A DNA stretch of 64,000 bases, from the NCBI GenBank assembly GCA_944387865.1, contig CALXGN010000006.1, positions 11,355 to 75,354 on the forward strand. The letters are read 5' to 3'. This document shows positions 1 through 64,000 of this stretch, in pieces; position 1 is the first letter of the stretch; each line of letters opens with the position of its first letter. Below the pieces are notes generated by a model, which searched no databases, was not told the origin of the DNA, and saw only the letters and a program-made list of their open reading frames with translations. The stretch comes from Candidatus Scatomorpha stercorigallinarum (GTDB lineage: Bacteria; Bacillota; Clostridia; Oscillospirales; Oscillospiraceae). Position numbers and translations under genes: made by a program.

Positions 1-2
1 CC

Positions 3-104
3 CCGTGGAACCTGACGCTGGCAAGCGTTGTGCTGGCGGCGGCCTTCTTTGTCTTCGCGCGGCTGCTGGTCAGGCGCAACGCCATAACCGCCGCCACCGC
101 ATAA
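3..104 (+). CDS. 3' end of an upstream gene (partial); hydrophobic C-terminal segment
   Basis: Open frame from the window edge reads PWNLTLASVVLAAAFFVFARLLVRRNAITAATA-stop. It has GC-rich third positions and is followed by a terminator hairpin. Confidence 0.3.
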   Translation, partial: PWNLTLASVVLAAAFFVFARLLVRRNAITAATA

Positions 105-170
105 TACCCACGTGCCACCCCATTTCTTTGGCCTTGCCCAAAGAAACGGGAGTGGCGCCCCAAAGAAAAA

Positions 171-198
171 CGCTCCGGTGCGAATCGGAGCGTTTTTT
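171..198 (+). terminator. Rho-independent terminator
   Basis: Hairpin cgctccg-gtgcgaa-cggagcg followed by tttttt. An A-run upstream makes it potentially bidirectional. Confidence 0.5.
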
Positions 199-269
199 GC
201 GTGTTTTTACAGGTTTTCAGTTATCAAAAGTGGTCATCCCGTCGATGAATGAGTTTCCTGCATCGCCGG

Positions 270-735
270 CCGTGCGTTGCTTCGCTTCGCTCGCGGCACT
301 GCCGCGCAGAAGCCCAGGGGGCAAGGGGGCGGAGCCCCCAAAATAACCTTCCGACAAGCACTCCGTCCCAAACCACGCAATCACGCCCGTGGGCGGGCTC
401 CGCCCGCCCCGCCCATCTCGCTCGCCCGCGCCCCCAAGCGCGGGCGGCGTATCAAAGTCCCATTTTGCTTAAGCAAAATGGGACACATTAGAAAAACCCT
501 GTGTAGTCAGTGGCACCCAACGCCGCAAGCTACGGAATGGCCGCCCGCATAGGGCGGACAAAATCGCCCCGGGGCTTTGCCTCGGGGCGATACCTTATCT
601 TGCGCCTTTGAGGCGCAACCGCGCCGCCGTGCGGCGCGCAAAATATGTGTATGTACGGGGCAAAGCCCCGGACGTACACATATTTTTTATGGAGGGGAGT
701 CTACGAGGGGGACCCCCGGTCCCCCTCGTATATTT
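270..735. repeat. Multi-hairpin intergenic repeat element, copy A (about 466 nt)
   Basis: Long identical runs are shared with 10146-10612 in the same orientation. It contains at least 7 stem-loops (457-484, 541-557, 563-591, 600-618, 621-637, 643-683, 702-730). Confidence 0.8.
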
Positions 736-1149
736 TCACATCATATATTTCCTTATATCCTCGCCCAGGGTCTCCGGGTCGGCGGTCATGGTGATGGTGA
801 ACTTGATGCCCTCGCTGGCGGCGAAGCTGTCGAGCCAGTCGAGGAAATCTACTACCTGGTCCTCGGCGTTGGAGTTGAACATCTTGTGGAAGTTGTCGAT
901 GAATATGTGCGAGATGTCATAGTTGCCGGCGCGCAGGCCGCTGATGAAGCCCTTCATGAACTCGAAGGTGCCGATGTTGTAGTCGCTCGCGTGGATAAGA
1001 CGGGCCTGATAGGGGATGTCGTATGTCAGGTTTTTGTCCTTTTCGATGCAGATGACGTCGCCCTGTTCCTCCTCGACGGCTTTGGTGACGAGCTCCACGA
1101 GGCGTTTGGTTTTTCCCGACCCCTTCAGGCCCACCATGATCTTGACCAT
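736..1149 (-). CDS. Small uncharacterised P-loop NTPase
   Basis: Walker A motif GLKGSGKT near the N-terminus, an AAGGAG RBS upstream of the ATG, and normal composition. Confidence 0.7.
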   Translation of the reverse strand: MVKIMVGLKGSGKTKRLVELVTKAVEEEQGDVICIEKDKNLTYDIPYQARLIHASDYNIGTFEFMKGFISGLRAGNYDISHIFIDNFHKMFNSNAEDQVVDFLDWLDSFAASEGIKFTITMTADPETLGEDIRKYMM

Positions 1150-1182
1150 ATTGCGTCACGCTCCTTACTATTTGTTTTATTG

Positions 1183-1231
1183 GCATTAAAGAAAAGATGG
1201 CAAGCTGTTCTTTATTACAGCTTACCATCTT
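1183..1231 (-). terminator. Rho-independent terminator downstream of pgi
   Basis: 14-bp stem aagatgg(c/t)aagctg / cagcttaccatctt with one mismatch, followed on the minus strand by ttttctttaat. Confidence 0.45.
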
Positions 1232-1286
1232 TCCGCCCCGAGTTCAACGGGTAAAATCAAAGTTAATCAAAAGTTTATGAATCGTA

Positions 1287-2561
1287 TCAGGCGCCGGGCT
1301 TGCCAAGCATGTGGAACATGTTCTTCTTATAGGCCTCCACGCCCGGCTGGTCGAAGGGGTTGACGGCGGAGATGTAGCCGGAGATGGCGCAGGCGAGCTC
1401 GAAGAAGGTGACCAGCTCCGCGTAGCCCTGCTCGTCGCGCGCTGGGGCGCTGACGGCCAGGTTGGGCACGCCGCCGGCGATGTGCGCGGCCTTGACGGCG
1501 TCGCGCGCCACGCGGCAGACGTCCGCAAGGTCGCGGCCGGCGATGTAGTTGAGCCCGTCCGGGTCGCCCATGCCAAAGGGCACGGGGAGGGAGGTGCGCG
1601 CGCTCTCGAAGGAGACGACGGTCTCCATCAGCGTGCGCGGGCCGTCCTGGATGTACTGGCCCATGGAGTGCAGGTCGGCGGTGTATTCAACGGAAGCGGG
1701 GAAGATGCCGATGCCGTTCTTGCCCTCGCTCTCGCCGTAGAGCTGCTTCCACCACTCGGCCATGAAGCGGAAGGAGGGCTCGTAGCAGGCGAGGATCTCA
1801 GTGCTGTAGCCGCGGCCATAGAGGTGCTGGCGCGCGGCGGCGTACTGCCAGGCGGGGTTTTCGGGGCTGCGCAGGTCCATCGCCGCAAAGGCGTCTATCG
1901 CGCAGTTCACGACGGCCTTCACGTCGATGCCGGCCACGGCCATCGGCAGCAGGCCGACGGCGGAGAGCACGCTGTAGCGCCCGCCGACGTCGCCGGGGAC
2001 GGTGAAGGTCTCCCAGCCCTCGGCGTCCGCCATCGTGCGCAGCACGCCGCGCGCGCTGTCCGTGGTGGCGAAGATGTGCTTCTTGGCGGCGGCGCCGTAT
2101 TTTTTCTCCAGCAGGCCGCGGAAGAAGCGGAAGGCCACCGCCGGCTCCAGCGTGGTGCCGGACTTGGAGATGACGTTGACGTCAAAGTCGTCGTCCCCCA
2201 GCTGGGCGAGCACGTCGTTGAGATAGTCCGGGGAGAGGCCGTTGCCGACAAAGAAGATACGCGGGTCGTCCGGGCCGGGCAGGGGGCGCAGCAGCTCGAT
2301 GGCCCCGCGCGCGCCCAGGTAGGAGCCGCCGATGCCGATGACGACCAGGGCCTTCGAGCGCCCGCGGATCTTGGCGGCGGCGCTGAGGATGCCCTTCAGC
2401 TCGCCCTTCTTGATCCTGCGCGGCAGCTCCAGCCAGCCGGTGAAATCGGCGCCGGGGCCGCTCTTTTCCTCAAGCGTGCGGTGAGCCGCCGCGGCGGCGG
2501 CGTAATCAGGGCCGGAAGATTCGAAAAATTGCTCCGCCCCGGAGAGGTCGACTTTTATCAT
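1287..2561 (-). CDS. pgi: Glucose-6-phosphate isomerase
   Basis: Full-length similarity to short bacterial Pgi (GIGGSYLG, ISKSGTT and GESEGK-type motifs). ATG 2561 (MIKVDL) has better SD spacing than the alternative ATG at 2570. Confidence 0.9.
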   Translation of the reverse strand: MIKVDLSGAEQFFESSGPDYAAAAAAHRTLEEKSGPGADFTGWLELPRRIKKGELKGILSAAAKIRGRSKALVVIGIGGSYLGARGAIELLRPLPGPDDPRIFFVGNGLSPDYLNDVLAQLGDDDFDVNVISKSGTTLEPAVAFRFFRGLLEKKYGAAAKKHIFATTDSARGVLRTMADAEGWETFTVPGDVGGRYSVLSAVGLLPMAVAGIDVKAVVNCAIDAFAAMDLRSPENPAWQYAAARQHLYGRGYSTEILACYEPSFRFMAEWWKQLYGESEGKNGIGIFPASVEYTADLHSMGQYIQDGPRTLMETVVSFESARTSLPVPFGMGDPDGLNYIAGRDLADVCRVARDAVKAAHIAGGVPNLAVSAPARDEQGYAELVTFFELACAISGYISAVNPFDQPGVEAYKKNMFHMLGKPGA

Positions 2562-2699
2562 CGTACACATCCCTCACAAGCAAAATTTGGTGCTTACATT
2601 ATACTACATCCCACGCAAAATACAAGCAAAATCTGCCCGGAATGCTCAAAAGTGGGGGATGGGCGCCGGATTCAGCCGGGATACGGCGCGAAAGTGGGG

Positions 2700-3860
2700 C
2701 TAAGCGGACTGTACGCCGGCCAGCAGGCCCAGCATCCGCCCAAGCAGCGCCCAGGAGCTCAGCCGCTCGACGTCCCCGCCGGCCACGATCGGCACTTCGG
2801 CCAGCGTCTCGCCGCCGGCGGTGACGGTCAGCGTGCCCAGCCGGTCGCCCGCCCTGACGGGCGCGGGCACGCTCTCCGCCAGGGCCACCGTGCGCTCCAC
2901 GCCGGACACCGTGCCCTTTTCCAGCAGCAGGGCGCTCTCGCCCTCGCAGACGGGCTGCACGCTGTCGCTCTCGCCGAGGGTGACGCGCACGGGCGGCAGC
3001 GCGCCGTCCGGCCGCAGCGCGCAGAGCTCATAGCCGGCGAAGCCGTAGTTGAGCAGGGTGGAGGCGTCGCGGTTGCGGCTCTCGATGCTCTCCGCGTGCA
3101 TGATGACGGCGATGAGCTCCATGCCCTCGCGCTCCGCGGTGGCGGAGAGGCAGTACATGGCCTCGGAGGTGAAGCCCGTCTTCAGCCCCGTGCAGCCCTC
3201 GTAGTGGCGCACGAGCTTGTTCGTGTTGCTCAGGCCGAATTCGCCGTCGCGTATGCTGTCCATCCAGATGGTCGTGTAGTCGCGTATCCAGCCGTGGAGC
3301 ATCAGCTCGCGGCTCATGACGGCGATGTCGCGGGCGGAGGTGTAGTGCTCCTCGTCGTCGAAAAGGCCGGTGCAGTTGGTGAAATGCGTGTTCTCCAGCC
3401 CCAGCTCGGCGGCGCGCGCGTTCATGCGCTCGACGAAGGCCGCCTCGCTGCCGCTGATGTACTCGGCCATGGCCACGGCGCAGTCGTTGGCGGAGACGAC
3501 GGCGATGCACTTGAGCATGTCGGAGACCGTCATGCGCTCGCCCTCCTCCAGCCACACCTGGCTGCCGCCCATGGAGGCCGCCTCGGCGGAGGCGGTGACC
3601 TCGTCGGAGAGCGTGATCTCGCCGCCGTCCACGGCCTCGGCGATGAGCAGCATGGTCATCACCTTGGTGACGGAGGCGGGAGGGCGGCGCTCGTCGGCGT
3701 TCTTTTCATAGAGCACCTTGCCCGTCGTTTTCTCCATCAATATGGCGGAGGGCGCCGCCACCTCCAGCGCCGGGGCGGAAGCGCCCCCCTCCGCGCCCGC
3801 CGCCGCGGCGGGGGATGTAAGCAGCAAAAGGGTCAATATCACACATGCAGCACGCCTCAT
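2700..3860 (-). CDS. Serine-type D-alanyl-D-alanine carboxypeptidase (S11, PBP5/DacB-like)
   Basis: Signal peptide, active-site SVTK (SxxK) motif, SAND (SxN) and KTG motifs. Confidence 0.85.
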   Translation of the reverse strand: MRRAACVILTLLLLTSPAAAAGAEGGASAPALEVAAPSAILMEKTTGKVLYEKNADERRPPASVTKVMTMLLIAEAVDGGEITLSDEVTASAEAASMGGSQVWLEEGERMTVSDMLKCIAVVSANDCAVAMAEYISGSEAAFVERMNARAAELGLENTHFTNCTGLFDDEEHYTSARDIAVMSRELMLHGWIRDYTTIWMDSIRDGEFGLSNTNKLVRHYEGCTGLKTGFTSEAMYCLSATAEREGMELIAVIMHAESIESRNRDASTLLNYGFAGYELCALRPDGALPPVRVTLGESDSVQPVCEGESALLLEKGTVSGVERTVALAESVPAPVRAGDRLGTLTVTAGGETLAEVPIVAGGDVERLSSWALLGRMLGLLAGVQSA

Positions 3861-3969
3861 CGCCAGGCCTCCCCGTAGTTTTTTCCCTATAAATTATGCC
3901 CGCCGGGACAAAGCTATGCCCGGCGGCGCGAATTCACAATAAATTCAAGTATAAATCGGGCATAGTTTC

Positions 3970-3998
3970 TTGACATATTTTAATAATAGTGTTATGAT
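3970..3998 (+). promoter_or_regulatory. Sigma-A type promoter for the thrS leader
   Basis: TTGACA (3970-3975), 17-nt spacer, TATGAT (3993-3998) preceded by TGt (extended -10). Confidence 0.5.
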
Positions 3999-4004
3999 TC
4001 CACT

Positions 4005-4240
4005 CGCATAAAGGCGATGAAGGAGAAGGACCGCACCACCCGCGGAGCAGAGAGGGCGCTCACAGGCTGCAAGGCGCCCCGGACGGGCAGGCGGGCTCCA
4101 CCGCTCCGGAGCCTGCGGGCGAGAAAGCAAGCCCGCGCGGCCGGCGGCCGTTATCCCGCTACTGAGCCAAATTCAGGGTGGAACCGTGCGTCACCGAGCG
4201 CACCCCTGCGCCGCGCGGCGGCACGGGGGTGTTTTTCATT
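4005..4240 (+). promoter_or_regulatory. T-box leader (tRNA-sensing riboswitch) with terminator, upstream of thrS
   Basis: Conserved T-box sequence aattcagggtggaaccgtgcg at 4170-4190. Terminator cacccctg...cgggggtg plus ttttt at 4201-4236. AGAGA-type stem I element near 4052. ACC (Thr) codons at about 4038-4046 are candidate specifiers. Confidence 0.7.
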
Positions 4241-4259
4241 CAGGGGGAGGTAAAAAAAC

Positions 4260-6014
<1,755 letters not shown>

Positions 6015-6037
6015 TAAGAAAGGAGAAATACCTTACG

Positions 6038-6676
6038 ATGAAGAAATTCCTCTGCGCCATACTCTGCCTCACGCTGCTGCTGGGCGTTTCCGCCTGCGGC
6101 AATGAGAACGAGGACCCCGAAGCGGCCGAGACCCCGGAGATCGAGCTGCCCGACGTGGTCGTGTCTGAGAGCGACATCGTCTACGCCTCCCCCACGCCGA
6201 CGCCCGAGCCGGAGGCGATAGAGAACCTTGCCGTCTGCGGCATCAACCTCATCCGCGACGGCCAGCTCACCGGCCTTGGCTTCGGCGGCGCCGAATACGC
6301 CGACGGCGTGCTCAAGCTGACGGACGCAGTCCTCAGCTCCAGCGATGAGAACGAGCCCGTCATCAGCTACTCCGGCGGCGAGCTGGAGATCGTGCTCGAG
6401 GGCGTGAACACCATCGAGGCCACCAACGGCGCGGCTGTGATCAGTTGCGCGGGCGACGAGGGCAACGTCACCATCAGCGGCAGCGGCAGCCTTACCGCCA
6501 CTGCGGCGGACGCGGCGGCCATCTCCCTGCCCGGCACGCTCACCATCTCCGCCACCGTGGACGTCACCGGCGCACCGGCGGCGGACTGCCAGGAGGTCCT
6601 GGCCGGCGAAGGCGCCGAGCTGAGCGAGAACAGCGAGGGCCACATCGTGGCCTACGCCGAGACCGCGGCCCTCTGA
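6038..6676 (+). CDS. Lipoprotein, unknown function
   Basis: Signal peptide with lipobox LLGVSAC; acidic, low-complexity mature protein. Confidence 0.65.
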   Translation: MKKFLCAILCLTLLLGVSACGNENEDPEAAETPEIELPDVVVSESDIVYASPTPTPEPEAIENLAVCGINLIRDGQLTGLGFGGAEYADGVLKLTDAVLSSSDENEPVISYSGGELEIVLEGVNTIEATNGAAVISCAGDEGNVTISGSGSLTATAADAAAISLPGTLTISATVDVTGAPAADCQEVLAGEGAELSENSEGHIVAYAETAAL

Positions 6677-6706
6677 TGTAAGTTATTCCCTGAATAAAAA
6701 AGCCCG

Positions 6707-6739
6707 CCCCCTCGTATCCTTGCGGTACGAGGGGGTTTT
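6707..6739 (+). terminator. Rho-independent terminator
   Basis: 10-bp stem ccccctcgta / tacgaggggg followed by tttt. Confidence 0.55.
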
Positions 6740-6742
6740 CAT

Positions 6743-7411
6743 ATGACCGAAAGAAAAAAGCTCATCCTGGCCCTGACGGCGATATTCACGCTCAATATCC
6801 TGCTCATCGCCCTGGCCCAGGCGGCCAGCGCCGCCACCTATGACCGCGGCTCCTCCGGCGAGCTGGTGCGGGAGATGCAGCGGCGGCTGAAGGAGTGGGG
6901 CTATTACGACGGCGCGGTGGACGGCGTCTTCGGCGGCGAGACCGAGGAGGCGGTGGAGGAGTTCCAGCGCGTGAACGGCCTGGAGGTGGACGGGCGTGTG
7001 GGCCCGGCCACGCTGACGGCCCTGGGCCTTCCCGCGGGCGGTCAGCAGGAGGGCGCCTCCGGCGGCGACCTGGCGCTGCTGGCGCGGCTGATATCCGCCG
7101 AGGCGCGCGGCGAGCCCTATGTGGGCCAGGTGGCCGTGGGCGCGGTGGTGATGAACCGCGTGGAGCACCCGTCCTTCCCCAACGATATCGCGGGGGTCAT
7201 CTATCAGCCGGGGGCCTTCTCCTGCCTGCAGGACGGCCAGTGGGACGAGCCCGTGGCCGACAGCGCCTACCGCGCGGCGCGCGAGGCCCTCGCCGGGGCC
7301 GACCCCACGGGCGGCGCCATCTATTACTTCAACCCGCAGACGGCCACCAGCGAGTGGATCTGGTCGCGGCCGGAGATATTGACCATCGGCAACCACCGCT
7401 TCTGCGCCTAA
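6743..7411 (+). CDS. sleB: Spore cortex-lytic enzyme SleB/CwlJ family (PG-binding domain plus hydrolase_2)
   Basis: N-terminal peptidoglycan-binding repeat (LKEWGYYDGAVDGVFG). The C-terminal part carries the SAEARGEP...VMNRV...IYQPGAFSC motif typical of SleB. Confidence 0.8.
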   Translation: MTERKKLILALTAIFTLNILLIALAQAASAATYDRGSSGELVREMQRRLKEWGYYDGAVDGVFGGETEEAVEEFQRVNGLEVDGRVGPATLTALGLPAGGQQEGASGGDLALLARLISAEARGEPYVGQVAVGAVVMNRVEHPSFPNDIAGVIYQPGAFSCLQDGQWDEPVADSAYRAAREALAGADPTGGAIYYFNPQTATSEWIWSRPEILTIGNHRFCA

Positions 7412-8946
7412 GCGCCCGCCAGGGGGACGAGCCCCTCCGGCGTCAGCAGCAGCGCGCGCGAGCAGACCTCGCAGATGAATTTGCGGTCGTGCGAGACGGC
7501 GATGACGGCCCCGGGGAAGGCCCTCAGCGCGCGGCGCAGCACCGGCCCGGAGAGCGGGGAGAGGTTGCGCGTGGGCTCGTCGAGCACCAGCACGTTCGCG
7601 CCGGAGAGCGCGAGCGCGGAGAGCAGCAGCTTTGCCCGCTGGCCGCCGGAGAGCTCGCCGGCGGGGCGCGCCATCTCGTCCGTGGTGTAGCGCAGGCTGC
7701 CCAGCAGCTCGCGCACGCGCGTCTCCTCCGCGCGTGAGCCGGAGGCGTTCAGCAGCTCGACCGGCGTTTTCGACAGGTCCACCGTCTCCGCGTAGTCCTG
7801 CGGCATATATGCGGCGCGGATGTCCCGCCGCGCGAGCAGCTCCCGGGCGATGATGCGCAGCAGCGTGGTCTTGCCCGCGCCGTTGGGGCCGGCGATGCAC
7901 ACCTTTTCCGGCCCGAAGAGCTCAAGGCGCACATTTTTCGCCAGCTCCCGCCCGCCGGCGGCGAGGACGGGCGCTTCCAGGGACAGCACGCGCTTCCCGC
8001 GCGGTACGGAGGCCGACTGCGGGAAGGTGAGGAACACCGGCTCTTCCAGTTCCGGCAGGGCGGTGAGGGCCTCGCGCTCGCGCTCAAAGCGCCGGCCCAT
8101 GGACTGCACGGCGTGCATTTTCTTCTTCAAAAGCCGGCCGGAGTGCGGGTCCTGCCGCGTCAGCGCGGCCTGGTCGTGCTCCACCTGCTGCCTTATGCGC
8201 CGGAAGCGCTCCATGCGCTCGTCGAACTCCGCGCGCTCCTTGCGCGATATCTGCTCCTGCCGGGCGATGGCGCGCGAGCGCGCGGCGACGTATTCGCCGT
8301 AGGGCAGGCGGGACACCGTGGAGCGCGGCAGCGTTTTGCGCCGCAGCAGCTCCAGGTGCAGCACCATCGTCGAGCAGCGCTCCAGCAGCGCCTCGTCGTG
8401 GGAGACGAAGAGCGCCGGCTTGCCGCAGCCGAGGAGGAAGTCCTCCAGCCACTCCAGCGCGGACAGGTCGAGGTCGTTCGTCGGCTCGTCCAGCAGCAGC
8501 ACGTCCGGCTCCGCGGCGAGCACGCGCGCCAGGCGCAGCTTCACCCGCTCGCCGCCGGAGAAGGAGCCCAGCGGCCTTTGTAGGGCAAACGCGCCCGCCG
8601 GCAGGCCCAGCGAGCGCTCCAGCGCCGCGCGCTCGCGGCCGTTCAGCTCGCGGAAGGCCGCCGAGCGCGCGAGATAGCCCGCCGCCGGCAGGGCCAGCTC
8701 GCTCCCGTCCGCCTCCTGCGGGAGATAGCCTGGGCGGTCGCCGCCGAAGGAGAAGCTGCCCGTGTATTCGGCGTAGGGCTCGACCAGCGCGGGGTCGTAG
8801 AGCAGCTTCAAAAGCGTGGATTTGCCGTTGCCCTCCTCGCCAACAACGGCGCAGCGCTCGCCGGCGCCGAGCGTCAGGCTGAGGCGCGAGACCACGGTGC
8901 GCAGGTCGCGGCGGCAGGTGATGTCAAGGTCGTTTATCGTAAGCAT
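7408..8946 (-). CDS. ABC-F family ATPase (two ABC cassettes, no membrane domain)
   Basis: Two Walker A sites (GEEGNGKST, GPNGAGKTT), two LSGG signatures and an inter-domain linker. Start trimmed to ATG 8946 (MLTINDL), which has an AAGGAAAGGAG RBS. Confidence 0.85.
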   Translation of the reverse strand: MLTINDLDITCRRDLRTVVSRLSLTLGAGERCAVVGEEGNGKSTLLKLLYDPALVEPYAEYTGSFSFGGDRPGYLPQEADGSELALPAAGYLARSAAFRELNGRERAALERSLGLPAGAFALQRPLGSFSGGERVKLRLARVLAAEPDVLLLDEPTNDLDLSALEWLEDFLLGCGKPALFVSHDEALLERCSTMVLHLELLRRKTLPRSTVSRLPYGEYVAARSRAIARQEQISRKERAEFDERMERFRRIRQQVEHDQAALTRQDPHSGRLLKKKMHAVQSMGRRFEREREALTALPELEEPVFLTFPQSASVPRGKRVLSLEAPVLAAGGRELAKNVRLELFGPEKVCIAGPNGAGKTTLLRIIARELLARRDIRAAYMPQDYAETVDLSKTPVELLNASGSRAEETRVRELLGSLRYTTDEMARPAGELSGGQRAKLLLSALALSGANVLVLDEPTRNLSPLSGPVLRRALRAFPGAVIAVSHDRKFICEVCSRALLLTPEGLVPLAGA

Positions 8947-8976
8947 GAGCACAGCTCCTTTCCTTGCGCAGAGCGC

Positions 8977-9008
8977 AAAAAACGTCCGGCCCACACCGGG
9001 TCCGGACG
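8977..9008 (-). terminator. Terminator-like hairpin inside the ABC-F 5' leader (candidate attenuator)
   Basis: On the minus strand: cgtccggacccggtgtgggccggacg followed by tttttt, about 15 nt before the RBS. Confidence 0.45.
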
Positions 9009-9160
9009 CGCGAAAAGAGCCCACGCCGTATGATAAGGGCGCGGACAGAGCGCATCTGATCTCGGCATGGGAACAAAGCGCGCCCTCGGCGCGCCGCTTT
9101 TTCCACAGCTAAGACCAGTTTATTTGCGCATCTTCCCACCCTTTTCCTTGTACTACGGCC

Positions 9161-9189
9161 ATCATAACACGCGCTGTGCGCTGTGTCAA
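9161..9189 (-). promoter_or_regulatory. Sigma-A type promoter for the ABC-F leader
   Basis: Minus strand TTGACA (9189-9184), 17-nt spacer, TATGAT (9166-9161) with TGt extension. This implies a leader of about 200 nt. Confidence 0.5.
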
Positions 9190-9244
9190 GTTACGGGGGC
9201 TTTACAAATCCCGCGGATGTGATACACTGTCGGCGGGTGATAAT

Positions 9245-9952
9245 ATGCAGAAAAAAGCTCTCGTCACGGGCTCCTCCCGCGGTATCGGCGCGGCGGTGGC
9301 CCGCGCGCTGGCCGGAAGCGGCTGGCGCGTTACCATAAACTACATCCAGAGCCGGGAAAAGGCCGAGGCCCTGGCCGCCGAACTGGGCACGGAGGCCGTG
9401 CGGGCCGACGTGTCGGACAGCGCGCAGGTACAGGCGATGTTCGACGCCGCCGGGCCCTTCGACCTTCTGGTGTGCAACGCCGGCATCGCCTGGTCGGGGC
9501 TGCTGACGGACATGACGGACAGCGAATGGCGGCGCATCGTGGACGTCAACCTGGGCGGCGTTTTCAACTGCTGCCGGGCGGCGATACCCCACATGGTGCA
9601 TGAAAAGCGCGGCTGTATTTTGTGCATGTCGTCCATACTCGGCGTGTACGGCGGCTCCTGCGAGACGGCCTATTCCGCCACCAAGGGCGGCATCATCGCC
9701 TTCGTCAAGGGCCTGGCCAAGGAACTGGGGCCCTCCGGCATCCGCGTGAACGCCATCGCCCCCGGCTCCATCGACACGGACATGCTCTCCTGCTTCACGG
9801 CGGAGGACAAGCAGGCCATGGCCGACGCCAGCGCCCTCGGCCGCATCGGCCGCCCGGAGGACATAGCCGCCGCCGCCGTCTACCTGGCCTCCGACGCCGC
9901 CAGCTTCGTCACCGGCCAGATATTAGGCGTCGATGGGAATATGGTCATCTGA
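9245..9952 (+). CDS. Short-chain dehydrogenase/reductase (FabG-like 3-oxoacyl reductase)
   Basis: TGSSRGIG cofactor motif, NAG, and the S...YxxxK catalytic motif (YSATK). Start trimmed to MQKKALVTG. Confidence 0.85.
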
Positions 9953-10145
9953 CTGATGACAGAGCAGGGGCAGGCCCCTGCGACCCTTTTTCTGAGGGGT
10001 TTCTTTTTGTCTTGTCAAAAAGAAACCCCTCAGACTCCAAAGAGAAAACCGCTTTGGTGCGGGTCGTAGGCGGGTGCTGTCTTTTACGGGTTTCCGCGTT
10101 TCGCGGCCGCTCATCCCGTTGTCGGATGGCTTTGTACGCAGACGA

Positions 10146-10612
10146 CCGTGCGTTGCTTCGCTTCGCTCGCGGCACTAAGTTTGCAGAAACCCCAGGGGGC
10201 AAGGGGACGGAGCCCCCAATAAACTCCGCGACAAGCGCGCCGTTTCGCCCAACGCGAACCACGTCCGTGGGCGGGCTCCGCCCGCCCCGCCCATCTCGCA
10301 CGCCCGCGCCCGCCAGCGCGGGCGGCGTATTTAAGTCCCATTTTGCCCCGCAAAATGGGACACATTAGAAAAGCCCGTGCGGTCAGCGGCATAAACCTCC
10401 CAAGCATAGGAATGGCCGCCCGCATAGGGCGGCCAAAATCGCCCCGGGGCTTTGCCTCGGGGCGATACCATATCTTGCGCCTCTGAGGCGCAACCGCGCC
10501 GCCGTGCGGCGCGCAAAATGCATGGCTCTTTGGGGCCACAAGCCCCAAAGAGCCATGCATTTTTTATGGAGGGGAGCCTACGAGGGGGACCCCCGGTCCC
10601 CCTCGTATTTTA
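10146..10612. repeat. Multi-hairpin intergenic repeat element, copy B
   Basis: Co-linear with 270-735 and carries the same series of hairpins. The hairpin at 10517-10559 has a different sequence but the same position and structure as 643-683. Confidence 0.8.
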
Positions 10613-11869
10613 TTTTCTTCTGTATCCCCGCCTCGGCGGCCTCTGCTGGCCGCCTTCGCGCGGCTGCTGCTCGCGGTTTTCGCGCGCCTCGCGATTTTCG
10701 CGCTGTTCGCGGCCCTCGCGGTTTTCGCGCGGCGGGCGCTGCTGCCTGTCGCGCGGCTTACCGCCCTGCCTGTCCGGGCGCTGGCCGTCGCCGCGGCGGG
10801 GCTTTTCCTGCCGCTGCTGTCCGCCGTCGCGCCTGGGCGCGGCCTCGCGGTCGCGGCGCGGCTTTTCAAAATGCCGCCGCTGTTCGCGGTGCGCGCCTTC
10901 GCGCTGGACGTTCACGCGCCGGCGCTCTTCGGCGGCGGGCGCGCCCTCCTGCTCGGGGATGGCCTCGGCGGCGGGGGCGGCGGACGTCTCCGCCGGCGCT
11001 TCCTCTGCCGGCCGGGTCTTGAGCAGATGCGGCAGCGGCTCGCCGGGCTTCGGACGGCCGCCGGGGATGGCGGCCACCTCGTCCGCCGAATAGGTCTTGA
11101 AAACGTCCTCGCCCTCGCCGTCGAGCCGCACCTTCACCGTGCGCCGCAGCAGGTTGACCTGCGTCACATTGCCGTAGCCGGCGGGCGTCTCCACAAAGGC
11201 GCCGTTTTTGGGCACAGTCTTGACCAGGTCCTCATAGGCCTCCTCCTCGTAGCGCAGGCAGCACATCAGCCGCCCGCAGGTGCCGGAGATCTTGGCCGGG
11301 TTGAGCGACATGGACTGCGTCTTGGCCATCTTGGTGGAGACGGGCTGGAAATCGTCCAGGAACTGGCTGCAGCAGAAGGGGCGGCCGCAGATGCCTATGC
11401 CGCCGAGCATCTTCGCCTCGTCGCGCACGCCGATCTGCCGCAGTTCGATGCGGTTGCGGAACACGCTTGCCAGGTCCTTCACCAGTTCGCGGAAGTCCAC
11501 GCGGCCGTCGCTGGTGAAAAAGAAGGTGGTCTTGCCGCCCTCAAAACTGCACTCGGCGCCCACGAGCTTCATTTCCAGCCCGTGCTCGGCTATCTTCTGG
11601 CGGCAGATGACCATCGCCTCCGCCTCACGCTGGCGGTTTATCTCCGCCACGCGCTTGTCGTTGTCCGTCGCCACGCGCACCACGGGCCGGATGGGGGGGA
11701 TGATCTTGTCGTCCGGGATGTAGTGGTTGCCGATCACGCAGGTGGCGTATTCAAGGCCCTTGGAGGTCTCTACGATGACGTCCTCGCCCGCCTCGACATG
11801 GTTGCCGTCCGGGTCGAAATAGTATGCTTTTCCGTTATTTTTGAACTTTACGCTGACAACTTCGGTCAA
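10610..11869 (-). CDS. ricT: RicT/YaaT (PSP1 domain) regulatory iron-sulfur protein with long R/E/Q/P-rich C-terminal tail
   Basis: PSP1 core with GICGRPFCC and GTCGRLMCCLRYE cysteine motifs. It overlaps holB by 4 nt, as in the holB-yaaT synteny. Confidence 0.85.
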   Translation of the reverse strand: MTEVVSVKFKNNGKAYYFDPDGNHVEAGEDVIVETSKGLEYATCVIGNHYIPDDKIIPPIRPVVRVATDNDKRVAEINRQREAEAMVICRQKIAEHGLEMKLVGAECSFEGGKTTFFFTSDGRVDFRELVKDLASVFRNRIELRQIGVRDEAKMLGGIGICGRPFCCSQFLDDFQPVSTKMAKTQSMSLNPAKISGTCGRLMCCLRYEEEAYEDLVKTVPKNGAFVETPAGYGNVTQVNLLRRTVKVRLDGEGEDVFKTYSADEVAAIPGGRPKPGEPLPHLLKTRPAEEAPAETSAAPAAEAIPEQEGAPAAEERRRVNVQREGAHREQRRHFEKPRRDREAAPRRDGGQQRQEKPRRGDGQRPDRQGGKPRDRQQRPPRENREGREQRENREARENREQQPREGGQQRPPRRGYRRK

Positions 11870-12681
11870 TTTTCTTTCCTCATTTCTTCCTGCGGCGCAT
11901 CGCCGCTGACGGAGACGAGCCCCATCACGTGTTTGACGCCGGTGTTAACGCCCAGCCACTGCGCGCAGCGGGAAAAGAGCGCGTCCAGCTCCACACAGCG
12001 CGCGGCGGGCGCGCCCAGCTCCCCGCGGCCGGCGAGCTCGTCGGCCAGGGCCTCGCGCGCGGTGCGGAACATGGCCAGGGCGGAGAGCGTGTCCATATTG
12101 CCGGCGGAGACGGACCAGCGCACCAGCTCGGAGCGCCGGCCGGAGAGCAGGGCGGAGAGCATCTCACGCGCGGCGGCGCGGGCGCTCCCGTCCTCCTCCG
12201 CGTCGGCGTTGATGCGCAAAAGCACGCAGCGCGAGCGCACCGTCACCAGCAGCAGCTCCGGGTTGGCGGCGCAGAGGATGAAGGCCGCGCTGTCGGGCGG
12301 CTCCTCCAGCAGCTTGAGCATGGCGTTCTGCGCGGACGCATTCATCGTGTCCGCGTCGTCGATGATATATACCTTTTTTGCCGCCTCGTTGGGCATCACC
12401 TGCGCGTCCGCGGAGATGTCCCGCACTTGGCCGACGGTGATGCCGCGCTTTTTCTTGCCCTCGGCGTCCTGCCCGGGGGCGATGGCGGCGATGTCCGGGT
12501 GGATGCCGGCCAGGCTCTTGCGGCAGGCCCGGCAGCGGCCGCAGGGGCGCTCGCCGGCGCCCTCGCAGATGATGGCGGCGGCCAGCCGGCGCGAAGCGCG
12601 CGTGCGCTCCGCGGCGGAGGGGGAGGCGACGATATAGGCGTGGGAAGCGTGTTCCCCCGGCCTGAGACTGATGTTTTCCAT
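11866..12681 (-). CDS. holB: DNA polymerase III delta-prime subunit
   Basis: HAYI...CGRCRACR zinc module and clamp-loader AAA+ fold motifs. The start is probably ATG 12681 (MENISL); the ORF is open back to 12717. Confidence 0.8.
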   Translation of the reverse strand: MENISLRPGEHASHAYIVASPSAAERTRASRRLAAAIICEGAGERPCGRCRACRKSLAGIHPDIAAIAPGQDAEGKKKRGITVGQVRDISADAQVMPNEAAKKVYIIDDADTMNASAQNAMLKLLEEPPDSAAFILCAANPELLLVTVRSRCVLLRINADAEEDGSARAAAREMLSALLSGRRSELVRWSVSAGNMDTLSALAMFRTAREALADELAGRGELGAPAARCVELDALFSRCAQWLGVNTGVKHVMGLVSVSGDAPQEEMRKEN

Positions 12682-12820
12682 AAACGGTATTTTACCTTTT
12701 TCCTTCCGGCGAGTCAAGAAAAACCCTGACTGAAGCGCCGCTGGAGGCGAGAAAACTCACTCAAAGCAGTTTAAAACAGGGACATCCAACAAAAAATCGC
12801 AAATTTGTCTGTTTTTTATC

Positions 12821-12849
12821 TTGTAAATCGCGTCAATGTATGCTAACTT
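12821..12849 (+). promoter_or_regulatory. Candidate promoter for the cooC-like operon
   Basis: TTGTAA, 17-nt spacer, TAACTT preceded by TGc, within an AT-rich intergenic region. Confidence 0.3.
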
Positions 12850-12898
12850 ATTATCAAGCAATCTGTGCACATTATCCTAATATCCAAGGGGGGATTTG

Positions 12899-13666
12899 AT
12901 GGGTGAGAGCAAGGCGAAGATCCTGGCGCTGGCCGGCAAGGGCGGCGTTGGGAAAACTTCGCTGGCAGCGGCCATCGTCCGCGTGCTGACGGAGGACCGC
13001 CCCGGCAGCCGTATCCTGGCCATCGACGCCGACCCCGCCGTGGGGCTCTCCACGGCCCTGGGCGTGACGGTGACGGGCTCGCTGGACGATATCCGCCGCG
13101 CCGTTATAAAGAGCGCGGAGGACGGCCGCCCGCGGGAGGCCATCGAGCTGCTCAACGAGTCGCGCTTCCGCATATTCGACACGATGGTGGAGACGAACGG
13201 CTTTTCGTTCCTGGCCATCGGCCGGCCGGAGAACGAGGGCTGCTACTGCAGCGTGAACGCCTATCTGAAAGAGGTCGTGGGCATGCTCGCCAACGACTTC
13301 GACTACGTTGTAATAGACGGAGAGGCGGGCATCGAGCAGATACAGCGCCGCGTGATGGAGAAGGTGAGCCACCTGATTTTAATTTCCGACCAGAGCCGCA
13401 AGGGGACCCACGTGGCGGAGACGATAAAGCAGGTGGCGGACGAGCTGGTGATGTACGACCGAATTGGCGCGATAATAAACCGCGTGACCAACCCGGAGCT
13501 GAACAGGTTCATCTCCATCGAGGGCGTGGAAATCCTGGCCTACATAGAAGCTGACGACCAGCAGGCGGCGAACGACATACAGGGCAAGAGCGTTTTCGGT
13601 CTTGCGGAAGGTTCCAAGGTGCTCTGCGGAGTGAGAGAAGCGCTCCGGAAGATAGATATCCTATGA
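12899..13666 (+). CDS. CooC-type (CODH/ACS nickel-insertion accessory) MinD/ParA-class ATPase
   Basis: Deviant Walker A GKGGVGKTS and the CxC metal-binding motif (EGCYCSVN) characteristic of CooC. SD GGGGGG lies 5 nt before the ATG. Confidence 0.75.
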   Translation: MGESKAKILALAGKGGVGKTSLAAAIVRVLTEDRPGSRILAIDADPAVGLSTALGVTVTGSLDDIRRAVIKSAEDGRPREAIELLNESRFRIFDTMVETNGFSFLAIGRPENEGCYCSVNAYLKEVVGMLANDFDYVVIDGEAGIEQIQRRVMEKVSHLILISDQSRKGTHVAETIKQVADELVMYDRIGAIINRVTNPELNRFISIEGVEILAYIEADDQQAANDIQGKSVFGLAEGSKVLCGVREALRKIDIL

Positions 13667-13687
13667 TTATGAGAGAGGTGTGGACAT

Positions 13688-14884
13688 TTGAAAGATCTTA
13701 AGCATCTGATCTACTTTGAGAGCCTGCTTGACAGCGCGCACAACGAGCTTGTGCGTCAGGCGAAGGAGGAGGGGCAGCTCGCCCTCGGCTTCACCTGCTA
13801 CCACATGCCCGAAGTGCTTCTCAATGTGGACAACTGCTTCTCGGTCAGGCTGCGCGCGCCGAACACCGGCAGTATCGACATAGCCTCGTACTACATGTCG
13901 AACTATACCTGCGAGTATTGCCGCGCCGTCGTCGAGAGGGCCATTGAGGGCGGCTACAACTTCCTGGACGGGCTCTGCGGCGTGGACGCCTGCGCGCAGA
14001 TGAACCGCTGCATGGAGAACATTGAGCTGCTCAAGTGCATCGACAAGCCGAATTTCTTCGTGACCCACGCGGACATACCCTACAAGTACACGGACTACAC
14101 GCTCGACCACTACGTGACGCAGATGCAGAACCGCGTGCTTAACACCATGCACGAGAAGTTGGGCGTCGACATCTCCGACGCCGCGCTGCGCGACTCCGTG
14201 GCGAGGCACAACGAGATCTGCAAGATCATAACCGAGCTCGGCGAGCTGCGCAAAAAGCCCAACCCGCCCATCACGGGCTATGAGTTCCACGTCATCAACA
14301 TGGTGAGCTTCTGCTGCCCGCAGCGGCTGATCCTGCCCTACCTGAAGGAGACGCTGACGGAGGTCAAAAAGCGCAAGCCGGATGCGAAGCCCTGGTACCG
14401 CTGCCGCGTCGGCATAGTCGGCTCCGAGGTGGACGACCCGAACCTCACCAGGATGCTCGAGGAGGCCGGGGCCTTCATCGTTTTCGACCGCTTCTGCTTC
14501 GGCGCGCTGCCCGGCCGCGAGGTCATCGAGCTGAACGACGAGGAGCCCGCCCTGAGGCAGATATGCCGGCACTACCTCCTCACCAGCGAGTGTCCCCGCT
14601 TCATGTCCAACGAAAAAATCGCCCAGCGGCGCGAGACTGCCGACCGCCTTGCCCGCGAGTACTCCGCGGACGGCATAATTTACGAGAACGTGAAGTTCTG
14701 CGACTTCTGGGGCTTCGAGCGCGCGCTTGCGAGCCACGTACAGCACGAGGAGTACGGCCACCCCGTGCTCACAATAGACCGCCCGTATAATGCCCGCACC
14801 TCCGGCCAGCTCCGCACTCGCTTCCAGGCGTTTGTCGAGTCGCTGGAGATCAAGCGCATACAGCAGGGGAAGGAGGTCAAATAA
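13688..14884 (+). CDS. 2-hydroxyacyl-CoA dehydratase family protein, small (HgdB/BcrC-like) subunit
   Basis: HGD-D family signatures: FTCYHMPE near the N-terminus, many conserved Cys, and a C-terminal VKFCDFW motif. TTG start with a GAGAGGTG SD. Confidence 0.75.
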   Translation: MKDLKHLIYFESLLDSAHNELVRQAKEEGQLALGFTCYHMPEVLLNVDNCFSVRLRAPNTGSIDIASYYMSNYTCEYCRAVVERAIEGGYNFLDGLCGVDACAQMNRCMENIELLKCIDKPNFFVTHADIPYKYTDYTLDHYVTQMQNRVLNTMHEKLGVDISDAALRDSVARHNEICKIITELGELRKKPNPPITGYEFHVINMVSFCCPQRLILPYLKETLTEVKKRKPDAKPWYRCRVGIVGSEVDDPNLTRMLEEAGAFIVFDRFCFGALPGREVIELNDEEPALRQICRHYLLTSECPRFMSNEKIAQRRETADRLAREYSADGIIYENVKFCDFWGFERALASHVQHEEYGHPVLTIDRPYNARTSGQLRTRFQAFVESLEIKRIQQGKEVK

Positions 14885-16633
14885 ATGCTCAAGGCGAACA
14901 TAAACTGGATCAAGAAAAACGCGAAGAGCGACCTGAAAATCTGGAAGGACCTCATCAGCGAGGTGGATTGGAAGGACTTCGCCGGTAAAATGAAGCACAA
15001 AGCCCAGCTGGACCGCGAGCGCATCGCCGACGAGGTGAAGAGCTTCGCCGCCCTGCCTCCCAAGGAGAAGTGGGACCGCGTTATAAACGGCGAGAGGCAG
15101 CTCGGGCGGCTTTATCAGAAGGGCGCGATAGCCTTTACCCGCCGCGAGTGGAAGGGCGTTGAGAGCACTGCCCGCGACTTCTACGGCTGGCTCATCATCT
15201 GGCGCGACATGATAAAGATGGTCATGCGCGACCCGCTGACCATTGCCCTCGGCCTCTTTGAATACCGCTGGTTCAGCTCCTATCTGGCCTGCCCGGCCTT
15301 CATAGACCGCAATACCCTCGGCTTCCGCGGCCGCGCCGTGACGATGAACCACCTGCTGATGGCGGACATCTACCGCTATACGGAGGACTGCATCGCCAAG
15401 CTGCTGATGGCCGACCGCCGCCTGGGCGGCAACGACAAGATAAACAACAAGATCATGCTTTTCGACGAGATGACCATGGCGCAGATGATGGCCGGCTTCC
15501 CGGGCCTCATCGGCCTGCCCTATCAGCTGATCCCCGTGTTCCTCGTCTCCGAGCTCGACCAGCTTATCTGCATCCCCTATATCGACGCCGTGGAGAGCTA
15601 CGGCCTGCCGGCGGACACCTGCCCGGTCCCGACCAGCGAAAGCGGCAGCGCCATTGTCGACGCCCTGCCTCACTGCGGGCTCGGCTTCATTTCGACCTCC
15701 ACGCCCTGTGACGGCTCCGACATGGCAACCAGCTTCCAGGAGCGCCGCCTGAAGAAACTCGGTATCCCCACCTTCCCGCTGACTCTCCCGGTGCGTTACG
15801 ACGACGAGGACACCGTTGAGTGCGGTGCGCAGGACATGTGGCACTGCATCAAGTGGGTGGAGGACATCACCGGCGAAAAGTGGGACTGGGACCACTACTT
15901 CGAGGTCATCCGCCGCTTCAACGAGCAGACGAAGATGGAGATGGAGAAGTGGGACATGAACTCCACCCCCTATCCGCAGCTGATCGGCCCCTGCTACGAG
16001 CTTTTCCGCAAGTGGAACTACGAGATGGACGGCGGCCTCAACCCCGACGTCATGAAGACCTTCTACAAGGTCCGCAAGCTGATGTACAAGTCCTACGAGC
16101 AGCGCTGCAACCCCTACCGCCACCCGATGAAGTACCGCGCGGTGGTCTGGAGCTGCCCGGCGCACTACTACGCGAACTTCTCCAACTGGCTGGCCAACGC
16201 CTGGGGCATCGGCGTCCTGGTGGAGATGGAGAGCCTGAACTTCACCAAGCAGCTTGAGACCGAGGACCACGAGGAAGCCATCCGCGACCTGGCCCGCCTG
16301 TACGAGCGCATGGTCATGCGCAAGCACACCAACGGCGGCTATGTCCACGTGCTGGACGAGCTGTGGAAGGTCTGCGAGCAGTTCAACGCAAACTTCATCA
16401 TCATGTACCAGCACGTCTGCTGCAAGACGATGGCGGGGCTGCAGGGCCTCTTCGACGAGCAGGCGCGCGAGCGCGGGCTGCACCTCATCTGGGTCGAGCA
16501 CGACCTGATGGATCCCCGCACCGTCTCCCGCCGCGATATGCGCGCCAAGGTCTCCAACTACATGCGCGCCATTATCCAGGCCGAGCCCACGGACGAGAGC
16601 CTGATAGAGTTCGAGGACGACATCACCTGGTAA
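14885..16633 (+). CDS. 2-hydroxyacyl-CoA dehydratase family protein, enlarged (582 aa) HgdA-like subunit
   Basis: Abuts the previous stop with no gap. Motifs DTCPVP, STPCDGS and HVCCKTMAG are typical of the family. It carries an N-terminal extension of roughly 100-150 aa. Confidence 0.7.
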   Translation: MLKANINWIKKNAKSDLKIWKDLISEVDWKDFAGKMKHKAQLDRERIADEVKSFAALPPKEKWDRVINGERQLGRLYQKGAIAFTRREWKGVESTARDFYGWLIIWRDMIKMVMRDPLTIALGLFEYRWFSSYLACPAFIDRNTLGFRGRAVTMNHLLMADIYRYTEDCIAKLLMADRRLGGNDKINNKIMLFDEMTMAQMMAGFPGLIGLPYQLIPVFLVSELDQLICIPYIDAVESYGLPADTCPVPTSESGSAIVDALPHCGLGFISTSTPCDGSDMATSFQERRLKKLGIPTFPLTLPVRYDDEDTVECGAQDMWHCIKWVEDITGEKWDWDHYFEVIRRFNEQTKMEMEKWDMNSTPYPQLIGPCYELFRKWNYEMDGGLNPDVMKTFYKVRKLMYKSYEQRCNPYRHPMKYRAVVWSCPAHYYANFSNWLANAWGIGVLVEMESLNFTKQLETEDHEEAIRDLARLYERMVMRKHTNGGYVHVLDELWKVCEQFNANFIIMYQHVCCKTMAGLQGLFDEQARERGLHLIWVEHDLMDPRTVSRRDMRAKVSNYMRAIIQAEPTDESLIEFEDDITW

Positions 16634-16692
16634 TACCCTTCGCTGGGCCACTTTGAATAAAAAATATTGAATCTAATGGGAGGAAATATATA

Positions 16693-17496
16693 ATGAAGTA
16701 CTTTGGAGGGTGCGACGTAGGCTCTACCTACACCAAGGCGGTCATCCTGGACGAGACCGGCAAGATGGTGGCCAATACCACGATACGCAGCAAGATAAAT
16801 TCCGAGCAGAGCGCCATCATGGCGATGAAGGAAGTCATCGACCAGGTGCCCGAGCTCAACAGCAGCGAGGACCTCGCCTACCTCATCGGCACGGGCTACG
16901 GCCGCAACAAGGTCCCCTTCGCGGATGAGAACATCTCCGAGATCAGCTGCCACGCCATGGGCGTGCACGTCACGGACCCCAATGTCCGCGCTATCATCGA
17001 CATCGGCGGCCAGGACGTCAAGGGCATCAGCATCGATACCGACGGCACCGTTAAGAACTTCGCCATGAACGACAAGTGCTCCGCCGGCACGGGCCGCTTC
17101 TTCGAGGCCATGGCCAACGCCTTCGAGCTCAGCCTGCCGGAATTCTCCAACCTCAGCCTGACGGCCAAGAACGTCATCCCCATCACCGCCCAGTGCACCG
17201 TTTTCGCCGAGAGCGAGGTCATCACCCTCGTCGGCGAGGGCAAGCCCACCGACGAGATCGCCGCGGGCATCGAGATGGCCGTCGCCAAACGCTGCTTCGT
17301 CATGGCGAAGAAGGCCGGCGCCACCGATTCCATCACCCTCACCGGCGGCTGCGCCAAGAACGAGGGCCTGAAGCAGGCCATCGAGCACGTCCTCAAGCTG
17401 AAGGTCATCAACCTCAAGACCGACCCGCAGCTGATGGGCGCCCTGGGCGCCGCCGAGTACGCCCGCCAGAAGGGCCTGGCCAAGGCCGCCAACTGA
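16693..17496 (+). CDS. HgdC-type ATP-dependent activase (archerase; BcrA/BcrD/BadF ATPase family)
   Basis: GGCDVGSTYTKAV phosphate-1 motif. Both bridging-cluster Cys contexts are present: NDKCSAGTGRF and AQCTVFAESEV. Confidence 0.85.
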   Translation: MKYFGGCDVGSTYTKAVILDETGKMVANTTIRSKINSEQSAIMAMKEVIDQVPELNSSEDLAYLIGTGYGRNKVPFADENISEISCHAMGVHVTDPNVRAIIDIGGQDVKGISIDTDGTVKNFAMNDKCSAGTGRFFEAMANAFELSLPEFSNLSLTAKNVIPITAQCTVFAESEVITLVGEGKPTDEIAAGIEMAVAKRCFVMAKKAGATDSITLTGGCAKNEGLKQAIEHVLKLKVINLKTDPQLMGALGAAEYARQKGLAKAAN

Positions 17497-17561
17497 CCGG
17501 CGAGGGCCGGGCGCGGCCCGGCGTGACCGCACACCCTGAGATGAAAGGAATGGTCAAATAA

Positions 17562-17738
17562 ATGAAGAAAGGCTGCAAGATCTGTAAGCTGTTCAAAACG
17601 CTGTTCGGTATCATGGCGGCTGTGGTGGGCGTGCTGTTCACCATATACATGCTCAACCTGGATATGAAGCTCGTCGGCTGGCTCTATACGGTGCTCAACA
17701 AGTTCCACGACCGCAAGGTCAGGGACGTGCAGTTCTGA
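17562..17738 (+). CDS. Unannotated 58-aa single-pass membrane peptide
   Basis: MKKGCKICKLFKTLFGIMAAVVGVLFTIYML... has one clear TM helix. SD GAAAGGA lies upstream, the stop is 1 nt before the next ATG, and third positions are GC-rich. It falls below the 60-aa cut-off of the ORF track. Confidence 0.5.
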   Translation: MKKGCKICKLFKTLFGIMAAVVGVLFTIYMLNLDMKLVGWLYTVLNKFHDRKVRDVQF

Positions 17739-17739
17739 T

Positions 17740-18468
17740 ATGGAGCTTTACGATCCCACAATCCGCGAGGTACTGGGCAGGCTTTCCGCCAACGGCCGCA
17801 GCTGGGATTACGACCCCTCCGCCGCCTGGCGCGACCTGGGGCAGAACGAGCTTGTCCTGGGGCGGGACGCCGCCTATGAGCTGGGCGGCGGCAGCAACCC
17901 CGCCGGCAACTTCACCTGCGTGACCACGGACGGCGCCCTGGTGGGCGCGGACCGGGTGACGCTCGTGGGCCCGGACATCGGCGAGATCCGCGCGGACTGC
18001 CCCTTCTGCCGCATCGCCCTGCTGCACGTGAACGACATCAGCGGCGACGACCAGGAGGCCTTCAGCGCCATCCGCAACATGGAGTTCGTCAAGTACCATG
18101 TGTTCCCGGAGGGATACATGATGCGTATTTCCCCGGAAAACCGCCGCGAGCAGGTGCGCGTTTCCAGGCGCGCGGTGAAGAAGGGCCTCAGCTTCCGCCA
18201 TATCGGCAACAGCTTTATCAAAAAGTACAAGGAGAACAGCCTTATCGACCACGCGCAGATCATTTTCGTCACCGGCGACAGGCAGCTCTGCCAGGAGCTC
18301 GCCGAAACGGCGAAAAAAGTGGACGCGATAACGCTGACGCTCAACCACATCATGGACGGCCTCGCCACCGACTGCAGCGTGTGTTCGTTCAAGCCCGTCT
18401 GCGACGAGGTGGAGGGCCTGAAGGAGCTGCACTTCAAAAAGGGCGAAAAGCCGATGGACGTCAAGTAA
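17740..18468 (+). CDS. Acetyl-CoA synthase (AcsB/CdhC) middle-domain homologue, truncated before the Ni-Ni site
   Basis: Blocks ELGGG, VTLVGPDIGEI, VRVSRRAVKKGLSFRHIGNSFIKKY, IIFVTGD and the terminal CSVCSFKPVC resemble ACS/CdhC as I recall those sequences. Not checked by computation. Confidence 0.6.
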   Translation: MELYDPTIREVLGRLSANGRSWDYDPSAAWRDLGQNELVLGRDAAYELGGGSNPAGNFTCVTTDGALVGADRVTLVGPDIGEIRADCPFCRIALLHVNDISGDDQEAFSAIRNMEFVKYHVFPEGYMMRISPENRREQVRVSRRAVKKGLSFRHIGNSFIKKYKENSLIDHAQIIFVTGDRQLCQELAETAKKVDAITLTLNHIMDGLATDCSVCSFKPVCDEVEGLKELHFKKGEKPMDVK

Positions 18469-18476
18469 AAAGAATA

Positions 18477-18506
18477 AGAAAGAGCGCCCCGCGGGGCGCT
18501 CTTTCT
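18477..18506. terminator. Shared (convergent) terminator hairpin
   Basis: agaaagagcgcc-ccgcgg-ggcgctctttct. The trail is T-rich on the minus strand and weaker on the plus strand. Confidence 0.45.
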
Positions 18507-18510
18507 GCGT

Positions 18511-18861
18511 TCATATGTCGTTTTCGCGGCTGTGCCTGGGGCAGTCGCGGCGGCAGGAGCCGCAGGGCCGCTGGCGGGGGCAGACCTCATAGTCCCCGCC
18601 GCCGATGACCAGCTCGCGGCCGGCGACGAGGCAGAGCGCGAGCTTGTGCCGCGCGGAGTTATAGATGGCCTGCACGGTGCTGCGGCTGATCTGCATCTGC
18701 GCCGCCGCCTCCTCCTGGGTCAGGCCCTCGAGGTCGATGAGGCGGATGCACTCATACTCGTCCACGGCCATGGCCAGGCGCTCGCCGGCCGCCGAGCGGG
18801 GGCCGAACTCCGTGTGCAGAGGCAGCTCGCAGACGCGCCGGCATTTCCGCGGCCGGGGCAT
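18511..18861 (-). CDS. DUF134 (UPF0251) putative DNA-binding protein with C-terminal Cys cluster
   Basis: N-terminal MPRPRKCRRVC signature, a sigma-70 region-4-like HTH (LTQEEAAAQMQISRSTV), and the tail CPRQRPCGSCRRDCP. Start trimmed to ATG 18861, which overlaps the upstream stop (TGATG). Confidence 0.75.
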   Translation of the reverse strand: MPRPRKCRRVCELPLHTEFGPRSAAGERLAMAVDEYECIRLIDLEGLTQEEAAAQMQISRSTVQAIYNSARHKLALCLVAGRELVIGGGDYEVCPRQRPCGSCRRDCPRHSRENDI

Positions 18862-19292
18862 CAGCCGTGGCAGCAGCCGTGGCCATGGCCGTGGCCGCCG
18901 TGGTGCTCCTCGCAGCCGGCGTCGCCGTGGTGATGGCCGCACTCATGGCCCTCGCCGTGGTGATGGTCGCAGTTGGCGTCGCTGCTGTAGCTGAGCGTGC
19001 CCGCCAGCAGGGCCTCCACCGCCGCGTCCGCGCTGCCCTGCACGCCTGCGTAGAGCTGTATGCCCGCCTCGGCCAGGGCCATGCGCGCGCCGCCGCCCAG
19101 GCCGCCGCAGATGAGGGCGTCCACGCCGTGGGAGCGCAGGAAGCCGGCCAGGGCCCCGTGGCCAAAGCCGCCCGTGGGCAGGATGGCGCTGTTGACGACC
19201 TTGCCGTCCTCGACGTCGTAGAGCTTGAACTGCTCGGTGTGGCCAAAGTGCTGGAACACGCTGCCGTTTTCGTAAGTGACTGCTATTTTCAT
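18861..19292 (-). CDS. NifB/NifX-family (dinitrogenase FeMo-cofactor-binding fold) protein with His/Cys-rich tail
   Basis: MKIAVTYENGSVFQHFGHT... matches the NifX-like fold. The 35-aa tail is CDHHHGEGHECGHHHGDAGCEEHHGGHGHGHGCCHG. Confidence 0.75.
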   Translation of the reverse strand: MKIAVTYENGSVFQHFGHTEQFKLYDVEDGKVVNSAILPTGGFGHGALAGFLRSHGVDALICGGLGGGARMALAEAGIQLYAGVQGSADAAVEALLAGTLSYSSDANCDHHHGEGHECGHHHGDAGCEEHHGGHGHGHGCCHG

Positions 19293-19309
19293 GTTTGCTA
19301 CCTCCGTGG

Positions 19310-19356
19310 TTATTGGCTTATGCCAATAATATAGCACGCAAACCGGCATATGTCAA
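19310..19356 (-). promoter_or_regulatory. Promoter plus palindromic operator for the NifX-like/DUF134 operon
   Basis: Minus strand TTGACA (19356-19351), 17-nt spacer, TATATT (19333-19328) with TGc extension. The perfect palindrome ttattggc-ttat-gccaataa (19310-19329) overlaps the -10 box. Confidence 0.5.
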
Positions 19357-19360
19357 TAAC

Positions 19361-19394
19361 AAAATGCAAAAATGCCCCGGCAGAGCCGGGGCAT
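19361..19394 (-). terminator. Rho-independent terminator after the LbH gene
   Basis: atgccccgg-cagag-ccggggcat followed by ttttgcatttt on the minus strand. Confidence 0.55.
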
Positions 19395-19403
19395 TTTATG
19401 TCC

Positions 19404-20063
19404 TTATACGCGCCGGACGATCTCGCCGGGGGCTTTGAAGATACAGCCCTCGGGCACCACGCCGCGCACGGAACTCGTGGGGTAGACGCTGACGCGCCGG
19501 CCCAGCACGCAGCCGGGGTTCAGCACGCTGTTGCAGCCAACTTCAACATAGTCGCCGAGGATGGCGCCGAATTTTTTCAGCCCGGTGGGGAGGTATTCGT
19601 CGCCGTTTTTGACAACCACCAGCGTCTTGTCGCTCTTGACGTTGGAGGTGATGCTGCCCGCGCCCATGTGCGACTTGTAGCCGAGGATGGAGTCGCCGAC
19701 GTAGTTGTAGTGCGGCGTCTGCACATTGTCGAAGAGCACGGCGTTCTTGAGCTCCACGCTGTTGCCGACCACGCAGTTCTTGCCGACGATGGCGCTGCCG
19801 CGGATAAAGGCGCAGTGGCGCACCTCCGCGCCGTGGTCGATGATGCAGGGGCCGCCGATGTAGGCGGAGGGGAACACCTTCGCGTCCTTCGCTATCCAGA
19901 CGTCCTCCGCCGGATGGTCGAATTCCGCCTCCGGCAGCGTGGGGCCAAGGGCGAGGATGAAGCCCTTTATCTCCGGCAGGACCTCCCATGGATATTCGTG
20001 TCCCTCGAAGAGGGGGGCGGCGATGGTGTGGCTCAGATCGAGCAGGTCATTTATTTTGTACAT
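19404..20063 (-). CDS. Stand-alone left-handed beta-helix acyltransferase, GlmU C-terminal-domain-like
   Basis: Hexapeptide repeats (IGGPCIIDHGAEV, IVGKNCVVGNSVEL, VGDSILG, ...). The start ATG overlaps the glmM stop (ATGA). Confidence 0.7.
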   Translation of the reverse strand: MYKINDLLDLSHTIAAPLFEGHEYPWEVLPEIKGFILALGPTLPEAEFDHPAEDVWIAKDAKVFPSAYIGGPCIIDHGAEVRHCAFIRGSAIVGKNCVVGNSVELKNAVLFDNVQTPHYNYVGDSILGYKSHMGAGSITSNVKSDKTLVVVKNGDEYLPTGLKKFGAILGDYVEVGCNSVLNPGCVLGRRVSVYPTSSVRGVVPEGCIFKAPGEIVRRV

Positions 20064-21415
20064 CACTTCACCCCCACGAGGTGGCCGCTCTTGCGCATGG
20101 CGTCGATTATGGCGTCCACGCTGCGCTCGCACTCATCGTCCGTTTCCGCCTCGGCCATCACGCGCAGCAGCGGCTCGGTGCCGCTCTTGCGCAGGAGGAC
20201 GCGCCCGCGGTCGCCCAGGCGCGCCTCTTCGGCGGCCACGGCGGCGGTGACGGCGCTGTCCGCAAGCGTGCTGTCCTTGTCGTCCACGACGACGTTTTTC
20301 AGCACCTGCGGATAGATGGTCACCGGCTCGCAGAGCTTGCTCAGCGGCTGGCGCGTGTCCAGCATCGCCTGCATCACCTTGAGCGCGGTGATGAGCCCGT
20401 CGCCGGTGGTGGCGTATTTGGAGAAGATTATGTGCCCGCTCTGCTCCCCGCCGATGAGGTGTCCGTGCTCGCGCATGTTCTCCCAGACGTACTTGTCGCC
20501 GACGGCGGTCTTTTCATAGTTTATCCCGGCCGCGTCGAGCGCCTTGTAGAGGCCGAGGTTGCTCATGACGGTGGTGACGACAGTGTTGGTGTCCAGCCGG
20601 CCGCGGTCCTTCATGTGCCTGGCGCAGATGTACATTATCTTGTCGCCGGAGACCACCTCGCCGTTTTCGTCCACGGCCAGGCAGCGGTCGGCGTCCCCGT
20701 CGAAGGCGAAGCCGACGTCCAGCCCCTCCTCGCGCACGAGCTTCTGCAGGTTGGCGAGGTGGGTGGAGCCGCAGTCCACGTTGATGTTCAGCCCGTCCGG
20801 CCGGGCGCTGATGACATAGGTGTCCGCCCCCAGGGCGTCGAACACGCTCTTGGCAATCATCCAGGTGCTGCCGTTTGCGCAGTCCAGGCCGACCTTCACG
20901 CCCTTGTAGGAGTGGGTGGAGAGGCTGATGAGATAGCCTATGTAGCGGTTGCGCCCGGCGGAGTAATCCACCGTGCGGCCGATGTCGGCGCCCACGGCCA
21001 GCGGCGGCTCGGGCGCGATGCCGTCGAGGTATTTTTCTATCTCGTCCAGCACGGCCTGCTCCATCTTCTCGCCGTCGCCGTTGATGAGCTTGATGCCGTT
21101 GTCGTGATAGGGGTTGTGGCTGGCGCTGATCATCACGCCGCAGTCAAAGTCGTCCACGCGCGCGATGTAGCTGACGCTGGGCGTGGTGGTGACGTGCAGC
21201 AGATAGGCGTCCGCCCCCGAGCTGGTGAGCCCGGCGGCCAGCGCGCACTCGTACATGTAGCTGCTGCGGCGCGTATCCTTGCCGATGACGACGTTGCAGC
21301 CCTTGCCGCGGCCAAAGTACCAGCCGATGAAGCGCCCGATCTTAAAGGCGTGCTCGGCTGTGAGATCGACGTTGGCTTCGCCGCGGAAGCCGTCCGTCCC
21401 GAAATATTTTGACAT
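20063..21415 (-). CDS. glmM: Phosphoglucosamine mutase
   Basis: MSKYFGTDGFRG start, SASHNP phosphoserine loop, GDGDADR metal loop, GEQSGH. Confidence 0.92.
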   Translation of the reverse strand: MSKYFGTDGFRGEANVDLTAEHAFKIGRFIGWYFGRGKGCNVVIGKDTRRSSYMYECALAAGLTSSGADAYLLHVTTTPSVSYIARVDDFDCGVMISASHNPYHDNGIKLINGDGEKMEQAVLDEIEKYLDGIAPEPPLAVGADIGRTVDYSAGRNRYIGYLISLSTHSYKGVKVGLDCANGSTWMIAKSVFDALGADTYVISARPDGLNINVDCGSTHLANLQKLVREEGLDVGFAFDGDADRCLAVDENGEVVSGDKIMYICARHMKDRGRLDTNTVVTTVMSNLGLYKALDAAGINYEKTAVGDKYVWENMREHGHLIGGEQSGHIIFSKYATTGDGLITALKVMQAMLDTRQPLSKLCEPVTIYPQVLKNVVVDDKDSTLADSAVTAAVAAEEARLGDRGRVLLRKSGTEPLLRVMAEAETDDECERSVDAIIDAMRKSGHLVGVK

Positions 21416-21478
21416 GTTTACCTCCTGGAAACAGGCAAACCGCGCCGGGCGTTCGCGCCGGCGCGGCGCTTGGGATAT

Positions 21479-22201
21479 TTAAGAGAGTTTGGCCGCCGCC
21501 GCGTGGTCGAGGTAGAGAGTCACATCCTCGTGCAGCTGCAGCAGGGAAGCGGGCACGGCGATGTCCGGCCGGCCCTCCACCGTCTTTTTGATGATGTCGG
21601 CCTTGGCCTCGCCAAAGGCGAGCAGGATGATGCTGCGGGCCTTCATCACGGTGTGTATGCCCATGGTGACGGCGTGCGTGGGCACCTCGTCGATGGAGCG
21701 GAAGAAGCGCTTGTTGGCCTCGCGCGTCGAGTCCGTCAGCTTGACGATGTGCGTGACGGAGGTGAAGGGCGTGAGCGGCTCGTTGAAGCCGATATGTCCG
21801 TTGTTGCCGATGCCGAGGAGCTGGAGGTCGATGCCGCCGGCCTCGTCGATCAGCTTGTCGTACTCCGCGGCCTCCGCGTCGTCCTTCACGCTGCCGGAGG
21901 GGACATGTGTGCGCTCCATTTTTATGTCAACCTTGGAGAAGAGGTTGTGGTCCATGAAATAGCGGTAGCTCTGCTCGTTCGTGCCGTCAAGGCCGATGTA
22001 CTCGTCAAGGTTGAAGGTGCTGCACTCCGCGAAGGAGAGCCCCCCCGCGGCGCAGAGGCGGGCCAGCTCGGCGTAGAGGCCGAGCGGCGTGGAGCCGGTG
22101 GCCAGGCCGAGTACGGCGTTGGGCTTGGCGTTGAGCAGGTTTACATAACGCTGCGCTGCCTGGGCGCAGGCTTCCTCCTGGGTGCCGATGACAAGTTTCA
22201 T
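21479..22201 (-). CDS. nagB: Glucosamine-6-phosphate deaminase
   Basis: GLATGSTP, FNLDEY and GIGNNGHIGFNEP motifs. Confidence 0.9.
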   Translation of the reverse strand: MKLVIGTQEEACAQAAQRYVNLLNAKPNAVLGLATGSTPLGLYAELARLCAAGGLSFAECSTFNLDEYIGLDGTNEQSYRYFMDHNLFSKVDIKMERTHVPSGSVKDDAEAAEYDKLIDEAGGIDLQLLGIGNNGHIGFNEPLTPFTSVTHIVKLTDSTREANKRFFRSIDEVPTHAVTMGIHTVMKARSIILLAFGEAKADIIKKTVEGRPDIAVPASLLQLHEDVTLYLDHAAAAKLS

Positions 22202-22227
22202 ATATGACCCTCCGATAAAATGTATTT

Positions 22228-23439
22228 TCAGAGTATGCCTTTTATTCTCTCCACGGCCTCGCGGGTACGCTCCGCGTCGCCGAAGGCGGTCACGCGGATG
22301 AAGCCCTCGCCGCTGGGGCCGAAGCCCTCGCCCGGGGTGGTTACGACGCCCGCTTCGCTGAGCAGGCGGTCGAAAAACTCCCAGGAGCCGGCTCCGTGCG
22401 GCGCGCGGAACCAGATGTACGGGGAATCCGTCCCGCCGTACACCTCGAGCCCGGCGGCGGACAACCCGGAGCGTATGACGCGGGCGTTTTCCATGTAGTA
22501 GCCTATCATTTCAGCGATCTGCGCCTTGCCCTCCGGGCTGTAGGTGGCCTCGGCGGCGCGCTGGATGACATAGGCCGTGCCGTTGAACTTGGTGGACTGG
22601 CGGCGCATCCACATGTCGTAGAGGCTCTCGCCGCCGCGCACCAGCGCGCGGGGGATAACTGTCCAGCCGCAGCGGGTGCCGGTGAAGCCGGCGGTTTTGG
22701 AGAAGCTGCCGAACTCTATTGCGCACTTTTCGGCCCCGGGGATCTCGTATATGCTGCGCGGGAGGGCCGGGTCGGTGATGTACGCGCGGTAGGCCGCGTC
22801 GTAGAGGATGACGCTGCCGTGCTCGTTGGCGTAGTCCACCCAGGGCTGGAGCTGCTCCCTGGTGGCGGCCATGCCGGTGGGGTTGTTCGGGAAGCAGAGG
22901 TAGATGAGGTCCGGGACGCGCTCGGGCAGCGCGGGGAAGAAGCCGTTTTCCGGCGTGCAGGGCATGTAGACGATGTTCGTCCACTTTTCCCCGTCCCAGT
23001 CCCCGGCACGGCCGGACATGGCGTTGGCGTCGATATAGACGGGGTACACGGGGTCGCAGACGGCCACCACGCAGTCCTCGGAGAAGATGTCGCCGATGTT
23101 GCCGCAGTCGCTCTTGGCCCCGTCCGAGACGAAGAGCTCATCCGGCGAGATTTTCACGCCGAGCGGCTCGTAGTCGTTCGCCACTATGGCCTCGCGGAGG
23201 AAATCGTAGCCCTCATAGGGGCCGTAGCCCATGAAGGTGGCCTTATCCGCCATCTCGTCCGCGGCGCGCTTGAGCGCCGCGACGCAGGCCTCGGGCAGGG
23301 GGAGGGTGACGTCCCCGATGCCGAGCTTTATGATGTCGGCGTCCGGGTTTGCGGCGGAGAAAGCGGCCGTGCGCCGCGCGACCTCGGCGAAGAGGTAGCT
23401 GCCGGGGAGCTTTGAGTAGTTTTCGTTGAGCTTTACCAT
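22228..23439 (-). CDS. dapL: LL-diaminopimelate aminotransferase (DapL-type PLP aminotransferase)
   Basis: MVKLNENYSKLPGSYLF N-terminus typical of DapL and the SFSKTAGFTG PLP-lysine motif. The longer ORF back to 23973 is a GC-rich artefact overlapping dapF. Confidence 0.85.
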   Translation of the reverse strand: MVKLNENYSKLPGSYLFAEVARRTAAFSAANPDADIIKLGIGDVTLPLPEACVAALKRAADEMADKATFMGYGPYEGYDFLREAIVANDYEPLGVKISPDELFVSDGAKSDCGNIGDIFSEDCVVAVCDPVYPVYIDANAMSGRAGDWDGEKWTNIVYMPCTPENGFFPALPERVPDLIYLCFPNNPTGMAATREQLQPWVDYANEHGSVILYDAAYRAYITDPALPRSIYEIPGAEKCAIEFGSFSKTAGFTGTRCGWTVIPRALVRGGESLYDMWMRRQSTKFNGTAYVIQRAAEATYSPEGKAQIAEMIGYYMENARVIRSGLSAAGLEVYGGTDSPYIWFRAPHGAGSWEFFDRLLSEAGVVTTPGEGFGPSGEGFIRVTAFGDAERTREAVERIKGIL

Positions 23440-23450
23440 TGCGCGCCTCC

Positions 23451-24284
23451 TCACAGCTTCAGCTCGCCGTCGAACACCGTGACGGCGGGGCCGGTCATGT
23501 AGATGAGGTCCGCCTCGCGGTCCCACTCGATGAGCAGCTCGCCGCCGCGCAGGCGCAGCGTGGCGCTCTCGGCGCACTTGCCGTTGAGCACCGCCGCGGC
23601 AAGCGAGGCGGTGGAGCCGGTGCCGCAGGCGAGGGTCTCGCCGCTGCCGCGCTCCCAGACGCGCATTTTCAGCGTGTGCTCGTCTATGACCTCGACAAAT
23701 TCGGTGTTTATTCGCTCGGGGAAGCGCGGGTCGTTCTCGAAGAGCGGGCCGATATCCGGCAGGTCCAGCCAGTCGACGTCCTCCACGAACACCACCGCGT
23801 GCGGGTTGCCCACATTGACGCAGGTGACGGACCAGAGCGTGCCGCCGATCTCCATCGGCTGGCCGATGAACTCCGGCGTGTCCGCCAGCACGGGTATCTT
23901 CGCAGAGGCGAACTCCGGCCGGCCCATGCAGACGCGCACGGATTCCACCCTGCCGTCCGCCACATTCAACCACAGGGTCTTGACGCCCGCGCCCGTCTCC
24001 ACGTCGATGACGGTCTTATCCGTCATGCCGTGCTCGTATACATATTTGGCCACGCAGCGGATGCCGTTGCCGCACATCTCGCCGGCCGAGCCGTCGGCGT
24101 TGTACATATCCATGCGGAAATCGGCCACATCGGAGGGGCAGATGCAGATGAGCCCGTCCCCGCCCACGCCGAAGTGCCGGTCGGAGACATACCGCGCCAG
24201 GGCGGGGCGGTCCTCCACCGTCTCCTCAAAGCAGTTGACGTAGACATAGTCGTTGCCGCAGCCGTGCATTTTGGTGAATCGCAT
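23451..24284 (-). CDS. dapF: Diaminopimelate epimerase
   Basis: FTKMHGCGNDY start, with catalytic Cys contexts (GNGIRC and ACGTGS). Confidence 0.92.
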   Translation of the reverse strand: MRFTKMHGCGNDYVYVNCFEETVEDRPALARYVSDRHFGVGGDGLICICPSDVADFRMDMYNADGSAGEMCGNGIRCVAKYVYEHGMTDKTVIDVETGAGVKTLWLNVADGRVESVRVCMGRPEFASAKIPVLADTPEFIGQPMEIGGTLWSVTCVNVGNPHAVVFVEDVDWLDLPDIGPLFENDPRFPERINTEFVEVIDEHTLKMRVWERGSGETLACGTGSTASLAAAVLNGKCAESATLRLRGGELLIEWDREADLIYMTGPAVTVFDGELKL

Positions 24285-24335
24285 ATGCAGTCGCTCCTTT
24301 TTACAAGGACTTGCCCCGCTCGCGGAGCAGAAACT

Positions 24336-24364
24336 ATTATATACGAATTCCCCGCCCCTTGCAA
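24336..24364 (-). promoter_or_regulatory. Sigma-A type promoter for dapF-dapL
   Basis: Minus strand TTGCAA, exact 17-nt spacer, consensus TATAAT. Confidence 0.55.
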
Positions 24365-24394
24365 GAATTTTGGCTCAAAAGGCGCTGCATACGG

Positions 24395-24422
24395 AAAAAC
24401 AGGGAGGCCGGCGGCCTCCCTG
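24395..24422 (-). terminator. Rho-independent terminator after the ABC exporter pair
   Basis: cagggaggcc-g-ccggcctccctg followed by ttttt on the minus strand, 14 nt after the stop. Confidence 0.6.
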
Positions 24423-24435
24423 TCCGTGGGTGGTG

Positions 24436-26259
24436 CTATTGCAGTATGCGCTGGGCGGATTCCTCGGCGAACTGCTTGCTGTAGAGCTCGTGGTAATAGC
24501 CCTTTTTCATCAGCAGCTCGCGGTGCGTCCCCTGCTCGACGATGCGCCCGTCGTGGACGACCAGTATCAGGTCGGCGCGGCGGATGGTGGAGAGCCGGTG
24601 GGCGATGAGGAAGCTCGTGCGGTCCGTGAGTATGTGCTCGATGGCGTCCTGGATGAGCTGCTCGGTCTGCGTGTCGATGGAGCTGGTGGCCTCGTCGAGC
24701 ACGAAGATGCGCGGGTCCGCCAGGACGGCGCGGGCGAAGGAGATGAGCTGTTTTTCGCCGGTGGAGAGCTTGTCCCCTCCCTCGCCGACGTCGCTGTCCC
24801 AGCCGTTTTCCAGCCGCTCCACCACGCGGTCGGCCGACACGGCGCGGGCCGCGGCCTCGATCTCCTCATCCGTGGCGTCCAGCCGCCCGTAGCGGATGTT
24901 CTCGCGCACGGAGCCGGAGAAGAGGTGCGGGCTCTGCAGCACATAGCCGATGGCGGAGTGCAGCCACAGCTGGCTGCGCTCGCGGTAATCGCGCCCGTCT
25001 ATCAGTATCTGCCCGGAGGTGGGCTCGAAAAAGCGGCAGGCCAGGTTGACGAGCGTGCTCTTGCCCGCGCCGGTCTCGCCGACTATGGCGACGGTGGTGC
25101 CGGCGGGGATTTTCAGGTTGAAGTGGCTGAGCACGTCCTCGCCGCCGTCGGGGTAGCGGAAGGTGACGTCGCGGAACTCGATGTCGCCGCGGATGGGCTC
25201 CCAGTTCTCGCGCTTTGGGTGCAGGGAGTCGCCGTATCTCTCAACGACCTCCGGCGTTTCCTTCACCAGCGGCTCGGTGTCGAGCAGCCCGGTGACGCGC
25301 TCGATGCTGGCCTGGATGCTGATGAACTCGGCGATATACTCCGCCACCAGCTGCACGGGCTCGAAGATGCCCACGGCGTAAGTGGTGAAGGCGGAGAGCG
25401 TGCCCAGCTCGATGAGCCCCTGCAGCGAGAGCTGCCCGCCGCGCACGAGTATCACCGCCACCGCCATGGTGGAGAGGAAGAGCACCAGCGGCACGTACAC
25501 GGCGCGCACGCGCGTGGCTTTCACGCCGCTTTCGTACATCTCGCCGGTCAGGCGGCGGAAGCTCTCCGTGTTGTCGCGCTCGATGACCAGCGTCTTGGAG
25601 GTCTTGGCGCCCGTGATGCCCTCGTTGAAGGCGCCCGTGATGCGGCTGTTCAGCTTGCGCACGCGGCGGTTCCACAGCAGCAGCCGGCCCTGGAAATAGG
25701 CCGTGGCGAGGGCTATCAGCGGCACGATGACGATGACCACCAGCGCCAGCCGCCAGTTGAGCAGCAGCATGGAGATGAGCGCGCCCGTGAGGTAGAATAC
25801 CGCCCAGATGACGTCCGGCAGCGCCCAGCCGATGATGCCGGCGATCTTCATCGTGTCGCTCATCACGCGGCTGAGGATATAGCCCACGGGCGTCACGTTG
25901 TAGTAGGAAAAGCTCAGCGTCTGCAGGTGCGTGAAGGCGGCGCGGCGCATGTCGCGCCCCACGGTCATCTCGATGAACATGGAGTTGCGCCCCATGCCGA
26001 GCACGGCGAGCGTCTGCGTCATGATGGCGCCCAGGTAGCAGAGCGCGAACACCCAGAGCCCGTTGAGCGTGCCCGCTTCGATGAACTCGTCCACGGCGTA
26101 GCGCTGGAAGAGCGGCAGCAGCACGTCCATCAGCGCCGTCAGGCAGTTGAAGAAGAGCATCAGGGCAAAGGCCTTCTTGTAGGGCGAGACGAAGGGCAGC
26201 AGGCGCTTCCAGGTGCGGATGCTGAATTTCTGGCTGTATTCCTGTTCGTCATATCCCAT
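24436..26259 (-). CDS. ABC exporter half-transporter (TMD-NBD fusion), subunit 2 of a heterodimer
   Basis: Six-TM type I exporter domain, Walker A GETGAGKST, LSTGEKQ signature, Walker B ILVLDEATS-like motif. Confidence 0.88.
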   Translation of the reverse strand: MGYDEQEYSQKFSIRTWKRLLPFVSPYKKAFALMLFFNCLTALMDVLLPLFQRYAVDEFIEAGTLNGLWVFALCYLGAIMTQTLAVLGMGRNSMFIEMTVGRDMRRAAFTHLQTLSFSYYNVTPVGYILSRVMSDTMKIAGIIGWALPDVIWAVFYLTGALISMLLLNWRLALVVIVIVPLIALATAYFQGRLLLWNRRVRKLNSRITGAFNEGITGAKTSKTLVIERDNTESFRRLTGEMYESGVKATRVRAVYVPLVLFLSTMAVAVILVRGGQLSLQGLIELGTLSAFTTYAVGIFEPVQLVAEYIAEFISIQASIERVTGLLDTEPLVKETPEVVERYGDSLHPKRENWEPIRGDIEFRDVTFRYPDGGEDVLSHFNLKIPAGTTVAIVGETGAGKSTLVNLACRFFEPTSGQILIDGRDYRERSQLWLHSAIGYVLQSPHLFSGSVRENIRYGRLDATDEEIEAAARAVSADRVVERLENGWDSDVGEGGDKLSTGEKQLISFARAVLADPRIFVLDEATSSIDTQTEQLIQDAIEHILTDRTSFLIAHRLSTIRRADLILVVHDGRIVEQGTHRELLMKKGYYHELYSKQFAEESAQRILQ

Positions 26260-28096
26260 TTTTCGCCGCCTCCTCCCCGAGCAGCAGCCTGTCGTCGCTG
26301 CTCATCTGGATGTCGTAGATGTCGCGGTAGATGCCGGGGCGGGCGATGAGCTCCTCGTGCGTCCCGATATCGGCCACGCGCCCCTCGGAGAGCACGAGGA
26401 TGCGCTGCGCCTGCATGAGCGTGGTGATGCGGTGCGAGATGAGTATCACCGTGGCCGAGCCGAGGCTGTGCGCGAGCTCGGCGCGTATTTTGGCGTCCGT
26501 CTCCGCGTCCACGGCGGAGAGGGAGTCGTCGAACACCATGATCGGGGCGCCCTGCATCAGCATCCGCGCTATCGCCACGCGCTGCTTCTGCCCGCCGGAG
26601 AGCGTCACGCCGCGCTCGCCGACCATGGTCCCATAGCCGTCGGCGAATTCGGTGATGGCCTCGTCCACGCAGGCGATGCCCGCCGCGCGGCGTATTTCGG
26701 CCTCCTCCGCGCCCGGCTTCGCGGCGGAGATGTTCTCCGCTATCGTGCGGGAGAAGAGGAAGGGCTCCTGCAGCACGAGCCCGATGTTCCGGCGCAGGTA
26801 GGAGCGGTCAATGTCGCGTATGTCCACGCCGCCGACGCTTATCTCCCCCTGTCCCTCGCCGAGGTCGTAGAGCCGGTCAAGCAGGTGGACGAGGGTGCTC
26901 TTCCCGCTGCCGGTGCCTCCGAGGATGGCGAAGGTGGAGCCGGCGGGGATGGTGAAGCTCACGTCGTGCAGCACCTCGCAGCCCTCGTAGCCGAAGGCGA
27001 CGTGCTTGAATTCGATGTCGCCCGTCATGGGCGGGGTGAGCTCCTGCCCCGTGGCGCCCTCGGGCTCGGAGTTGAGTATGTAGCCCACGCGGTCTATCGA
27101 CACACCGGCCTTGCTCATCTCCGCGAGGACGCGCCCGAGGCTCCTTATCGGCCAGGCGAGGGAGGAGGAGTAGCTGACAAAGACGAGGAAGCTGCCGAGC
27201 GTCAGGTCACCGTTCACGGCCTCAACCACGCCGGCGACGATGGTGACGAACACCTGTGCGCTGGTGAGCAGCGTGCCGGAGGCCCAGAAGAGGCTGAGCA
27301 CGCGCCCGAGCTTGATCCAGAGGCTGGAAAACCCGTCGTTTTTCTCGTTGAACTTGTCGATTTCGTACATTTCCCGCCCGAACGCGCGCACCACGCGCAC
27401 GCCGGTCAGGTTTTCCTGCACCATGGTGGTCAGCTCGCCCTCGGCCTCGTCCGCCGCCTTGAAGCGGGAGGCGATGCGCCGGTAAAAGAGCCAGGAGCTC
27501 AGCCCGGTGACAGGCACGAAGAGCACGACGATCAGCGAGAGGCGCACGTTCATCGAGAACATGATGGAGAGGTAGAGCGACATCAGAAACAGCGTGCGGG
27601 CGACCTCGACAAGCTGGTTGCACACGAAGTTGCGTATCACCTCGACGTCCGAGGTGCAGCGCTGTATCATCTCGCCGGTCTGGTGGGCGGTGTGCCACTC
27701 GAAGGGCAGGGACTGTATGTGCCCGAAGAGCGCGTCGCGTATGCCCTTCACGAAGCCCTCGGAGCCCTTCGCCAGCGAGACGCGCTGGCCGTAGCCGCAG
27801 AAGGCCCTGAGCGCCGCGGAGACCGCGACCGCCGCCGCAGCTATCCAGAGCGCGCGGTAGGGCTCGGCGCGCAGGTCCTCGAAGCCGAGCGCGGCGAGCA
27901 GCCACGCGGGGAGGTTCGTGCTCTCCGAGCCGAGGATGGAGTCCACGGTCACGCGGATTATCTGCGGCGTGAGCGCGTTGAAGGCCATGCCCAGCATGGC
28001 GAAGAGCAGCCCGAGGACAAAATGTCCCCAGACGGCGCGCACGAAACGGCCTATAAGCGAGGCTTTGCCGCCCCTTGTAAGTTTTGTTTCCGTCAT
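26249..28096 (-). CDS. ABC exporter half-transporter (TMD-NBD fusion), subunit 1 of a heterodimer
   Basis: Walker A GGTGSGKST and LSGGQKQR. It overlaps the partner gene by 11 nt. Start set at ATG 28096 (MTETKL), which has a GGGGGA SD. Confidence 0.88.
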   Translation of the reverse strand: MTETKLTRGGKASLIGRFVRAVWGHFVLGLLFAMLGMAFNALTPQIIRVTVDSILGSESTNLPAWLLAALGFEDLRAEPYRALWIAAAAVAVSAALRAFCGYGQRVSLAKGSEGFVKGIRDALFGHIQSLPFEWHTAHQTGEMIQRCTSDVEVIRNFVCNQLVEVARTLFLMSLYLSIMFSMNVRLSLIVVLFVPVTGLSSWLFYRRIASRFKAADEAEGELTTMVQENLTGVRVVRAFGREMYEIDKFNEKNDGFSSLWIKLGRVLSLFWASGTLLTSAQVFVTIVAGVVEAVNGDLTLGSFLVFVSYSSSLAWPIRSLGRVLAEMSKAGVSIDRVGYILNSEPEGATGQELTPPMTGDIEFKHVAFGYEGCEVLHDVSFTIPAGSTFAILGGTGSGKSTLVHLLDRLYDLGEGQGEISVGGVDIRDIDRSYLRRNIGLVLQEPFLFSRTIAENISAAKPGAEEAEIRRAAGIACVDEAITEFADGYGTMVGERGVTLSGGQKQRVAIARMLMQGAPIMVFDDSLSAVDAETDAKIRAELAHSLGSATVILISHRITTLMQAQRILVLSEGRVADIGTHEELIARPGIYRDIYDIQMSSDDRLLLGEEAAKNGI

Positions 28097-28113
28097 TTTA
28101 TCCCCCATAGACA

Positions 28114-28142
28114 CAAAAATGCACCGCCGGAAGGCGGTGCAT
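28114..28142 (-). terminator. Leader terminator (attenuator) immediately upstream of the ABC exporter RBS
   Basis: Minus strand atgcaccgcc-ttcc-ggcggtgcat followed by ttttt. The RBS and ATG follow within 20 nt. Confidence 0.5.
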
Positions 28143-28171
28143 GTAAGGCCGAAAACGCGCCAAAGGCGCCC

Positions 28172-28243
28172 TTAATGGCATACAGGTATCGCCGCCGGGG
28201 TAGTGAAAAACATTGCTGCCTTGCTGCTGAACTTGCGGGCCAT
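28172..28243 (-). CDS. Candidate 23-aa leader peptide (MARKFSSKAAMFFTTPAAIPVCH)
   Basis: Strong SD GAAAGGAGG lies 8 nt upstream of the ATG. The ORF sits between a consensus promoter and the leader terminator. Confidence 0.4.
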   Translation of the reverse strand: MARKFSSKAAMFFTTPAAIPVCH

Positions 28244-28287
28244 CCTGTACGCCTCCTTTCAAAAATCTGCGACTGCGCGCAAAAAGT

Positions 28288-28316
28288 AATATACCTCAGT
28301 TCATTCCGCCTGTCAA
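28288..28316 (-). promoter_or_regulatory. Sigma-A type promoter for the ABC exporter leader
   Basis: Minus strand TTGACA (28316-28311), 17-nt spacer, TATATT (28293-28288). Confidence 0.55.
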
Positions 28317-28335
28317 GGACATTTTGCCAAAACGT

Positions 28336-29367
28336 TCACGCGCGGAGCTGCCTCTTGCGGGCGAAATTCACCATGCCGTCGTGCATGTCGTTCAGCCCGT
28401 GGAGCATCTTGCCCGCGCCGTACGCCTGGCAGGAGACGGGGTCGTCCACCACGAGGGTGCGTATGCCCGTGTCCTCCTCCACGAGGCGGTCGAAGCCATA
28501 GAGCAGGCTGCCGCCGCCGGACATTATTATGCCGTTTTGCGAAATGTCGCTCACCAGCTCGGGCGGCGTGCGCTCGAGGACGAGGTGTATGCTCTCGAGG
28601 ATCGTCTTTGCGGGCTCCAGGAGCACGTCGACGAGCTCGGCGGAGCTGATCTGCACCATTTTGGGCAGGCCGGTGACGAGGTCGCGCCCCTTTACCTCCT
28701 CGAGGCCGATGTCCGGCTTCTGGACCAGGCAGCCGATGCTCATCTTTACCTCCTCGGCGGTCTTGGAGCCTATAAGCACGTTGTGCCTGCGGCGGACATA
28801 GCGGACTATCGCCTCGTCGAATTCCCCGCCGGCGACGCGGATGGACTCGCACTCGGCCACGCCGTTCAGGGAGACGACGGCGGTTTCCGTGGTGCCGCCT
28901 CCGATGTCGATGACAAGGTGGCCGTCCGGCTTTGAGACGTCCACCCCGGCGCCGGTGGCGGTGGCGACGGCGCTCTCAACAAGGTAGACCTTCCTGGCGC
29001 CGGCCTCGACCGCGGCGTCGATCAGCGCGCGCTCCTCCACGCCGCTGATGCTGCCGGGCACGGTGAGCAGCACGCGGGGCTTGAACAGGCTGAAGCTGGT
29101 CACCCGGCCTATAAGCTCGCGCAACATGGCCACGGTCATGTCGTAGTCGGAGATGACGCCGTTCGATATTGGGTGTATCGGCACGATGCTCGCCGGGGTG
29201 CGGCCGAGCATCTTCTGCGCCTCGCGCCCGACCTTGAGCAGCTTGCCGGTGTATTTGTCCACGGCCACTATGGTCGGCTCGCGCACCTGCACGCCCTTGC
29301 CGCGTACGAAGAGCAGCACGTCCGTCGTGCCCATGTCTATTGCGATGTCGCGTTCGAAAATAAGCAT
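28336..29367 (-). CDS. MreB/Mbl-family actin-like rod-shape protein
   Basis: Actin-fold phosphate motifs (DMGTTD, DIGGGTTE) and full-length MreB-like architecture. Confidence 0.85.
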   Translation of the reverse strand: MLIFERDIAIDMGTTDVLLFVRGKGVQVREPTIVAVDKYTGKLLKVGREAQKMLGRTPASIVPIHPISNGVISDYDMTVAMLRELIGRVTSFSLFKPRVLLTVPGSISGVEERALIDAAVEAGARKVYLVESAVATATGAGVDVSKPDGHLVIDIGGGTTETAVVSLNGVAECESIRVAGGEFDEAIVRYVRRRHNVLIGSKTAEEVKMSIGCLVQKPDIGLEEVKGRDLVTGLPKMVQISSAELVDVLLEPAKTILESIHLVLERTPPELVSDISQNGIIMSGGGSLLYGFDRLVEEDTGIRTLVVDDPVSCQAYGAGKMLHGLNDMHDGMVNFARKRQLRA

Positions 29368-29416
29368 ATCAAAGTACCCTCCGAAATGTATCTTAGACGG
29401 GAGCGGGCGGCTTTAA

Positions 29417-30073
29417 TCAGGGCCGGCCCCTTGCGACCGCGGCGCAGACCACGCTCTCCGCCCCGGCGAGGCCGAGGACGCGCGCGCATTCTGAAACCGT
29501 GGCGCCGGTCGTTATGATATCGTCGATCAGGAGTATCCTGCGGCCGCGCACGAGCTCCTCGTCGGCGCACTCAAAGGCCCCGGATATGTTGGCGCGGCGC
29601 TGTTCGGCGCTGCCGGTGCCGGACTGTGGGGCGACGTTTACGACCTTCCTGAGCGTTTCCACCGCCACGTCGTCCAGCTCGAGGGCCGCGGCCATTGCGA
29701 TGAGCATCGCCTGGTCGTAGCCGCGCTCGCGCAGCCGCTCGCTGGAGAGCGGTACCCAGGAGATGAGGTCGTACCTCCCCGCAAGGCGCTCGCGGATGCA
29801 GCCGGCCACGAGCCGGCCGAAGACGCCGGCGTAGGCCGTGACGCCGTTGAACTTGTACCTCAGCAGCGCGTCGCGCACCGCGCCCTCGTAAAAGAGCGGG
29901 GCTGCGCAGGCCTCCACAAAGTCGGCCCCGTCGAGATAGCTCTCCGGGGTGTAGGGCAGGGAGGCTTCGCACTTGGCGCACATGCCGCTTTCGCCGCGCC
30001 TGAGCAGCTTGCGGCAGAAGGCGCAGCGCGGCGGGAACAGGATGTCGAGCAGTCTGTCTTTAAGCTGGGACAT
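29417..30073 (-). CDS. comFC: ComF-family phosphoribosyltransferase-like protein
   Basis: N-terminal C-x2-C...C-x2-C zinc finger (PPRCAFC...CAKC) and the C-terminal PRT motif ILLIDDIITTGAT. Confidence 0.8.
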   Translation of the reverse strand: MSQLKDRLLDILFPPRCAFCRKLLRRGESGMCAKCEASLPYTPESYLDGADFVEACAAPLFYEGAVRDALLRYKFNGVTAYAGVFGRLVAGCIRERLAGRYDLISWVPLSSERLRERGYDQAMLIAMAAALELDDVAVETLRKVVNVAPQSGTGSAEQRRANISGAFECADEELVRGRRILLIDDIITTGATVSECARVLGLAGAESVVCAAVARGRP

Positions 30074-30098
30074 ACGTCACACCCCCATAATTTATGCC

Positions 30099-32324
30099 TC
30101 AGGCGCCGGCGGCGAGGCGGGCGCGCAGCCCGCTGTAGCGCCTCGACTGCCTGTGGTCGTCTATCATCTGCAAGGCCGTTTCTTCGCGGCCGACGGCGAT
30201 GAGCAGTTCCCGCGCGCGGGTGACGGCGGTGTAGAGCACCCCGCGGGTCATGAGCTGCGGTGCGCCGCGCCCGAGCGCGAGCACCACGGCGCGGTATTCG
30301 CTGCCCTGGCTCTTGTGGACGGTCATCGCCCAGGCGTGCTCGATTTCGGCGAGCTGGTCGAAGCCGCACTCGGCCACGCGGCCGTCGAAGTCGATCTGCA
30401 CGGCCTCTTTTTCCGCGTCCACGGCGCGTATATAGCCGATGTCGCCGTTATAGATGCCCGTGCCGCTCTCCGGCGGCAGGCCGTCCGGGCGCTGGCGCTT
30501 CCAGACCATGTCGTAGTTGTTGCGCACCTGCATCACGCGGTCGCCCTCGCGGAAAATGGCCTCGCCGAAGGCGCGCTCGCGCTTGTCTTTGGACGGTGGG
30601 TTGAGGGCGGACTGCAATATGCGGTTGAGCTCCACGCTGCCCAGCGCGCCCTTGCGCGTGGGCGTCAGCACCTGTATCTCCTCCGGCGCTATGCCCATCC
30701 GCCTGGGCAGCCGCTCGCAGCAGAGTTCCATGATGGTCTCCGCCGCCGCGCGCTCCTCCGCGCGCCGCAGGAAGAAGAAATCGCCGCTGTTTTCCCGCAG
30801 CTCCGGGTGTTCGCCGGCGATTATCATGTGCGCGTTGCGCACGATGCGGCTGCCCTCGGCCTGGCGGAAGATCTCCGTCAGCCGCACGGAGGGCACCACG
30901 CCCGAGCGCAGTATGTCCGCGAAAACATTGCCCGGCCCCACGCTGGGCAGCTGGTCGGCGTCGCCCACCAGTATCAGCCGGCAGTCCGGCGGCAGGGCGG
31001 CCAGCAGGGCCTGCATAAGCGTTATGTCAACCATGGAGCACTCGTCCAGCACCACCGCCCCGCAGTCCAGCGGCGTGTCCTCGTCGTGCGCGAAAACGAC
31101 GCGCTCGCCCTCGGCCTGGAAGCCCGCGCCCAGCAGGCGGTGGATGGTGGCCGCCTCGCGGCCCGTCAGCTCGCCCATGCGCTTGGCCGCGCGGCCTGTG
31201 GGCGCGGTGAGCAGCGTTTTGATGCCCAGCGCGTCGAAAAACGCCAGTATGGCGCGGACGGTGGTGGTCTTGCCGGTGCCGGGCCCGCCCGTGAGGGCCA
31301 TCACGCGGCTGCGCGCGGCGAGGGCGATGGTCTGGCGCTGCAATGGCGCATAGGTGATGCCGGCGGCGAGCTCCACGCGCCCTATCAGGGCGTCCGTGTC
31401 CACGGCCGCCTCCGGCGGCTGTTTTGCCATCAGCAGCAGGCGGCGGGCGACGTAGTCCTCCGCTTCGCAGAGCTCGGAGAGGTAACAGGCGTCGCGCCCG
31501 GCGACCTCGCAGCGCGCGAGCGTGCCGTCATCCACCAGCGAATCGAGCGCGGCAGAGGCCGCCTCCTCGCTGACGGAGATGAACTGCGCCGTGGCGGGGA
31601 CGAGCTTTTCCGCGGGGATGAAGCAGTGCCCGTTGGCGGCGTTGTGCCGCAGCTCGAACACCATCGCCGCGCGCACGCGGTTGGGGTCGTCGGCGGCGCA
31701 GCCCACGCCCAGCGCGAGCGTGTCCGCCTCCGCAAAGGTGCCGCCGATGTGCGGCGCGGCGAGGATGTAGGGGTCCTCCTCCAGGACGGTGAACGAATCG
31801 CTGCCGTAGAATTTATAGAGCCGGACGGCCAGCAGCGGCCGCAGGGCGTGGGAGCAGAGCAGCTCCATCAGCCGCCGCAGGCCGGACTGCCGCCGGAAGG
31901 CGGCGCCGATCTGCTCGGCTTTGCGCGGCGTGATGCCGCGTATCTCCGTCAGCCTTGCCGGCTCGCGCTCGATGACGTCGAGCGCCTTGTCGCCGAACTT
32001 TTCCACGATGAGGGCGGCCGTGGCCGGGCCCACGCCCTTCACGGCGTGCCCCGCCAGGTAGGAATAGATGTCCTCCGCCGTGCGCGGCAGGCTGCGCTCG
32101 GCGTATTCGGCCTTGAACTGCCGCCCGTGGTTGGGGTGCGTGGCCCACTCGCCGTAGGCCCGCAGCTCCTCGCCCGGATAGGCGGCGGGCAGCGTGCCGA
32201 CAACGGTGGTGAGCCCGCCGTCCAGCGTGTCCAGCCGCAGGACGGTCCAGCCGTTCTCCTCGTTGGTGTAGATAACGGAGGAGATACGGCCGCTTATTTC
32301 GATGAGTTCCGCTTCTTCCGCCAT
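30099..32324 (-). CDS. recD2: RecD2-type SF1 ATP-dependent DNA helicase
   Basis: N-terminal RecD2-type domain, Walker A GGPGTGKTT, DECSMVD, and helicase motifs through the C-terminal SH3-like region. Confidence 0.88.
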   Translation of the reverse strand: MAEEAELIEISGRISSVIYTNEENGWTVLRLDTLDGGLTTVVGTLPAAYPGEELRAYGEWATHPNHGRQFKAEYAERSLPRTAEDIYSYLAGHAVKGVGPATAALIVEKFGDKALDVIEREPARLTEIRGITPRKAEQIGAAFRRQSGLRRLMELLCSHALRPLLAVRLYKFYGSDSFTVLEEDPYILAAPHIGGTFAEADTLALGVGCAADDPNRVRAAMVFELRHNAANGHCFIPAEKLVPATAQFISVSEEAASAALDSLVDDGTLARCEVAGRDACYLSELCEAEDYVARRLLLMAKQPPEAAVDTDALIGRVELAAGITYAPLQRQTIALAARSRVMALTGGPGTGKTTTVRAILAFFDALGIKTLLTAPTGRAAKRMGELTGREAATIHRLLGAGFQAEGERVVFAHDEDTPLDCGAVVLDECSMVDITLMQALLAALPPDCRLILVGDADQLPSVGPGNVFADILRSGVVPSVRLTEIFRQAEGSRIVRNAHMIIAGEHPELRENSGDFFFLRRAEERAAAETIMELCCERLPRRMGIAPEEIQVLTPTRKGALGSVELNRILQSALNPPSKDKRERAFGEAIFREGDRVMQVRNNYDMVWKRQRPDGLPPESGTGIYNGDIGYIRAVDAEKEAVQIDFDGRVAECGFDQLAEIEHAWAMTVHKSQGSEYRAVVLALGRGAPQLMTRGVLYTAVTRARELLIAVGREETALQMIDDHRQSRRYSGLRARLAAGA

Positions 32325-32340
32325 ATTCCCTCCCGCGGGC

Positions 32341-32828
32341 TCAAAAGATGGATGTGAAACCGTAGGTGATGCCGGTGACGAGCAGCCCGGCCATCACCAC
32401 GCCGAGGGCGATGCTGGGCAGGGCGGAGCGCATCCGCATGTCCATCACGGCGGCGATGAGCGCGCCGGTCCAGGCCCCCGTGCCCGGCAGGGGGATGCCG
32501 ACGAATATGGCCAGGCCGAAAAACTGGTACTTGTGCACCTTGTCCCACTTGCCCTCGGCCCGCGCTTCCAGCTTTTCCACCACGCGGCCGAGCTTTTCGC
32601 TCTTCCTGGTCATCCACTTGAATATGGGCCGGATGAAGAGGATGATGAAGGGCACGGGCAGCATGTTGCCCAGCATGCTCACCCACATGGCGTCAAAGTG
32701 GCTCAGCCCCAGGCCCACGCCCAGGGGGATGGCCCCGCGCAGCTCGATGACGGGGATCATGGAGACGATGAGGGTGACGAAATACGCGCCCAGGTCGGCG
32801 CCGGTCAGCGCGTTTACGATATAGTCGG

Positions 32829-32832
<4 letters not shown>
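32341..32832 (-). CDS. Small multidrug-export-like membrane protein (COG2426 family)
   Basis: Four or five TM helices with [10 protein letters not shown] and [10 protein letters not shown] motifs. Confidence 0.65.
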
Positions 32833-35663
<2,831 letters not shown>

Positions 35664-35693
35664 AACTTGCCTCGGTATAGCTGAAATCATTTC

Positions 35694-35722
35694 ATTATAC
35701 CCCAGGGAGCGCCAGGTTTCAA
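35694..35722 (-). promoter_or_regulatory. Sigma-A type promoter for uvrA
   Basis: Minus strand TTGAAA, 17-nt spacer, consensus TATAAT. I saw no Cheo/LexA box (GAAC-N4-GTTC) nearby. Confidence 0.55.
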
Positions 35723-35780
35723 CCAGAAAAATCAAGCCGCCGCCGCAAAAAGCGGCCGCCGTGCCCGGGCGCGGCGGCGG

Positions 35781-35813
35781 AAAAAACAAGGCCGCGGCGC
35801 AGCGGCCGCGGCC
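35781..35813 (-). terminator. Rho-independent terminator after the PAP2 gene
   Basis: ggccgcgg...ccgcggcc stem followed by ttgtttttt on the minus strand. Confidence 0.5.
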
Positions 35814-35828
35814 ATTCGTATTCTGGCG

Positions 35829-36497
35829 TCAGGCTTCCCGGAGCCCGCGCCCGCGCGCGGTCAGGAAGCGCCTGTAGTAGAACATGAGGAAGGCGGGGAT
35901 GATGAATATCAGCGCGCCGACGGTGTCGATAAAGGCGTGCTGCTTCACGAGCACGGTGGAGGCCATGCAGAGCACGCACAGCACGGTGATGACGGCGCGG
36001 TGCCAGGGCTTGAAGAGCCTGCTGTCGAAGCAGCAGATGATGTCGCCCACACAGCCGAGCACGTGCATGCTGGGGAACACGTTCGTCGGCGTGTCGGCCG
36101 CCCAGATGATGGAGAGGATCCAGGTCCAGAGGTCGGTGACCTCCACACCCTCGGGGCGCAGGTGCTGGCCGTTGGGGATGAGCACATCCAGCAGCAGCGT
36201 GGCCGAGAGGGTGAACATGTTGTAGTACATCCAGCGCCTGAAGGCCGCCCCGTCCTTTATCATGGTGGGTATGCCGACGACGGCGAAGAGCGGGTACCAC
36301 AGCACGTAAAAGAGCGCGAACTGCGGCACGAAGGGTATGTAACTGTCGATGGGCAGGTCGGTCACCCAGTAGCCGCTGGTGGGCGTGTTGGCCTCGATGA
36401 TGAAGAAGGTGACGATGTAGAGGGGGAAATAGAGCACGAGCAGGCAGTACCTGTGCGTTTTGATAAATCCGGCAACGAGCTGCGCGAGACTGCGCAA
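35829..36497 (-). CDS. PAP2-superfamily integral membrane protein (lipid phosphatase / phosphotransferase-like)
   Basis: Multiple TM helices with PSMH (SxH) and KQHAFIDT (HxxxD) motifs of the PAP2 C2/C3 type. Confidence 0.65.
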
Positions 36498-36567
36498 GGC
36501 ATATCACTCCCAAGTGAGAAATCAGCGGGTATTATAGCACTTCGCGCGCACGCGCGCAATGGACTTT

Positions 36568-37155
36568 TCAGGCTTCGGTGTCGCGTTTTTCGCCGCGGCG
36601 GTCGAAGTTGCTCAGCGCGTGCTCCAGGCTGCCCCGCGTCAGGCGGTGCAGGCGGTCCAGGTCTTTGGGGTGGGAGCCGGGCATCCCGGCGTCGATCCAG
36701 GTGTCCAGCACGCCGTAGGCGGCGATCTCGTGTATCTGTACGACGAACTGGATGTCGCCTTCGTCCACCATCATGCCCTCTTTTTCCACGATGTAGCGCG
36801 CCCGCGCCTCCAGCAGGGGGCTCAGCCGCCGGCGCATGTAATCGATGATATGGTGCCAGCCGCGGGAGTTGTAGAGGTGCATCACGGACCGGCGGCTCTC
36901 CAGCATGCCGAGGAACAGCCCGTCGAGCAGCTCGTCGAAATTCTCCAGCCAGTTTTCATCCCCGGCAATAGCGGCCACCTGGCAGTCGATCTGCCACTCG
37001 ATGAGCTCGTATATGTCGTGGAAGTGGTAATAAAAGGTCTGGCGGTTGAGCCCGCACTCGTCCGTGATGTCGGAAACGGTGATGCGGTCGAGGGATTTGC
37101 GTTCGAGCAGGCGGTCCAGCGCTTCCGAGAACTGCTGCTTCGTGTTTTTTGGCAT
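36568..37155 (-). CDS. TetR/AcrR-family transcriptional regulator (DhaS-like subgroup)
   Basis: N-terminal HTH ITVSDITDECGLNRQTFYYHF. Start trimmed to MPKNTKQQF. Confidence 0.8.
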   Translation of the reverse strand: MPKNTKQQFSEALDRLLERKSLDRITVSDITDECGLNRQTFYYHFHDIYELIEWQIDCQVAAIAGDENWLENFDELLDGLFLGMLESRRSVMHLYNSRGWHHIIDYMRRRLSPLLEARARYIVEKEGMMVDEGDIQFVVQIHEIAAYGVLDTWIDAGMPGSHPKDLDRLHRLTRGSLEHALSNFDRRGEKRDTEA

Positions 37156-37231
37156 TGAGCATTTCCTTTCTGCTGCGCTTATGTTATGATACATAAAAGT
37201 CTACTGCCTATCAATTAAAGGGGGATTAAAA

Positions 37232-38161
37232 ATGCCCGTCAGAGGCCGCTTTGCGCCCAGCCCCAGCGGCAGGCTGCACATCGGGAACATGCTCTCCTCG
37301 CTGCTCGCCTGGCTGGACGTGCGCTCGCGCGGCGGGGAGATGCTCTTCCGGCTCGAGGACCTCGACCCGGAGCGCTCCTACGAGGATTCCGCCAGGCTTA
37401 TGGCGGAGGACCTGCGCTGGCTGGGCCTCGACTGGGACCTCGGCTGGCCGATGGAGCCGGACTGCCGCCAGGGCCGGCGGACGCGGGAATACGAGGAGGC
37501 CTTCGGGCGGCTGGGGGAAAAGGGGCTGCTCTACCGCTGCTGGTGCTCGAGGGCGGAGCGGCTCGCTGCCTCGGCCCCGCATCCGGGGGAGGAAAACCCC
37601 GGCTCCTGCCGCTGCCGCACGCTGTCCGGCGCGGAGATCGCCGCGCTCGAGCGGCGCGGGCGCCGCGCGGCCTTTAAGGTCATAACGCCGGACGCAGATG
37701 TAACGGTGGAGGACGGCCACTACGGCACGTATACGGAAAACCTCGCGCGCGGAGGCGGAGATTTCATCGTCCGCCGCTCGGACGGGGTGTTCGCCTATCA
37801 GCTTGCCGTCTCGGTGGACGACGCCGCAATGGGCGTGACGCGCGTTGTGCGCGCGAGGGACCTGCTGCCCAGCGCGCCGCGGCAGAAGTGGCTGATAGAG
37901 ACCCTCGGCGGCACGGCGCCGGAATACTGCCACGCGCCGCTTATAGTCTCGCCCTCGGGCCGGAAGCTGTCCAAGCGCGAGGGCGATCTGAACATGGAGT
38001 CGCTGCGTAAACGCTACACGCCGGAGGGGCTGACGGGCGTGCTCGCCTGCCTCTGCGGGCTCATCGAGCGGCCGGAGAGCGTTTCGCCGCGCGAGCTCGT
38101 CGGAAATTTTGACTGGAACAAAGTCGCCCGGGAGGACGTCATTCTTCCCGATTGGGTCTGA
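37232..38161 (+). CDS. gluQ: Glutamyl-Q tRNA(Asp) synthetase-like truncated GluRS paralogue
   Basis: RFAPSPSGRLHIGN (HIGH), KLSKR (KMSKS) and Cys pairs YRCWCS / SCRCR. At 309 aa it has no anticodon-binding domain. Confidence 0.7.
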   Translation: MPVRGRFAPSPSGRLHIGNMLSSLLAWLDVRSRGGEMLFRLEDLDPERSYEDSARLMAEDLRWLGLDWDLGWPMEPDCRQGRRTREYEEAFGRLGEKGLLYRCWCSRAERLAASAPHPGEENPGSCRCRTLSGAEIAALERRGRRAAFKVITPDADVTVEDGHYGTYTENLARGGGDFIVRRSDGVFAYQLAVSVDDAAMGVTRVVRARDLLPSAPRQKWLIETLGGTAPEYCHAPLIVSPSGRKLSKREGDLNMESLRKRYTPEGLTGVLACLCGLIERPESVSPRELVGNFDWNKVAREDVILPDWV

Positions 38162-40607
38162 ATTTGCGCCTGGCCTTCTCCGCCGCGTGGCGGCCGCGCG
38201 TGCGCGCGGAGATAAAGGCGCCGCGCACCTTGTCCTCGGCCATGGAGACGGCCTTCAGCGCCGGCCAGGAGAGCAGGGCGAACACGCCCAGTATCAGCCC
38301 GCCGGCGAGGTCGATGCCGGAGAGGGTGAAGAGGTCCTTCAAAAACACCACGCAGAAGGCGAAGCCGGCGGTGAGGAACACCATCAGCGCTTTCCGCAGC
38401 AGGTTGTAGGGCCGGCAGGTGCGGTGTACGACCAGCAGGCCCACGACGCCGAGGATGATGGTGCAGATGGTGCCCATCATGCTCTCCGGTATCTCGAACA
38501 CCAGGCAGAACAATATGACGCCGACGATGAGGAACAGGTCCGTCAGCCCGCCGGGCAGCGCGCGGTAGAGCACGTTGGGCAGGAAACGGCCCCTGATGCG
38601 GGTAGTGTTGGGCTCCATTGCCAGCACAAAGCCCGGTATGCCGATGGTGAGCGCGGAGATGAGGCTCATCTGCGAGCTCGTCACGGGGTAGGGCAGGGAG
38701 AAAATGAGCGTGATGATGGCGAGGATGAAGGAGAAGATGTTCTTCACCAGGAACAGCGTCGCCGAGCGCTCGATGTTGTTGATGACGCGCCGCCCCTCCG
38801 CCACCACGCTGGGCATGGAGGCAAAGTTGGAGTCCAGCAGCACGATGTGGCTCACCTGGCTGGCGGCGTCGCTGCCGGAGGCCATGGCGATGGAGCAGTC
38901 GGCCTCCTTGAGCGCGAGCACGTCGTTCACGCCGTCGCCCGTCATCGCCACCGTGTGGCCCCGGGCCTTGAGCGCGCGCACGAAGCGCCGCTTCTGGTCG
39001 GGCGTCACGCGGCCGAACACGGTGTAGTCCTCGATGGCCGCGGCGATGTCCTCGTCCGTCTGCAATGTGCGCGCATCGACGTACTTTTCCGCGCCGGCGA
39101 TGCCCGCGCGCTTGGCCACTTCGGAGACGGCCATGGCGTTGTCGCCGGAGATGACCTTGATGGCCACGCCCTGGCTGGCGAAATAGCGGAAGGTCTCCGG
39201 CGCCTCTTCGCGCACTTTGTTGGAAAGGAGGATGAGAGCGAGCGGCATCACGAGCTCCGTGACGGGCTTTTCGTCGTCCAGCGAGCCGTCGTAGAGCGCG
39301 AGCAGGAGCACGCGGCAGCCCTTGGCGCTGTAGCTGTCGATCTGCTGCTGGTACTTCACGATGTCCCGACCGAGGAGGATGTCCGGAGCTCCGAGAAGAT
39401 ATGTCTCGTCCTCATGGAAGCTGACGCCGCCGTATTTGCGCGCGCTGGAGAAGGGCAGGGCCTTTATGGCCTTCTGCTTCACCTCGCCGGTGAAATAGCG
39501 GCGCAGGGCGGCCATGGTGTCGTTGTCCGCGCTCATCGCGGCCACGTAGTCGGACATTATGAGCCTTATGTCGTCCTCAACAAACCGGTCCGGGCAGAGG
39601 AGCGCCACGTCCTCGACGGTCATCTTGTTTTCCGTAACCGTGCCGGTTTTGTCCACGCAGAGCACGTCCACGCGCGCGAGGGTCTCGATGCAGCCCATGT
39701 CGTGCACGAGCGTTTTTTTCTGCGCCAGGCGGACGACGCCAGCGGCGAGGGCCATGCTTGTCAGCAGATAGAGCCCCTCCGGTATCATGCCTATCAGTGA
39801 GGCGACCGTGGCCACCACGCCGTCCTGCACGCCGCGGCCCAGCCAGGCGATCTCCTTTACCGCCATGATGATGCCCAGCGGGATGACGGCGACGCCGATG
39901 ATCTGCACCAGCCGCGTGAGCGAGCGCATCATCTCGCTCTGCTGCGGCGGGCGGGCGGCCTTGGCCTCCAGCGTCAGGCGGTTGGCGTAGCTGTCCGCGC
40001 CCACGCGCGTCAGCCGCGCGCGGCACTCGCCGGAGACGATGAAGCTGCCGCTGAGCAGCTCCGCGCCGGGCTTTTTCTTTATTTCGTCGGCCTCGCCGGT
40101 GATGAGCGCCTCGTTCGCGGCGCACTCGCCGTCTATCACCACGGCGTCCGCGAAAATCTGGCTGCCGGCGGAGAACACCACCACGTCGTCGCGCACCATC
40201 TCCGCTGTCGGTATCTGCCGCACGCGGCCGTCGCGCACCACGGCGCCCTTGGGCGCGGTGAGAAGGGTGAGCTTGTCGAGCGTTTTTTTGCTGCGCAGCT
40301 CCTGCACGATGCCGATGGCTATGTTCGCGATGACAACGCCGAGGAACATGATCTCCTTCACCGCGCCGACGGCGATGACGCAGGCGGCGAGCAGGAAGAA
40401 GAGCATGTTGAAATAGGTGAAGATGTTCGAGCGGATTATCTCGCCCACGGTCTTCCCGGGCGGCTCGATGGGCAGGTTTCCCCAGCCGGCGTCCATGCGC
40501 TCCTTCGCCTGCGCCGTGCTCAGGCCCTCGGCGGGCCTCGCCTCGAATACCGCCACGTCCCGCCTGAAGGGGAGTTCCGGCTCTTTTTTCTTTTTAAGCA
40601 GTTCCAT
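38139..40607 (-). CDS. Cation-translocating P-type ATPase (P2-like; ion specificity unknown)
   Basis: DKTGTVTEN phosphorylation site, TGDGVNDVLALKEADCSIAM hinge, and about 10 TM segments. Confidence 0.88.
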   Translation of the reverse strand: MELLKKKKEPELPFRRDVAVFEARPAEGLSTAQAKERMDAGWGNLPIEPPGKTVGEIIRSNIFTYFNMLFFLLAACVIAVGAVKEIMFLGVVIANIAIGIVQELRSKKTLDKLTLLTAPKGAVVRDGRVRQIPTAEMVRDDVVVFSAGSQIFADAVVIDGECAANEALITGEADEIKKKPGAELLSGSFIVSGECRARLTRVGADSYANRLTLEAKAARPPQQSEMMRSLTRLVQIIGVAVIPLGIIMAVKEIAWLGRGVQDGVVATVASLIGMIPEGLYLLTSMALAAGVVRLAQKKTLVHDMGCIETLARVDVLCVDKTGTVTENKMTVEDVALLCPDRFVEDDIRLIMSDYVAAMSADNDTMAALRRYFTGEVKQKAIKALPFSSARKYGGVSFHEDETYLLGAPDILLGRDIVKYQQQIDSYSAKGCRVLLLALYDGSLDDEKPVTELVMPLALILLSNKVREEAPETFRYFASQGVAIKVISGDNAMAVSEVAKRAGIAGAEKYVDARTLQTDEDIAAAIEDYTVFGRVTPDQKRRFVRALKARGHTVAMTGDGVNDVLALKEADCSIAMASGSDAASQVSHIVLLDSNFASMPSVVAEGRRVINNIERSATLFLVKNIFSFILAIITLIFSLPYPVTSSQMSLISALTIGIPGFVLAMEPNTTRIRGRFLPNVLYRALPGGLTDLFLIVGVILFCLVFEIPESMMGTICTIILGVVGLLVVHRTCRPYNLLRKALMVFLTAGFAFCVVFLKDLFTLSGIDLAGGLILGVFALLSWPALKAVSMAEDKVRGAFISARTRGRHAAEKARRKFRPNREE

Positions 40608-40703
40608 AAGCGTAATTTTAGCACAGGGCGGGCCAAAGTAACAGTAAATTATTTGTTAATATGGAAGGGACGGAGGAAAAAAGAGAAAATTGCTCGTTCC
40701 GTC

Positions 40704-40732
40704 TTGCATAACGGCAGCGAGTATGGTAATAT
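40704..40732 (+). promoter_or_regulatory. Sigma-A type promoter for the SLH surface protein gene
   Basis: TTGCAT, 17-nt spacer, TAATAT with TGg extension. Confidence 0.45.
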
Positions 40733-40797
40733 GACATTTACATAATACCCGGTTGTTACATACTATGAATACCAATGGAAACAATAGGAGGTAGGAA

Positions 40798-43700
40798 ATG
40801 AAATCGAGGATGAAAAAGCTCCTGGCCGCGGCGCTGGCGCTCTGCCTGATAGCCGCAATGGTCCCGGGTGCAGCATTGGCGGCGGATACGGGGACGGGAG
40901 TAGCCTCTACTACTGACCCAGAAGACGTCACGAAAACGAAATATTATGAAACGTTAAGTGCAGCATTTATTGCACTTTCAGATGCAAGAATAACGGACAA
41001 AACGGTCACCGTCACGGCCAACTGCTCCGTTAATGGAACTTTGACGGTTGCCACCGGCCAGAGGCTTGTTGTCCCCACCGGCCTTACTTTGACTGTCGCT
41101 AATGGCGACCATCTCACGATTGCCGGCAAAGCCAACTTCTCCGGTAATGTCACCGTCGAGGCGGGCGGCGAGCTCATCTTTGACACCAGCAGCACTGTTA
41201 CCGTCAGCGGCAGAATCACGGTTGGCGGCTCGGAGTACCGCACCGGCGGCAAGCTGACTGCAAAAACCACCTTTGGTTGCAGCGGCAGCCTTGTTGTGAA
41301 CGGCGCTGCAACCGTTAAAGGCGGCCAGCAGCTTGGCGCAGTGACGGTCGGCAATGGCGGCAAGCTGTACACTGAGGGCGAGCTTGTGATAACGGGCGCC
41401 TCCACTGTTAACGGCGAACTCAAAGTTGACGACAAGCTCCTCGTTTCCGGCAGCGGCAGCCTGACTGTGAGCGGTGAGGCTACGGTCATAAACGAACTCC
41501 AGGTCGAGTCGGGAGCAAGCGTCAACGTCACCGGCACGCTTGCGTCTGGCAGCACAGACGTGAACGGCTCCCTTACCGCCGGTGATGGCTATGAATCGAC
41601 TGGCGATACCGACATCCACGGCAGCTTCACTTTCAACGGCTCCAGCATTGGCTACACTGTCAATGTTGAAGGCGATATGGATATCACCAGCAATGTCGCA
41701 CTTGGCGACCATGGTAAGCTCAACATCGAAAATGGCGGCAGCCTGACAGTCGCGGGCAAACTTGATGAGAGTAGTGGCAAACTGGCTGTTAGCGCGGGCG
41801 CTACTGCAACCATTGAGGGCAGCCTTGTGGTGAAGAGCAATCATAATCCAGATGCAGGAACCATTCGCTTTGAGGCTGGTTCCGAGTACAGCAAGGGCAG
41901 CGACCTCATCATTGGCGCGAACCGCATGGACGTTGAGAGCGGCAGCGTTTCTCTCACCAACGGAGAATATACCGTCAATTCCGGCTCCGTTGCCTCCATC
42001 AACGGCCCAAGGACTGCCAACAGCACGAGTACATATAAAATGGCCGAGAAGATCACGGTCAATGGTACGTTGAATATTTCCTATCCTACCGAGTTCAATG
42101 ATGAGCTGGGTATTGGATCCAGCGGCAAGGTCGTCGTAGAAAACGGCATCTGGATGTCTATTGAGAACAACTCCCGTATAACCGGTAGCGGCGACGTTCA
42201 GGTCAATTATCTGTTCTATTACCGTTCCAAGCAGGATGCGGATTCCGCAATCGATATAACGCTTGGCAGCAACGGTTCGGTCTACTGCAACAATCAGTTC
42301 CTGAACGACAATATTACCAACGGCACTGCTGCCAATAACACCATGGCCCCGGATAAAAACACTTATTCTTACTACTGGACATACAGCCGCGGACGCACTT
42401 TCAACATCACCCCGAGCGTCGGCAACAACGGCGAGGCCAACATCCCGACCTCTTCCCCCGAGAACGAGACCGTTACCTTCAACGCCAGCCCGGACGACGG
42501 CTATATGGTCGATCCAGCCAATACCTACTATACGGTAGGAACCGACGATGAACATGTTCGTATTGCGGTAGTGGGCAATGAATGCTCCTTCGTGATGCCG
42601 AGCAATAACGTCACTGTTCATGTTGGCTTCAAAAAGGCCGAGAACAGCTCCACCACCACTGAGGGCAACATCACGGTCGTCACCAACCACAACGGCAACG
42701 GCACTGTGAACGCCAGCATCAACGGGCGTGTCGTCACCGTCACCGTCCGCGCGAACACCAATTACGTCATCAACACCGTCAGCATCGCCGGCAGGGGCCA
42801 GACCGTCGCCACCGACGCCAAGAGCGGCACCTACAGCTACACCGTACCCGGCACTGGCAACGCCACCGTCGAGGTCTATGTCACCTTCAAGAGCGACGAC
42901 TTCGAGGTCACCCTCACCAACTACACCTATGACGACGGGCGCATCAGCCTGAGCACCGGCACGACCACCACCGGCCGCTATGCCGAGGGCAAGCGCGTTT
43001 ACATCTACGCTTACCCCGACAGGGACTTCTACGTCCGCAGCCTGACCATCACCCGCACCGATAACGGTCAGACCGTGAACTACTACGAGAGCAGTTCCAG
43101 CGACGACGTGTTCTACTTCGACATGCCGGCCAGCGACGTCACCGTCAGGGCCTACTTCACCGACGGCGTCTATGAGATCGCCACCGACATCGACGGCAGC
43201 GGCCGCCTGACCATCACCGGCGAGGACGGCAACACCACCGACGTCGCCGAAGAGGGCGAGGAGATCCGCATCACCGCCAGCCCCAGCAACAACTACCGCC
43301 TGGGCGACCTCTATGTCACCTACACCGACTCCGACGACGAGGACCAGGTCATCTACCCCGAGGTCGAGTATAAGAACAACGGCAACGTCGATTACTACTG
43401 GTTCGAGATGCCCGAGTACGACGTGGAGATCTACGCCGACTTCGGCGAGGGCGATTACGTCGCCTGGATCGACCGCAGCGACATGAAGAATGGCACCATC
43501 CGCGTCAGCCCCAACGTGGCCGACGAGGACGACACCGTCAGCATTTACGTCACGCCCGACACGGGCTATCAGCTGGACGAGCTCATCGTTGAGGACGAGG
43601 ACGGCCACGACGTGACCACCACTTCCCTCGCCAGCGGCACGCGCTACACCTTCCGTATGCCGGACAGCGACGTGACGGTCACCGCCACCTTCAAGTCCCG

Positions 43701-44259
43701 CAGCTACAGCAGCAACTTCACCGACGTGCCGCGCTATGAGTGGTACTACGAGGCTGTGTCCTACGTGGCCAGCGAGGGCCTGATGAACGGCGTGAGCACC
43801 ACGCAGTTCAACCCGAACGGCACCGCCAGCCGCGCGCAGATCGTCACCATCCTGTGGCGTCTGGCCGGCGAGCCCAGCGCCCTCACCGGCGCGTTCACGG
43901 ACGTGCCCGCGGGGCAGTACTACTCCACCGCCGTGGCCTGGGCCTCCCGCCAGGGCATCGTCACCGGCGTGGGCAACAACCGCTTTGAGCCAAACAGCAA
44001 CATCACCCGCGAGCAGCTGGCCGTGATACTTTACCGCTACGCGCAGGACGCCGGCTACACCACCAGCGCCAGCGCCAACATCACGGGCTATTATGACTAC
44101 GCGCGCGTGAATTCCTACGCCCGCACGGCTATGAGCTGGGCGGTCGGCGCCGGCCTCATCACCGGCACCAGCACCACCACACTCAGCCCGCAGGACACCG
44201 CCACCCGCGCCCAGGTGGCCACCATACTGATGCGCTTCTGCGAGAACATCGCGAAGTAA
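40798..44259 (+). CDS. Large cell-surface protein: signal peptide, beta-helix-like N-terminal region, five InlB-B-repeat-like modules, three SLH domains
   Basis: Signal peptide MKSRMKKLLAAALALCLIAAMVPGAALA. Repeated G-x-L-x-V-x-G strands. About 85-aa modules end in MP(x)SDVTV..F. The C-terminal part holds 3 SLH repeats (FTDVP...). Confidence 0.85.
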   Translation: MKSRMKKLLAAALALCLIAAMVPGAALAADTGTGVASTTDPEDVTKTKYYETLSAAFIALSDARITDKTVTVTANCSVNGTLTVATGQRLVVPTGLTLTVANGDHLTIAGKANFSGNVTVEAGGELIFDTSSTVTVSGRITVGGSEYRTGGKLTAKTTFGCSGSLVVNGAATVKGGQQLGAVTVGNGGKLYTEGELVITGASTVNGELKVDDKLLVSGSGSLTVSGEATVINELQVESGASVNVTGTLASGSTDVNGSLTAGDGYESTGDTDIHGSFTFNGSSIGYTVNVEGDMDITSNVALGDHGKLNIENGGSLTVAGKLDESSGKLAVSAGATATIEGSLVVKSNHNPDAGTIRFEAGSEYSKGSDLIIGANRMDVESGSVSLTNGEYTVNSGSVASINGPRTANSTSTYKMAEKITVNGTLNISYPTEFNDELGIGSSGKVVVENGIWMSIENNSRITGSGDVQVNYLFYYRSKQDADSAIDITLGSNGSVYCNNQFLNDNITNGTAANNTMAPDKNTYSYYWTYSRGRTFNITPSVGNNGEANIPTSSPENETVTFNASPDDGYMVDPANTYYTVGTDDEHVRIAVVGNECSFVMPSNNVTVHVGFKKAENSSTTTEGNITVVTNHNGNGTVNASINGRVVTVTVRANTNYVINTVSIAGRGQTVATDAKSGTYSYTVPGTGNATVEVYVTFKSDDFEVTLTNYTYDDGRISLSTGTTTTGRYAEGKRVYIYAYPDRDFYVRSLTITRTDNGQTVNYYESSSSDDVFYFDMPASDVTVRAYFTDGVYEIATDIDGSGRLTITGEDGNTTDVAEEGEEIRITASPSNNYRLGDLYVTYTDSDDEDQVIYPEVEYKNNGNVDYYWFEMPEYDVEIYADFGEGDYVAWIDRSDMKNGTIRVSPNVADEDDTVSIYVTPDTGYQLDELIVEDEDGHDVTTTSLASGTRYTFRMPDSDVTVTATFKSRSYSSNFTDVPRYEWYYEAVSYVASEGLMNGVSTTQFNPNGTASRAQIVTILWRLAGEPSALTGAFTDVPAGQYYSTAVAWASRQGIVTGVGNNRFEPNSNITREQLAVILYRYAQDAGYTTSASANITGYYDYARVNSYARTAMSWAVGAGLITGTSTTTLSPQDTATRAQVATILMRFCENIAK

Positions 44260-44274
44260 GCTGAAGGCAAAAAA

Positions 44275-44306
44275 CGCCGCCCCCTCGCAGGAGGGGGCGG
44301 TTTTTT
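44275..44306. terminator. Bidirectional Rho-independent terminator
   Basis: cgccgccccctc-gcag-gagggggcgg flanked by aaaaaa and tttttt. Confidence 0.6.
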
Positions 44307-44314
44307 GCGCCGTT

Positions 44315-44584
44315 TTATTTCGTTTCCCGCTTGCGGCGGCGGACGGCGTCGGAGAGCAGGTATTCTATCTGCCCGTTGATGGAGCGGAAATCCTCCTCCG
44401 CCCAGGCGGCGATCTCGTCCCAGAGCGAGGGCGAGAGGCGGAGCAGGAGCTGCTTTTTTGCGCCCTCCTTGGCCTTTAGCGCCTTTTCGCGCTGCTTGAC
44501 CTCCTGCTCGAGGGCAGCGATGCGCGCGAGGCGCGCTTCCAGCTGCGCCTCGCGCTCTTCCGGGCTCATTTTGCGCTCCGCCAT
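44315..44584 (-). CDS. Ribbon-helix-helix (Arc/CopG-like) protein with N-terminal coiled coil
   Basis: C-terminal [34 protein letters not shown] fits a strand-helix-helix pattern. The start overlaps the SPFH stop. Confidence 0.55.
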
Positions 44585-45606
44585 CAGTACAACGACCCGC
44601 TGTTGACCACGGGCTGCGCGTCGTGGTTGCCGCAGAGCACGACGAGCAGGTTGGAGACCATGGCCGCTTTGCGCTCCTCGTCCAGGAGCACGATCTCATC
44701 CTGGCCCAGGCGGTCGATGGCCATTTTCACCATGCCCACGGCGCCGTCCACGATCTTCTGCCGCGCGGCGATGATGGCCGCAGCCTGCTGCCGCTGGAGC
44801 ATGGCCGCCGCGATCTCCTCGGCGTAGGCGAGGTGGGTGATGCGCACTTCCTCGACCACGATGCCGGCCACCTCAACGCGCTTTTGCAGCTCGCTCTTCA
44901 TGCTGCCGGCGATTTCCTGGCTGGAGCCGCGCAGGGTCTTTTCCCCGGCGGAGTCGGCGTCCTCATCGTCCATGATGTCGTAGGGATAGAGGCGCGCCAC
45001 GTTGCGCACGGTGGAATCCGTCTGGTTGGAGAGGAAGGAGGGGTAGTCCTCCACGTTGAACACGGCCTTGGTGGGGTCGGCCACGCGCCAGATGACCACC
45101 GCGCCGATGATGATGGGGTTGCCCAGCACGTCGTTGACTTTCTGCCGGCCGTTGTCCAGCGTCATCGTCTTGAGGGAGATGCGCTGGCGGGTGGTTATGA
45201 TCTGCGTGGTGGAGCTGGGGTTGCCGCCAACTTCCTTTTCCTTTTTGGCCTTCTCGGCTGCCGCCTTGTCATAGGCCGGGCAGACGGAGGCACAGAAGGG
45301 GTTTACGAAGTAGTAGCCCGCCTTGCTGATGGTGCCGTGGTATTCGCCGAACAGCGTCAGCACCAGCGCTTCGTTGGGCCGCACGGCCTTCAAGCCCGCC
45401 AGGACGATAAAAAAGGCCACGAACATGGCGATGCCGAGCACGAGCAGCACCACGGCCGGGAAGGTGACTTCGTTCTCAAACAGCGCGACGGAAAGCACCA
45501 TCATCAGGATGCTGACGATGAGCATGGCGAGGTCGAGCAGCAGCACGGGGATGCCCTTGTGCGGCGACAGCTCCCGCGCGGCGACTTCGGTGCGTTCTTC
45601 ATTCAT
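44584..45606 (-). CDS. SPFH/Band-7 (stomatin/prohibitin/flotillin-like) membrane protein
   Basis: Two N-terminal TM helices, then an SPFH core and a C-terminal [25 protein letters not shown] helix. Confidence 0.85.
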
Positions 45607-45620
45607 AGGTCTGGCCTCCC

Positions 45621-45671
45621 TGATATTGATTTGATATCACATATATATCATACCACGGGCGGCCCTGTCAA
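45621..45671 (-). promoter_or_regulatory. Promoter plus inverted repeat upstream of the SPFH/RHH operon
   Basis: Minus strand TTGACA (45671-45666), 18-nt spacer, TATATA with TGa extension. The inverted repeat TGATAT-N7-ATATCA (45621-45639) lies just downstream. Confidence 0.4.
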
Positions 45672-45683
45672 TACCCGGATGCA

Positions 45684-45710
45684 AAAAAACGCCCCGCTCG
45701 CAAGCGGGGC
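45684..45710 (-). terminator. Rho-independent terminator after the Cys-rich protein gene
   Basis: gccccgc-ttgcga-gcggggc followed by ttttttt on the minus strand. Confidence 0.55.
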
Positions 45711-45718
45711 GCTGTCGC

Positions 45719-46531
45719 TCAGGAGGCGGAAGTGGAGGACGACGAGGCGGCCGTGCTGTCGGCCAGGTCGCTGCTGTCGGGCGGGAAGAACTCCTCGATG
45801 GGGAAGCGTATCTGCGAGAAAACGGTGCAGGGATCGTCCTGCGTGGAGCACTGGCAGTCCTTTTCCGGCACGCAGTAGTCGTAGGCCGGGATGAGGAGCT
45901 GGGTGTCGCGCTCCAGGCGGATGATGGAGAACTGGCCGAGCGTGACGTAGAGCCTGCGCCCGGTGTCGGAGGTGACGAGCGCCTCGCCGAAGCGGGCGGT
46001 GATGTCCGCCGGTATCTCGCGCCCTTCGCCGCAGGGGCAGACGCAGCAGTCGGAGGGGTCCACCAGCTTCAGGTGCAGCGCGATGGGATCCACCGACTCG
46101 ACCACCGCCGTGGGCAGGCCGTCGGCCTCGCAGCCGTAGTCGCAGGGGTCGGAGTTGAAAGTCTTTACGCCCGCGCCGGAGCCGTAAAGCATCACGCGCT
46201 TGTCGAAGATGGCGAGGCCGGTGATGGGGTTGGCGCCGGGGAAGGTCTCGCCGTTTATCTTGTAGAAATAGGTCACGTCCACGGTGTAATAGCCCTTGTT
46301 GAAGGTGATGGGCTCCACGCTGACCTCCACGTAGAGCAGCTCCGCGGACTTGGGCCGCACGCTGAAGGCCGCGTCTATGTAGGCCTGCGAGCCGACCGTG
46401 GGATAGACCCGGAGGTCCTCGATGCAGTCTTTATCCCTGCACGAATCAAAGATCTTCTTCGTGTGGATGCAGACGGCCTCCCGGATGCAGGCCGTGCCGT
46501 CCACCGGGCCGGGCAAAACCCTGTCTGCCAT
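45719..46531 (-). CDS. Cysteine-rich hypothetical protein (270 aa)
   Basis: Normal codon bias. 19 Cys residues, including CIREAVCIHTKKIFDSCRDKDC and DCCVCPCG, and a Ser-rich tail. I recognise no family. Confidence 0.6.
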   Translation of the reverse strand: MADRVLPGPVDGTACIREAVCIHTKKIFDSCRDKDCIEDLRVYPTVGSQAYIDAAFSVRPKSAELLYVEVSVEPITFNKGYYTVDVTYFYKINGETFPGANPITGLAIFDKRVMLYGSGAGVKTFNSDPCDYGCEADGLPTAVVESVDPIALHLKLVDPSDCCVCPCGEGREIPADITARFGEALVTSDTGRRLYVTLGQFSIIRLERDTQLLIPAYDYCVPEKDCQCSTQDDPCTVFSQIRFPIEEFFPPDSSDLADSTAASSSSTSAS

Positions 46532-46682
46532 GTTGTTTCCTCCTCATGGATGATTTGAAGGCGTACTTCAGTATCAGTGTATGCGCAGCGGCACGGCATG
46601 TGCCACGGCGCGCGAAAGTTTGGGCTGTACCGGCGGGGAAAACTGTGCTATACTATGCGCAGAAATGCAAGGAGGGCCGGAA

Positions 46683-47204
46683 ATGGACAGCTTTGGCTTC
46701 ATCCACGGCGAGCTGGATATCAAGATACTCATACTCTATGTCCTCCGCCGCCTGCCCGCGCCGGTCGATGGGCAGACGCTCTATGAGCTCTGCTGCGTGG
46801 ACACGGGCGTGGGCTGGTTCGACTACAGCGACTGCCTGGCGGACCTGGCCGAGCGCGGCCTGGTGGAGGAGCTCAGCGGCGAGCGCTACATCATCACGGA
46901 CAAGGGCCGCACCCACGGCGAGGTGGCGGAGACCAGCCTGCCATATTCCGTGCGCGCCAAGGCCGCGCGGCTGATACGCCCGGTGGCGGAAAAGCTGGCG
47001 CGCGAGGCGATGATCGGCGCCGCGCACGAGGAGACGGACGGCGGCGTCATCGTCAGCCTCTCGCTGGCGGACGGCAAGGGCGAGCTGCTCTCGCTGCGGC
47101 TGCTGGTGCCGGACGGCGACATCGCCGAGGGCATGGAAAAGGCCTTCCGCCGGGACGCGGAGGGCATATACCAGCAGATCATCGAGCTGTTCACGGGCCG
47201 ATAA
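46683..47204 (+). CDS. DUF4364-family winged-helix protein
   Basis: MDSFGFIHGELDIKILILYVLRRLPAPV N-terminus typical of DUF4364. SD AAGGAGG; start trimmed from the 46581 ORF. Confidence 0.65.
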   Translation: MDSFGFIHGELDIKILILYVLRRLPAPVDGQTLYELCCVDTGVGWFDYSDCLADLAERGLVEELSGERYIITDKGRTHGEVAETSLPYSVRAKAARLIRPVAEKLAREAMIGAAHEETDGGVIVSLSLADGKGELLSLRLLVPDGDIAEGMEKAFRRDAEGIYQQIIELFTGR

Positions 47205-47227
47205 AGATAAAAGGAAGGTCGATCGAC

Positions 47228-48241
47228 ATGCACACTTACATCCCCGAGGGCTATAAGAGCCTGCTTTCCGTATACGACACCCAGAAGGCCATCGGCCTCA
47301 TGAAGCGCCTTTTTGAGGACACCTTCGCCCCGGCGCTGAACCTCTTCCGCGTTTCCGCCCCGCTGTTCGTGGACGGGGACAGCGGCCTCAACGACAACCT
47401 CAACGGCTATGAGCGGCCCGTCAGCTTTGACATCCTGCACACGGGCGCGCACGCGCAGGTGGTGCAGTCGCTGGCAAAGTGGAAGCGCCTGGCGCTCAAA
47501 CGCTATGATTTTTACCCCGGCAAGGGCATATATACGGACATGAACGCCATCCGCCGCGACGAGGACGAGCTGGACAACCTGCACTCTGTCTATGTGGACC
47601 AGTGGGACTGGGAAAAGGTGATACTGCCGGAGGAGCGCAAGCTGGACTTCCTCAAGAGCACCGTGCTCGACATCGTGGACGCCCTCTGCGACACGCAGGA
47701 GACGCTGACGGCCATCTACCCCGCGCTCTCCGCCGTGGACAGGATAAGCCGCGACGTGAGCTTCGTCACCGCCCAGGAGCTGGAGGACATGTGGCCGGAG
47801 CTGACGCCCAAGGAGCGCGAGAACCGCTATGTGAAGGTGCACCCGACGGCGTTCATCATTGGCATCGGCGCGCCGCTGCGCTCGGGCAGGCCGCACGACG
47901 GGCGCTCGCCGGACTATGACGACTGGACGCTGAACGGCGATATCCTGGTCTGGAACTCGCTGCTGGGCTGCGCTTTCGAGCTCTCCAGCATGGGCATCCG
48001 CGTGGACCCGGCGGCGCTCGACCGCCAGCTCGCCGCCGCCCACTGCGACGACCGGCGGGAGCTGATGTACCACAAGATGCTTTTGAACGGCGAGCTGCCG
48101 CAGACCATCGGCGGCGGCATCGGCCAGTCGCGACTCTCGATGCTGATGCTGGGCAAGGCGCACATCGGCGAGGTGCAGGCCTCCATCTGGGACGAGGAGA
48201 CGGTGGAGAAATGCCGCGAGGCCGGCGTCATGCTGCTGTAA
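47228..48241 (+). CDS. asnA: Aspartate--ammonia ligase (asparagine synthetase A)
   Basis: Full-length AsnA pattern (class II aaRS-like core, GGGIGQSRL motif). Confidence 0.9.
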   Translation: MHTYIPEGYKSLLSVYDTQKAIGLMKRLFEDTFAPALNLFRVSAPLFVDGDSGLNDNLNGYERPVSFDILHTGAHAQVVQSLAKWKRLALKRYDFYPGKGIYTDMNAIRRDEDELDNLHSVYVDQWDWEKVILPEERKLDFLKSTVLDIVDALCDTQETLTAIYPALSAVDRISRDVSFVTAQELEDMWPELTPKERENRYVKVHPTAFIIGIGAPLRSGRPHDGRSPDYDDWTLNGDILVWNSLLGCAFELSSMGIRVDPAALDRQLAAAHCDDRRELMYHKMLLNGELPQTIGGGIGQSRLSMLMLGKAHIGEVQASIWDEETVEKCREAGVMLL

Positions 48242-48266
48242 AGGGCGCTTTTATGCCGCGCCGGCG

Positions 48267-48299
48267 AGCAGGAAACCGTTTCGGTTTCCTGCTTTTTTT
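48267..48299 (+). terminator. Rho-independent terminator after asnA
   Basis: agcaggaaacc-gtttc-ggtttcctgct followed by tttttt. Confidence 0.6.
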
Positions 48300-48536
48300 A
48301 CCCGACGCCGGAAAAAGCGGCCACGCTCCCATACGCCGCCATGCCGTCTCTTTGGCCTGAAAACCGTCCGGAGCAGCGGGAAAGCTGTTTTCCGAATACG
48401 GACGGCATAGATCCCCGGGCTGCGCCCGGGGATATTTTCCGGAAAAAATTTTTATGTTTCGGGGAACCTTTTGCCTGTAGCGCAGTCATAAGCCCGCGGC
48501 TCTGCCGCGAATGTTAAGACATAGGAGAATGAAAAA

Positions 48537-49076
48537 ATGAAACGTACCATCGCTATCGCCCTTGCCGCCATGATGGCGCTCGCCCTCTTCGCCGCCTGCG
48601 GCTCCGAGCCCGCCGCCGAAGAGACCCAGACCCCCAGCGCCGCGCCCGAGCTGACCGCCGAAGAGCGCGCCGAGCTCTACGCCAACGCCATCACCTCCGC
48701 CCGCAGCGACGAGGATAACGAGGCCTACGGCGTGATGAAGACCGGCGACGAGATCGGCGAGATGTACTACCAGGTGCTGGGCTTCACCGCCGAGGACGCC
48801 GAGGCCATGGCCATGTCCGTGTCGCTCATCAACATCAAGGCTTACGGCATCGCCGTCGTGATGCCCGCCGAGGGCTGTGAGGAGACCGTCCGCAGCGGCC
48901 TGGAAAACTTCATCAGCAGCCAGCAGGCGAGCTTTGAGCACTATCTGGCCGACCAGTACGAGGTGGCCCTGAACGCCAAGCTGGAGACGCTCGACGACGG
49001 CACCATCGTGATGGTCATGTGCGAGGGCCAGGACGAGGTGTTCGACGCCATCGTGTCCGCCATCGAAGCTGCGTAA
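48537..49076 (+). CDS. DUF4358-family lipoprotein
   Basis: Lipobox LFAAC, with a mature-domain pattern resembling DUF4358. Confidence 0.65.
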   Translation: MKRTIAIALAAMMALALFAACGSEPAAEETQTPSAAPELTAEERAELYANAITSARSDEDNEAYGVMKTGDEIGEMYYQVLGFTAEDAEAMAMSVSLINIKAYGIAVVMPAEGCEETVRSGLENFISSQQASFEHYLADQYEVALNAKLETLDDGTIVMVMCEGQDEVFDAIVSAIEAA

Positions 49077-49135
49077 GCACTTGGCAAATCGCTCCGGCTG
49101 TGTTATCCTTTAGCAGGACATAAGGAGGTCGTAGC

Positions 49136-50065
49136 ATGGCCGGAGAGACAAAGAAATACAGCGGCGAGCCGCTGAAGCTGGAGATGCCGATGCGCATCCT
49201 GAAGGCGCTGCACAGCGCCACGGCTCCGGGGGACATGACGAGCGCCGAGCTGGAAAAGCAGCGGCGCAGCCAGGAGCTCCTCGGGCAGCTCGCCGCTCCC
49301 ATGGCAGGGCTCAGCTGGGAGGAGTTTTCCCTTTCCGGGATGAAGGCCGCCTGGATGCGCCTGGAGCGGCCGCACCGGCACGCGCGCTGCGTGCTCTACT
49401 GCCACGGCGGCGGCTACACCAGCGGCAACCTCGGCTATTCGCGCGTCCTGGCCTCCAAGCTCGTGCGCTCCACGGGCCTGGACACGCTGAGCTTTGAATA
49501 CCGCCTGGCGCCCGAGCACCCCTATCCGGCCGCGCTGGAGGACGCCTTCCGCGCCTGGGACCACCTGATGTACCTCGGCTACGGGGCAAAGGACGTGGTG
49601 CTGGCGGGGGACTCCGCCGGCGGGAACATGGCGCTGGTGCTCTGCCTGGCGCTGCGCCGCGCGGGGAGGATGCTGCCCGGCGCGCTGCTGCTGATGTCCC
49701 CCTGGACGGACATGACGGCCTCGGGCGCTTCCTACAGCGAACGCGCGGAGGCCGACCCCATCCTGACGAACGAGTATATACAAGCCGTGCGCGAGGCCTA
49801 CGCGCCCGGCGCGGACTATTCACGGCCGGAATTCTCGCCGCTCTTCGGCGATTTTTCCGCCTTCCCGCCCGCGCTCATCCAGGTGGGCACGCACGAGATA
49901 CTGTACTCGGACTCCGAACGCCTGGCGGAGCGCATGAAGGCGGCCGGCTGCTACTGCCGGCTGGAGGTGTGGGAGAACATGTGGCACGTTTTCCAGATGG
50001 CCCCCGCGAAGAAGTCCGCCGCGGCCATGGAGAGCATGGCGCACTTCCTGCTCGAGGTGCTCTGA
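49136..50065 (+). CDS. Alpha/beta hydrolase (esterase/lipase, HSL-like)
   Basis: HGGGY oxyanion motif and GDSAGGN nucleophile elbow. Confidence 0.8.
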   Translation: MAGETKKYSGEPLKLEMPMRILKALHSATAPGDMTSAELEKQRRSQELLGQLAAPMAGLSWEEFSLSGMKAAWMRLERPHRHARCVLYCHGGGYTSGNLGYSRVLASKLVRSTGLDTLSFEYRLAPEHPYPAALEDAFRAWDHLMYLGYGAKDVVLAGDSAGGNMALVLCLALRRAGRMLPGALLLMSPWTDMTASGASYSERAEADPILTNEYIQAVREAYAPGADYSRPEFSPLFGDFSAFPPALIQVGTHEILYSDSERLAERMKAAGCYCRLEVWENMWHVFQMAPAKKSAAAMESMAHFLLEVL

Positions 50066-50185
50066 TACCCCCGGTGTAGTACGGAAATAATTTTAGAAAT
50101 TTTGCGGAATTTTCCTTTTCCCGGGCTTTCTTGATGCAACTTTGATGCAATCGTGGTATATTATCAGCGATGGGGGGTGTGTACC

Positions 50186-50839
50186 TTGAGTACGATTCTC
50201 ATCGTTGAGGACGAAAAACCGATCAATGACCTGATAAATATGAACCTCACGCAGGCCGGATACGCCTGCGTATGCGCGTATGACGGGGTAGCAGCCGCCA
50301 ATCTGCTGGAGCGCGAGCGCTTCGACCTGGTGCTGCTGGACATCATGCTCCCGGGCATCGACGGCTATGAGCTGCTCGACTACATAAAGCCCACGGAGAC
50401 GCCCGTCATCTTCATCACCGCCAAGGGCAGCATGCAGGACAAGGTGCGCGGCCTGCGCCTGGGCGCGGACGATTACCTGGTAAAGCCCTTTGAGATAGTG
50501 GAGCTGCTCGCGCGCGTGGAGGCCGTGCTGCGCCGCGCGGGGAAGGGGCAGGAGGAGCTGTTCATCGACGGGCTGCGCATCGACACCCGCTCGCGCACCG
50601 TGTTCCGCGGCAGCCGCGAGATCAGCCTGACGATGAAGGAGTTCGACCTGCTGCTGCTCTTCGTGCGCAACCGCAACATCGCCCTGTTCCGCGAGACGAT
50701 ATACGAGCGCGTCTGGGACAGCGAATATATGGGAGATTCCCGCACCGTTGACCTCCACGTGCAGCGCCTGCGCAAAAAGCTGCACTGGGAGGACAAGCTG
50801 AAGGCCGTATACAAGGTGGGATACAGACTTGAGATTTAA
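50186..50839 (+). CDS. OmpR-family response regulator
   Basis: Receiver domain (ILIVEDE...DLVLLDIMLPG) plus a winged-helix output domain. TTG 50186 has a GGGGGTG SD; the ORF is open from 50153. Confidence 0.88.
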   Translation: MSTILIVEDEKPINDLINMNLTQAGYACVCAYDGVAAANLLERERFDLVLLDIMLPGIDGYELLDYIKPTETPVIFITAKGSMQDKVRGLRLGADDYLVKPFEIVELLARVEAVLRRAGKGQEELFIDGLRIDTRSRTVFRGSREISLTMKEFDLLLLFVRNRNIALFRETIYERVWDSEYMGDSRTVDLHVQRLRKKLHWEDKLKAVYKVGYRLEI

Positions 50840-51791
50840 GACCTCTCTGGAAGGCTTCCCCGTACACCTGCTGCTGATGTCCGGCTGCACCATCGCCGTG
50901 GCCATCTGCGCCGCGGCCTGCGCCGGCTACGCCACCGGCACGCTCAGCGCCAGCTACGGGGGGTACCTGGCCTTCATGCTCGGCGCTTCCGCCCTCGGCG
51001 GGCTGCTGCTGGCCTATTCCGCCTGGCTGCACAGCGGCCGCGAGCGGCGGGAACTGGAACGCTGCCGCGCGCAGGCGGAGGCCATGGGCGCGGAGATAAA
51101 AAACCTTGAGGACGCCGCCGGGCGGCGCGAGGAGTTCATCGCCTCCTTCGCCCACGAGCTGAAAACGCCGCTGACGGCCATCATCGGCTATGCGGACATG
51201 CTGCGCTCGATGGAGCTCTCGCCCAAGAACCGCTTCACCGCGGCGGGCTACATATTTTCCGAGGGCAAGCGGCTGGAGGCGCTGTCGCTGAAGCTGCTGG
51301 ACCTGATCGTCGCCGGCAAGCAGGGCGTGGAGCGCAGGCGCTTCGACGCGCCGTACCTCATCCGCGAGGTGGCGGCCGTGGCTGTGCCCTCGCTGGCGGC
51401 GGACGGCATGAAGCTGGACATGCACTGGGAGCCGGGCGAGGTGGAGATCGAGCCCGACCTCTTCAAAACGCTGCTGATAAACCTCATCGACAACGCGCGC
51501 AAGGCCAGCCGCCGCGGGCAGAGCGTGGAGCTCTCCGGCCGCCGGGAGGACGGCGGCTACGCCTTTTACGTCACCGACCACGGGCGCGGGATGCGCCGCG
51601 AGGACCTCGACAAGATAACCGAGCCCTTTTACATGATAGACAAGTCGCGCTCCCGCGCGCAGAACGGCGCCGGGCTGGGCCTGGCGCTCTGCCAGCGCAT
51701 CGCCGAGCTGCACGGCACCAGGCTCGAATACGAGAGCGAGCCCGGCAAAGGCACCACGGTGCGCGTGCTGCTCGCGGACGGTGAGCCGTGA
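50829..51791 (+). CDS. Sensor histidine kinase, intramembrane-sensing type
   Basis: Two TM helices with almost no external loop, H-box FAHELKTPL, N and G boxes. The TTG start overlaps the regulator stop; a later ATG at 50877 is also possible. Confidence 0.85.
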   Translation: MRFKTSLEGFPVHLLLMSGCTIAVAICAAACAGYATGTLSASYGGYLAFMLGASALGGLLLAYSAWLHSGRERRELERCRAQAEAMGAEIKNLEDAAGRREEFIASFAHELKTPLTAIIGYADMLRSMELSPKNRFTAAGYIFSEGKRLEALSLKLLDLIVAGKQGVERRRFDAPYLIREVAAVAVPSLAADGMKLDMHWEPGEVEIEPDLFKTLLINLIDNARKASRRGQSVELSGRREDGGYAFYVTDHGRGMRREDLDKITEPFYMIDKSRSRAQNGAGLGLALCQRIAELHGTRLEYESEPGKGTTVRVLLADGEP

Positions 51792-52534
51792 GGGCGCGCG
51801 GCCGGGGCGCCGGGGCCTATATCATCGCGGCGCTGGTGATGCTCGCCTGCGCGCTGCTGCCGCTGCTCTTTATGCCGCGCTCGCAGGCGCCGCTGCCCTA
51901 CGGCGAGGCTGAGCAGCTGGGCACGACCCGCAGCCAGAGGGCGGAGCTCTTCACGCGCTATTTTACGGACGGCGAGCTGGAGCGGCGCGGATTCGAACCC
52001 ACGATGGACGAGCGCGAGGGCGTCATCGCCTGCCGCGCGCTGGCGAACAGCGTGCTCACGGGCCTGTGCGCGGACAGTACGCTGCCGGAGCCGGCGGACG
52101 CGCAGATAAGCTACTTCTCCGTCGCCGACGGGGAGGCGCAGATCCGCGTGATGGAGTTCAACCAGCGCTGGACGGGGGACTGGAGCAACTGGTTTTCCAT
52201 CCACATCGACCTGGACACGCAGGAGGTCTACCGCGCGTATATCAGCGAGCAGTGCCTGAAGAACGTTGAGGACTACAGCCTGCCGCTGCCGCGCGCGGCG
52301 GACACGGCGGAGCGCTGGTTCTCGCTGCTCGGCTGCGAGGGCGGGGCGGCCGGCGCGGACGCCGAGGACCCGCTGCCGGCGGAGACGACGGACTACGCGC
52401 AGTCCATGGAGACCGACTTCGGCATATATTACAGCGCCCCGGAGGGGGAGGCGCTGCGCTACATGGTGCACCTGAAGTACTATGCGGACGAGTACCCCTC
52501 GCTTATCAGAGACATGATGTTCACATTGCAGTGA
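51788..52534 (+). CDS. Membrane-anchored hypothetical protein
   Basis: Its GTG start overlaps the kinase stop (GTGA). It has one N-terminal TM helix, and I recognise no family. Confidence 0.5.
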   Translation: MRARGRGAGAYIIAALVMLACALLPLLFMPRSQAPLPYGEAEQLGTTRSQRAELFTRYFTDGELERRGFEPTMDEREGVIACRALANSVLTGLCADSTLPEPADAQISYFSVADGEAQIRVMEFNQRWTGDWSNWFSIHIDLDTQEVYRAYISEQCLKNVEDYSLPLPRAADTAERWFSLLGCEGGAAGADAEDPLPAETTDYAQSMETDFGIYYSAPEGEALRYMVHLKYYADEYPSLIRDMMFTLQ

Positions 52535-52546
52535 GGTGGGAGAGGG

Positions 52547-53314
52547 ATGAAAACACAGGCCATTGCGGGTCTCATAATGCTCATATTCGTCATGCTCACG
52601 CTGCTCTCGGCGAGCTGGATGGCCGTCGGGACGGACGGCCGGGAGGGCGACCCGCTCTCCGCCGCCGCGGCGGCAGAGGCGGCGGCCGCCGCCGTCAGCT
52701 CACAGCCCGAGGATGACGCGGAGGCAACGCCGTCCATGCCGGCCTTTGACCGCACGGACTGGCGGCTGCGCCTGGTGAACGCCAATTACGAGCTGCCGGC
52801 GGACTTCGCCGTGGAGACGGCGGACGTGGAGGGCTACCTCTTCGACGCGCGGGCGGCGGAGGCACTGCAGTCCATGCTGGACGGCGGGCGCGCGGCCGGC
52901 GTGGACCTTATCCTCACCTCCGCCTACCGTACATACGACTACCAGCAGGGGCTTTTCCAGAACAAGGTGCAGCGCGTGATGGCCGAGCGGGGCATATCGC
53001 AGGCGGAGGCCGAGCCCATCGCCGCTGAGGAAGTGGCGCGCCCGGGGATGAGCGAGCACTGCCTGGGGCTGGCGGTTGACATAATAACGAGCGACTACAC
53101 CACGCTTGACTATGGCTTCGCCCAGACGGACGCCGCCAAGTGGCTCTATGAGCACTGCGCGGAATACGGCTTCATCCTCCGCTATCCGGAGGACAAGACG
53201 GACATCACCGGCATCATCTATGAGCCCTGGCACTTCCGCTATGTGGGCGAGGAGGCCGCGGCATACATCATGGAAAACGGCCTCACGCTGGAGGAGTTCC
53301 TCGGCGTTGCATAA
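52547..53314 (+). CDS. VanY-type D-alanyl-D-alanine carboxypeptidase (M15B)
   Basis: N-terminal TM anchor, SEHCLGLAVD (SxHxxGxAxD) and EPWHFRYVG motifs. Confidence 0.85.
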   Translation: MKTQAIAGLIMLIFVMLTLLSASWMAVGTDGREGDPLSAAAAAEAAAAAVSSQPEDDAEATPSMPAFDRTDWRLRLVNANYELPADFAVETADVEGYLFDARAAEALQSMLDGGRAAGVDLILTSAYRTYDYQQGLFQNKVQRVMAERGISQAEAEPIAAEEVARPGMSEHCLGLAVDIITSDYTTLDYGFAQTDAAKWLYEHCAEYGFILRYPEDKTDITGIIYEPWHFRYVGEEAAAYIMENGLTLEEFLGVA

Positions 53315-53320
53315 GGGGTC

Positions 53321-53373
53321 TTGACAAAAGCCTCCTACAGTTGTAGTATAATGTATACTACAACTGTAGGAGG
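53321..53373 (+). promoter_or_regulatory. blaI-type promoter with perfect palindromic operator
   Basis: TTGACA (53321-53326), 17-nt spacer, TAGTAT. The 43-nt palindrome cctcctacagttgtagtata-atg-tatactacaactgtaggagg (53331-53373) contains TACA/TGTA cores, and its right arm supplies the GGAGG SD. Confidence 0.6.
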
Positions 53374-53380
53374 TATTTTT

Positions 53381-53740
53381 ATGCGCCTTACGGACGCCGA
53401 ATGGGCGGTGCTGGATGCGCTGTGGGATGCCGGCGAGGCCGCGCTGGGGGACATCGCTGCCCGGCTGAAGGACGAGCGCGGCTGGAACAAGAACACAGCC
53501 TACACTTATCTCACACGCATGGCGGCCAAGGGCCTGGTGGGCATCGACCGCGAGCGGGAAAAGCCCTACAGCGCGGCGGTGACGCGCGAGGACTGCGCCC
53601 GTGCGGAGCGCGGCGAGCTGCTCGAACGGGTGTATAACGGTGCGGCGGGCGACCTGATAGCCGCTTTTTTGAAGGAGTCGCACATCTCCCGCGAGGAGGC
53701 CGCGCGGCTGCGCCGCCTGCTCGACGAGATGGAGGTGTAG
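53381..53740 (+). CDS. blaI: BlaI/MecI/CopY-family transcriptional repressor
   Basis: Winged-helix N-terminus LTDAEWAVLDALW...NTAYTYLTRMAAKGLV. Start trimmed to ATG 53381. Confidence 0.85.
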   Translation: MRLTDAEWAVLDALWDAGEAALGDIAARLKDERGWNKNTAYTYLTRMAAKGLVGIDREREKPYSAAVTREDCARAERGELLERVYNGAAGDLIAAFLKESHISREEAARLRRLLDEMEV

Positions 53741-53743
53741 CGC

Positions 53744-55690
53744 GTGGGGAATATATGGGAGTTCCTCTATCAGACGCTGACGGTGTCCATCGTGGCGGCA
53801 GCTCTGCTGTTTATCAAGCGGCTGCTGCGCGACAAGCTCTCGCCGCGCTGGCAGTACGGCGTATGGGCCGTGCTGGCGCTGAGGGCGCTGCTGCCGGCCT
53901 CCACCACGCGCGGCGTCGTCCCGTCGCTTGCGCTGGAGGTGGAGACGCAGAAGAGCGCCGTGGAGCTGGGGCTCGGCTCGGCCTACAGCGGTGCGTTCGA
54001 GCCCATACGGCTGCGCCATGTCCTGCCCTGGATAGACGCCGCGCCGGCGAGCGCGACGGACTGGCTGTTCATCGCCTACGCCGCCGGGGTGCTGCTCACG
54101 CTGGCCTGGTACGCCCTGCGCTATGCGCATCTGCGCGCGCTGCTGCGGCGAGGCTCGGCGGCGGGGGCGGAGGCGCAGGCGGCCGTTGCGTCGGCGGCGG
54201 GGAAATACGGCCTGCGGCCCTGCCCGGCGGTGGCCGTGCCGGGGCTGAAAACGGCCTTCGTCTGCGGCGTTTTCCGCCCCGTGCTGGCGGTGCCGGCGGA
54301 GGGCGCGCCGGACGAAAAGGTGATACTGCACGAGCTGCTGCACCTGAAGCACCGCGACGCGCTGCAAAACGTTTTCTGGTGCTTCCTGCGCGCGCTGCAC
54401 TGGTGCGACCCCTTCATGCAGTACGTTTTCGACCGCGTGGGGAACGACATGGAGTCGCTCTGCGACCAGCGGGTGCTGGAACGGCTGGAGGGCGAGGAGC
54501 GGCGCGAATACGGCGGCATATTGCTCGAAATGGCGAGCAGCTCCTATGCCCGCGCGCCGGGCACAAGCTCCATCTCCAACGGCGCGAAAAACATCGCCCG
54601 CCGCATCGAGGCCATCGCCCGCTTCAAGCTCTATCCGCGCGGCATGGCGCTGATAGCCGCGTGTACGGCTGTGACGCTGTGTGCGGCCCTGCTCACCGGC
54701 GTGGCGGCGGGTTACAGCGCGCATATGTTCCAACATCCGGACAGAAAGGACGAGTTTGCCGCCGCCATGGCCGCAACACGGCTGAACCGCTGCACAACGG
54801 TCGCCGGGGCGCTGGACACTTACGCAAAGGCGATGGTGAGCGGCGAGGTGTTCGGTTTCGCCATGTCCACGCCGCTGAGTATGCAGGAGCAGTGGTACGA
54901 GGAGACGCTCGAATACAGCGAGGACCCCTACAAGACACGTATATGGACTGTGAGGCCGGACAGATACCTCAAAAATAACTGGCGCACGCCGGACATAAGC
55001 TTTTACAACATCCGGGAGACGGAGAATGGGCGCTACAGCTGCTGGATCGTACACAAGGGCGAGTGGTACGACGAGAACAGCAGCTTCACGGTCGGCTGGA
55101 CGGCCTTCACTCCGGTCGAAATCTGGCGCGAGGACGGCTTTTACGTGGTGCGCGAGACGGGCGGGCGTGAGGTGATAGACGCTGCAGATTGGAGCGGCTA
55201 TGAACGGCCCATGCTCGTGCGAGGCAGCGCCGGGTGCGCGGGCGGCACGGTGGAGGCGTCCATATATACCACCTATTCAACGCCGGGCGGCTACCAGAAC
55301 GCCGACCCGCAGGCGGAGTTCACGCAGTGGTGGCGGAACTATGAGATAAGCTATGAGCGCGGCAGCCGCGTTTTTGACGGCGCGGAGGCGCAAAACGCCG
55401 CCATCCAGTACCGGCCGCTCTGGGACGATGAGGACATCGCCGCCGTGAGCTGGGAGGGCGTGGACGCCCCTTCGCTCTATCCTGCCAGCGGCGGCGGCGA
55501 CAGCGGCGGCTTCTGCTCGGCGGTATTCTCGCCGGACGAGGAGGGCATGGAGCTTTTCTCCGGCGGCGGCACGGGCGGGAGCGAGGCGGAAGGGCCGGTC
55601 GAGTGCCCGGCGGCGCTCGCCGTGCGGCTTTTTGTCAACGGTAACGTTGTGGACGAGCTGGTGCTGGATCTGGAGGACGCGGATGGATAA
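53744..55690 (+). CDS. BlaR1/MecR1-like M56 signal-transducing metalloprotease with non-PBP C-terminal domain
   Basis: TM helices and the HELLHLKHRD zinc motif. The roughly 330-aa C-terminal domain lacks the SxxK/KTG motifs of beta-lactam sensors. Confidence 0.8.
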   Translation: MGNIWEFLYQTLTVSIVAAALLFIKRLLRDKLSPRWQYGVWAVLALRALLPASTTRGVVPSLALEVETQKSAVELGLGSAYSGAFEPIRLRHVLPWIDAAPASATDWLFIAYAAGVLLTLAWYALRYAHLRALLRRGSAAGAEAQAAVASAAGKYGLRPCPAVAVPGLKTAFVCGVFRPVLAVPAEGAPDEKVILHELLHLKHRDALQNVFWCFLRALHWCDPFMQYVFDRVGNDMESLCDQRVLERLEGEERREYGGILLEMASSSYARAPGTSSISNGAKNIARRIEAIARFKLYPRGMALIAACTAVTLCAALLTGVAAGYSAHMFQHPDRKDEFAAAMAATRLNRCTTVAGALDTYAKAMVSGEVFGFAMSTPLSMQEQWYEETLEYSEDPYKTRIWTVRPDRYLKNNWRTPDISFYNIRETENGRYSCWIVHKGEWYDENSSFTVGWTAFTPVEIWREDGFYVVRETGGREVIDAADWSGYERPMLVRGSAGCAGGTVEASIYTTYSTPGGYQNADPQAEFTQWWRNYEISYERGSRVFDGAEAQNAAIQYRPLWDDEDIAAVSWEGVDAPSLYPASGGGDSGGFCSAVFSPDEEGMELFSGGGTGGSEAEGPVECPAALAVRLFVNGNVVDELVLDLEDADG

Positions 55691-56273
55691 GAGCGAAAAG
55701 GAAATGCTGGCAAATGCCATTGGCCGGCTGGGCGTGGGCTATATCTTCCTGTACATCGATATCAACATCAGCGGCTTTGGGCTGCTGCCCAACTGGGCGT
55801 TTTACATCTTCGCCTATCTGGCCCTGCCCGAGCTGGGGCGCGCGGAGCGCAGCGCGCTGCTGCTGCAGCCGCTGACGGGCCTGCTGTTCGCCTGGGAGTG
55901 CCTGTGCTGGGGCTGCACGGCGCTGGGCTACGCGCCGGAGGGCGGGGCCTGGTACCTGCCGCAGCTGCTGGCCGGCGTGCTGGGGCTCTATTACCACTTC
56001 CAGCTGCTGACGAACGCGGCGGACGCCGCGCGCAGCTTCCATTGTGAAAAGGCCGGGCAGCTTATCGTGCTGCGCAACATACGCACTGTGCTGACCACGC
56101 TCGTCGCCCTGCCCTGGCCGCTGGAGCGCATGGACGCCAGCGCGCAGGAGGCGACCGCCATCGTTATCGCCGCTGTGGCCGTCGTGCTCTCCGTGTGGAG
56201 CATCATCGCCATCTTCGCCGTCAGGGGCGAGCTGCTGGGCGGCCGGTGGGGCTCGGACGAGTGCCCGGAATGA
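55683..56273 (+). CDS. Polytopic membrane protein, unknown function
   Basis: Its ATG overlaps the blaR1-like stop by 8 nt. It has about 5 TM helices and is followed by a terminator. Confidence 0.55.
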   Translation: MDKSEKEMLANAIGRLGVGYIFLYIDINISGFGLLPNWAFYIFAYLALPELGRAERSALLLQPLTGLLFAWECLCWGCTALGYAPEGGAWYLPQLLAGVLGLYYHFQLLTNAADAARSFHCEKAGQLIVLRNIRTVLTTLVALPWPLERMDASAQEATAIVIAAVAVVLSVWSIIAIFAVRGELLGGRWGSDECPE

Positions 56274-56274
56274 T

Positions 56275-56307
56275 AAAAAAGCGGAGGGCCGCGGCCCTCC
56301 GCTTTTT
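56275..56307. terminator. Bidirectional Rho-independent terminator
   Basis: gcggagggcc-gc-ggccctccgc flanked by aaaaaa and ttttt. Confidence 0.6.
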
Positions 56308-57193
56308 ATTTTGTTCTTGCCCTGCGGCGCAGGAAGGCGAGCTTGGTCTCCGATATCAGCACGGCGGCGAAGATGAGGACAAAGCCGCTGACGGTCTTGA
56401 GCGTCAGCTGTTCGTGGTAAAAGGCCACGGAGAACAGCGTGCCGAAAACGGATTCCAGCGTCAGTATGATGGAGGCGGACTGGGCGCTCGTGTATTTCTG
56501 CCCCAGGGCCTGCAAAAAGTAGCAGGCGCCGGTGCACATCACGCAGAGATAGGCCACGCTCAGCCAGGCGGAGGCGGGGACGCTCTGCGGGAAGGGCGAG
56601 GCGACGGGCGCCGTTATCCAGCAGAGCACGGCCGTGGTGGCGAGCTGCACGGTGGTCAGCGGCAGGACGGCGTATTTTTCCAGTCCGCGGGAGCTGACGA
56701 TGATGTGCAGGGCGTAAAAGAGCCCGCAGCACATGGTCAGGGCGTCCCCCAGCCCGAGGGAGAGGTCGCCCTCCAGCGAGACCAGCGCCATGCCCGCTAT
56801 GCACACCAGGGCGGCCGCCACATTGTAGCGGTCGGGCCGCTTTTTGAAGAACGCCCACCAGAGGAAGGGCACGATGACGCAGTACGTGGCCGTGAGGAAG
56901 GCGTTCTTGCCGGGCGTGGTGTAGAGCAGGCCGTAGGTCTGCAGGGTGTACGCGCAGTAGAGGGCCGCGCCCATGGCGAGGCCGTATTTGAGCGCGCGGC
57001 GGTCGAGCGTTTTCAGCTGCTTGTTGGCGGCGAGGGCCATGATGAGGGCCGCGCCGCTGAAGCGGAAGGCCAGTATCCAGAGCGTGGGCAGGCTGTTGAG
57101 CGTGTTTTTGAGGATGATGAAGGATGAACCCCAGATGATGGTGGTGCCGAGGAGCGCGAGGCGGCCGATTGTGGACTGTTTCCTGCTGGGCAT
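56306..57193 (-). CDS. DMT-superfamily (EamA-type) transporter
   Basis: Ten TM helices in a 5+5 arrangement with duplicated EamA domains. Confidence 0.8.
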   Translation of the reverse strand: MPSRKQSTIGRLALLGTTIIWGSSFIILKNTLNSLPTLWILAFRFSGAALIMALAANKQLKTLDRRALKYGLAMGAALYCAYTLQTYGLLYTTPGKNAFLTATYCVIVPFLWWAFFKKRPDRYNVAAALVCIAGMALVSLEGDLSLGLGDALTMCCGLFYALHIIVSSRGLEKYAVLPLTTVQLATTAVLCWITAPVASPFPQSVPASAWLSVAYLCVMCTGACYFLQALGQKYTSAQSASIILTLESVFGTLFSVAFYHEQLTLKTVSGFVLIFAAVLISETKLAFLRRRARTK

Positions 57194-57194
57194 A

Positions 57195-59582
57195 TCACTC
57201 TTCCTTCTTCATGTGCTGAGCCGCGGCGCGCAGCATCAGGCGCTTGACGCCGGGGCCTTCAAAGGTTATCTCGATGAGGGCGTCGCCGCCCATGGGGGTC
57301 ATTTTCGTGATCTCCCCGCGGCCGAAGGCCGTGTGCACCACGCGGTCGCCGAGGGCGAAGGCGGGGGCCTTCTTCTCCGGCGCTTTGGGCGGCGCGGGGG
57401 CGTGGGGGACGGTCTCCCAGCGGGGAGGGCGCTTCTGCGCGGCGCTGCGGGCGCCGCGGCGCTCCTCCTGGCGCGCGCCCTGCCGGTGCGGGTCGAAGCC
57501 CGCCCGGTCCAGGTGCTCGGGGGGTATCTCCTCCACGAAGCGGCTGGGGAGGTTCATGGTCGTGCGGCCGAAGATCATGCGCTGGCGCGCGCAGGTGAGG
57601 TAGAGGTGCTCCTTCGCGCGCGTGAGCGCCACGTAGCACAGCCGGCGCTCCTCCTCCATCTCCTCCGGGTCGCCGATGCACCTGGCGCCGGGGAAGAGGC
57701 CCTCCTCCGCGCCGACGATGAACACGTTGGGGAATTCAAGGCCCTTGGCGCTGTGCATGGTCATCATCACGGCGCAGTCCGCCTCGCGGTCATAGCTGTC
57801 GATGTCCGTGTAGAGGGCGACTTCGTCGAGGAAGCCGGCGAGCGACTCGTCGCCCGTCTCCTTTATGTAGCCGAGGATGTTCGTTTTCAGCTCGTTGATG
57901 TTCTCCAAACGGGCCAGGGCCTCGTCCCCGCCCTTTTCCTGCAGGGCGCGGGCGTAGCCCGTCTCCTCCAGCACGGCGTCATAAAGGCGGTCGAGGCTCT
58001 CCGACTCCGCCAGCGAGCGCAGGCGCTGCATCATGTCCGAGAAGGCGATGAGCTTGGGGGCGGCGCGGCGCAGCTCCTCATATTCGTTCGCGTGGCGCAC
58101 GACCTCGTAGAGGCTCGTGCCCAGGCGCACGGCGAGCTGCCGGGCCGTCTCGATGGTCTTTTCGCCGATGCCGCGCTGCGGGGAGTTGATGATGCGCGCC
58201 AGGCGCAGGTCGTCCCCGGGCGTCAGCAGCACGGTCAGGTAGGCCAGCATGTCCTTGACCTCGGCGCGGTCGAAGAAGCGCATGCCGCCCACTACGCGGT
58301 AGGGGATGCCGTTGCGCTTGAAGGCGAACTCAAGGCGGTTGGACTGGGCGTTCATGCGGTAGAGCACGGCGCAGTCGCGGAAGTTCCCGCCGCCCCCGCG
58401 CCAGGCGAGGATGCGCGAGGCGACGAACTGCGCCTCGTCGTCCTCGTTCTGCGCCGTGTAGAGCAGGAGCTTGTCCCCGTCGCCGGCGTTTGTCCAGAGC
58501 GTCTTGCCCTTGCGCTCGGTGTTGTTGGCGATAACGGCGTTGGCCGCGCCGAGGATGTGGCCGGTGGAGCGGTAATTCTGCTCAAGCCGTATCGTGCGGC
58601 AGCCCTTGAACTCCTTTTCAAAGCTGAGTATGTTTTCAATGGTGGCGCCGCGGAACTTGTAGATGCTCTGGTCGTCGTCGCCAACCACGCAGATGTTGCC
58701 CCAGCCGCCGGCCAGCATGGAGGCCAGCATGTACTGGAGGTTGTTCGTGTCCTGATACTCGTCTATCAGCACGTACTTGAACTGGCGCTGGTAGTGCTCC
58801 AGCACGTCCGGGCACTCGCGGAAGAGGCGCACGGTGTTGTAGAGCAGGTCGTCGAAGTCCATGGCCCCGGCGGCGAACAGGCGCTGGGCGTAGAGCTTGT
58901 AGATCTCCGCCGTCTTGCGCAGGCGCACGTCGCCGGAAGCGCCGTAGCGCTGGGCGAAGAGCTCGGGCGAGAGCAGCTCGTCGCGCGCGGAATCCAGCCG
59001 CGCGAGCACGCTCTTGGGCGGGTAGACCTTGTCGTCCAGGTCCAGCTCGCGCAGTATGGCGCGCATGACGCTCAATCGGTCGGACGTATCGTAGATGGTG
59101 AAGTCCCGCGGGTAGCCAAGGCGGTCGGCGTCCCGGCGCAGGATGCGCACGCAGGCCGAGTGGAAGGTGCGGGCCCAGATGTCGTTCGCCTCCGGCCCAA
59201 GCATGCCCTCCAGGCGCGTCTTGAGCTCGTCTGCGGCCTTGTTGGTGAAGGTGATGGCGATGATGCGCCAGGGCTCCACGCGGCCGTAGGCGGCGATGCG
59301 CTGCGCCTCCGGCGAGGGGCCGGCCTCCAGAACGGCGAGGTCGGCCTCCGTGGCGTTTTCGGGGATCTCGTCCGTGTCCGACGCGCGGCCGTATTTGAGC
59401 AGATTGGCCACGCGGTTTATGAGCACGGTGGTCTTGCCGCTGCCGGCGCCGGCGAGGATGAGCAGCGGCCCCTCCGTGGCCAGCACGGCCTGCCGCTGCA
59501 TGGGGTTGAGGCGCGCAAAGTCGGCCTCGATGACCGCGCGGCGCGCTGCGATATAGCGTTTTTCAAAATCTGTAGTATTCAT
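57195..59582 (-). CDS. pcrA: PcrA/UvrD-type SF1 DNA helicase
   Basis: LNPMQRQAV, AGAGSGKTT, DEYQDTN and VALTRA motifs, plus a C-terminal Tudor-like FALGDRVVHTAFGRGEI domain. Confidence 0.92.
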   Translation of the reverse strand: MNTTDFEKRYIAARRAVIEADFARLNPMQRQAVLATEGPLLILAGAGSGKTTVLINRVANLLKYGRASDTDEIPENATEADLAVLEAGPSPEAQRIAAYGRVEPWRIIAITFTNKAADELKTRLEGMLGPEANDIWARTFHSACVRILRRDADRLGYPRDFTIYDTSDRLSVMRAILRELDLDDKVYPPKSVLARLDSARDELLSPELFAQRYGASGDVRLRKTAEIYKLYAQRLFAAGAMDFDDLLYNTVRLFRECPDVLEHYQRQFKYVLIDEYQDTNNLQYMLASMLAGGWGNICVVGDDDQSIYKFRGATIENILSFEKEFKGCRTIRLEQNYRSTGHILGAANAVIANNTERKGKTLWTNAGDGDKLLLYTAQNEDDEAQFVASRILAWRGGGGNFRDCAVLYRMNAQSNRLEFAFKRNGIPYRVVGGMRFFDRAEVKDMLAYLTVLLTPGDDLRLARIINSPQRGIGEKTIETARQLAVRLGTSLYEVVRHANEYEELRRAAPKLIAFSDMMQRLRSLAESESLDRLYDAVLEETGYARALQEKGGDEALARLENINELKTNILGYIKETGDESLAGFLDEVALYTDIDSYDREADCAVMMTMHSAKGLEFPNVFIVGAEEGLFPGARCIGDPEEMEEERRLCYVALTRAKEHLYLTCARQRMIFGRTTMNLPSRFVEEIPPEHLDRAGFDPHRQGARQEERRGARSAAQKRPPRWETVPHAPAPPKAPEKKAPAFALGDRVVHTAFGRGEITKMTPMGGDALIEITFEGPGVKRLMLRAAAQHMKKEE

Positions 59583-59628
59583 AGCAGCCTATTTTACCAC
59601 AGCCGCGCGCCGCGGGCAAGAGCCTTCC

Positions 59629-59793
59629 TCACATCTGGTGTTCCTCGGCGCAGTTGTCCTTGACATCCGGGCCGGTGGAGATGTGTTTTTCCCCGGCGGG
59701 GAATTTCTTCATCCCCGTGGAGTCGTACTGCGGGCAGACGCGCTGTTCCGGGTCGAGCGCGATGGCGTCGCGGCGTTTTTTCCTGCGTGACAT
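59629..59793 (-). CDS. Unannotated 54-aa basic/acidic small protein
   Basis: MSRRKKRRDAIALDPEQRVCPQYDSTGMKKFPAGEKHISTGPDVKDNCAEEHQM. Third positions are strongly GC-biased and a GGGGGTG SD lies 7 nt upstream. It is in a different frame from the track ORF 59594-59812. Confidence 0.4.
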   Translation of the reverse strand: MSRRKKRRDAIALDPEQRVCPQYDSTGMKKFPAGEKHISTGPDVKDNCAEEHQM

Positions 59794-59857
59794 ATAGTTC
59801 ACCCCCGGCCATATTATGGCCGGGGGCTTTGTGGAGTATGAGTATGACTGAGCGGTA

Positions 59858-60487
59858 TCAGAGTTTGGCGGCCAGCTCGTTGAGGAGCGCCTCGGCCTTG
59901 TCGATATTGAAGATGCCGCAGGCGCAGGGCTCGGCCAGCTTGACGGCGGCTTTGCGCGCGGTGGTCCGGCCGGCGCGGATGTCGTCGATCATCTTGGAGA
60001 CCAGGTTGGCGGAGATCATGCCGTGCCCGCACATGGTGGTAATCTCCATTATCTTCTCATCGGGCAGCTTGTCGATCTTGCCCCAGATGCCGAGCGAGAG
60101 ATCGACGGAGTGACGCTGGATGCCGGCCTTTTTTGCGCAGCAGTCCACGTCGTCCACCAGGCCGGAGACGACCACGGAGTAGCCGTAGTCGGCCTCCTTG
60201 AGGGCCTTCATGACGGCGATGAGGGTGTCGCGGTCGCTGAAAACGGCGTGTATCATCGGTGCGTCGGGGGAGATGTTCTCGCGCAGCTCCTCAACGGTGT
60301 TCAGCGCCAGGTTGCCGATGCCGATGCCGCCCATGTTCACGGGGTGGAAGGGGGCCAGCAGGTCGATGTATTTTTTGAACGTCTCGACGCTGTCCTGGCT
60401 GTTCACGCCCCTGGCGGGCATGATGAGCACGACGTAGTCGTTGGTGCGGCCGTTCTCGCTCTTTACGCGGTGCAGAGTGTGGGTCAT
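59858..60487 (-). CDS. Hypothetical protein (209 aa) co-transcribed with the oxidoreductase operon
   Basis: Overlaps the upstream gene by 4 nt. The C-terminal part carries MCGHG...PCACG, a possible metal or cluster site. I recognise no family. Confidence 0.6.
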   Translation of the reverse strand: MTHTLHRVKSENGRTNDYVVLIMPARGVNSQDSVETFKKYIDLLAPFHPVNMGGIGIGNLALNTVEELRENISPDAPMIHAVFSDRDTLIAVMKALKEADYGYSVVVSGLVDDVDCCAKKAGIQRHSVDLSLGIWGKIDKLPDEKIMEITTMCGHGMISANLVSKMIDDIRAGRTTARKAAVKLAEPCACGIFNIDKAEALLNELAAKL

Positions 60488-61236
60488 TTCGACGCCTCCT
60501 TTATCCTGTCCTCATAGCGCGGGCGCCCAAGGCCGAGGTTCGTCTTGGCCGAGGTGCGGTCAACGTCGATGTTCATGCCGTCGATGACGCGGCGGGCGTG
60601 CACGGTGTCGTCGCTCTCGTCCACGCGGCTGATAAGGCCGAGGGAGAAAACGCTGTCTATCTCCTTGGAGGCCTGCTTGAGCGCCTCCAGCACTTCCTCC
60701 GCCTTGTCCAGGTCGCAGCGGAACTCGACGATGGCGCTGAGCACGCGCTCGCCGAGGACGCTCTCGTCGAATTTGCCGGTCTTTTTGTCCACCATCAGGG
60801 CGGTGACGGGGTTGTTGACCTCGAACTCCCGGATGAGCGGGGCCACGGCCATGGCGACCTTCTGGATGTCCTCAAAGCTGGCGGAGACGCCGGGGCGGCC
60901 CAGCTCGACGGCGAAGCCGATGGTGTCCAGGTCGTGGATGATGCCGGTGACGTCGTTCGTCTTGACCTCCTCGGTGCCGCGGCCGGCGTGCTTGAGCGTG
61001 GTGTTCTCATGCTTGCCGAAGGGGTCGCTGAAGGCCTTGCGGTAGGCGCGCGGCGGCTCGAGGCGGACGTTGTATATGGCGTCGCGCGGACATTTGGCGT
61101 AGCGCAGGCAGGAGCAGCACTCGACGCAGGCGTCGAGGTCTATCGTCATGTGCCCGTCGGCTTCCTTTATCGCCCCCACGGGGCAATAGGGGACGCATTT
61201 TTTGCATTTGACGCATTTTGCGGGATCTATATACAT
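60484..61236 (-). CDS. Ferredoxin-domain fusion protein (2x[4Fe-4S] N-terminus plus unknown 170-aa domain)
   Basis: Cys motifs CVKCKKCVPYCP and CVECCSCLRYAKCP. The remainder is uncharacterised. Confidence 0.7.
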   Translation of the reverse strand: MYIDPAKCVKCKKCVPYCPVGAIKEADGHMTIDLDACVECCSCLRYAKCPRDAIYNVRLEPPRAYRKAFSDPFGKHENTTLKHAGRGTEEVKTNDVTGIIHDLDTIGFAVELGRPGVSASFEDIQKVAMAVAPLIREFEVNNPVTALMVDKKTGKFDESVLGERVLSAIVEFRCDLDKAEEVLEALKQASKEIDSVFSLGLISRVDESDDTVHARRVIDGMNIDVDRTSAKTNLGLGRPRYEDRIKEASK

Positions 61237-61250
61237 GTTTACCTCCTTTG

Positions 61251-62162
61251 TCAGTCCTGCATGGAGGCGAGGGCCCTGACCGTGGCGTAGCGCTCGTTGG
61301 CCGCGCGCTGCACGTCCGCGATCTGCTCTTCGCTCATGCGGGAGAATTTACCGATGCCCTCGATGAACTCGGTGACGGGGATGGGCTTGTCGTTCTTGTA
61401 ATTGAGCGTCCAGACCGGGCCTTCCTTTTCCCAGAGGGGGAACATGTTGGACTTCACGGCGCGGCGGGCGACTTCGATGGTGCGGTCGCAGGCAAAGCTC
61501 CAGCCGGTGGGGCAGGGGCAGAACACATGCAGATAGGCGAAGCCGTGCTTGGAGGCGGCCAGGCCCTTCTGCACCTTGCCGACGAGGTCGGCCATGTTGG
61601 CGGGGGTGGCGGTGGCGCAGTAGGCCACGCCGTGCATGGCCATGATGAGCGGGACGTATTTCTGCGCCTGCTGCTTGCCGGAGAGCTTGCTGCCCAGCGG
61701 GGTGGTGGAGGTGCGCGAGCCCTCGGTGGTGGTGGAGCTGCGCTGATAGCCCGTGTTCATATAGCCCTCGTTGTCGTAGCAGACGTAGAGGATGTGCTCG
61801 CCGCGCTCCGCCGCGCCGGACAGGCTCTGGAAGCCGCAGTCGGCGCTGGCGCCGTCGCCGGCCACGGCGACGATGTTGACGTCCTCGCGGCCCATGCGCT
61901 GGTACATGTGCGTGACGCCGGAGAGGAAGGAAGCGGCGTTGTCCAGCAGGGGGATGTGGACGGGTATCTTCATGCCGCTGTCAAAGTTCCAGCCGACGAC
62001 GCCGCTGCCGGCCATGCAGCCGGGGGGCACGCAGACGATGGTGTTTTTGCCGGCGACCTGCAATATGCGGCGCAGCACCAGCTCGCCGCCGCAGCCCTGG
62101 CAGGCGGAGACGCCGGGGGAGACCATGTCCGGGCTGTTCCTGAGTATGTCGAGATAGTTCAT
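61251..62162 (-). CDS. 2-oxoacid:ferredoxin oxidoreductase beta (TPP-binding) subunit
   Basis: CQGCG start region and the GDGASADCGFQ TPP/Mg motif. It belongs to the por/vor family; the substrate is not assignable from sequence. Confidence 0.88.
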   Translation of the reverse strand: MNYLDILRNSPDMVSPGVSACQGCGGELVLRRILQVAGKNTIVCVPPGCMAGSGVVGWNFDSGMKIPVHIPLLDNAASFLSGVTHMYQRMGREDVNIVAVAGDGASADCGFQSLSGAAERGEHILYVCYDNEGYMNTGYQRSSTTTEGSRTSTTPLGSKLSGKQQAQKYVPLIMAMHGVAYCATATPANMADLVGKVQKGLAASKHGFAYLHVFCPCPTGWSFACDRTIEVARRAVKSNMFPLWEKEGPVWTLNYKNDKPIPVTEFIEGIGKFSRMSEEQIADVQRAANERYATVRALASMQD

Positions 62163-63352
62163 TTTGCGGCCTCCTGATCCTTCATCAGCCAGCGGGTCTC
62201 ATACTCGCCCGGCTGGTCCTTTATCTCGTTGAGACGGTCGATGACGCCCTCCATGTCGGCCACGGAGATGTCCGCGCCGCCAAGGCCGCCGATGGTGGAG
62301 AAGCGGGCCATGCCGCTGAGGTCCTCGATGGCGGAGCAGGTCTCGACATACATCGGGCCGCGGTCCCAGCCGTAGCAGACGCTGCGGTCCACGACGCAGA
62401 AGGCCTTTTTCCCGCCGAGGGCGTCGGCCAGGCGCTTCGCGGGGAAGGGGCGGTAGAAGCGTATCTTCACCAGGCCGGCGCGTATGCCGCGCTCGCGGGC
62501 GGTGTCCACGGCGTCCTTGCCGGCGCCGGTCATGCCGCCGATTGTGACGATGACGACCTCGGCGTCCTCGCAGCGGTATTCCTCGATGAGGCCGCCGTAG
62601 GAGCGGCCGAAGGCGGCGGCGAACTTTTTATCCGTCTCGTCGATGACGGCGAGGGCGTTCTGCATGGCCTGCAGGTGGCTGCGGCGGTAGTGCAGCATGA
62701 GCTCGCCGGGGGTCATGGGGTCGAGCGCAAGGGGCTTGTCGGGGTCGAGCAGGGCGCTGTAGAGCGGGCGGTGGGACGGCAGGAAGGCGTCCACTTCCTC
62801 CTGCGTGGGCATATCCACGCCGGCGGTCAGGTGGGAGCTGTAGAAGCCGTCGTAGCACACGTTGATGGGCAGCACCACGTCCGGGTGCTCGGCGATCATG
62901 TAGCCCTGGATGATCATGTCGGCGATTTCCTGGTTGCTGTCGCAGAACATCTGTATCCAGCCCGCGTCGCGGACGGAGATGGCGTCCTGCTGGCCGCTCC
63001 AGATGGTCTCCGGGGAGCTCATCTCGCGCGTGGCGATGGCCATGACCATGGGCAGGCGCATGGTGGACATGCGGTAGTAGGGCTCGTACATGAGGGCCAG
63101 GCCCTGGGCGCTCGTGGCGGTGAAGGTGCGCGCGCCGGCGGCGGCGGCGCCCTGCACGACGCTCATGGCGGAGTGCTCGCTCTCCACCTGCACCAGGTCG
63201 GAGTCCAGCTCGCCGTTGTGCACCATTTCCGAGAGGTGCTCGACGACGGAGGACTGCGGCGTGATGGGATAGGCGGCGATGAGGTCGAGGCGGCAGAGCG
63301 CGGCGGCCTCCGCGGCGGCGTAGTTGCCGGTGAGGACTTTGATCTTACCCAT
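62159..63352 (-). CDS. 2-oxoacid:ferredoxin oxidoreductase alpha subunit
   Basis: GNYAAAEAA...AAYPITPQS N-terminal motif. It overlaps its neighbours by 4 and 8 nt. Confidence 0.88.
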   Translation of the reverse strand: MGKIKVLTGNYAAAEAAALCRLDLIAAYPITPQSSVVEHLSEMVHNGELDSDLVQVESEHSAMSVVQGAAAAGARTFTATSAQGLALMYEPYYRMSTMRLPMVMAIATREMSSPETIWSGQQDAISVRDAGWIQMFCDSNQEIADMIIQGYMIAEHPDVVLPINVCYDGFYSSHLTAGVDMPTQEEVDAFLPSHRPLYSALLDPDKPLALDPMTPGELMLHYRRSHLQAMQNALAVIDETDKKFAAAFGRSYGGLIEEYRCEDAEVVIVTIGGMTGAGKDAVDTARERGIRAGLVKIRFYRPFPAKRLADALGGKKAFCVVDRSVCYGWDRGPMYVETCSAIEDLSGMARFSTIGGLGGADISVADMEGVIDRLNEIKDQPGEYETRWLMKDQEAAK

Positions 63353-63629
63353 TGCTGTTCCCCCCTTCGCGGACCATGGAAATGGCCTTCCTCGGGCATT
63401 CGGCGGCGCAGATGCCGCAGCCCTTGCAGTAATCGTAGGTGATGTAATAACCCTTATCTTCCGCCCACTTGATGGAGTTGACGGGGCAGTAGCCCAGGCA
63501 GAGCCCGCAGTTGACGCAGAGGGACTTGTCCATCACCGGGCGGTGCGTGCGCCAGCTCGCGGTGTCGAGGACGTATATCCCCTCGTCGCCCACCGGCGTT
63601 ATGTATCGTCTGTCGCTCATTTTGCACAC
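63345..63629 (-). CDS. 2-oxoacid:ferredoxin oxidoreductase delta (2x[4Fe-4S] ferredoxin) subunit
   Basis: CVNCGLCLGYCP and CKGCGICAAECP motifs. Confidence 0.85.
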   Translation of the reverse strand: MCKMSDRRYITPVGDEGIYVLDTASWRTHRPVMDKSLCVNCGLCLGYCPVNSIKWAEDKGYYITYDYCKGCGICAAECPRKAISMVREGGNSNG

Positions 63630-64000
63630 TCCCCCTTCAGGATCTTGACAGTGTCGTACCCTTCCGCGGCCGCGAGGCGGTTGCCCTCGCCGAAGGCGGC
63701 GGCGATCTCCTCAAAGAGCAGCTCGCGGTCCACCAGATCGACGATGCGGGCGAAGGCGCCGAGGACGGAGGTGTTCGGCAGGTTACGGCCAAAGCGGCGC
63801 TCGGATATCTCCGTCGCGGCCACTTCGGCCACCAGGCCCGCGCAGTCGGGCACCAGCAGCTCTTCGAGCGGCTTGGTGGAGTTGATGAGCACGATGCCGC
63901 CGGGCTTGAGCCCCGCGTAGGTGTTGGGCATGGTGACGAGCGTGTCGTCCATGATGACGATCATGTCCGGCTCATAGATCTGCGTTTTCCGCCGTATCTC
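63617..64000 (-). CDS. 2-oxoacid:ferredoxin oxidoreductase gamma subunit (5' end outside the window)
   Basis: The frame stays open to the window edge beyond the first in-window Met. The pattern is gamma-subunit-like (NTSVLGAFA...). Confidence 0.8.
   Translation of the reverse strand, partial: EIRRKTQIYEPDMIVIMDDTLVTMPNTYAGLKPGGIVLINSTKPLEELLVPDCAGLVAEVAATEISERRFGRNLPNTSVLGAFARIVDLVDRELLFEEIAAAFGEGNRLAAAEGYDTVKILKGECAK

Follow-up and report, generated by a model that had tools for sequence, protein, structure and literature searches.

A conserved six-gene operon of gut Clostridia that may join an ATP-driven iron-sulfur enzyme to a nickel-handling module

The window analysed here, a 64 kb stretch of DNA from Candidatus Scatomorpha stercorigallinarum, contains six ORFs on the + strand at 12896-18468, at the positions where the initial annotation had placed them. 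The genes and the features bordering them are the following:

12718..12895, + strand: AT-rich leader and promoter region, in which a GGGGGG ribosome-binding site precedes ATG 12899
12896..13666, + strand: CooC-type P-loop ATPase, 256 aa from TTG 12896, 255 aa from the more likely ATG 12899
13688..14884, + strand: small HGD-D subunit, BzdN-like, 398 aa
14885..16633, + strand: large HGD-D subunit, HadB/BzdO-type, 582 aa, abutting the small-subunit gene
16693..17496, + strand: HgdC/HadI/MbdQ-type ATP-dependent electron-injecting activase, 267 aa
17562..17738, + strand: single-pass membrane peptide, 58 aa
17740..18468, + strand: stand-alone ACS middle (A2) domain protein, 242 aa
18477..18506, no strand assigned: GC-rich 13-bp hairpin between the operon stop codon and the convergent DUF134 gene

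The intergenic gaps within this run are, in order, 21, 0, 59, 65, and 1 nt, and the GC3 of the six ORFs (0.84-0.93) matches that of the real genes of the window. The reading of a single co-directional operon holds, and the family calls made at the outset were all borne out by profile HMM searches, motifs, and folds, with significant matches to HGD-D, BcrAD_BadFG, and CdhC, which are among the profiles proposed for checking. The hairpin is likely a bidirectional terminator closing the operon, while no riboswitch was detected in the leader (12718..12895). The first gene, called from 12896, is real, although its start is probably ATG 12899 (255 aa), since the deposited homologues are 255 aa long and the 256-aa version is absent from the protein collection.

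The deviant Walker A motif of the CooC-like protein, AGKGGVGKTS (12932-12961, residues 13-22), is invariant throughout a 12-sequence alignment. Across 73 sequences its glycines G14 and G17 are ≥95% conserved, and C116 and C118 of the CxC metal motif NEGCYCSV (13232-13255) are invariant (100%). In CooC1 (3kje), the best solved relative, the CYC motif lines up with G-C116-Y-C118. The family profile matches CooC1 over its full length (residues 5-233, 73 bits), whereas the runner-up, MinD, reaches 43 bits through the P-loop only. Judged by these profile search scores, the ATPase belongs with CooC and not with MinD/ParA, and nickel binding and ATP hydrolysis are its predicted activities.

The two HGD-D proteins appear to play different roles. 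The 398-aa subunit (HGD-D match 2.5e-88) has BzdN (1.6e-26) and then DCCP (1.6e-18) as best solved relatives, and it is closer to both than to HadC, which is without the C5-position Cys found here. It contains a seven-Cys motif (C37, C50, C75, C102, C270, C302, and C338), of which C37, C75, C102, C270, C302, and C338 align exactly with DCCP and BzdN cysteines, while C50 falls only within a few residues of the second Cys of DCCP. With 168 residues from C102 to C270, the subunit fits the DCCP motif CX19CX18-19CX29CX166-170CX32-34CX32C (PMC7317905), exactly at six positions and approximately at C50. All seven are ≥97% conserved among 65 orthologues and paralogues, and they are the only universally kept Cys. 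BzdN has been shown to bind an [8Fe-9S] cluster through six Cys (PMC11971306), and by its Cys motif the small subunit should carry a double-cubane [8Fe-9S] cluster as well. The tie to double-cubane proteins, suggested in the initial annotation, is thus supported by a full seven-Cys motif aligned to DCCP and BzdN (PMC7317905; PMC11971306).

The 582-aa subunit has a weaker HGD-D match (4.3e-34) and an AF2 model with a pTM of 0.81, for which Foldseek ranks HadB (2.4e-12, target TM-score 0.76), BzdO (1.3e-11), and MbdO (1.5e-10) above DCCP, BzdN, and HadC. Among 68 sequences at 25-94% identity the only universal Cys are C246, C275, and C513. BzdO binds [4Fe-4S]-OH2 through three Cys and has catalytic His131 and Glu65 (PMC11971306). 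The large subunit is predicted to be a catalytic subunit of the HadB/BzdO type, with a substrate-facing [4Fe-4S] cluster on its three universal Cys; three residues past the second of these, where BzdO has His131, there is an invariant Ser278. The helical N-terminal extension of about 150 aa matches nothing.

The activase was recovered with BcrAD_BadFG (4.7e-55) and with TIGR00241 (212 bits against a cut-off of 125), and its PDB matches are MbdQ (6.7e-62), HadI (2.4e-56), and HgdC (2.8e-56). Its predicted cluster-bridging Cys are C129 (17077-17079), in the context NDKC, and C168 (17194-17196), in CTVFAESE; both align with MbdQ and HadI, so that the two contexts are intact as had been claimed. 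There is one activase gene only, in the window and in every related locus, and its product is 81-98% identical at loci whose ACS-like protein is 36-86% identical.

As for the 58-aa ORF, it is a genuine gene conserved in 55 orthologues, with one hydrophobic helix and the conserved motif NLDxK...NxxxDRK; in the window the helix lies at 17589-17654 and the conserved tail, NLDxK...NKFHDRK, at 17655-17735. Its stop codon is 1 nt ahead of the ACS-like start, which suggests translational coupling of the two genes, and across orthologous loci the gap, taken between tblastn hit ends, is always 2-6 nt.

The ACS-like protein is significant both by sequence (CdhC PF03598, 42.6 bits against a cut-off of 24) and by fold, all 22 of the 22 significant Foldseek hits being ACS (E down to 3e-9), so this call stands too. 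The match covers only residues ~40-195 of the 242 aa, and the NCBIfam ACS models reach 34-41 bits against cut-offs of 356-809. The family comprises 769 clusters at 50% identity, all of ~240 aa and always stand-alone. Neither an A3 domain nor A-cluster ligands were found in the protein, which ends at residue 242 and has no CGC motif. It has instead a C-terminal motif, D-C212-x2-C215-x5-C221-DEVEG...H231 (18364-18435), in which C212, C215, and C221 are invariant down to 26% identity; C60 is kept in closer relatives. The CPFC pair (C87, C90) is not conserved. No similarity between the Cys tail and the A-cluster region of ACS was detectable, the tail is a low-confidence part of the structure model, and a [4Fe-4S] cluster or zinc could equally be bound there as nickel. 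The A2 domain is the main acetyl-CoA-binding domain of ACS (bioRxiv 10.1101/2024.08.05.606187; PMC12289521). Part of it is kept: the basic stretch RVSR/K (18151-18189) is conserved in the family, including R140, which corresponds to Arg429 of the ACS RVSK stretch. The CoA-stacking Trp of A2 (Mt Trp418 / Ca Trp405), however, aligns with an invariant M127, and this replacement makes CoA binding by the ACS-like protein uncertain.

The identical six-gene order was found in 28 of 51 scorable reference-genome loci, with differing flanks, and it is kept in metagenomes where the ACS-like protein is only 32-45% identical. Relatives of the ACS-like protein occur in at least 562 species genomes. The operon is conserved in hundreds of gut Clostridia species; a lack of conservation in related genomes would have spoken against the initial annotation. 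The cluster had been described as an orphan, a word not to be taken for rarity, since the system is widespread.

Beside the cluster in 23 related loci, in three placements, we found an adjacent pair of genes for CooT and for a His-rich DUF8180 protein with its His tract at the N-terminus; one further locus (L092) has CooT alone and no DUF8180 partner, its minimal module being set among metal-homeostasis and redox-stress genes. Nickel is known to be bound by CooT, via Cys2, and by the His-rich CooJ (PMC6006190); the CooT of the related loci has Cys2. Neither CooT nor DUF8180 is present in the 64 kb window, yet their company in many genomes strengthens the idea of nickel insertion advanced in the initial annotation. 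In some loci the CooC-like and ACS-like genes occur where there are no HGD genes, CooT being present or not, indicating that this pair is a separable module. Together with the CooT/His-rich neighbours, this makes the ACS-like protein the likely nickel client, and the HGD active site, previously put forward as a possible recipient of the metal, a less likely one. The initial idea that the ACS fragment serves the HGD enzyme as scaffold or substrate-channel module found no support. In 16 genome loci the cluster has OYE/enoate-reductase-type flavoenzymes next to it.

Partner genes were scored on Pfam-annotated genes, across the window and in four related loci (L002 and L165-L167). As had been stated for the window, its annotated genes include no CoA-transferase, acyl-CoA dehydrogenase, or ETF, and no CODH (cooS), full ACS (acsB), corrinoid protein, or methyltransferase. 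CoA-transferase, acyl-CoA-processing, CODH, and corrinoid genes are likewise absent from the four annotated neighbourhoods, and neither a CoA-transferase nor acyl-CoA-processing genes appear among the recurrent neighbour families of related loci, so that homologous clusters are not regularly found beside a CoA-transferase. No published description of an HGD enzyme combined with CooC and an ACS fragment was found in the literature.

The explanation we favour, at about an even chance, is of an operon that combines a nickel-handling accessory module with an ATP-driven iron-sulfur radical enzyme working at very low potential. The enzyme part is well supported by homology, while the accessory part we infer from gene linkage. 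The HgdC-type activase, as a homodimer bridged by a [4Fe-4S] cluster on C129/C168, would hydrolyse ATP and inject one electron into the 398-aa subunit, whose double-cubane [8Fe-9S] cluster would act as a relay as in BzdN. From there the electron would reach the 582-aa catalytic subunit and its [4Fe-4S] cluster on three Cys (C246, C275, and C513), leaving one iron free to coordinate a carbonyl or thioester substrate and reduce it, beginning a ketyl-radical reduction or a dehydration as in BzdO and HadB. A thioester is only an analogy here, as no CoA ligase or transferase is linked. The CooC-type ATPase, accompanied in many genomes by CooT and the His-rich protein, would deliver a metal, nickel being the most likely, to the invariant Cys3(His) tail of the membrane-tethered ACS-A2-like protein. 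Since this protein has kept part of the ACS CoA-binding domain, its probable role is to handle a CoA-linked ligand or to dock onto the enzyme. Cluster assembly in DCCP and BzdNO takes place in E. coli with no dedicated chaperone, so that the HGD part is not obviously in need of CooC; a CODH coded elsewhere in the genome could also be a client of the ATPase.

Three other explanations have to be weighed against this one. The enzyme could be an ordinary 2-hydroxyacyl-CoA dehydratase serving the fermentation of amino acids or lactate. The genes for its CoA-transferase and its enoyl-CoA reductase would then lie elsewhere, and those for the CooC-like and ACS-like proteins would be unrelated neighbours that serve a CODH or another enzyme. 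HGD-D proteins with a single HgdC-type activase are indeed the classic layout of such systems, HadB tops the structural matches of the large subunit, the recurrent OYE/enoate-reductase-type flavoenzymes would be in keeping with it, and the CooC-like/ACS-like pair is also seen without HGD genes. We nevertheless regard it as improbable: the small subunit, with its full seven-Cys motif, is nearer BzdN/DCCP than HadC, and the NCBIfam models for HadB and HadC yield 17-63 bits where 700-750 are required. Nor do the accessory genes behave as chance neighbours, the CooC-like gene opening the cluster and the ACS-like gene closing it, on either side of the HGD and activase genes, in one order down to 32% identity and amid unrelated flanks, and the peptide and ACS-like genes, probably coupled in translation, directly following the activase; a CoA-transferase appeared in none of the inspected neighbourhoods. 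In anaerobic naphthoyl-CoA degradation OYE-type enzymes partner BCR-like reductases, and the OYE-type enzymes that recurrently adjoin the cluster might similarly complete the work of a class-I-BCR-like dearomatising (or enoyl/dienoyl-forming) reductase acting on dietary aryl-CoA, with the CooC-like/ACS-like module as an accessory. The closest solved relatives of the small subunit and the activase, BzdN and MbdQ, point the same way, and a double-cubane subunit is paired with a three-Cys one exactly as in BzdNO (PMC11971306). Such an enzyme is equally doubtful, given the single activase gene where BCR has two different ATPase subunits, the invariant Ser278 at the place of the BzdO catalytic His131 (PMC11971306), the 150-aa large-subunit extension absent from BzdO, and the lack of linked aryl-CoA ligase, ferredoxin, and dienoyl-CoA hydratase genes. 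The NCBIfam bzdN/bcrC models, moreover, reach 66-87 bits against cut-offs above 420 (TIGR03190 bzdN 86.5 against 453.8 and TIGR02263 65.9 against 421).

Less probable still is a reductase of the DCCP kind that acts on small molecules not linked to CoA (substrates of the acetylene, azide, or hydroxylamine type, or in detoxification), for which the ACS-like protein and CooC would supply or protect metal clusters. The absence of CoA-activating enzymes would then be natural, the seven-Cys motif is present, and the setting of L092 among metal-homeostasis and redox-stress genes would fit. Of the NCBIfam models, double_cubane (NF040772) ranks first for both HGD subunits, although its scores, 131 and 30 bits, are far under the 350-bit cut-off. 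DCCP is a homodimer of one subunit; in the present system the double-cubane subunit always comes with a distinct HadB/BzdO-like catalytic partner predicted to hold an open-site [4Fe-4S], and this large subunit is most similar to CoA-ester-binding subunits.

Returning to the iron-sulfur radical enzyme with its nickel-handling module, its BzdN-like seven-Cys small subunit and HadB/BzdO-type three-Cys large subunit make it resemble a BzdNO-like heterodimer served by one activase. Describing it as dehydratase-like, as was done initially, was too narrow, the enzyme being nearer to reductases of the BzdNO type than to 2-hydroxyacyl-CoA dehydratases. With BzdNO/BzdPQ (Aromatoleum; PDB 8S02) and MbdONPQ (PDB 9GAI) it shares a heterodimer of two HGD-D-fold subunits, one with a six-/seven-Cys double-cubane [8Fe-9S] motif and the other with three Cys for an open-site [4Fe-4S], and an ASKHA-type ATPase drive with a bridging [4Fe-4S]; among solved structures, BzdN and MbdQ match best. 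It differs from class I BCR in its one activase gene, BCR having a pair of unlike ATPase subunits (BzdPQ or BcrAD), in Ser278 and the N-terminal extension of the large subunit when set beside BzdO, and in having no linked ferredoxin, CoA-ligase, or downstream ring-pathway genes. To our knowledge, CooC-like, ACS-like, and membrane-peptide genes have been reported in no bzd, bcr, or mbd cluster.

The two HGD-D subunits with a single homodimeric-type activase recall HadBC/HadI, HgdAB/HgdC, FldBC/FldI, and LcdAB, and the best structural match of the large subunit is to HadB of the Had system. The dehydratase pattern of one three-Cys [4Fe-4S] per subunit fits this large subunit but not the small one, which has a full double-cubane Cys set unlike the single-cluster HadC, and the CoA-transferase and acyl-CoA dehydrogenase/ETF genes linked to dehydratase systems are missing here. 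DCCP/DCCP-R (Carboxydothermus hydrogenoformans; PDB 6ENO, 7YYL) has the same seven-Cys spacing and an ATP-dependent reductase partner, although it unites relay and active site in a one-subunit homodimer, while here there is a separate catalytic subunit.

As for the accessory genes, a CooC-type ATPase with deviant Walker A and CxC is shared with CooC/CooT/CooJ of CODH and with AcsF of ACS, and the linkage of CooT and a His-rich protein in many related loci also recalls the former. In contrast to those systems, neither cooS nor a full acsB occurs in the window or in the four related loci with Pfam annotation, the His-rich protein is DUF8180, with an N-terminal His tract, and not CooJ, and the linked candidate client is a 240-aa ACS-A2-like Cys3 protein. 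This protein shares with AcsB/CdhC the A2 fold and the conserved RVSK basic stretch; unlike them, it is without A1, A3, and the Cys-Gly-Cys Ni-Ni site, and it has a Met for the CoA-stacking Trp and a C-terminal Cys3 motif of its own.

The six forward-strand ORFs placed by the initial annotation were recovered at the same coordinates when the ORFs of the window were checked, and occupy a single stretch:

12896-18468 (+): CooC-like ATPase; small HGD-D subunit (HGDs, 398 aa); large HGD-D subunit (HGDL, 582 aa); activase (267 aa); 58-aa peptide; ACS (acetyl-CoA synthase)-like protein (242 aa)

The intergenic gaps, in operon order, are 21, 0, 59, 65, and 1 nt, and the GC3 of the six ORFs (0.84–0.93) lies in the range of the real genes of the window. 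The CooC-like gene most likely starts at ATG 12899, preceded by a GGGGGG ribosome-binding site, and the 3' end is marked by a 13-bp GC-rich hairpin (18477-18506) common to the operon and the convergent DUF134 gene. A riboswitch in the 178-nt leader was rejected, as no Rfam match was found there when 7 kb were scanned; the weak Rfam matches elsewhere in these 7 kb were all well under gathering thresholds and fell mostly over terminator hairpins. An internal promoter-like site (16667-16694) was discounted as evidence for a second transcript, its -10 element overlapping the activase start codon. The 994-aa antisense ORF that spans both HGD genes (13667-16651, -), with a GC3 under the real-gene range, is a compositional artefact, as are several further long ORFs on antisense strands of the high-GC window. 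Exact sequences of five of the six operon proteins are already public, under generic names only ('2-hydroxyacyl-CoA dehydratase', 'hgdC activator', or 'hypothetical protein'), while 'CO dehydrogenase maturation factor' is the name given to one cluster member equal in length to the CooC-like protein. The deposited records come from Candidatus Scatomorpha, a chicken-gut Oscillospiraceae genus.

Homology shows three parts of the enzyme proper: an archerase-type activase, a BzdN-like subunit bearing the Cys set of double-cubane proteins, and a catalytic subunit of HadB/BzdO type with a predicted three-Cys cluster. The small subunit (HGD-D, 2.5e-88) has as its closest solved relatives BzdN, a benzoyl-CoA reductase subunit (1.6e-26), followed by the double-cubane cluster protein DCCP (1.6e-18) and HadC (1.4e-16). 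The alignment puts its residues C37, C75, C102, C270, C302, and C338 exactly on cysteines of DCCP and BzdN, C50 falls within a few residues of the second Cys in DCCP, and the spacing of 168 residues between C102 and C270 agrees with the published 7-Cys motif (PMC7317905). Each of the seven is kept in at least 97% of 65 orthologues and paralogues. In BzdN the double-cubane [8Fe-9S] cluster is bound through six Cys, as shown by Fuchs et al. 2025, and in BzdO the catalytic [4Fe-4S]-OH2 cluster is bound through three (PMC11971306). The link to double-cubane proteins suggested in the initial annotation gains support from this alignment of the seven-Cys set with DCCP and BzdN.

HGDL matches HGD-D over residues 232-556 only, and some 150 N-terminal helical residues fall outside the shared fold. 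The best structural matches of its AlphaFold model (pTM 0.81) are catalytic subunits, namely HadB (2.4e-12, target TM-score 0.76), BzdO, and MbdO, all ranking above DCCP and the relay subunits. Only three Cys are universal among 68 sequences of 25–94% identity: C246 and C275, matched in alignments by cysteines three and four of the DCCP motif, and C513, matched by a Cys of MbdO. The profile-profile alignment of HGDs with HGDL reached a probability of only 0.45 and was used just for these three Cys, which other alignments also back. BzdO has a catalytic His131, whereas HGDL has an invariant Ser three positions after C275 instead. A second (hetero)metal site formed by C424, H427, and H481 was considered as well; despite being invariant among orthologues it is not a family feature, C424 being kept in only 81% and H427 in less than 95% once paralogues and distant members are pooled. 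The activase scores 212 bits against a curated cut-off of 125, has MbdQ (6.7e-62) as its nearest solved relative, followed by HadI and HgdC, and presents both bridging Cys in conserved contexts. The set thus assembled resembles, from its sequence relationships, an enzyme of BzdNO type that relies on just one activase, of HgdC type, and in which electrons would pass from the activase to the [8Fe-9S] cluster, then to the open-site [4Fe-4S] cluster and finally to the substrate. There is also a natural fusion (protein P0169, 852 aa) that joins a BcrAD_BadFG activase domain to an HGDL part 73% identical to that of the window, and it supports the idea that the activase may contact the large-subunit side of the enzyme directly.

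The remaining three genes are of a different kind. The CooC-like ATPase carries the deviant Walker A and the CxC motif; a profile of 12 CooC-like family members matched CooC1 over its full length with the CxC aligned (73 bits), while MinD, ArsA, and Get3 gave at most 43 bits, restricted to the P-loop. The 58-aa ORF encodes a conserved single-pass membrane peptide that ends 2–6 nt ahead of the ACS-like start in 55 loci. The ACS-like protein exceeds the Pfam CdhC cut-off and aligns to ACS residues ~330–485, within the middle domain (A2); its model (pTM 0.75) matches ACS structures only (22, E down to 3e-9, the next match being at ~0.7). The family to which it belongs comprises, by an exhaustive profile search, 769 clusters (50% identity); practically all members are stand-alone proteins of ~240 aa. 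With these family and fold assignments, the six-gene parts list proposed at the outset proved right.

In true ACS, A2 is the main acetyl-CoA-binding domain, where a Trp stacks against the adenine and a basic patch lies opposite the diphosphate (bioRxiv 10.1101/2024.08.05.606187; PMC12289521). A basic stretch, RVSK (R140), is the best-conserved segment between the ACS-like family and ACS. An invariant M127 is aligned with Trp418 of M. thermoacetica ACS, which we take to be equivalent to the stacking Trp405 of C. autoethanogenum. The family also shares a Cys tail, D-C-x2-C-x5-C-DEVEG, in which C212, C215, and C221 show no variation even at 26% identity. C60 is limited to closer relatives, and the CPFC pair of the protein in the window is not conserved. 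The tail lies in a low-confidence region of the model. By offset alone C212 would lie near ACS residues 501–506, but an origin of the tail as a leftover of the ACS A-cluster ligands is unsupported: the profile alignment with ACS ends at ACS residue 482, and the 57-residue tail used as query gave no ACS match at E up to 10.

In a scan with one genome per species, relatives of the ACS-like protein turned up in at least 562 genomes, mostly gut Oscillospiraceae (human, chicken, and ruminant) and some Lachnospiraceae, and the protein database holds ~1,500 homologues of HGDL. Brotocaccenecus cirricatena CLA-AA-H272 (locus L060) and Vescimonas are carriers available in culture. Gene arrangements were counted in the 51 loci with enough upstream sequence.

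Gene arrangements in 51 related loci
CooC-like, HGDs, HGDL, activase, (peptide), ACS-like, in this order: 28/51
CooC-like and ACS-like only: 10/51
ACS-like, the 5.6 kb upstream lacking all of the other five genes: 12/51
CooC-like, activase, peptide, ACS-like: 1/51

Among the 12 loci that lack the other five genes upstream, three have activase and peptide genes ~10 kb off and one more (L039) has a CooC-like gene directly downstream. Flanking genes vary by locus, from holB/ricT in the window to ribosomal protein genes, tRNA synthetases, and others elsewhere. The six-gene order is also found at 32–45% ACS-like identity in a metagenome scan with a distant member as anchor (a six-sequence alignment); for instance, locus L134 keeps it with HGDL at 28% and the activase at 60% identity. 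Comparative genomics shows a firm genetic tie between the enzyme and three other products: a CooC-type ATPase, a membrane peptide, and an ACS-A2-like protein with three Cys. The initial finding is confirmed, and it has a wider reach than the initial annotation could know. The CooC-like/ACS-like set, at times with the nickel chaperone CooT, is a separable module, and its independent existence makes it less likely that the ACS fragment serves as scaffold or channel for the HGD active site, as had been proposed.

The activase is unusually conserved, 81–98% identical where the ACS-like protein is 36–86%, which would fit one activase serving several partners. Many loci contain, beside the cluster, another HGD pair that is paralogous and lacks an activase of its own (L002 10394-13245 (-); also L028, L056, L058, L071, L077, L078, L079, L085, L089, L098, L132, L134, L140, L149, and L151), ~50% identical in the small and ~30% in the large subunit. 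Both Cys sets, the 7-Cys and the three-Cys one, are retained in this pair, suggesting that one activase feeds two enzymes.

In loci L165 and L166 genes for CooT and the His-rich protein DUF8180 lie divergently upstream of the CooC-like gene. HMM searches found the adjacent pair in 23 of the 167 related loci, and CooT alone in one more (L092), in three placements:

divergent, upstream of the CooC-like gene
directly downstream of the ACS-like gene, same strand
downstream, opposite strand

These loci are L012, L013, L015-L017, L035, L037, L042, L048, L056, L059, L063, L072, L073, L075, L083, L089, L090, L092, L093, L159, and L164-L166. Comparative genomics shows that the enzyme is often linked also to CooT and a His-rich protein, and chaperone genes are present too in L092 and L093, which have only the CooC-like and ACS-like genes. 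The suggestion of nickel insertion is strengthened by this position of CooT and DUF8180 beside the cluster. CooT scores 62 bits against a Pfam cut-off of 27 and has the N-terminal Met-Cys; characterized CooT uses Cys2 to bind nickel (Kd 9 nM), and CooJ, rich in His, binds nickel as well (PMC6006190). DUF8180 has a His-rich N-terminus and a helical C-terminus, and seems to be a functional counterpart of CooJ, except that its His tract lies at the other terminus. The minimal locus L092 is neighboured by FeoB, Rrf2, MntP, and glutathione peroxidase genes, and no candidate client enzyme was seen there. Neither CooT nor DUF8180 was found by HMM search in the 64 kb of the window.

The surroundings of the operon in the window comprise, among the Pfam-annotated genes, housekeeping functions, transporters, regulators, and a 2-oxoacid:ferredoxin oxidoreductase 41 kb off:

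18511-19349 (-): convergent DUF134 regulator and NifX/Nitro_FeMo-Co-family protein (162 aa)
40798-44259 (+): 1153-aa S-layer-homology (SLH) surface protein
50153-55690 (+): response regulator, histidine kinase, VanY-type D,D-carboxypeptidase, and BlaR1/M56 sensor-peptidase
59858-63352 (-): four-gene 2-oxoacid:ferredoxin oxidoreductase cluster (POR_N/PFOR_II, TPP_enzyme_C, a Fer4 protein, and a 209-aa protein without family)

The DUF134/NifX-like pair was rejected as a member of the system, being conserved in no relatives other than the closest two, L005 and L006. The NifX-like protein has a strikingly His/Cys-rich C-terminal tail, CDHHHGEGHECGHHHGDAGCEEHHGGHGHGHGCCHG, which might act as a metal-binding stand-in where CooT and DUF8180 are missing near the operon. 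The SLH gene stretch has a GC of 0.57–0.59 against 0.645 for the window and a strongly negative GC skew, and may be horizontally acquired or compositionally atypical. The cluster at 50153-55690 looks like a module for sensing of and resistance to cell-wall antibiotics. The oxidoreductase is a possible source of acyl-CoA and reduced ferredoxin.

CoA-transferase, acyl-CoA dehydrogenase, ETF, CODH, corrinoid protein, and methyltransferase are all absent from the Pfam-annotated genes of the window, and likewise from four Pfam-annotated related neighbourhoods and the recurrent neighbour families. Otherwise just two neighbours recur: an OYE/enoate-reductase-type flavoenzyme (16 genome loci and several from metagenomes) and an [FeFe]-hydrogenase-like gene. 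The former (Oxidored_FMN plus Pyr_redox_2; L061 3041-5101 (-), L002 712-2985 (-), and 14 other genome loci) lies upstream or downstream of the cluster, forms two subfamilies, and does not occur in the window. As a possible partner in the pathway, it might take an enoyl or dienoyl product as substrate. The latter belongs to one narrow human-gut clade, 75–97% identical, and was dropped as a clue to the two-gene module, the synteny possibly reflecting mere relatedness. This very abundant clade (L001, L018-L020, L022, L024-L026, L030, L031, and ~30 metagenome loci within L099-L142) has only the CooC-like and ACS-like genes, divergent from a gene with Fe_hyd_lg_C and ferredoxin domains; L150 additionally has a paralogous HGD pair downstream.

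No description of this gene combination was found in the literature, and a 2026 survey of CODH gene neighbourhoods leaves dehydratase and activase partners unmentioned (PMC13056359). Within the module, the ACS-like protein would be the nickel client of the chaperones, tethered to the membrane through the 58-aa peptide, and would either handle a CoA-linked ligand or dock onto the enzyme. A bolder proposal, which we consider rather unlikely, is that the ACS-A2-like protein is an unrecognised nickel protein, loaded by CooC, CooT, and the His-rich chaperone and working with an ATP-driven double-cubane reductase. It might then be a minimal Ni-thiolate site for the formation or cleavage of an acyl-CoA thioester, replacing the missing CoA-transferase, or a nickel centre reduced by the archerase/double-cubane machinery to a super-low-potential state. 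If true, this would be a new class of nickel enzyme, plentiful in animal guts.

Apart from this proposal, the operon represents a large, strongly conserved, and uncharacterised branch of the archerase-driven enzymes, with the BzdNO-type pairing of a double-cubane subunit and an open-site cluster subunit. Its substrate, once known, would reveal a reductive transformation carried out by common gut bacteria, and the CooC-like/ACS-like module bears on the role of CooC and CooT outside CODH and on the ACS middle domain acting alone. Archerase-driven enzymes perform the most reducing chemistry known in biology, with only a few substrate classes known, and to our knowledge neither a complete nickel-chaperone toolkit, as present here, nor an ACS fragment has been linked before to this enzyme family. 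The variant with a reduced nickel centre would have a parallel in methyl-coenzyme M reductase (MCR) and the corrinoid iron-sulfur protein (CoFeSP), both of which undergo ATP-dependent activation.

Follow-up and report, generated by a model that had tools for sequence, protein, structure and literature searches.

A stand-alone fragment of acetyl-CoA synthase encoded together with a CooC-type ATPase in an anaerobe operon

In silico analysis of a 64,000-nt stretch of Candidatus Scatomorpha stercorigallinarum DNA (hereafter the window) revealed a gene at 17740..18468 (+) encoding a small protein of 242 aa, built of the middle (A2) domain of acetyl-CoA synthase (ACS) followed by a short tail with counterparts of the first cysteines of the ACS metal-cluster site. 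Two of these cysteines are aligned directly with A-cluster ligands, whereas the correspondence of the third is inferred. The protein is not an ACS. It belongs to a deep family of anaerobe proteins, for which no paper or curated model was found, comprising at least 610 clusters at 50% identity (more than 2000 at 90%) from at least 562 species, nearly all of 230-250 aa. The family travels with a nickel-chaperone-like ATPase and an ATP-driven radical enzyme rather than with the carbon-fixation machinery. In the window the gene is the last of six in an operon, the elements of which are as follows.

12896..13666 (+), CooC/AcsF-type P-loop ATPase, 256 aa, first gene of the operon
13688..14884 (+), small HGD-D subunit, 398 aa, of an enzyme of the BCR/HAD/double-cubane superfamily
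14885..16633 (+), large HGD-D subunit, 582 aa
16693..17496 (+), HgdC/BcrAD-type ATP-dependent activase ("archerase"), 267 aa
17562..17738 (+), conserved 58-aa microprotein with one hydrophobic helix
17740..18468 (+), 242-aa stand-alone ACS A2-domain (CdhC-like) protein with a C-terminal Cys-triplet tail
17854..18282 (+), segment of the latter gene encoding residues 39-181, which match Pfam PF03598 (ACS middle domain)
18370..18435 (+), segment encoding the family signature tail, D211-C212-x2-C215-x5-C221-DEVEGLKELHF
18477..18506 (no strand assigned), 13-bp GC-rich hairpin between the convergent CdhC-like and DUF134 genes, the probable end of the operon

The open reading frame starts with ATG, and the preliminary description of it, made from the sequence alone, holds. 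All sequence blocks named there as ACS-like are present in the translation: ELGGG (residues 47-51), VTLVGPDIGEI (73-83), VRVSRRAVKKGLSFRHIGNSFIKKYKE (139-165), IIFVTGD (174-180) and DCSVCSFKPVC (211-221). The similarity to ACS is well beyond chance. The protein passes Pfam PF03598 with 42.6 bits (gathering score 24; E 7.5e-11), residues 39-181 covering profile positions 14-153 of 155; the NCBIfam models place this region at ACS alpha/beta positions 309-461 of 705. A phmmer search against PDB ACS chains gave E 3.7e-8, and the family profile searched against the PDB gave E 6e-11. The AF2-predicted core has a pLDDT of mostly 75-95, and a Foldseek search with the model returned 23 hits at E<=1e-3, all of them ACS chains (about 3.4 A rmsd over 159 columns to 7zkj_B), the best non-ACS hit having E 0.5; the predicted fold matches only the middle (A2) domain of ACS. 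In contrast, the NCBIfam equivalog models for ACS (NF040764, TIGR00316 and related) score only 34-41 bits against cutoffs of 356-809.

The C-terminal tail was examined separately, as the position of its cysteines had been set beforehand as a test of the ACS assignment. The window protein possesses seven Cys, not three (60, 87, 90, 184, 212, 215 and 221), of which only 212, 215 and 221 are conserved family-wide. These three are the only invariant columns in 64 sequences down to 27% identity, and are present in 104-105 of 106 in a wider set. The Pfam and phmmer matches obtained with the single sequence stop before the Cys triplet; only the family profile extends through D-C-x-x-C, placing C212 and C215 on Moorella Cys506 and Cys509 (S-C506-V-L-C509), and no match extends beyond Moorella residue 510. 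The ACS sequence itself reads C-LL-C-QSFAPTHV-C-IVSPERVGL-C, a spacing of C-x2-C-x8-C-x9-C, so that C221 corresponds to Cys518 only if a 3-residue deletion is assumed. This last match rests on collinearity and on an S-F-x-P...V-C resemblance seen only in this subclade. A profile of the tail alone, searched against the PDB, gave no ACS hit at E<=10, and homology of the Cys site therefore rests on collinearity. The protein ends 21 residues after C221, with no further Cys, and thus lacks the fourth cubane ligand (Moorella Cys528), the Cys-Gly-Cys nickel site and the whole A3 domain. The tail (residues 206-242) is the only low-confidence part of the model, with pLDDT below 50. It is not a classical ferredoxin motif: there is no Fer4 hit, and the D-C-x2-C-x5-C motif contains three Cys only, in place of the CX2CX2CX3CP type.

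Other cysteines were considered as ligands and rejected. C60, a candidate for the missing fourth ligand, is invariant among close relatives but is L/A/C/M in the deep family and lies in a predicted beta-strand, as a buried hydrophobic position. The C87-x2-C90 pair occurs in only 5 of 118 close sequences and is lineage-specific. A CxxC in the microprotein occurs only in the window copy. Among longer family members, only the representative P0265 is a genuine fusion, carrying a 2x[4Fe-4S] ferredoxin domain directly after the tail; the others are loop insertions, an internal duplication or a probable chimera.

The gene context was missed in the preliminary description, although it carries most of the functional information, above all the CooC-type ATPase and the BCR/HAD-type enzyme. 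The first gene encodes an ATPase (Pfam CbiA/AAA_31) with a deviant, MinD-type Walker A (GKGGVGKTS) and a putative metal-site motif, G-C116-Y-C118. Its best PDB match is CooC1 (3kje, E 3e-13), with EGCYCSVNAYL aligned on the CooC1 metal-site sequence SQCYCRENSFL. The Walker A and RPE..GCYC..N.YL are invariant in 47/47 unique orthologues found next to CdhC-like genes. The small HGD-D subunit matches PF06050 with 297 bits, and its PDB matches are BzdN (8s02_B, E 9.5e-23), DCCP (6eno, E 6e-17) and HadC (3o3m_B). It scores 131 bits against the NCBIfam double-cubane model NF040772 (cutoff 350); Cys lie near six of the seven positions of the [8Fe-9S] motif CX19CX18-19CX29CX166-170CX32-34CX32C, the strict spacing of which is not matched, the motif fitting only with a 10-residue slack. 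In the large subunit PF06050 covers residues 232-556 only, the first ~230 residues match no known family, and the only PDB hit is weak (MbdO 9g87_A, E 3e-6). The activase matches PF01869 with 187 bits and TIGR00241 (acyl-CoA dehydratase activase) with 212 bits, above its cutoff of 125, and is 85-99% identical across gut-clade loci. The stop codon of the microprotein lies 1 nt before the ATG of the CdhC-like gene. Orthologues of 51-55 aa occupy the same position in four related loci (numbered L001, L003, L086 and L088), and tblastn finds the microprotein in the full clusters; the shared motif is VLFxVYxxNLDxKLxxWxY..K.FDRK..D..F.

The partnership was analysed in related loci. Of 54 non-redundant gut-clade loci, 29 contain the full six-gene cluster, and 42 contain the CooC-like gene within 9 kb, in 11 of which it is the only partner present. 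In a further 11 of the 54 none of the partners lies within 9 kb, and the gene sits among housekeeping genes. In the variant locus L088 a CobW-family GTPase gene is present and no CooC-like gene is found. The same partner set recurs, in a different gene order, in a divergent environmental clade (clade B) of only 27-31% identity, where the CooC-like gene lies immediately downstream in 37 of 38 long loci; in locus L116 the two genes overlap by 8 nt. Some loci (L001 and clade B) carry two HGD-D pairs but a single CdhC-like/CooC-like pair. No CODH, CoFeSP or methyltransferase genes were seen in the annotated neighbourhoods of the window or of L001, L003, L064, L085-L088 and L116, a result that concerns these neighbourhoods and not whole genomes, and every locus examined lies outside Wood-Ljungdahl gene contexts. 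The downstream DUF134 and His-rich NifX-like genes are syntenic only in the two closest relatives and were rejected as parts of the system. A metal-sensing riboswitch is not supported, as there is no Rfam hit anywhere in the window. Literature searches for a known third (gamma) subunit of 2-hydroxyglutaryl-CoA dehydratase, or for this gene combination, returned nothing relevant: the "CdhC-like" protein of PMC13370988 is full-length archaeal ACS, and papers on the SAO locus and on isoprene reductase describe unrelated systems.

The best explanation, held with no more than moderate confidence, is that the protein is a stand-alone derivative of ACS, consisting of the A2 domain, the A2-A3 linker helix and the first stretch of the A-cluster binding loop, with the equivalents of Cys506, Cys509 and (inferred) Cys518. 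It cannot make acetyl-CoA, because the fourth cubane ligand, the Cys-Gly-Cys and the A3 domain are missing. It is proposed that the flexible Cys triplet binds a metal centre, most likely a site-differentiated [4Fe-4S] cluster whose fourth position is open or is filled at a protein interface. It is further proposed that the protein works as a functional pair with the co-encoded CooC/AcsF-type ATPase, in the way ACS is the client of AcsF, the two acting as a shared accessory module (metal-centre maturation and/or redox activation) for an uncharacterised ATP-dependent radical enzyme of the benzoyl-CoA-reductase/2-hydroxyacyl-CoA-dehydratase/double-cubane superfamily. The analysis itself establishes the homology, the truncation, the conservation of the three Cys and the conserved gene partnership, whereas metal binding, the physical pairing with the ATPase and the accessory role are inferred from sequence and gene context alone. 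In favour of a metal site are the Cys conservation, the low-confidence tail and the P0265 fusion; in favour of an accessory rather than catalytic role, the loci with two HGD-D pairs and a single CdhC-like/CooC-like pair. Against the proposal, every CooC-type ATPase characterised so far inserts nickel, but no nickel ligand set is evident here. The gut-clade loci with none of the partners within 9 kb, the variant locus L088 with no CooC-like gene, and the tail profile that does not find ACS also speak against it.

The interpretation offered in the preliminary description is partly supported. A stand-alone ACS middle-domain protein that stops before the fourth ligand and the Cys-Gly-Cys, and that lies outside Wood-Ljungdahl contexts, is borne out, whereas the equivalence of the third Cys is only inferred. 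Of the two roles suggested there, a purely structural one is disfavoured, because the three Cys are the only invariant residues down to 27% identity, and a site completed at an interface with another subunit fits the low-confidence tail and the conserved partners.

Among the alternatives, a dedicated electron-transfer subunit is possible but unlikely. In this view the three-Cys [4Fe-4S] cluster would pass low-potential electrons to the activase or to the HGD-D clusters, as BzdM-type ferredoxins do in benzoyl-CoA reductase systems, and the CooC-like ATPase would be unrelated or would only mature the cluster. The P0265 fusion, a 436-aa Fer4 protein in the same cluster in clade-B loci, a large Fer4/Pyr_redox_2 oxidoreductase in L088, and the need of enzymes of this superfamily for a low-potential electron donor (PMC7317905) speak in its favour. 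However, only one fusion was seen among 150 representatives, and pure electron carriers normally use four protein ligands. This view explains neither why the tightest partner is a CooC-type ATPase nor why an A2 domain of about 200 residues is retained with its own conserved residues (E47, L48, G49, G77, G125, R129, E137, R140, G156).

A more doubtful alternative is a CoA- or nucleotide-binding subunit, which would hold or present the acyl-CoA substrate to the radical enzyme by the surface with which the ACS A2 domain binds acetyl-CoA, the Cys triplet being a structural Zn or Fe-S site. The family keeps the R-[VI]-S-K block and the basic residues R129, R136, R140 and K/R143; the divergent clade keeps the Trp before that block invariantly (REWxRISK), and its loci contain acyl-CoA dehydrogenase and 4HBT thioesterase genes. 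Partner enzymes of this superfamily often act on CoA thioesters. On the other hand, that Trp is replaced in the window protein (Q138) and in most of the family (Q 34, W 16 of 106), and the ACS Arg/His pair near the thiol (Moorella R405/H408, mapped by inference from a numbering offset) aligns with M114/Y119. A structural site would not be expected to be the only invariant feature, and the CooC-type partner is not explained.

It is improbable, although not excluded, that the protein carries part of a new heterometallic, A-cluster-like catalytic site, in which C215, the equivalent of the Cys509 that bridges the cubane to proximal Ni in ACS, would bridge a [4Fe-4S] cluster to a Ni ion inserted by the CooC-like ATPase, with the remaining ligands coming from a partner subunit. 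The first two A-cluster Cys are retained in register, the CooC-type partner looks obligate and has an intact putative metal site, a CooT nickel-chaperone gene is next to one cluster (L003), and a CobW/HypB-family GTPase gene is in another (L088). However, there is no Cys-Gly-Cys or other obvious Ni ligand set, the nickel-related neighbours are sporadic (one locus each), the synteny of the His-rich NifX-like neighbour is confined to the two closest relatives, and no member of the HGD-D superfamily is known to contain Ni. In the boldest, likewise unlikely, form of this reading, the CdhC-like protein and its ATPase would build a new interface metallocentre, an A-cluster-like [4Fe-4S]-Cys-bridged heterometal (possibly nickel) site, on or for a benzoyl-CoA-reductase/dehydratase-type enzyme. 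This would define a previously unknown class of nickel- or heterometal-dependent ATP-driven radical enzymes, widespread in gut and sediment anaerobes, and would show that the front half of the A-cluster is an independently evolving module. A decaying ACS remnant or mis-called ORF, suggested by the truncation and the scores far below the ACS equivalog cutoffs, is refuted by the similar length of the family clusters and by the conservation of start, Cys triplet and gene context down to 27% identity.

ACS and its A-cluster have been treated as exclusive to the Wood-Ljungdahl pathway, and CooC/AcsF-type ATPases as exclusive to CODH/ACS maturation. Here both modules appear, in cut-down form, as a conserved pair inside gene clusters for ATP-driven radical enzymes. 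The family is common, and many of its species-level genomes are abundant gut and rumen Oscillospiraceae; Brotocaccenecus cirricatena CLA-AA-H272 (locus L060) is a cultured carrier. Databases currently label its members "carbon monoxide dehydrogenase", which could inflate estimates of CO or acetogenic potential in microbiome surveys. If the pair does mature or activate a metal centre, this would reveal an unrecognised requirement for producing this enzyme class heterologously, and would give a tractable small protein for studying how CooC-type ATPases recognise their clients; if nickel is involved, a new nickel enzyme family would be added. Either way, the family shows that the A-cluster binding loop can evolve separately from the rest of ACS.

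Compared to ACS (AcsB/CdhC, e.g. Moorella thermoacetica 1oao/1mjg and Carboxydothermus hydrogenoformans 7zkj/1ru3), the protein shares the predicted A2 fold with its conserved blocks (E-x-GG, GPD, R-[VI]-S-K-x-A), the linker helix and the C-x2-C aligned with Cys506/Cys509. It differs in the lack of the A1 and A3 domains, of Cys528 and of the Cys595-Gly-Cys597 Ni-Ni site, in an x5 rather than x8 spacing to the third Cys, in the replacement of the adenine-stacking Trp by Gln, and in its gene neighbourhood. The operon resembles those of ATP-dependent radical enzymes of the FldB/C superfamily with HgdC/BcrAD activators (benzoyl-CoA reductases BzdNOPQ/MbdONQP, 2-hydroxyacyl-CoA dehydratases HadBC-HadI, and the double-cubane protein DCCP with DCCP-R) in having two HGD-D subunits plus an activase, and three-Cys [4Fe-4S] sites are typical of this superfamily (PMC7317905). 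However, none of the described systems that could be found in the literature includes a CooC-type ATPase, an ACS-domain protein or the 51-58-aa microprotein, and the large subunit has an unmatched N-terminal extension of about 230 aa. The closest parallel for the gene pair is given by the AcsF-ACS and CooC-CODH maturation pairs, in which a CooC-type MinD-family ATPase inserts Ni into its client. Here, too, an ATPase with the CxC motif is encoded next to, and sometimes translationally coupled with, an ACS-derived protein retaining part of the site AcsF acts on. In contrast to those pairs, no nickel involvement has been shown, the putative client lacks the nickel ligands, and the pair is embedded in BCR/HAD-type enzyme clusters rather than in Wood-Ljungdahl operons.

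The open reading frame at 17740..18468 (+) is present, starts with ATG and encodes a protein of 242 residues. The preliminary description, in which it was presented as a stand-alone ACS middle-domain protein that keeps three A-cluster cysteines but ends before the Ni-Ni site, is confirmed as an observation. Every sequence block that it had matched to ACS is found in the translation, and the protein ends 21 residues after C221. The homologues all start at the same M-E/D-L-Y, which indicates that the start codon is correctly assigned. The resemblance to ACS is statistically solid. The Pfam model PF03598 is matched by residues 39-181 with an E-value of 7.5e-11 and 42.6 bits, against a gathering score of 24. 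The NCBIfam ACS models match the same stretch, corresponding to positions about 309-465 of the bacterial alpha/beta protein, although with scores of only 34-41 bits against equivalog cutoffs of 356-809. A phmmer search against the PDB returned only ACS chains at significant E-values, namely C. hydrogenoformans 328-485 and Moorella 332-482. The AlphaFold2 model has a mean pLDDT of 75.8 and a pTM of 0.77, with a confident core over residues 1-205. Foldseek matched this model to 23 PDB chains at E<=1e-3, all of them ACS, with about 3.4 A rmsd over 159 columns to 7zkj_B, whereas the next hit has an E-value of 0.5. The core is therefore an ACS middle (A2) domain.

The alignments made with the single sequence stop at residue 181-196, before the cysteine triplet. 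A profile was therefore constructed from 64 family members reaching down to 27% identity, and with this profile the alignment to Moorella ACS extends through l-D-C-k-s-C-k onto Y-S-C506-V-L-C509-Q. The placement of the cysteines relative to the A-cluster ligands had been set beforehand as a criterion for rejecting the assignment, and by this criterion C212 and C215 sit on the first two A-cluster ligands. The C. hydrogenoformans ACS sequence reads YYS-C505-LL-C508-QSFAPTHV-C517-IVSPERVGL-C527 (Moorella numbering is +1), while the window protein reads TD-C212-SV-C215-SFKPV-C221-DEVEG. The latter fits C-x2-C-(Q)-S-F-x-P-(TH)-V-C with a deletion of 3 residues. However, the S-F-x-P resemblance holds only in this subclade, since the family consensus is C-x2-C-x-L-K-x-I-C, and a profile of the tail alone does not retrieve ACS at E<=10. 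The correspondence is therefore positional, dependent on collinear extension from the anchored A2 alignment, and for the third cysteine it is inferred. There is no cysteine after position 221, so the equivalents of Cys528 and of Cys595-Gly-Cys597 are absent, as is the whole A3 domain.

The window protein contains seven cysteines in total. C60 is conserved only in the gut clade (109 of 118 sequences), is L/A/C/M in the deep family and lies in a predicted strand, so it is a core position and not a ligand. C87 and C90 (17998-18009, +) form a second C-x2-C (DCPFCRI), which occurs in only 5 of 118 close sequences: the window protein and four close relatives with at least 73% identity (family members P0001, P0002, P0003 and P0011). 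Elsewhere these positions are V/T/S and A, and the pair could be a lineage-specific extra ligand pair. C184 varies.

The protein is not an isolated case. A homologue search returned 2018 clusters at 90% identity, nearly all of 235-247 aa. Where a source names them at all, as for the members P0040, P0088, P0114 and P0119, the name is "carbon monoxide dehydrogenase" or "CO dehydrogenase/acetyl-CoA synthase beta subunit", a misannotation that could distort the functional profiling of gut metagenomes. An exhaustive search of representatives at 50% identity found at least 610 proteins at E<=1e-3 and 108 at E<=1e-30, and among the listed full-length hits almost all are 230-250 aa. A scan of one genome per species found at least 562 genomes with a relative, most of them gut and rumen Oscillospiraceae MAGs, with some Lachnospiraceae and others; the nearest is "Ca. 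Scatomorpha intestinavium". Across the deep alignment the only invariant columns are C212, C215 and C221, whereas E47, L48, G49, G77, G125, R129, E137, R140 and G156 are nearly invariant. The tail signature is [ML]-D-C-x2-C-x-[LF]-K-x-[IV]-C-D-E-V-E-G-[LM]-[RK]-E-L-H-F, in which D211 is conserved at 90%, D222/E223/E225 at 70-80% and H231 at 79%. None of these is an obligatory fourth ligand. NCBIfam has no model for the family.

The gene neighbourhood, which the preliminary description had not considered, shows that the gene is the last of six co-directional genes, followed by a hairpin:
12896-13666 (+), a MinD-family ATPase (the CooC-like gene)
13688-14884 (+), an HGD-D protein of 398 aa
14885-16633 (+), an HGD-D protein of 582 aa
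16693-17496 (+), a BcrAD_BadFG / TIGR00241 activase
17562-17738 (+), a hydrophobic ORF of 58 aa
17740-18468 (+), the CdhC-like gene
18477-18506, a 13-bp hairpin

Upstream lie divergent housekeeping genes, holB and a PSP1-domain gene. Downstream, at 18511-19349 (-), lie convergent DUF134 (HTH) and Nitro_FeMo-Co (NifX-like) genes. The NifX-like protein ends in a His/Cys-rich tail (HHHGEGHECGHHHGDAGCEEHHGGHGHGHGCCHG) typical of metal-binding proteins, and as the two ORFs as listed overlap by 82 nt, the DUF134 start is probably further downstream. Both genes are syntenic only in the loci L005 and L006 and are thus probably not part of the system. In L005, the locus of "Ca. Scatomorpha intestinavium", compared with window 12896-20132, the identity is 99% for the CooC-like, small HGD-D and activase proteins, but drops to 95% for the large HGD-D protein, 94% for the microprotein, 86% for the CdhC-like protein and 79-89% for the downstream genes, which looks like a recombination boundary inside the operon. 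The high G+C content (about 64%) produces long spurious antisense ORFs at 13667-16651 (-) and many other places, for example 994 aa opposite the two HGD-D genes and 588 aa at 10871-12637 (+). None of them has a family match, so ORF length alone is unreliable in this window.

The best solved relative of the ATPase is CooC1, and its EGCYCSVNAYL aligns with SQCYCRENSFL of CooC1, the Cys-x-Cys metal site at the dimer interface (PMC6006190). The small HGD-D subunit is nearest to BzdN of class I benzoyl-CoA reductase, then to the double-cubane protein and HadC. It scores 131 bits on the double-cubane model against a cutoff of 350, and the published 7-Cys spacing is not matched strictly. The large subunit matches only MbdO, and weakly; its first ~230 residues (14885-15580, +) match no Pfam, NCBIfam or PDB sequence. 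The equivalent subunit is 521 aa in the variant locus L088 and 503 aa in the most divergent clade (clade B). The microprotein at 17562-17738 (+) is a real conserved gene with one hydrophobic helix, possibly a membrane anchor, and no family match. It is present in the full clusters, orthologues of 51-55 aa occupy the same slot with a shared motif, and its stop codon lies 1-3 nt before the CdhC-like start. L088 has a second one (59 aa) after the large HGD-D gene.

The conservation of the partnership was examined in 54 non-redundant gut-clade loci with at least 5.3 kb of upstream sequence. All five partners are found in 29 of them. In 11 loci only the CooC-like gene is present, directly adjacent, as in L085, which belongs to a cluster of 2338 member sequences. 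A further 11 loci have none of the partners within 9 kb and belong to a distinct subclade flanked by MatE, a two-component system and recA. The remaining 3 are variants; in L088 a CobW-family GTPase gene and a Fer4/Pyr_redox_2 oxidoreductase gene are present and no CooC-like gene is found. The CooC-like gene is thus present in 42 of 54 loci, and its Walker A and GCYC..N.YL motifs are invariant in 47 of 47 unique sequences. In L003, one Oscillospiraceae MAG, a CooT nickel-chaperone gene (62 aa) and a DUF8180 gene lie divergently upstream of the six-gene cluster (2248-2881, -), an arrangement seen in that one locus only.

In addition, 80 metagenome loci of the most divergent clade, 27-31% identical to the window protein, were retrieved. 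In 37 of 38 loci of at least 9 kb a CooC-like gene lies immediately downstream of the CdhC-like gene. Most of these loci also have two tandem BcrAD-type ATPase genes immediately upstream, an HGD-D pair before them, and a second HGD-D pair, a ferredoxin-domain protein and a third activase after. In the clade-B locus L116 the CdhC-like and CooC-like genes overlap by 8 nt; that locus also carries acyl-CoA dehydrogenase, SDR and 4HBT thioesterase genes. Clade-B loci further contain a conserved 427-aa protein with no Pfam match just upstream of the first HGD-D pair (L116 3327-4610, +) and, on the opposite strand, a RACo-like (reductive activator of corrinoid protein) gene, another ASKHA-type redox ATPase (L116 17486-18715, -); L101 is arranged likewise. 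The set of CdhC-like gene, CooC-like gene, BcrAD-type ATPase and HGD-D pair therefore survives deep sequence divergence and shuffling of gene order, which is strong evidence of a functional link, with the CooC-like ATPase as the closest partner.

The protein cannot be an acetyl-CoA synthase. Its only invariant residues are three cysteines on a tail that is the sole low-confidence part of the model, which is the signature of a metal site that needs a cofactor or a partner to become ordered. A three-Cys site suggests a [4Fe-4S] cluster with one differentiated iron, as in the HadB and HadC subunits of this same enzyme superfamily (PMC7317905), the alternative being a site completed by a partner. 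One natural fusion, the 308-aa metagenome representative P0265, places a 2x[4Fe-4S] ferredoxin domain (CTGCEACLESCP...CTGCGRCIPACP) right after the tail of a complete CdhC-like module, which supports a redox-active Fe-S reading. Loci with two catalytic HGD-D pairs but a single CdhC-like/CooC-like pair suggest a shared accessory role, not a stoichiometric catalytic subunit. This is the case in clade B and in L001, where a second HGD-D pair (397 and 552 aa) plus a 96-aa ORF (10085-13245, -) lies a few kb from the six-gene cluster without an activase, CooC-like or CdhC-like gene of its own, which suggests shared accessory factors. The protein is therefore interpreted as a putative metal- or Fe-S-binding client or adaptor of the CooC-type ATPase, acting as a maturation/activation accessory for the BCR/HAD-type enzyme, a general statement that is about as likely to be right as not. 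The identity of the metal, the physical contacts and the exact role are inferred. The interpretation given in the preliminary description is partly supported: the analysis bears out the identity of the protein, while the correspondence of the third cysteine and the binding of any cluster are inferred.

Among the other explanations, a plain electron-transfer subunit remains possible but unlikely; it is favoured by the ferredoxin fusion and the Fer4 neighbours, but leaves the CooC-like partner and the conserved A2 surface unexplained. Somewhat more doubtful is a CoA-binding subunit. In ACS, acetyl-CoA binds mainly to A2, where a Trp stacks on the adenine and a basic patch faces the diphosphate. 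The family keeps the R-V-S-K block and the basic residues, but the Trp before that block is Gln138 here and varies across the family, although it is invariant in the divergent clade. The mapping of C. autoethanogenum Trp405 to this position is itself inferred from a numbering offset. An A-cluster-like heterometallic site with Ni is improbable, since the nickel hints (CooT in L003, CobW in L088) are sporadic and no Ni ligand set is visible. A gene remnant is refuted by the conservation data.

No description was found in the literature of the stand-alone A2-plus-half-site architecture, of its family-wide invariant three-Cys tail, or of its conserved partnership with a CooC-type ATPase, an archerase-type activase, HGD-D subunits and a microprotein, and the protein is possibly part of a new multi-component system. 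The reuse of ACS and CooC modules in gut Clostridia next to radical enzymes would surprise a specialist in Ni-Fe-S enzymes, and the hypothesis is directly testable with a small soluble protein. The fold and the motif, in contrast, are known from ACS. The nearest characterised analogy to the conserved pairing is AcsF acting on ACS, AcsF being a CooC-type ATPase that is reported to insert Ni at the site bridged by Cys509 (Gregg et al. 2016, as cited in PMC10134865).
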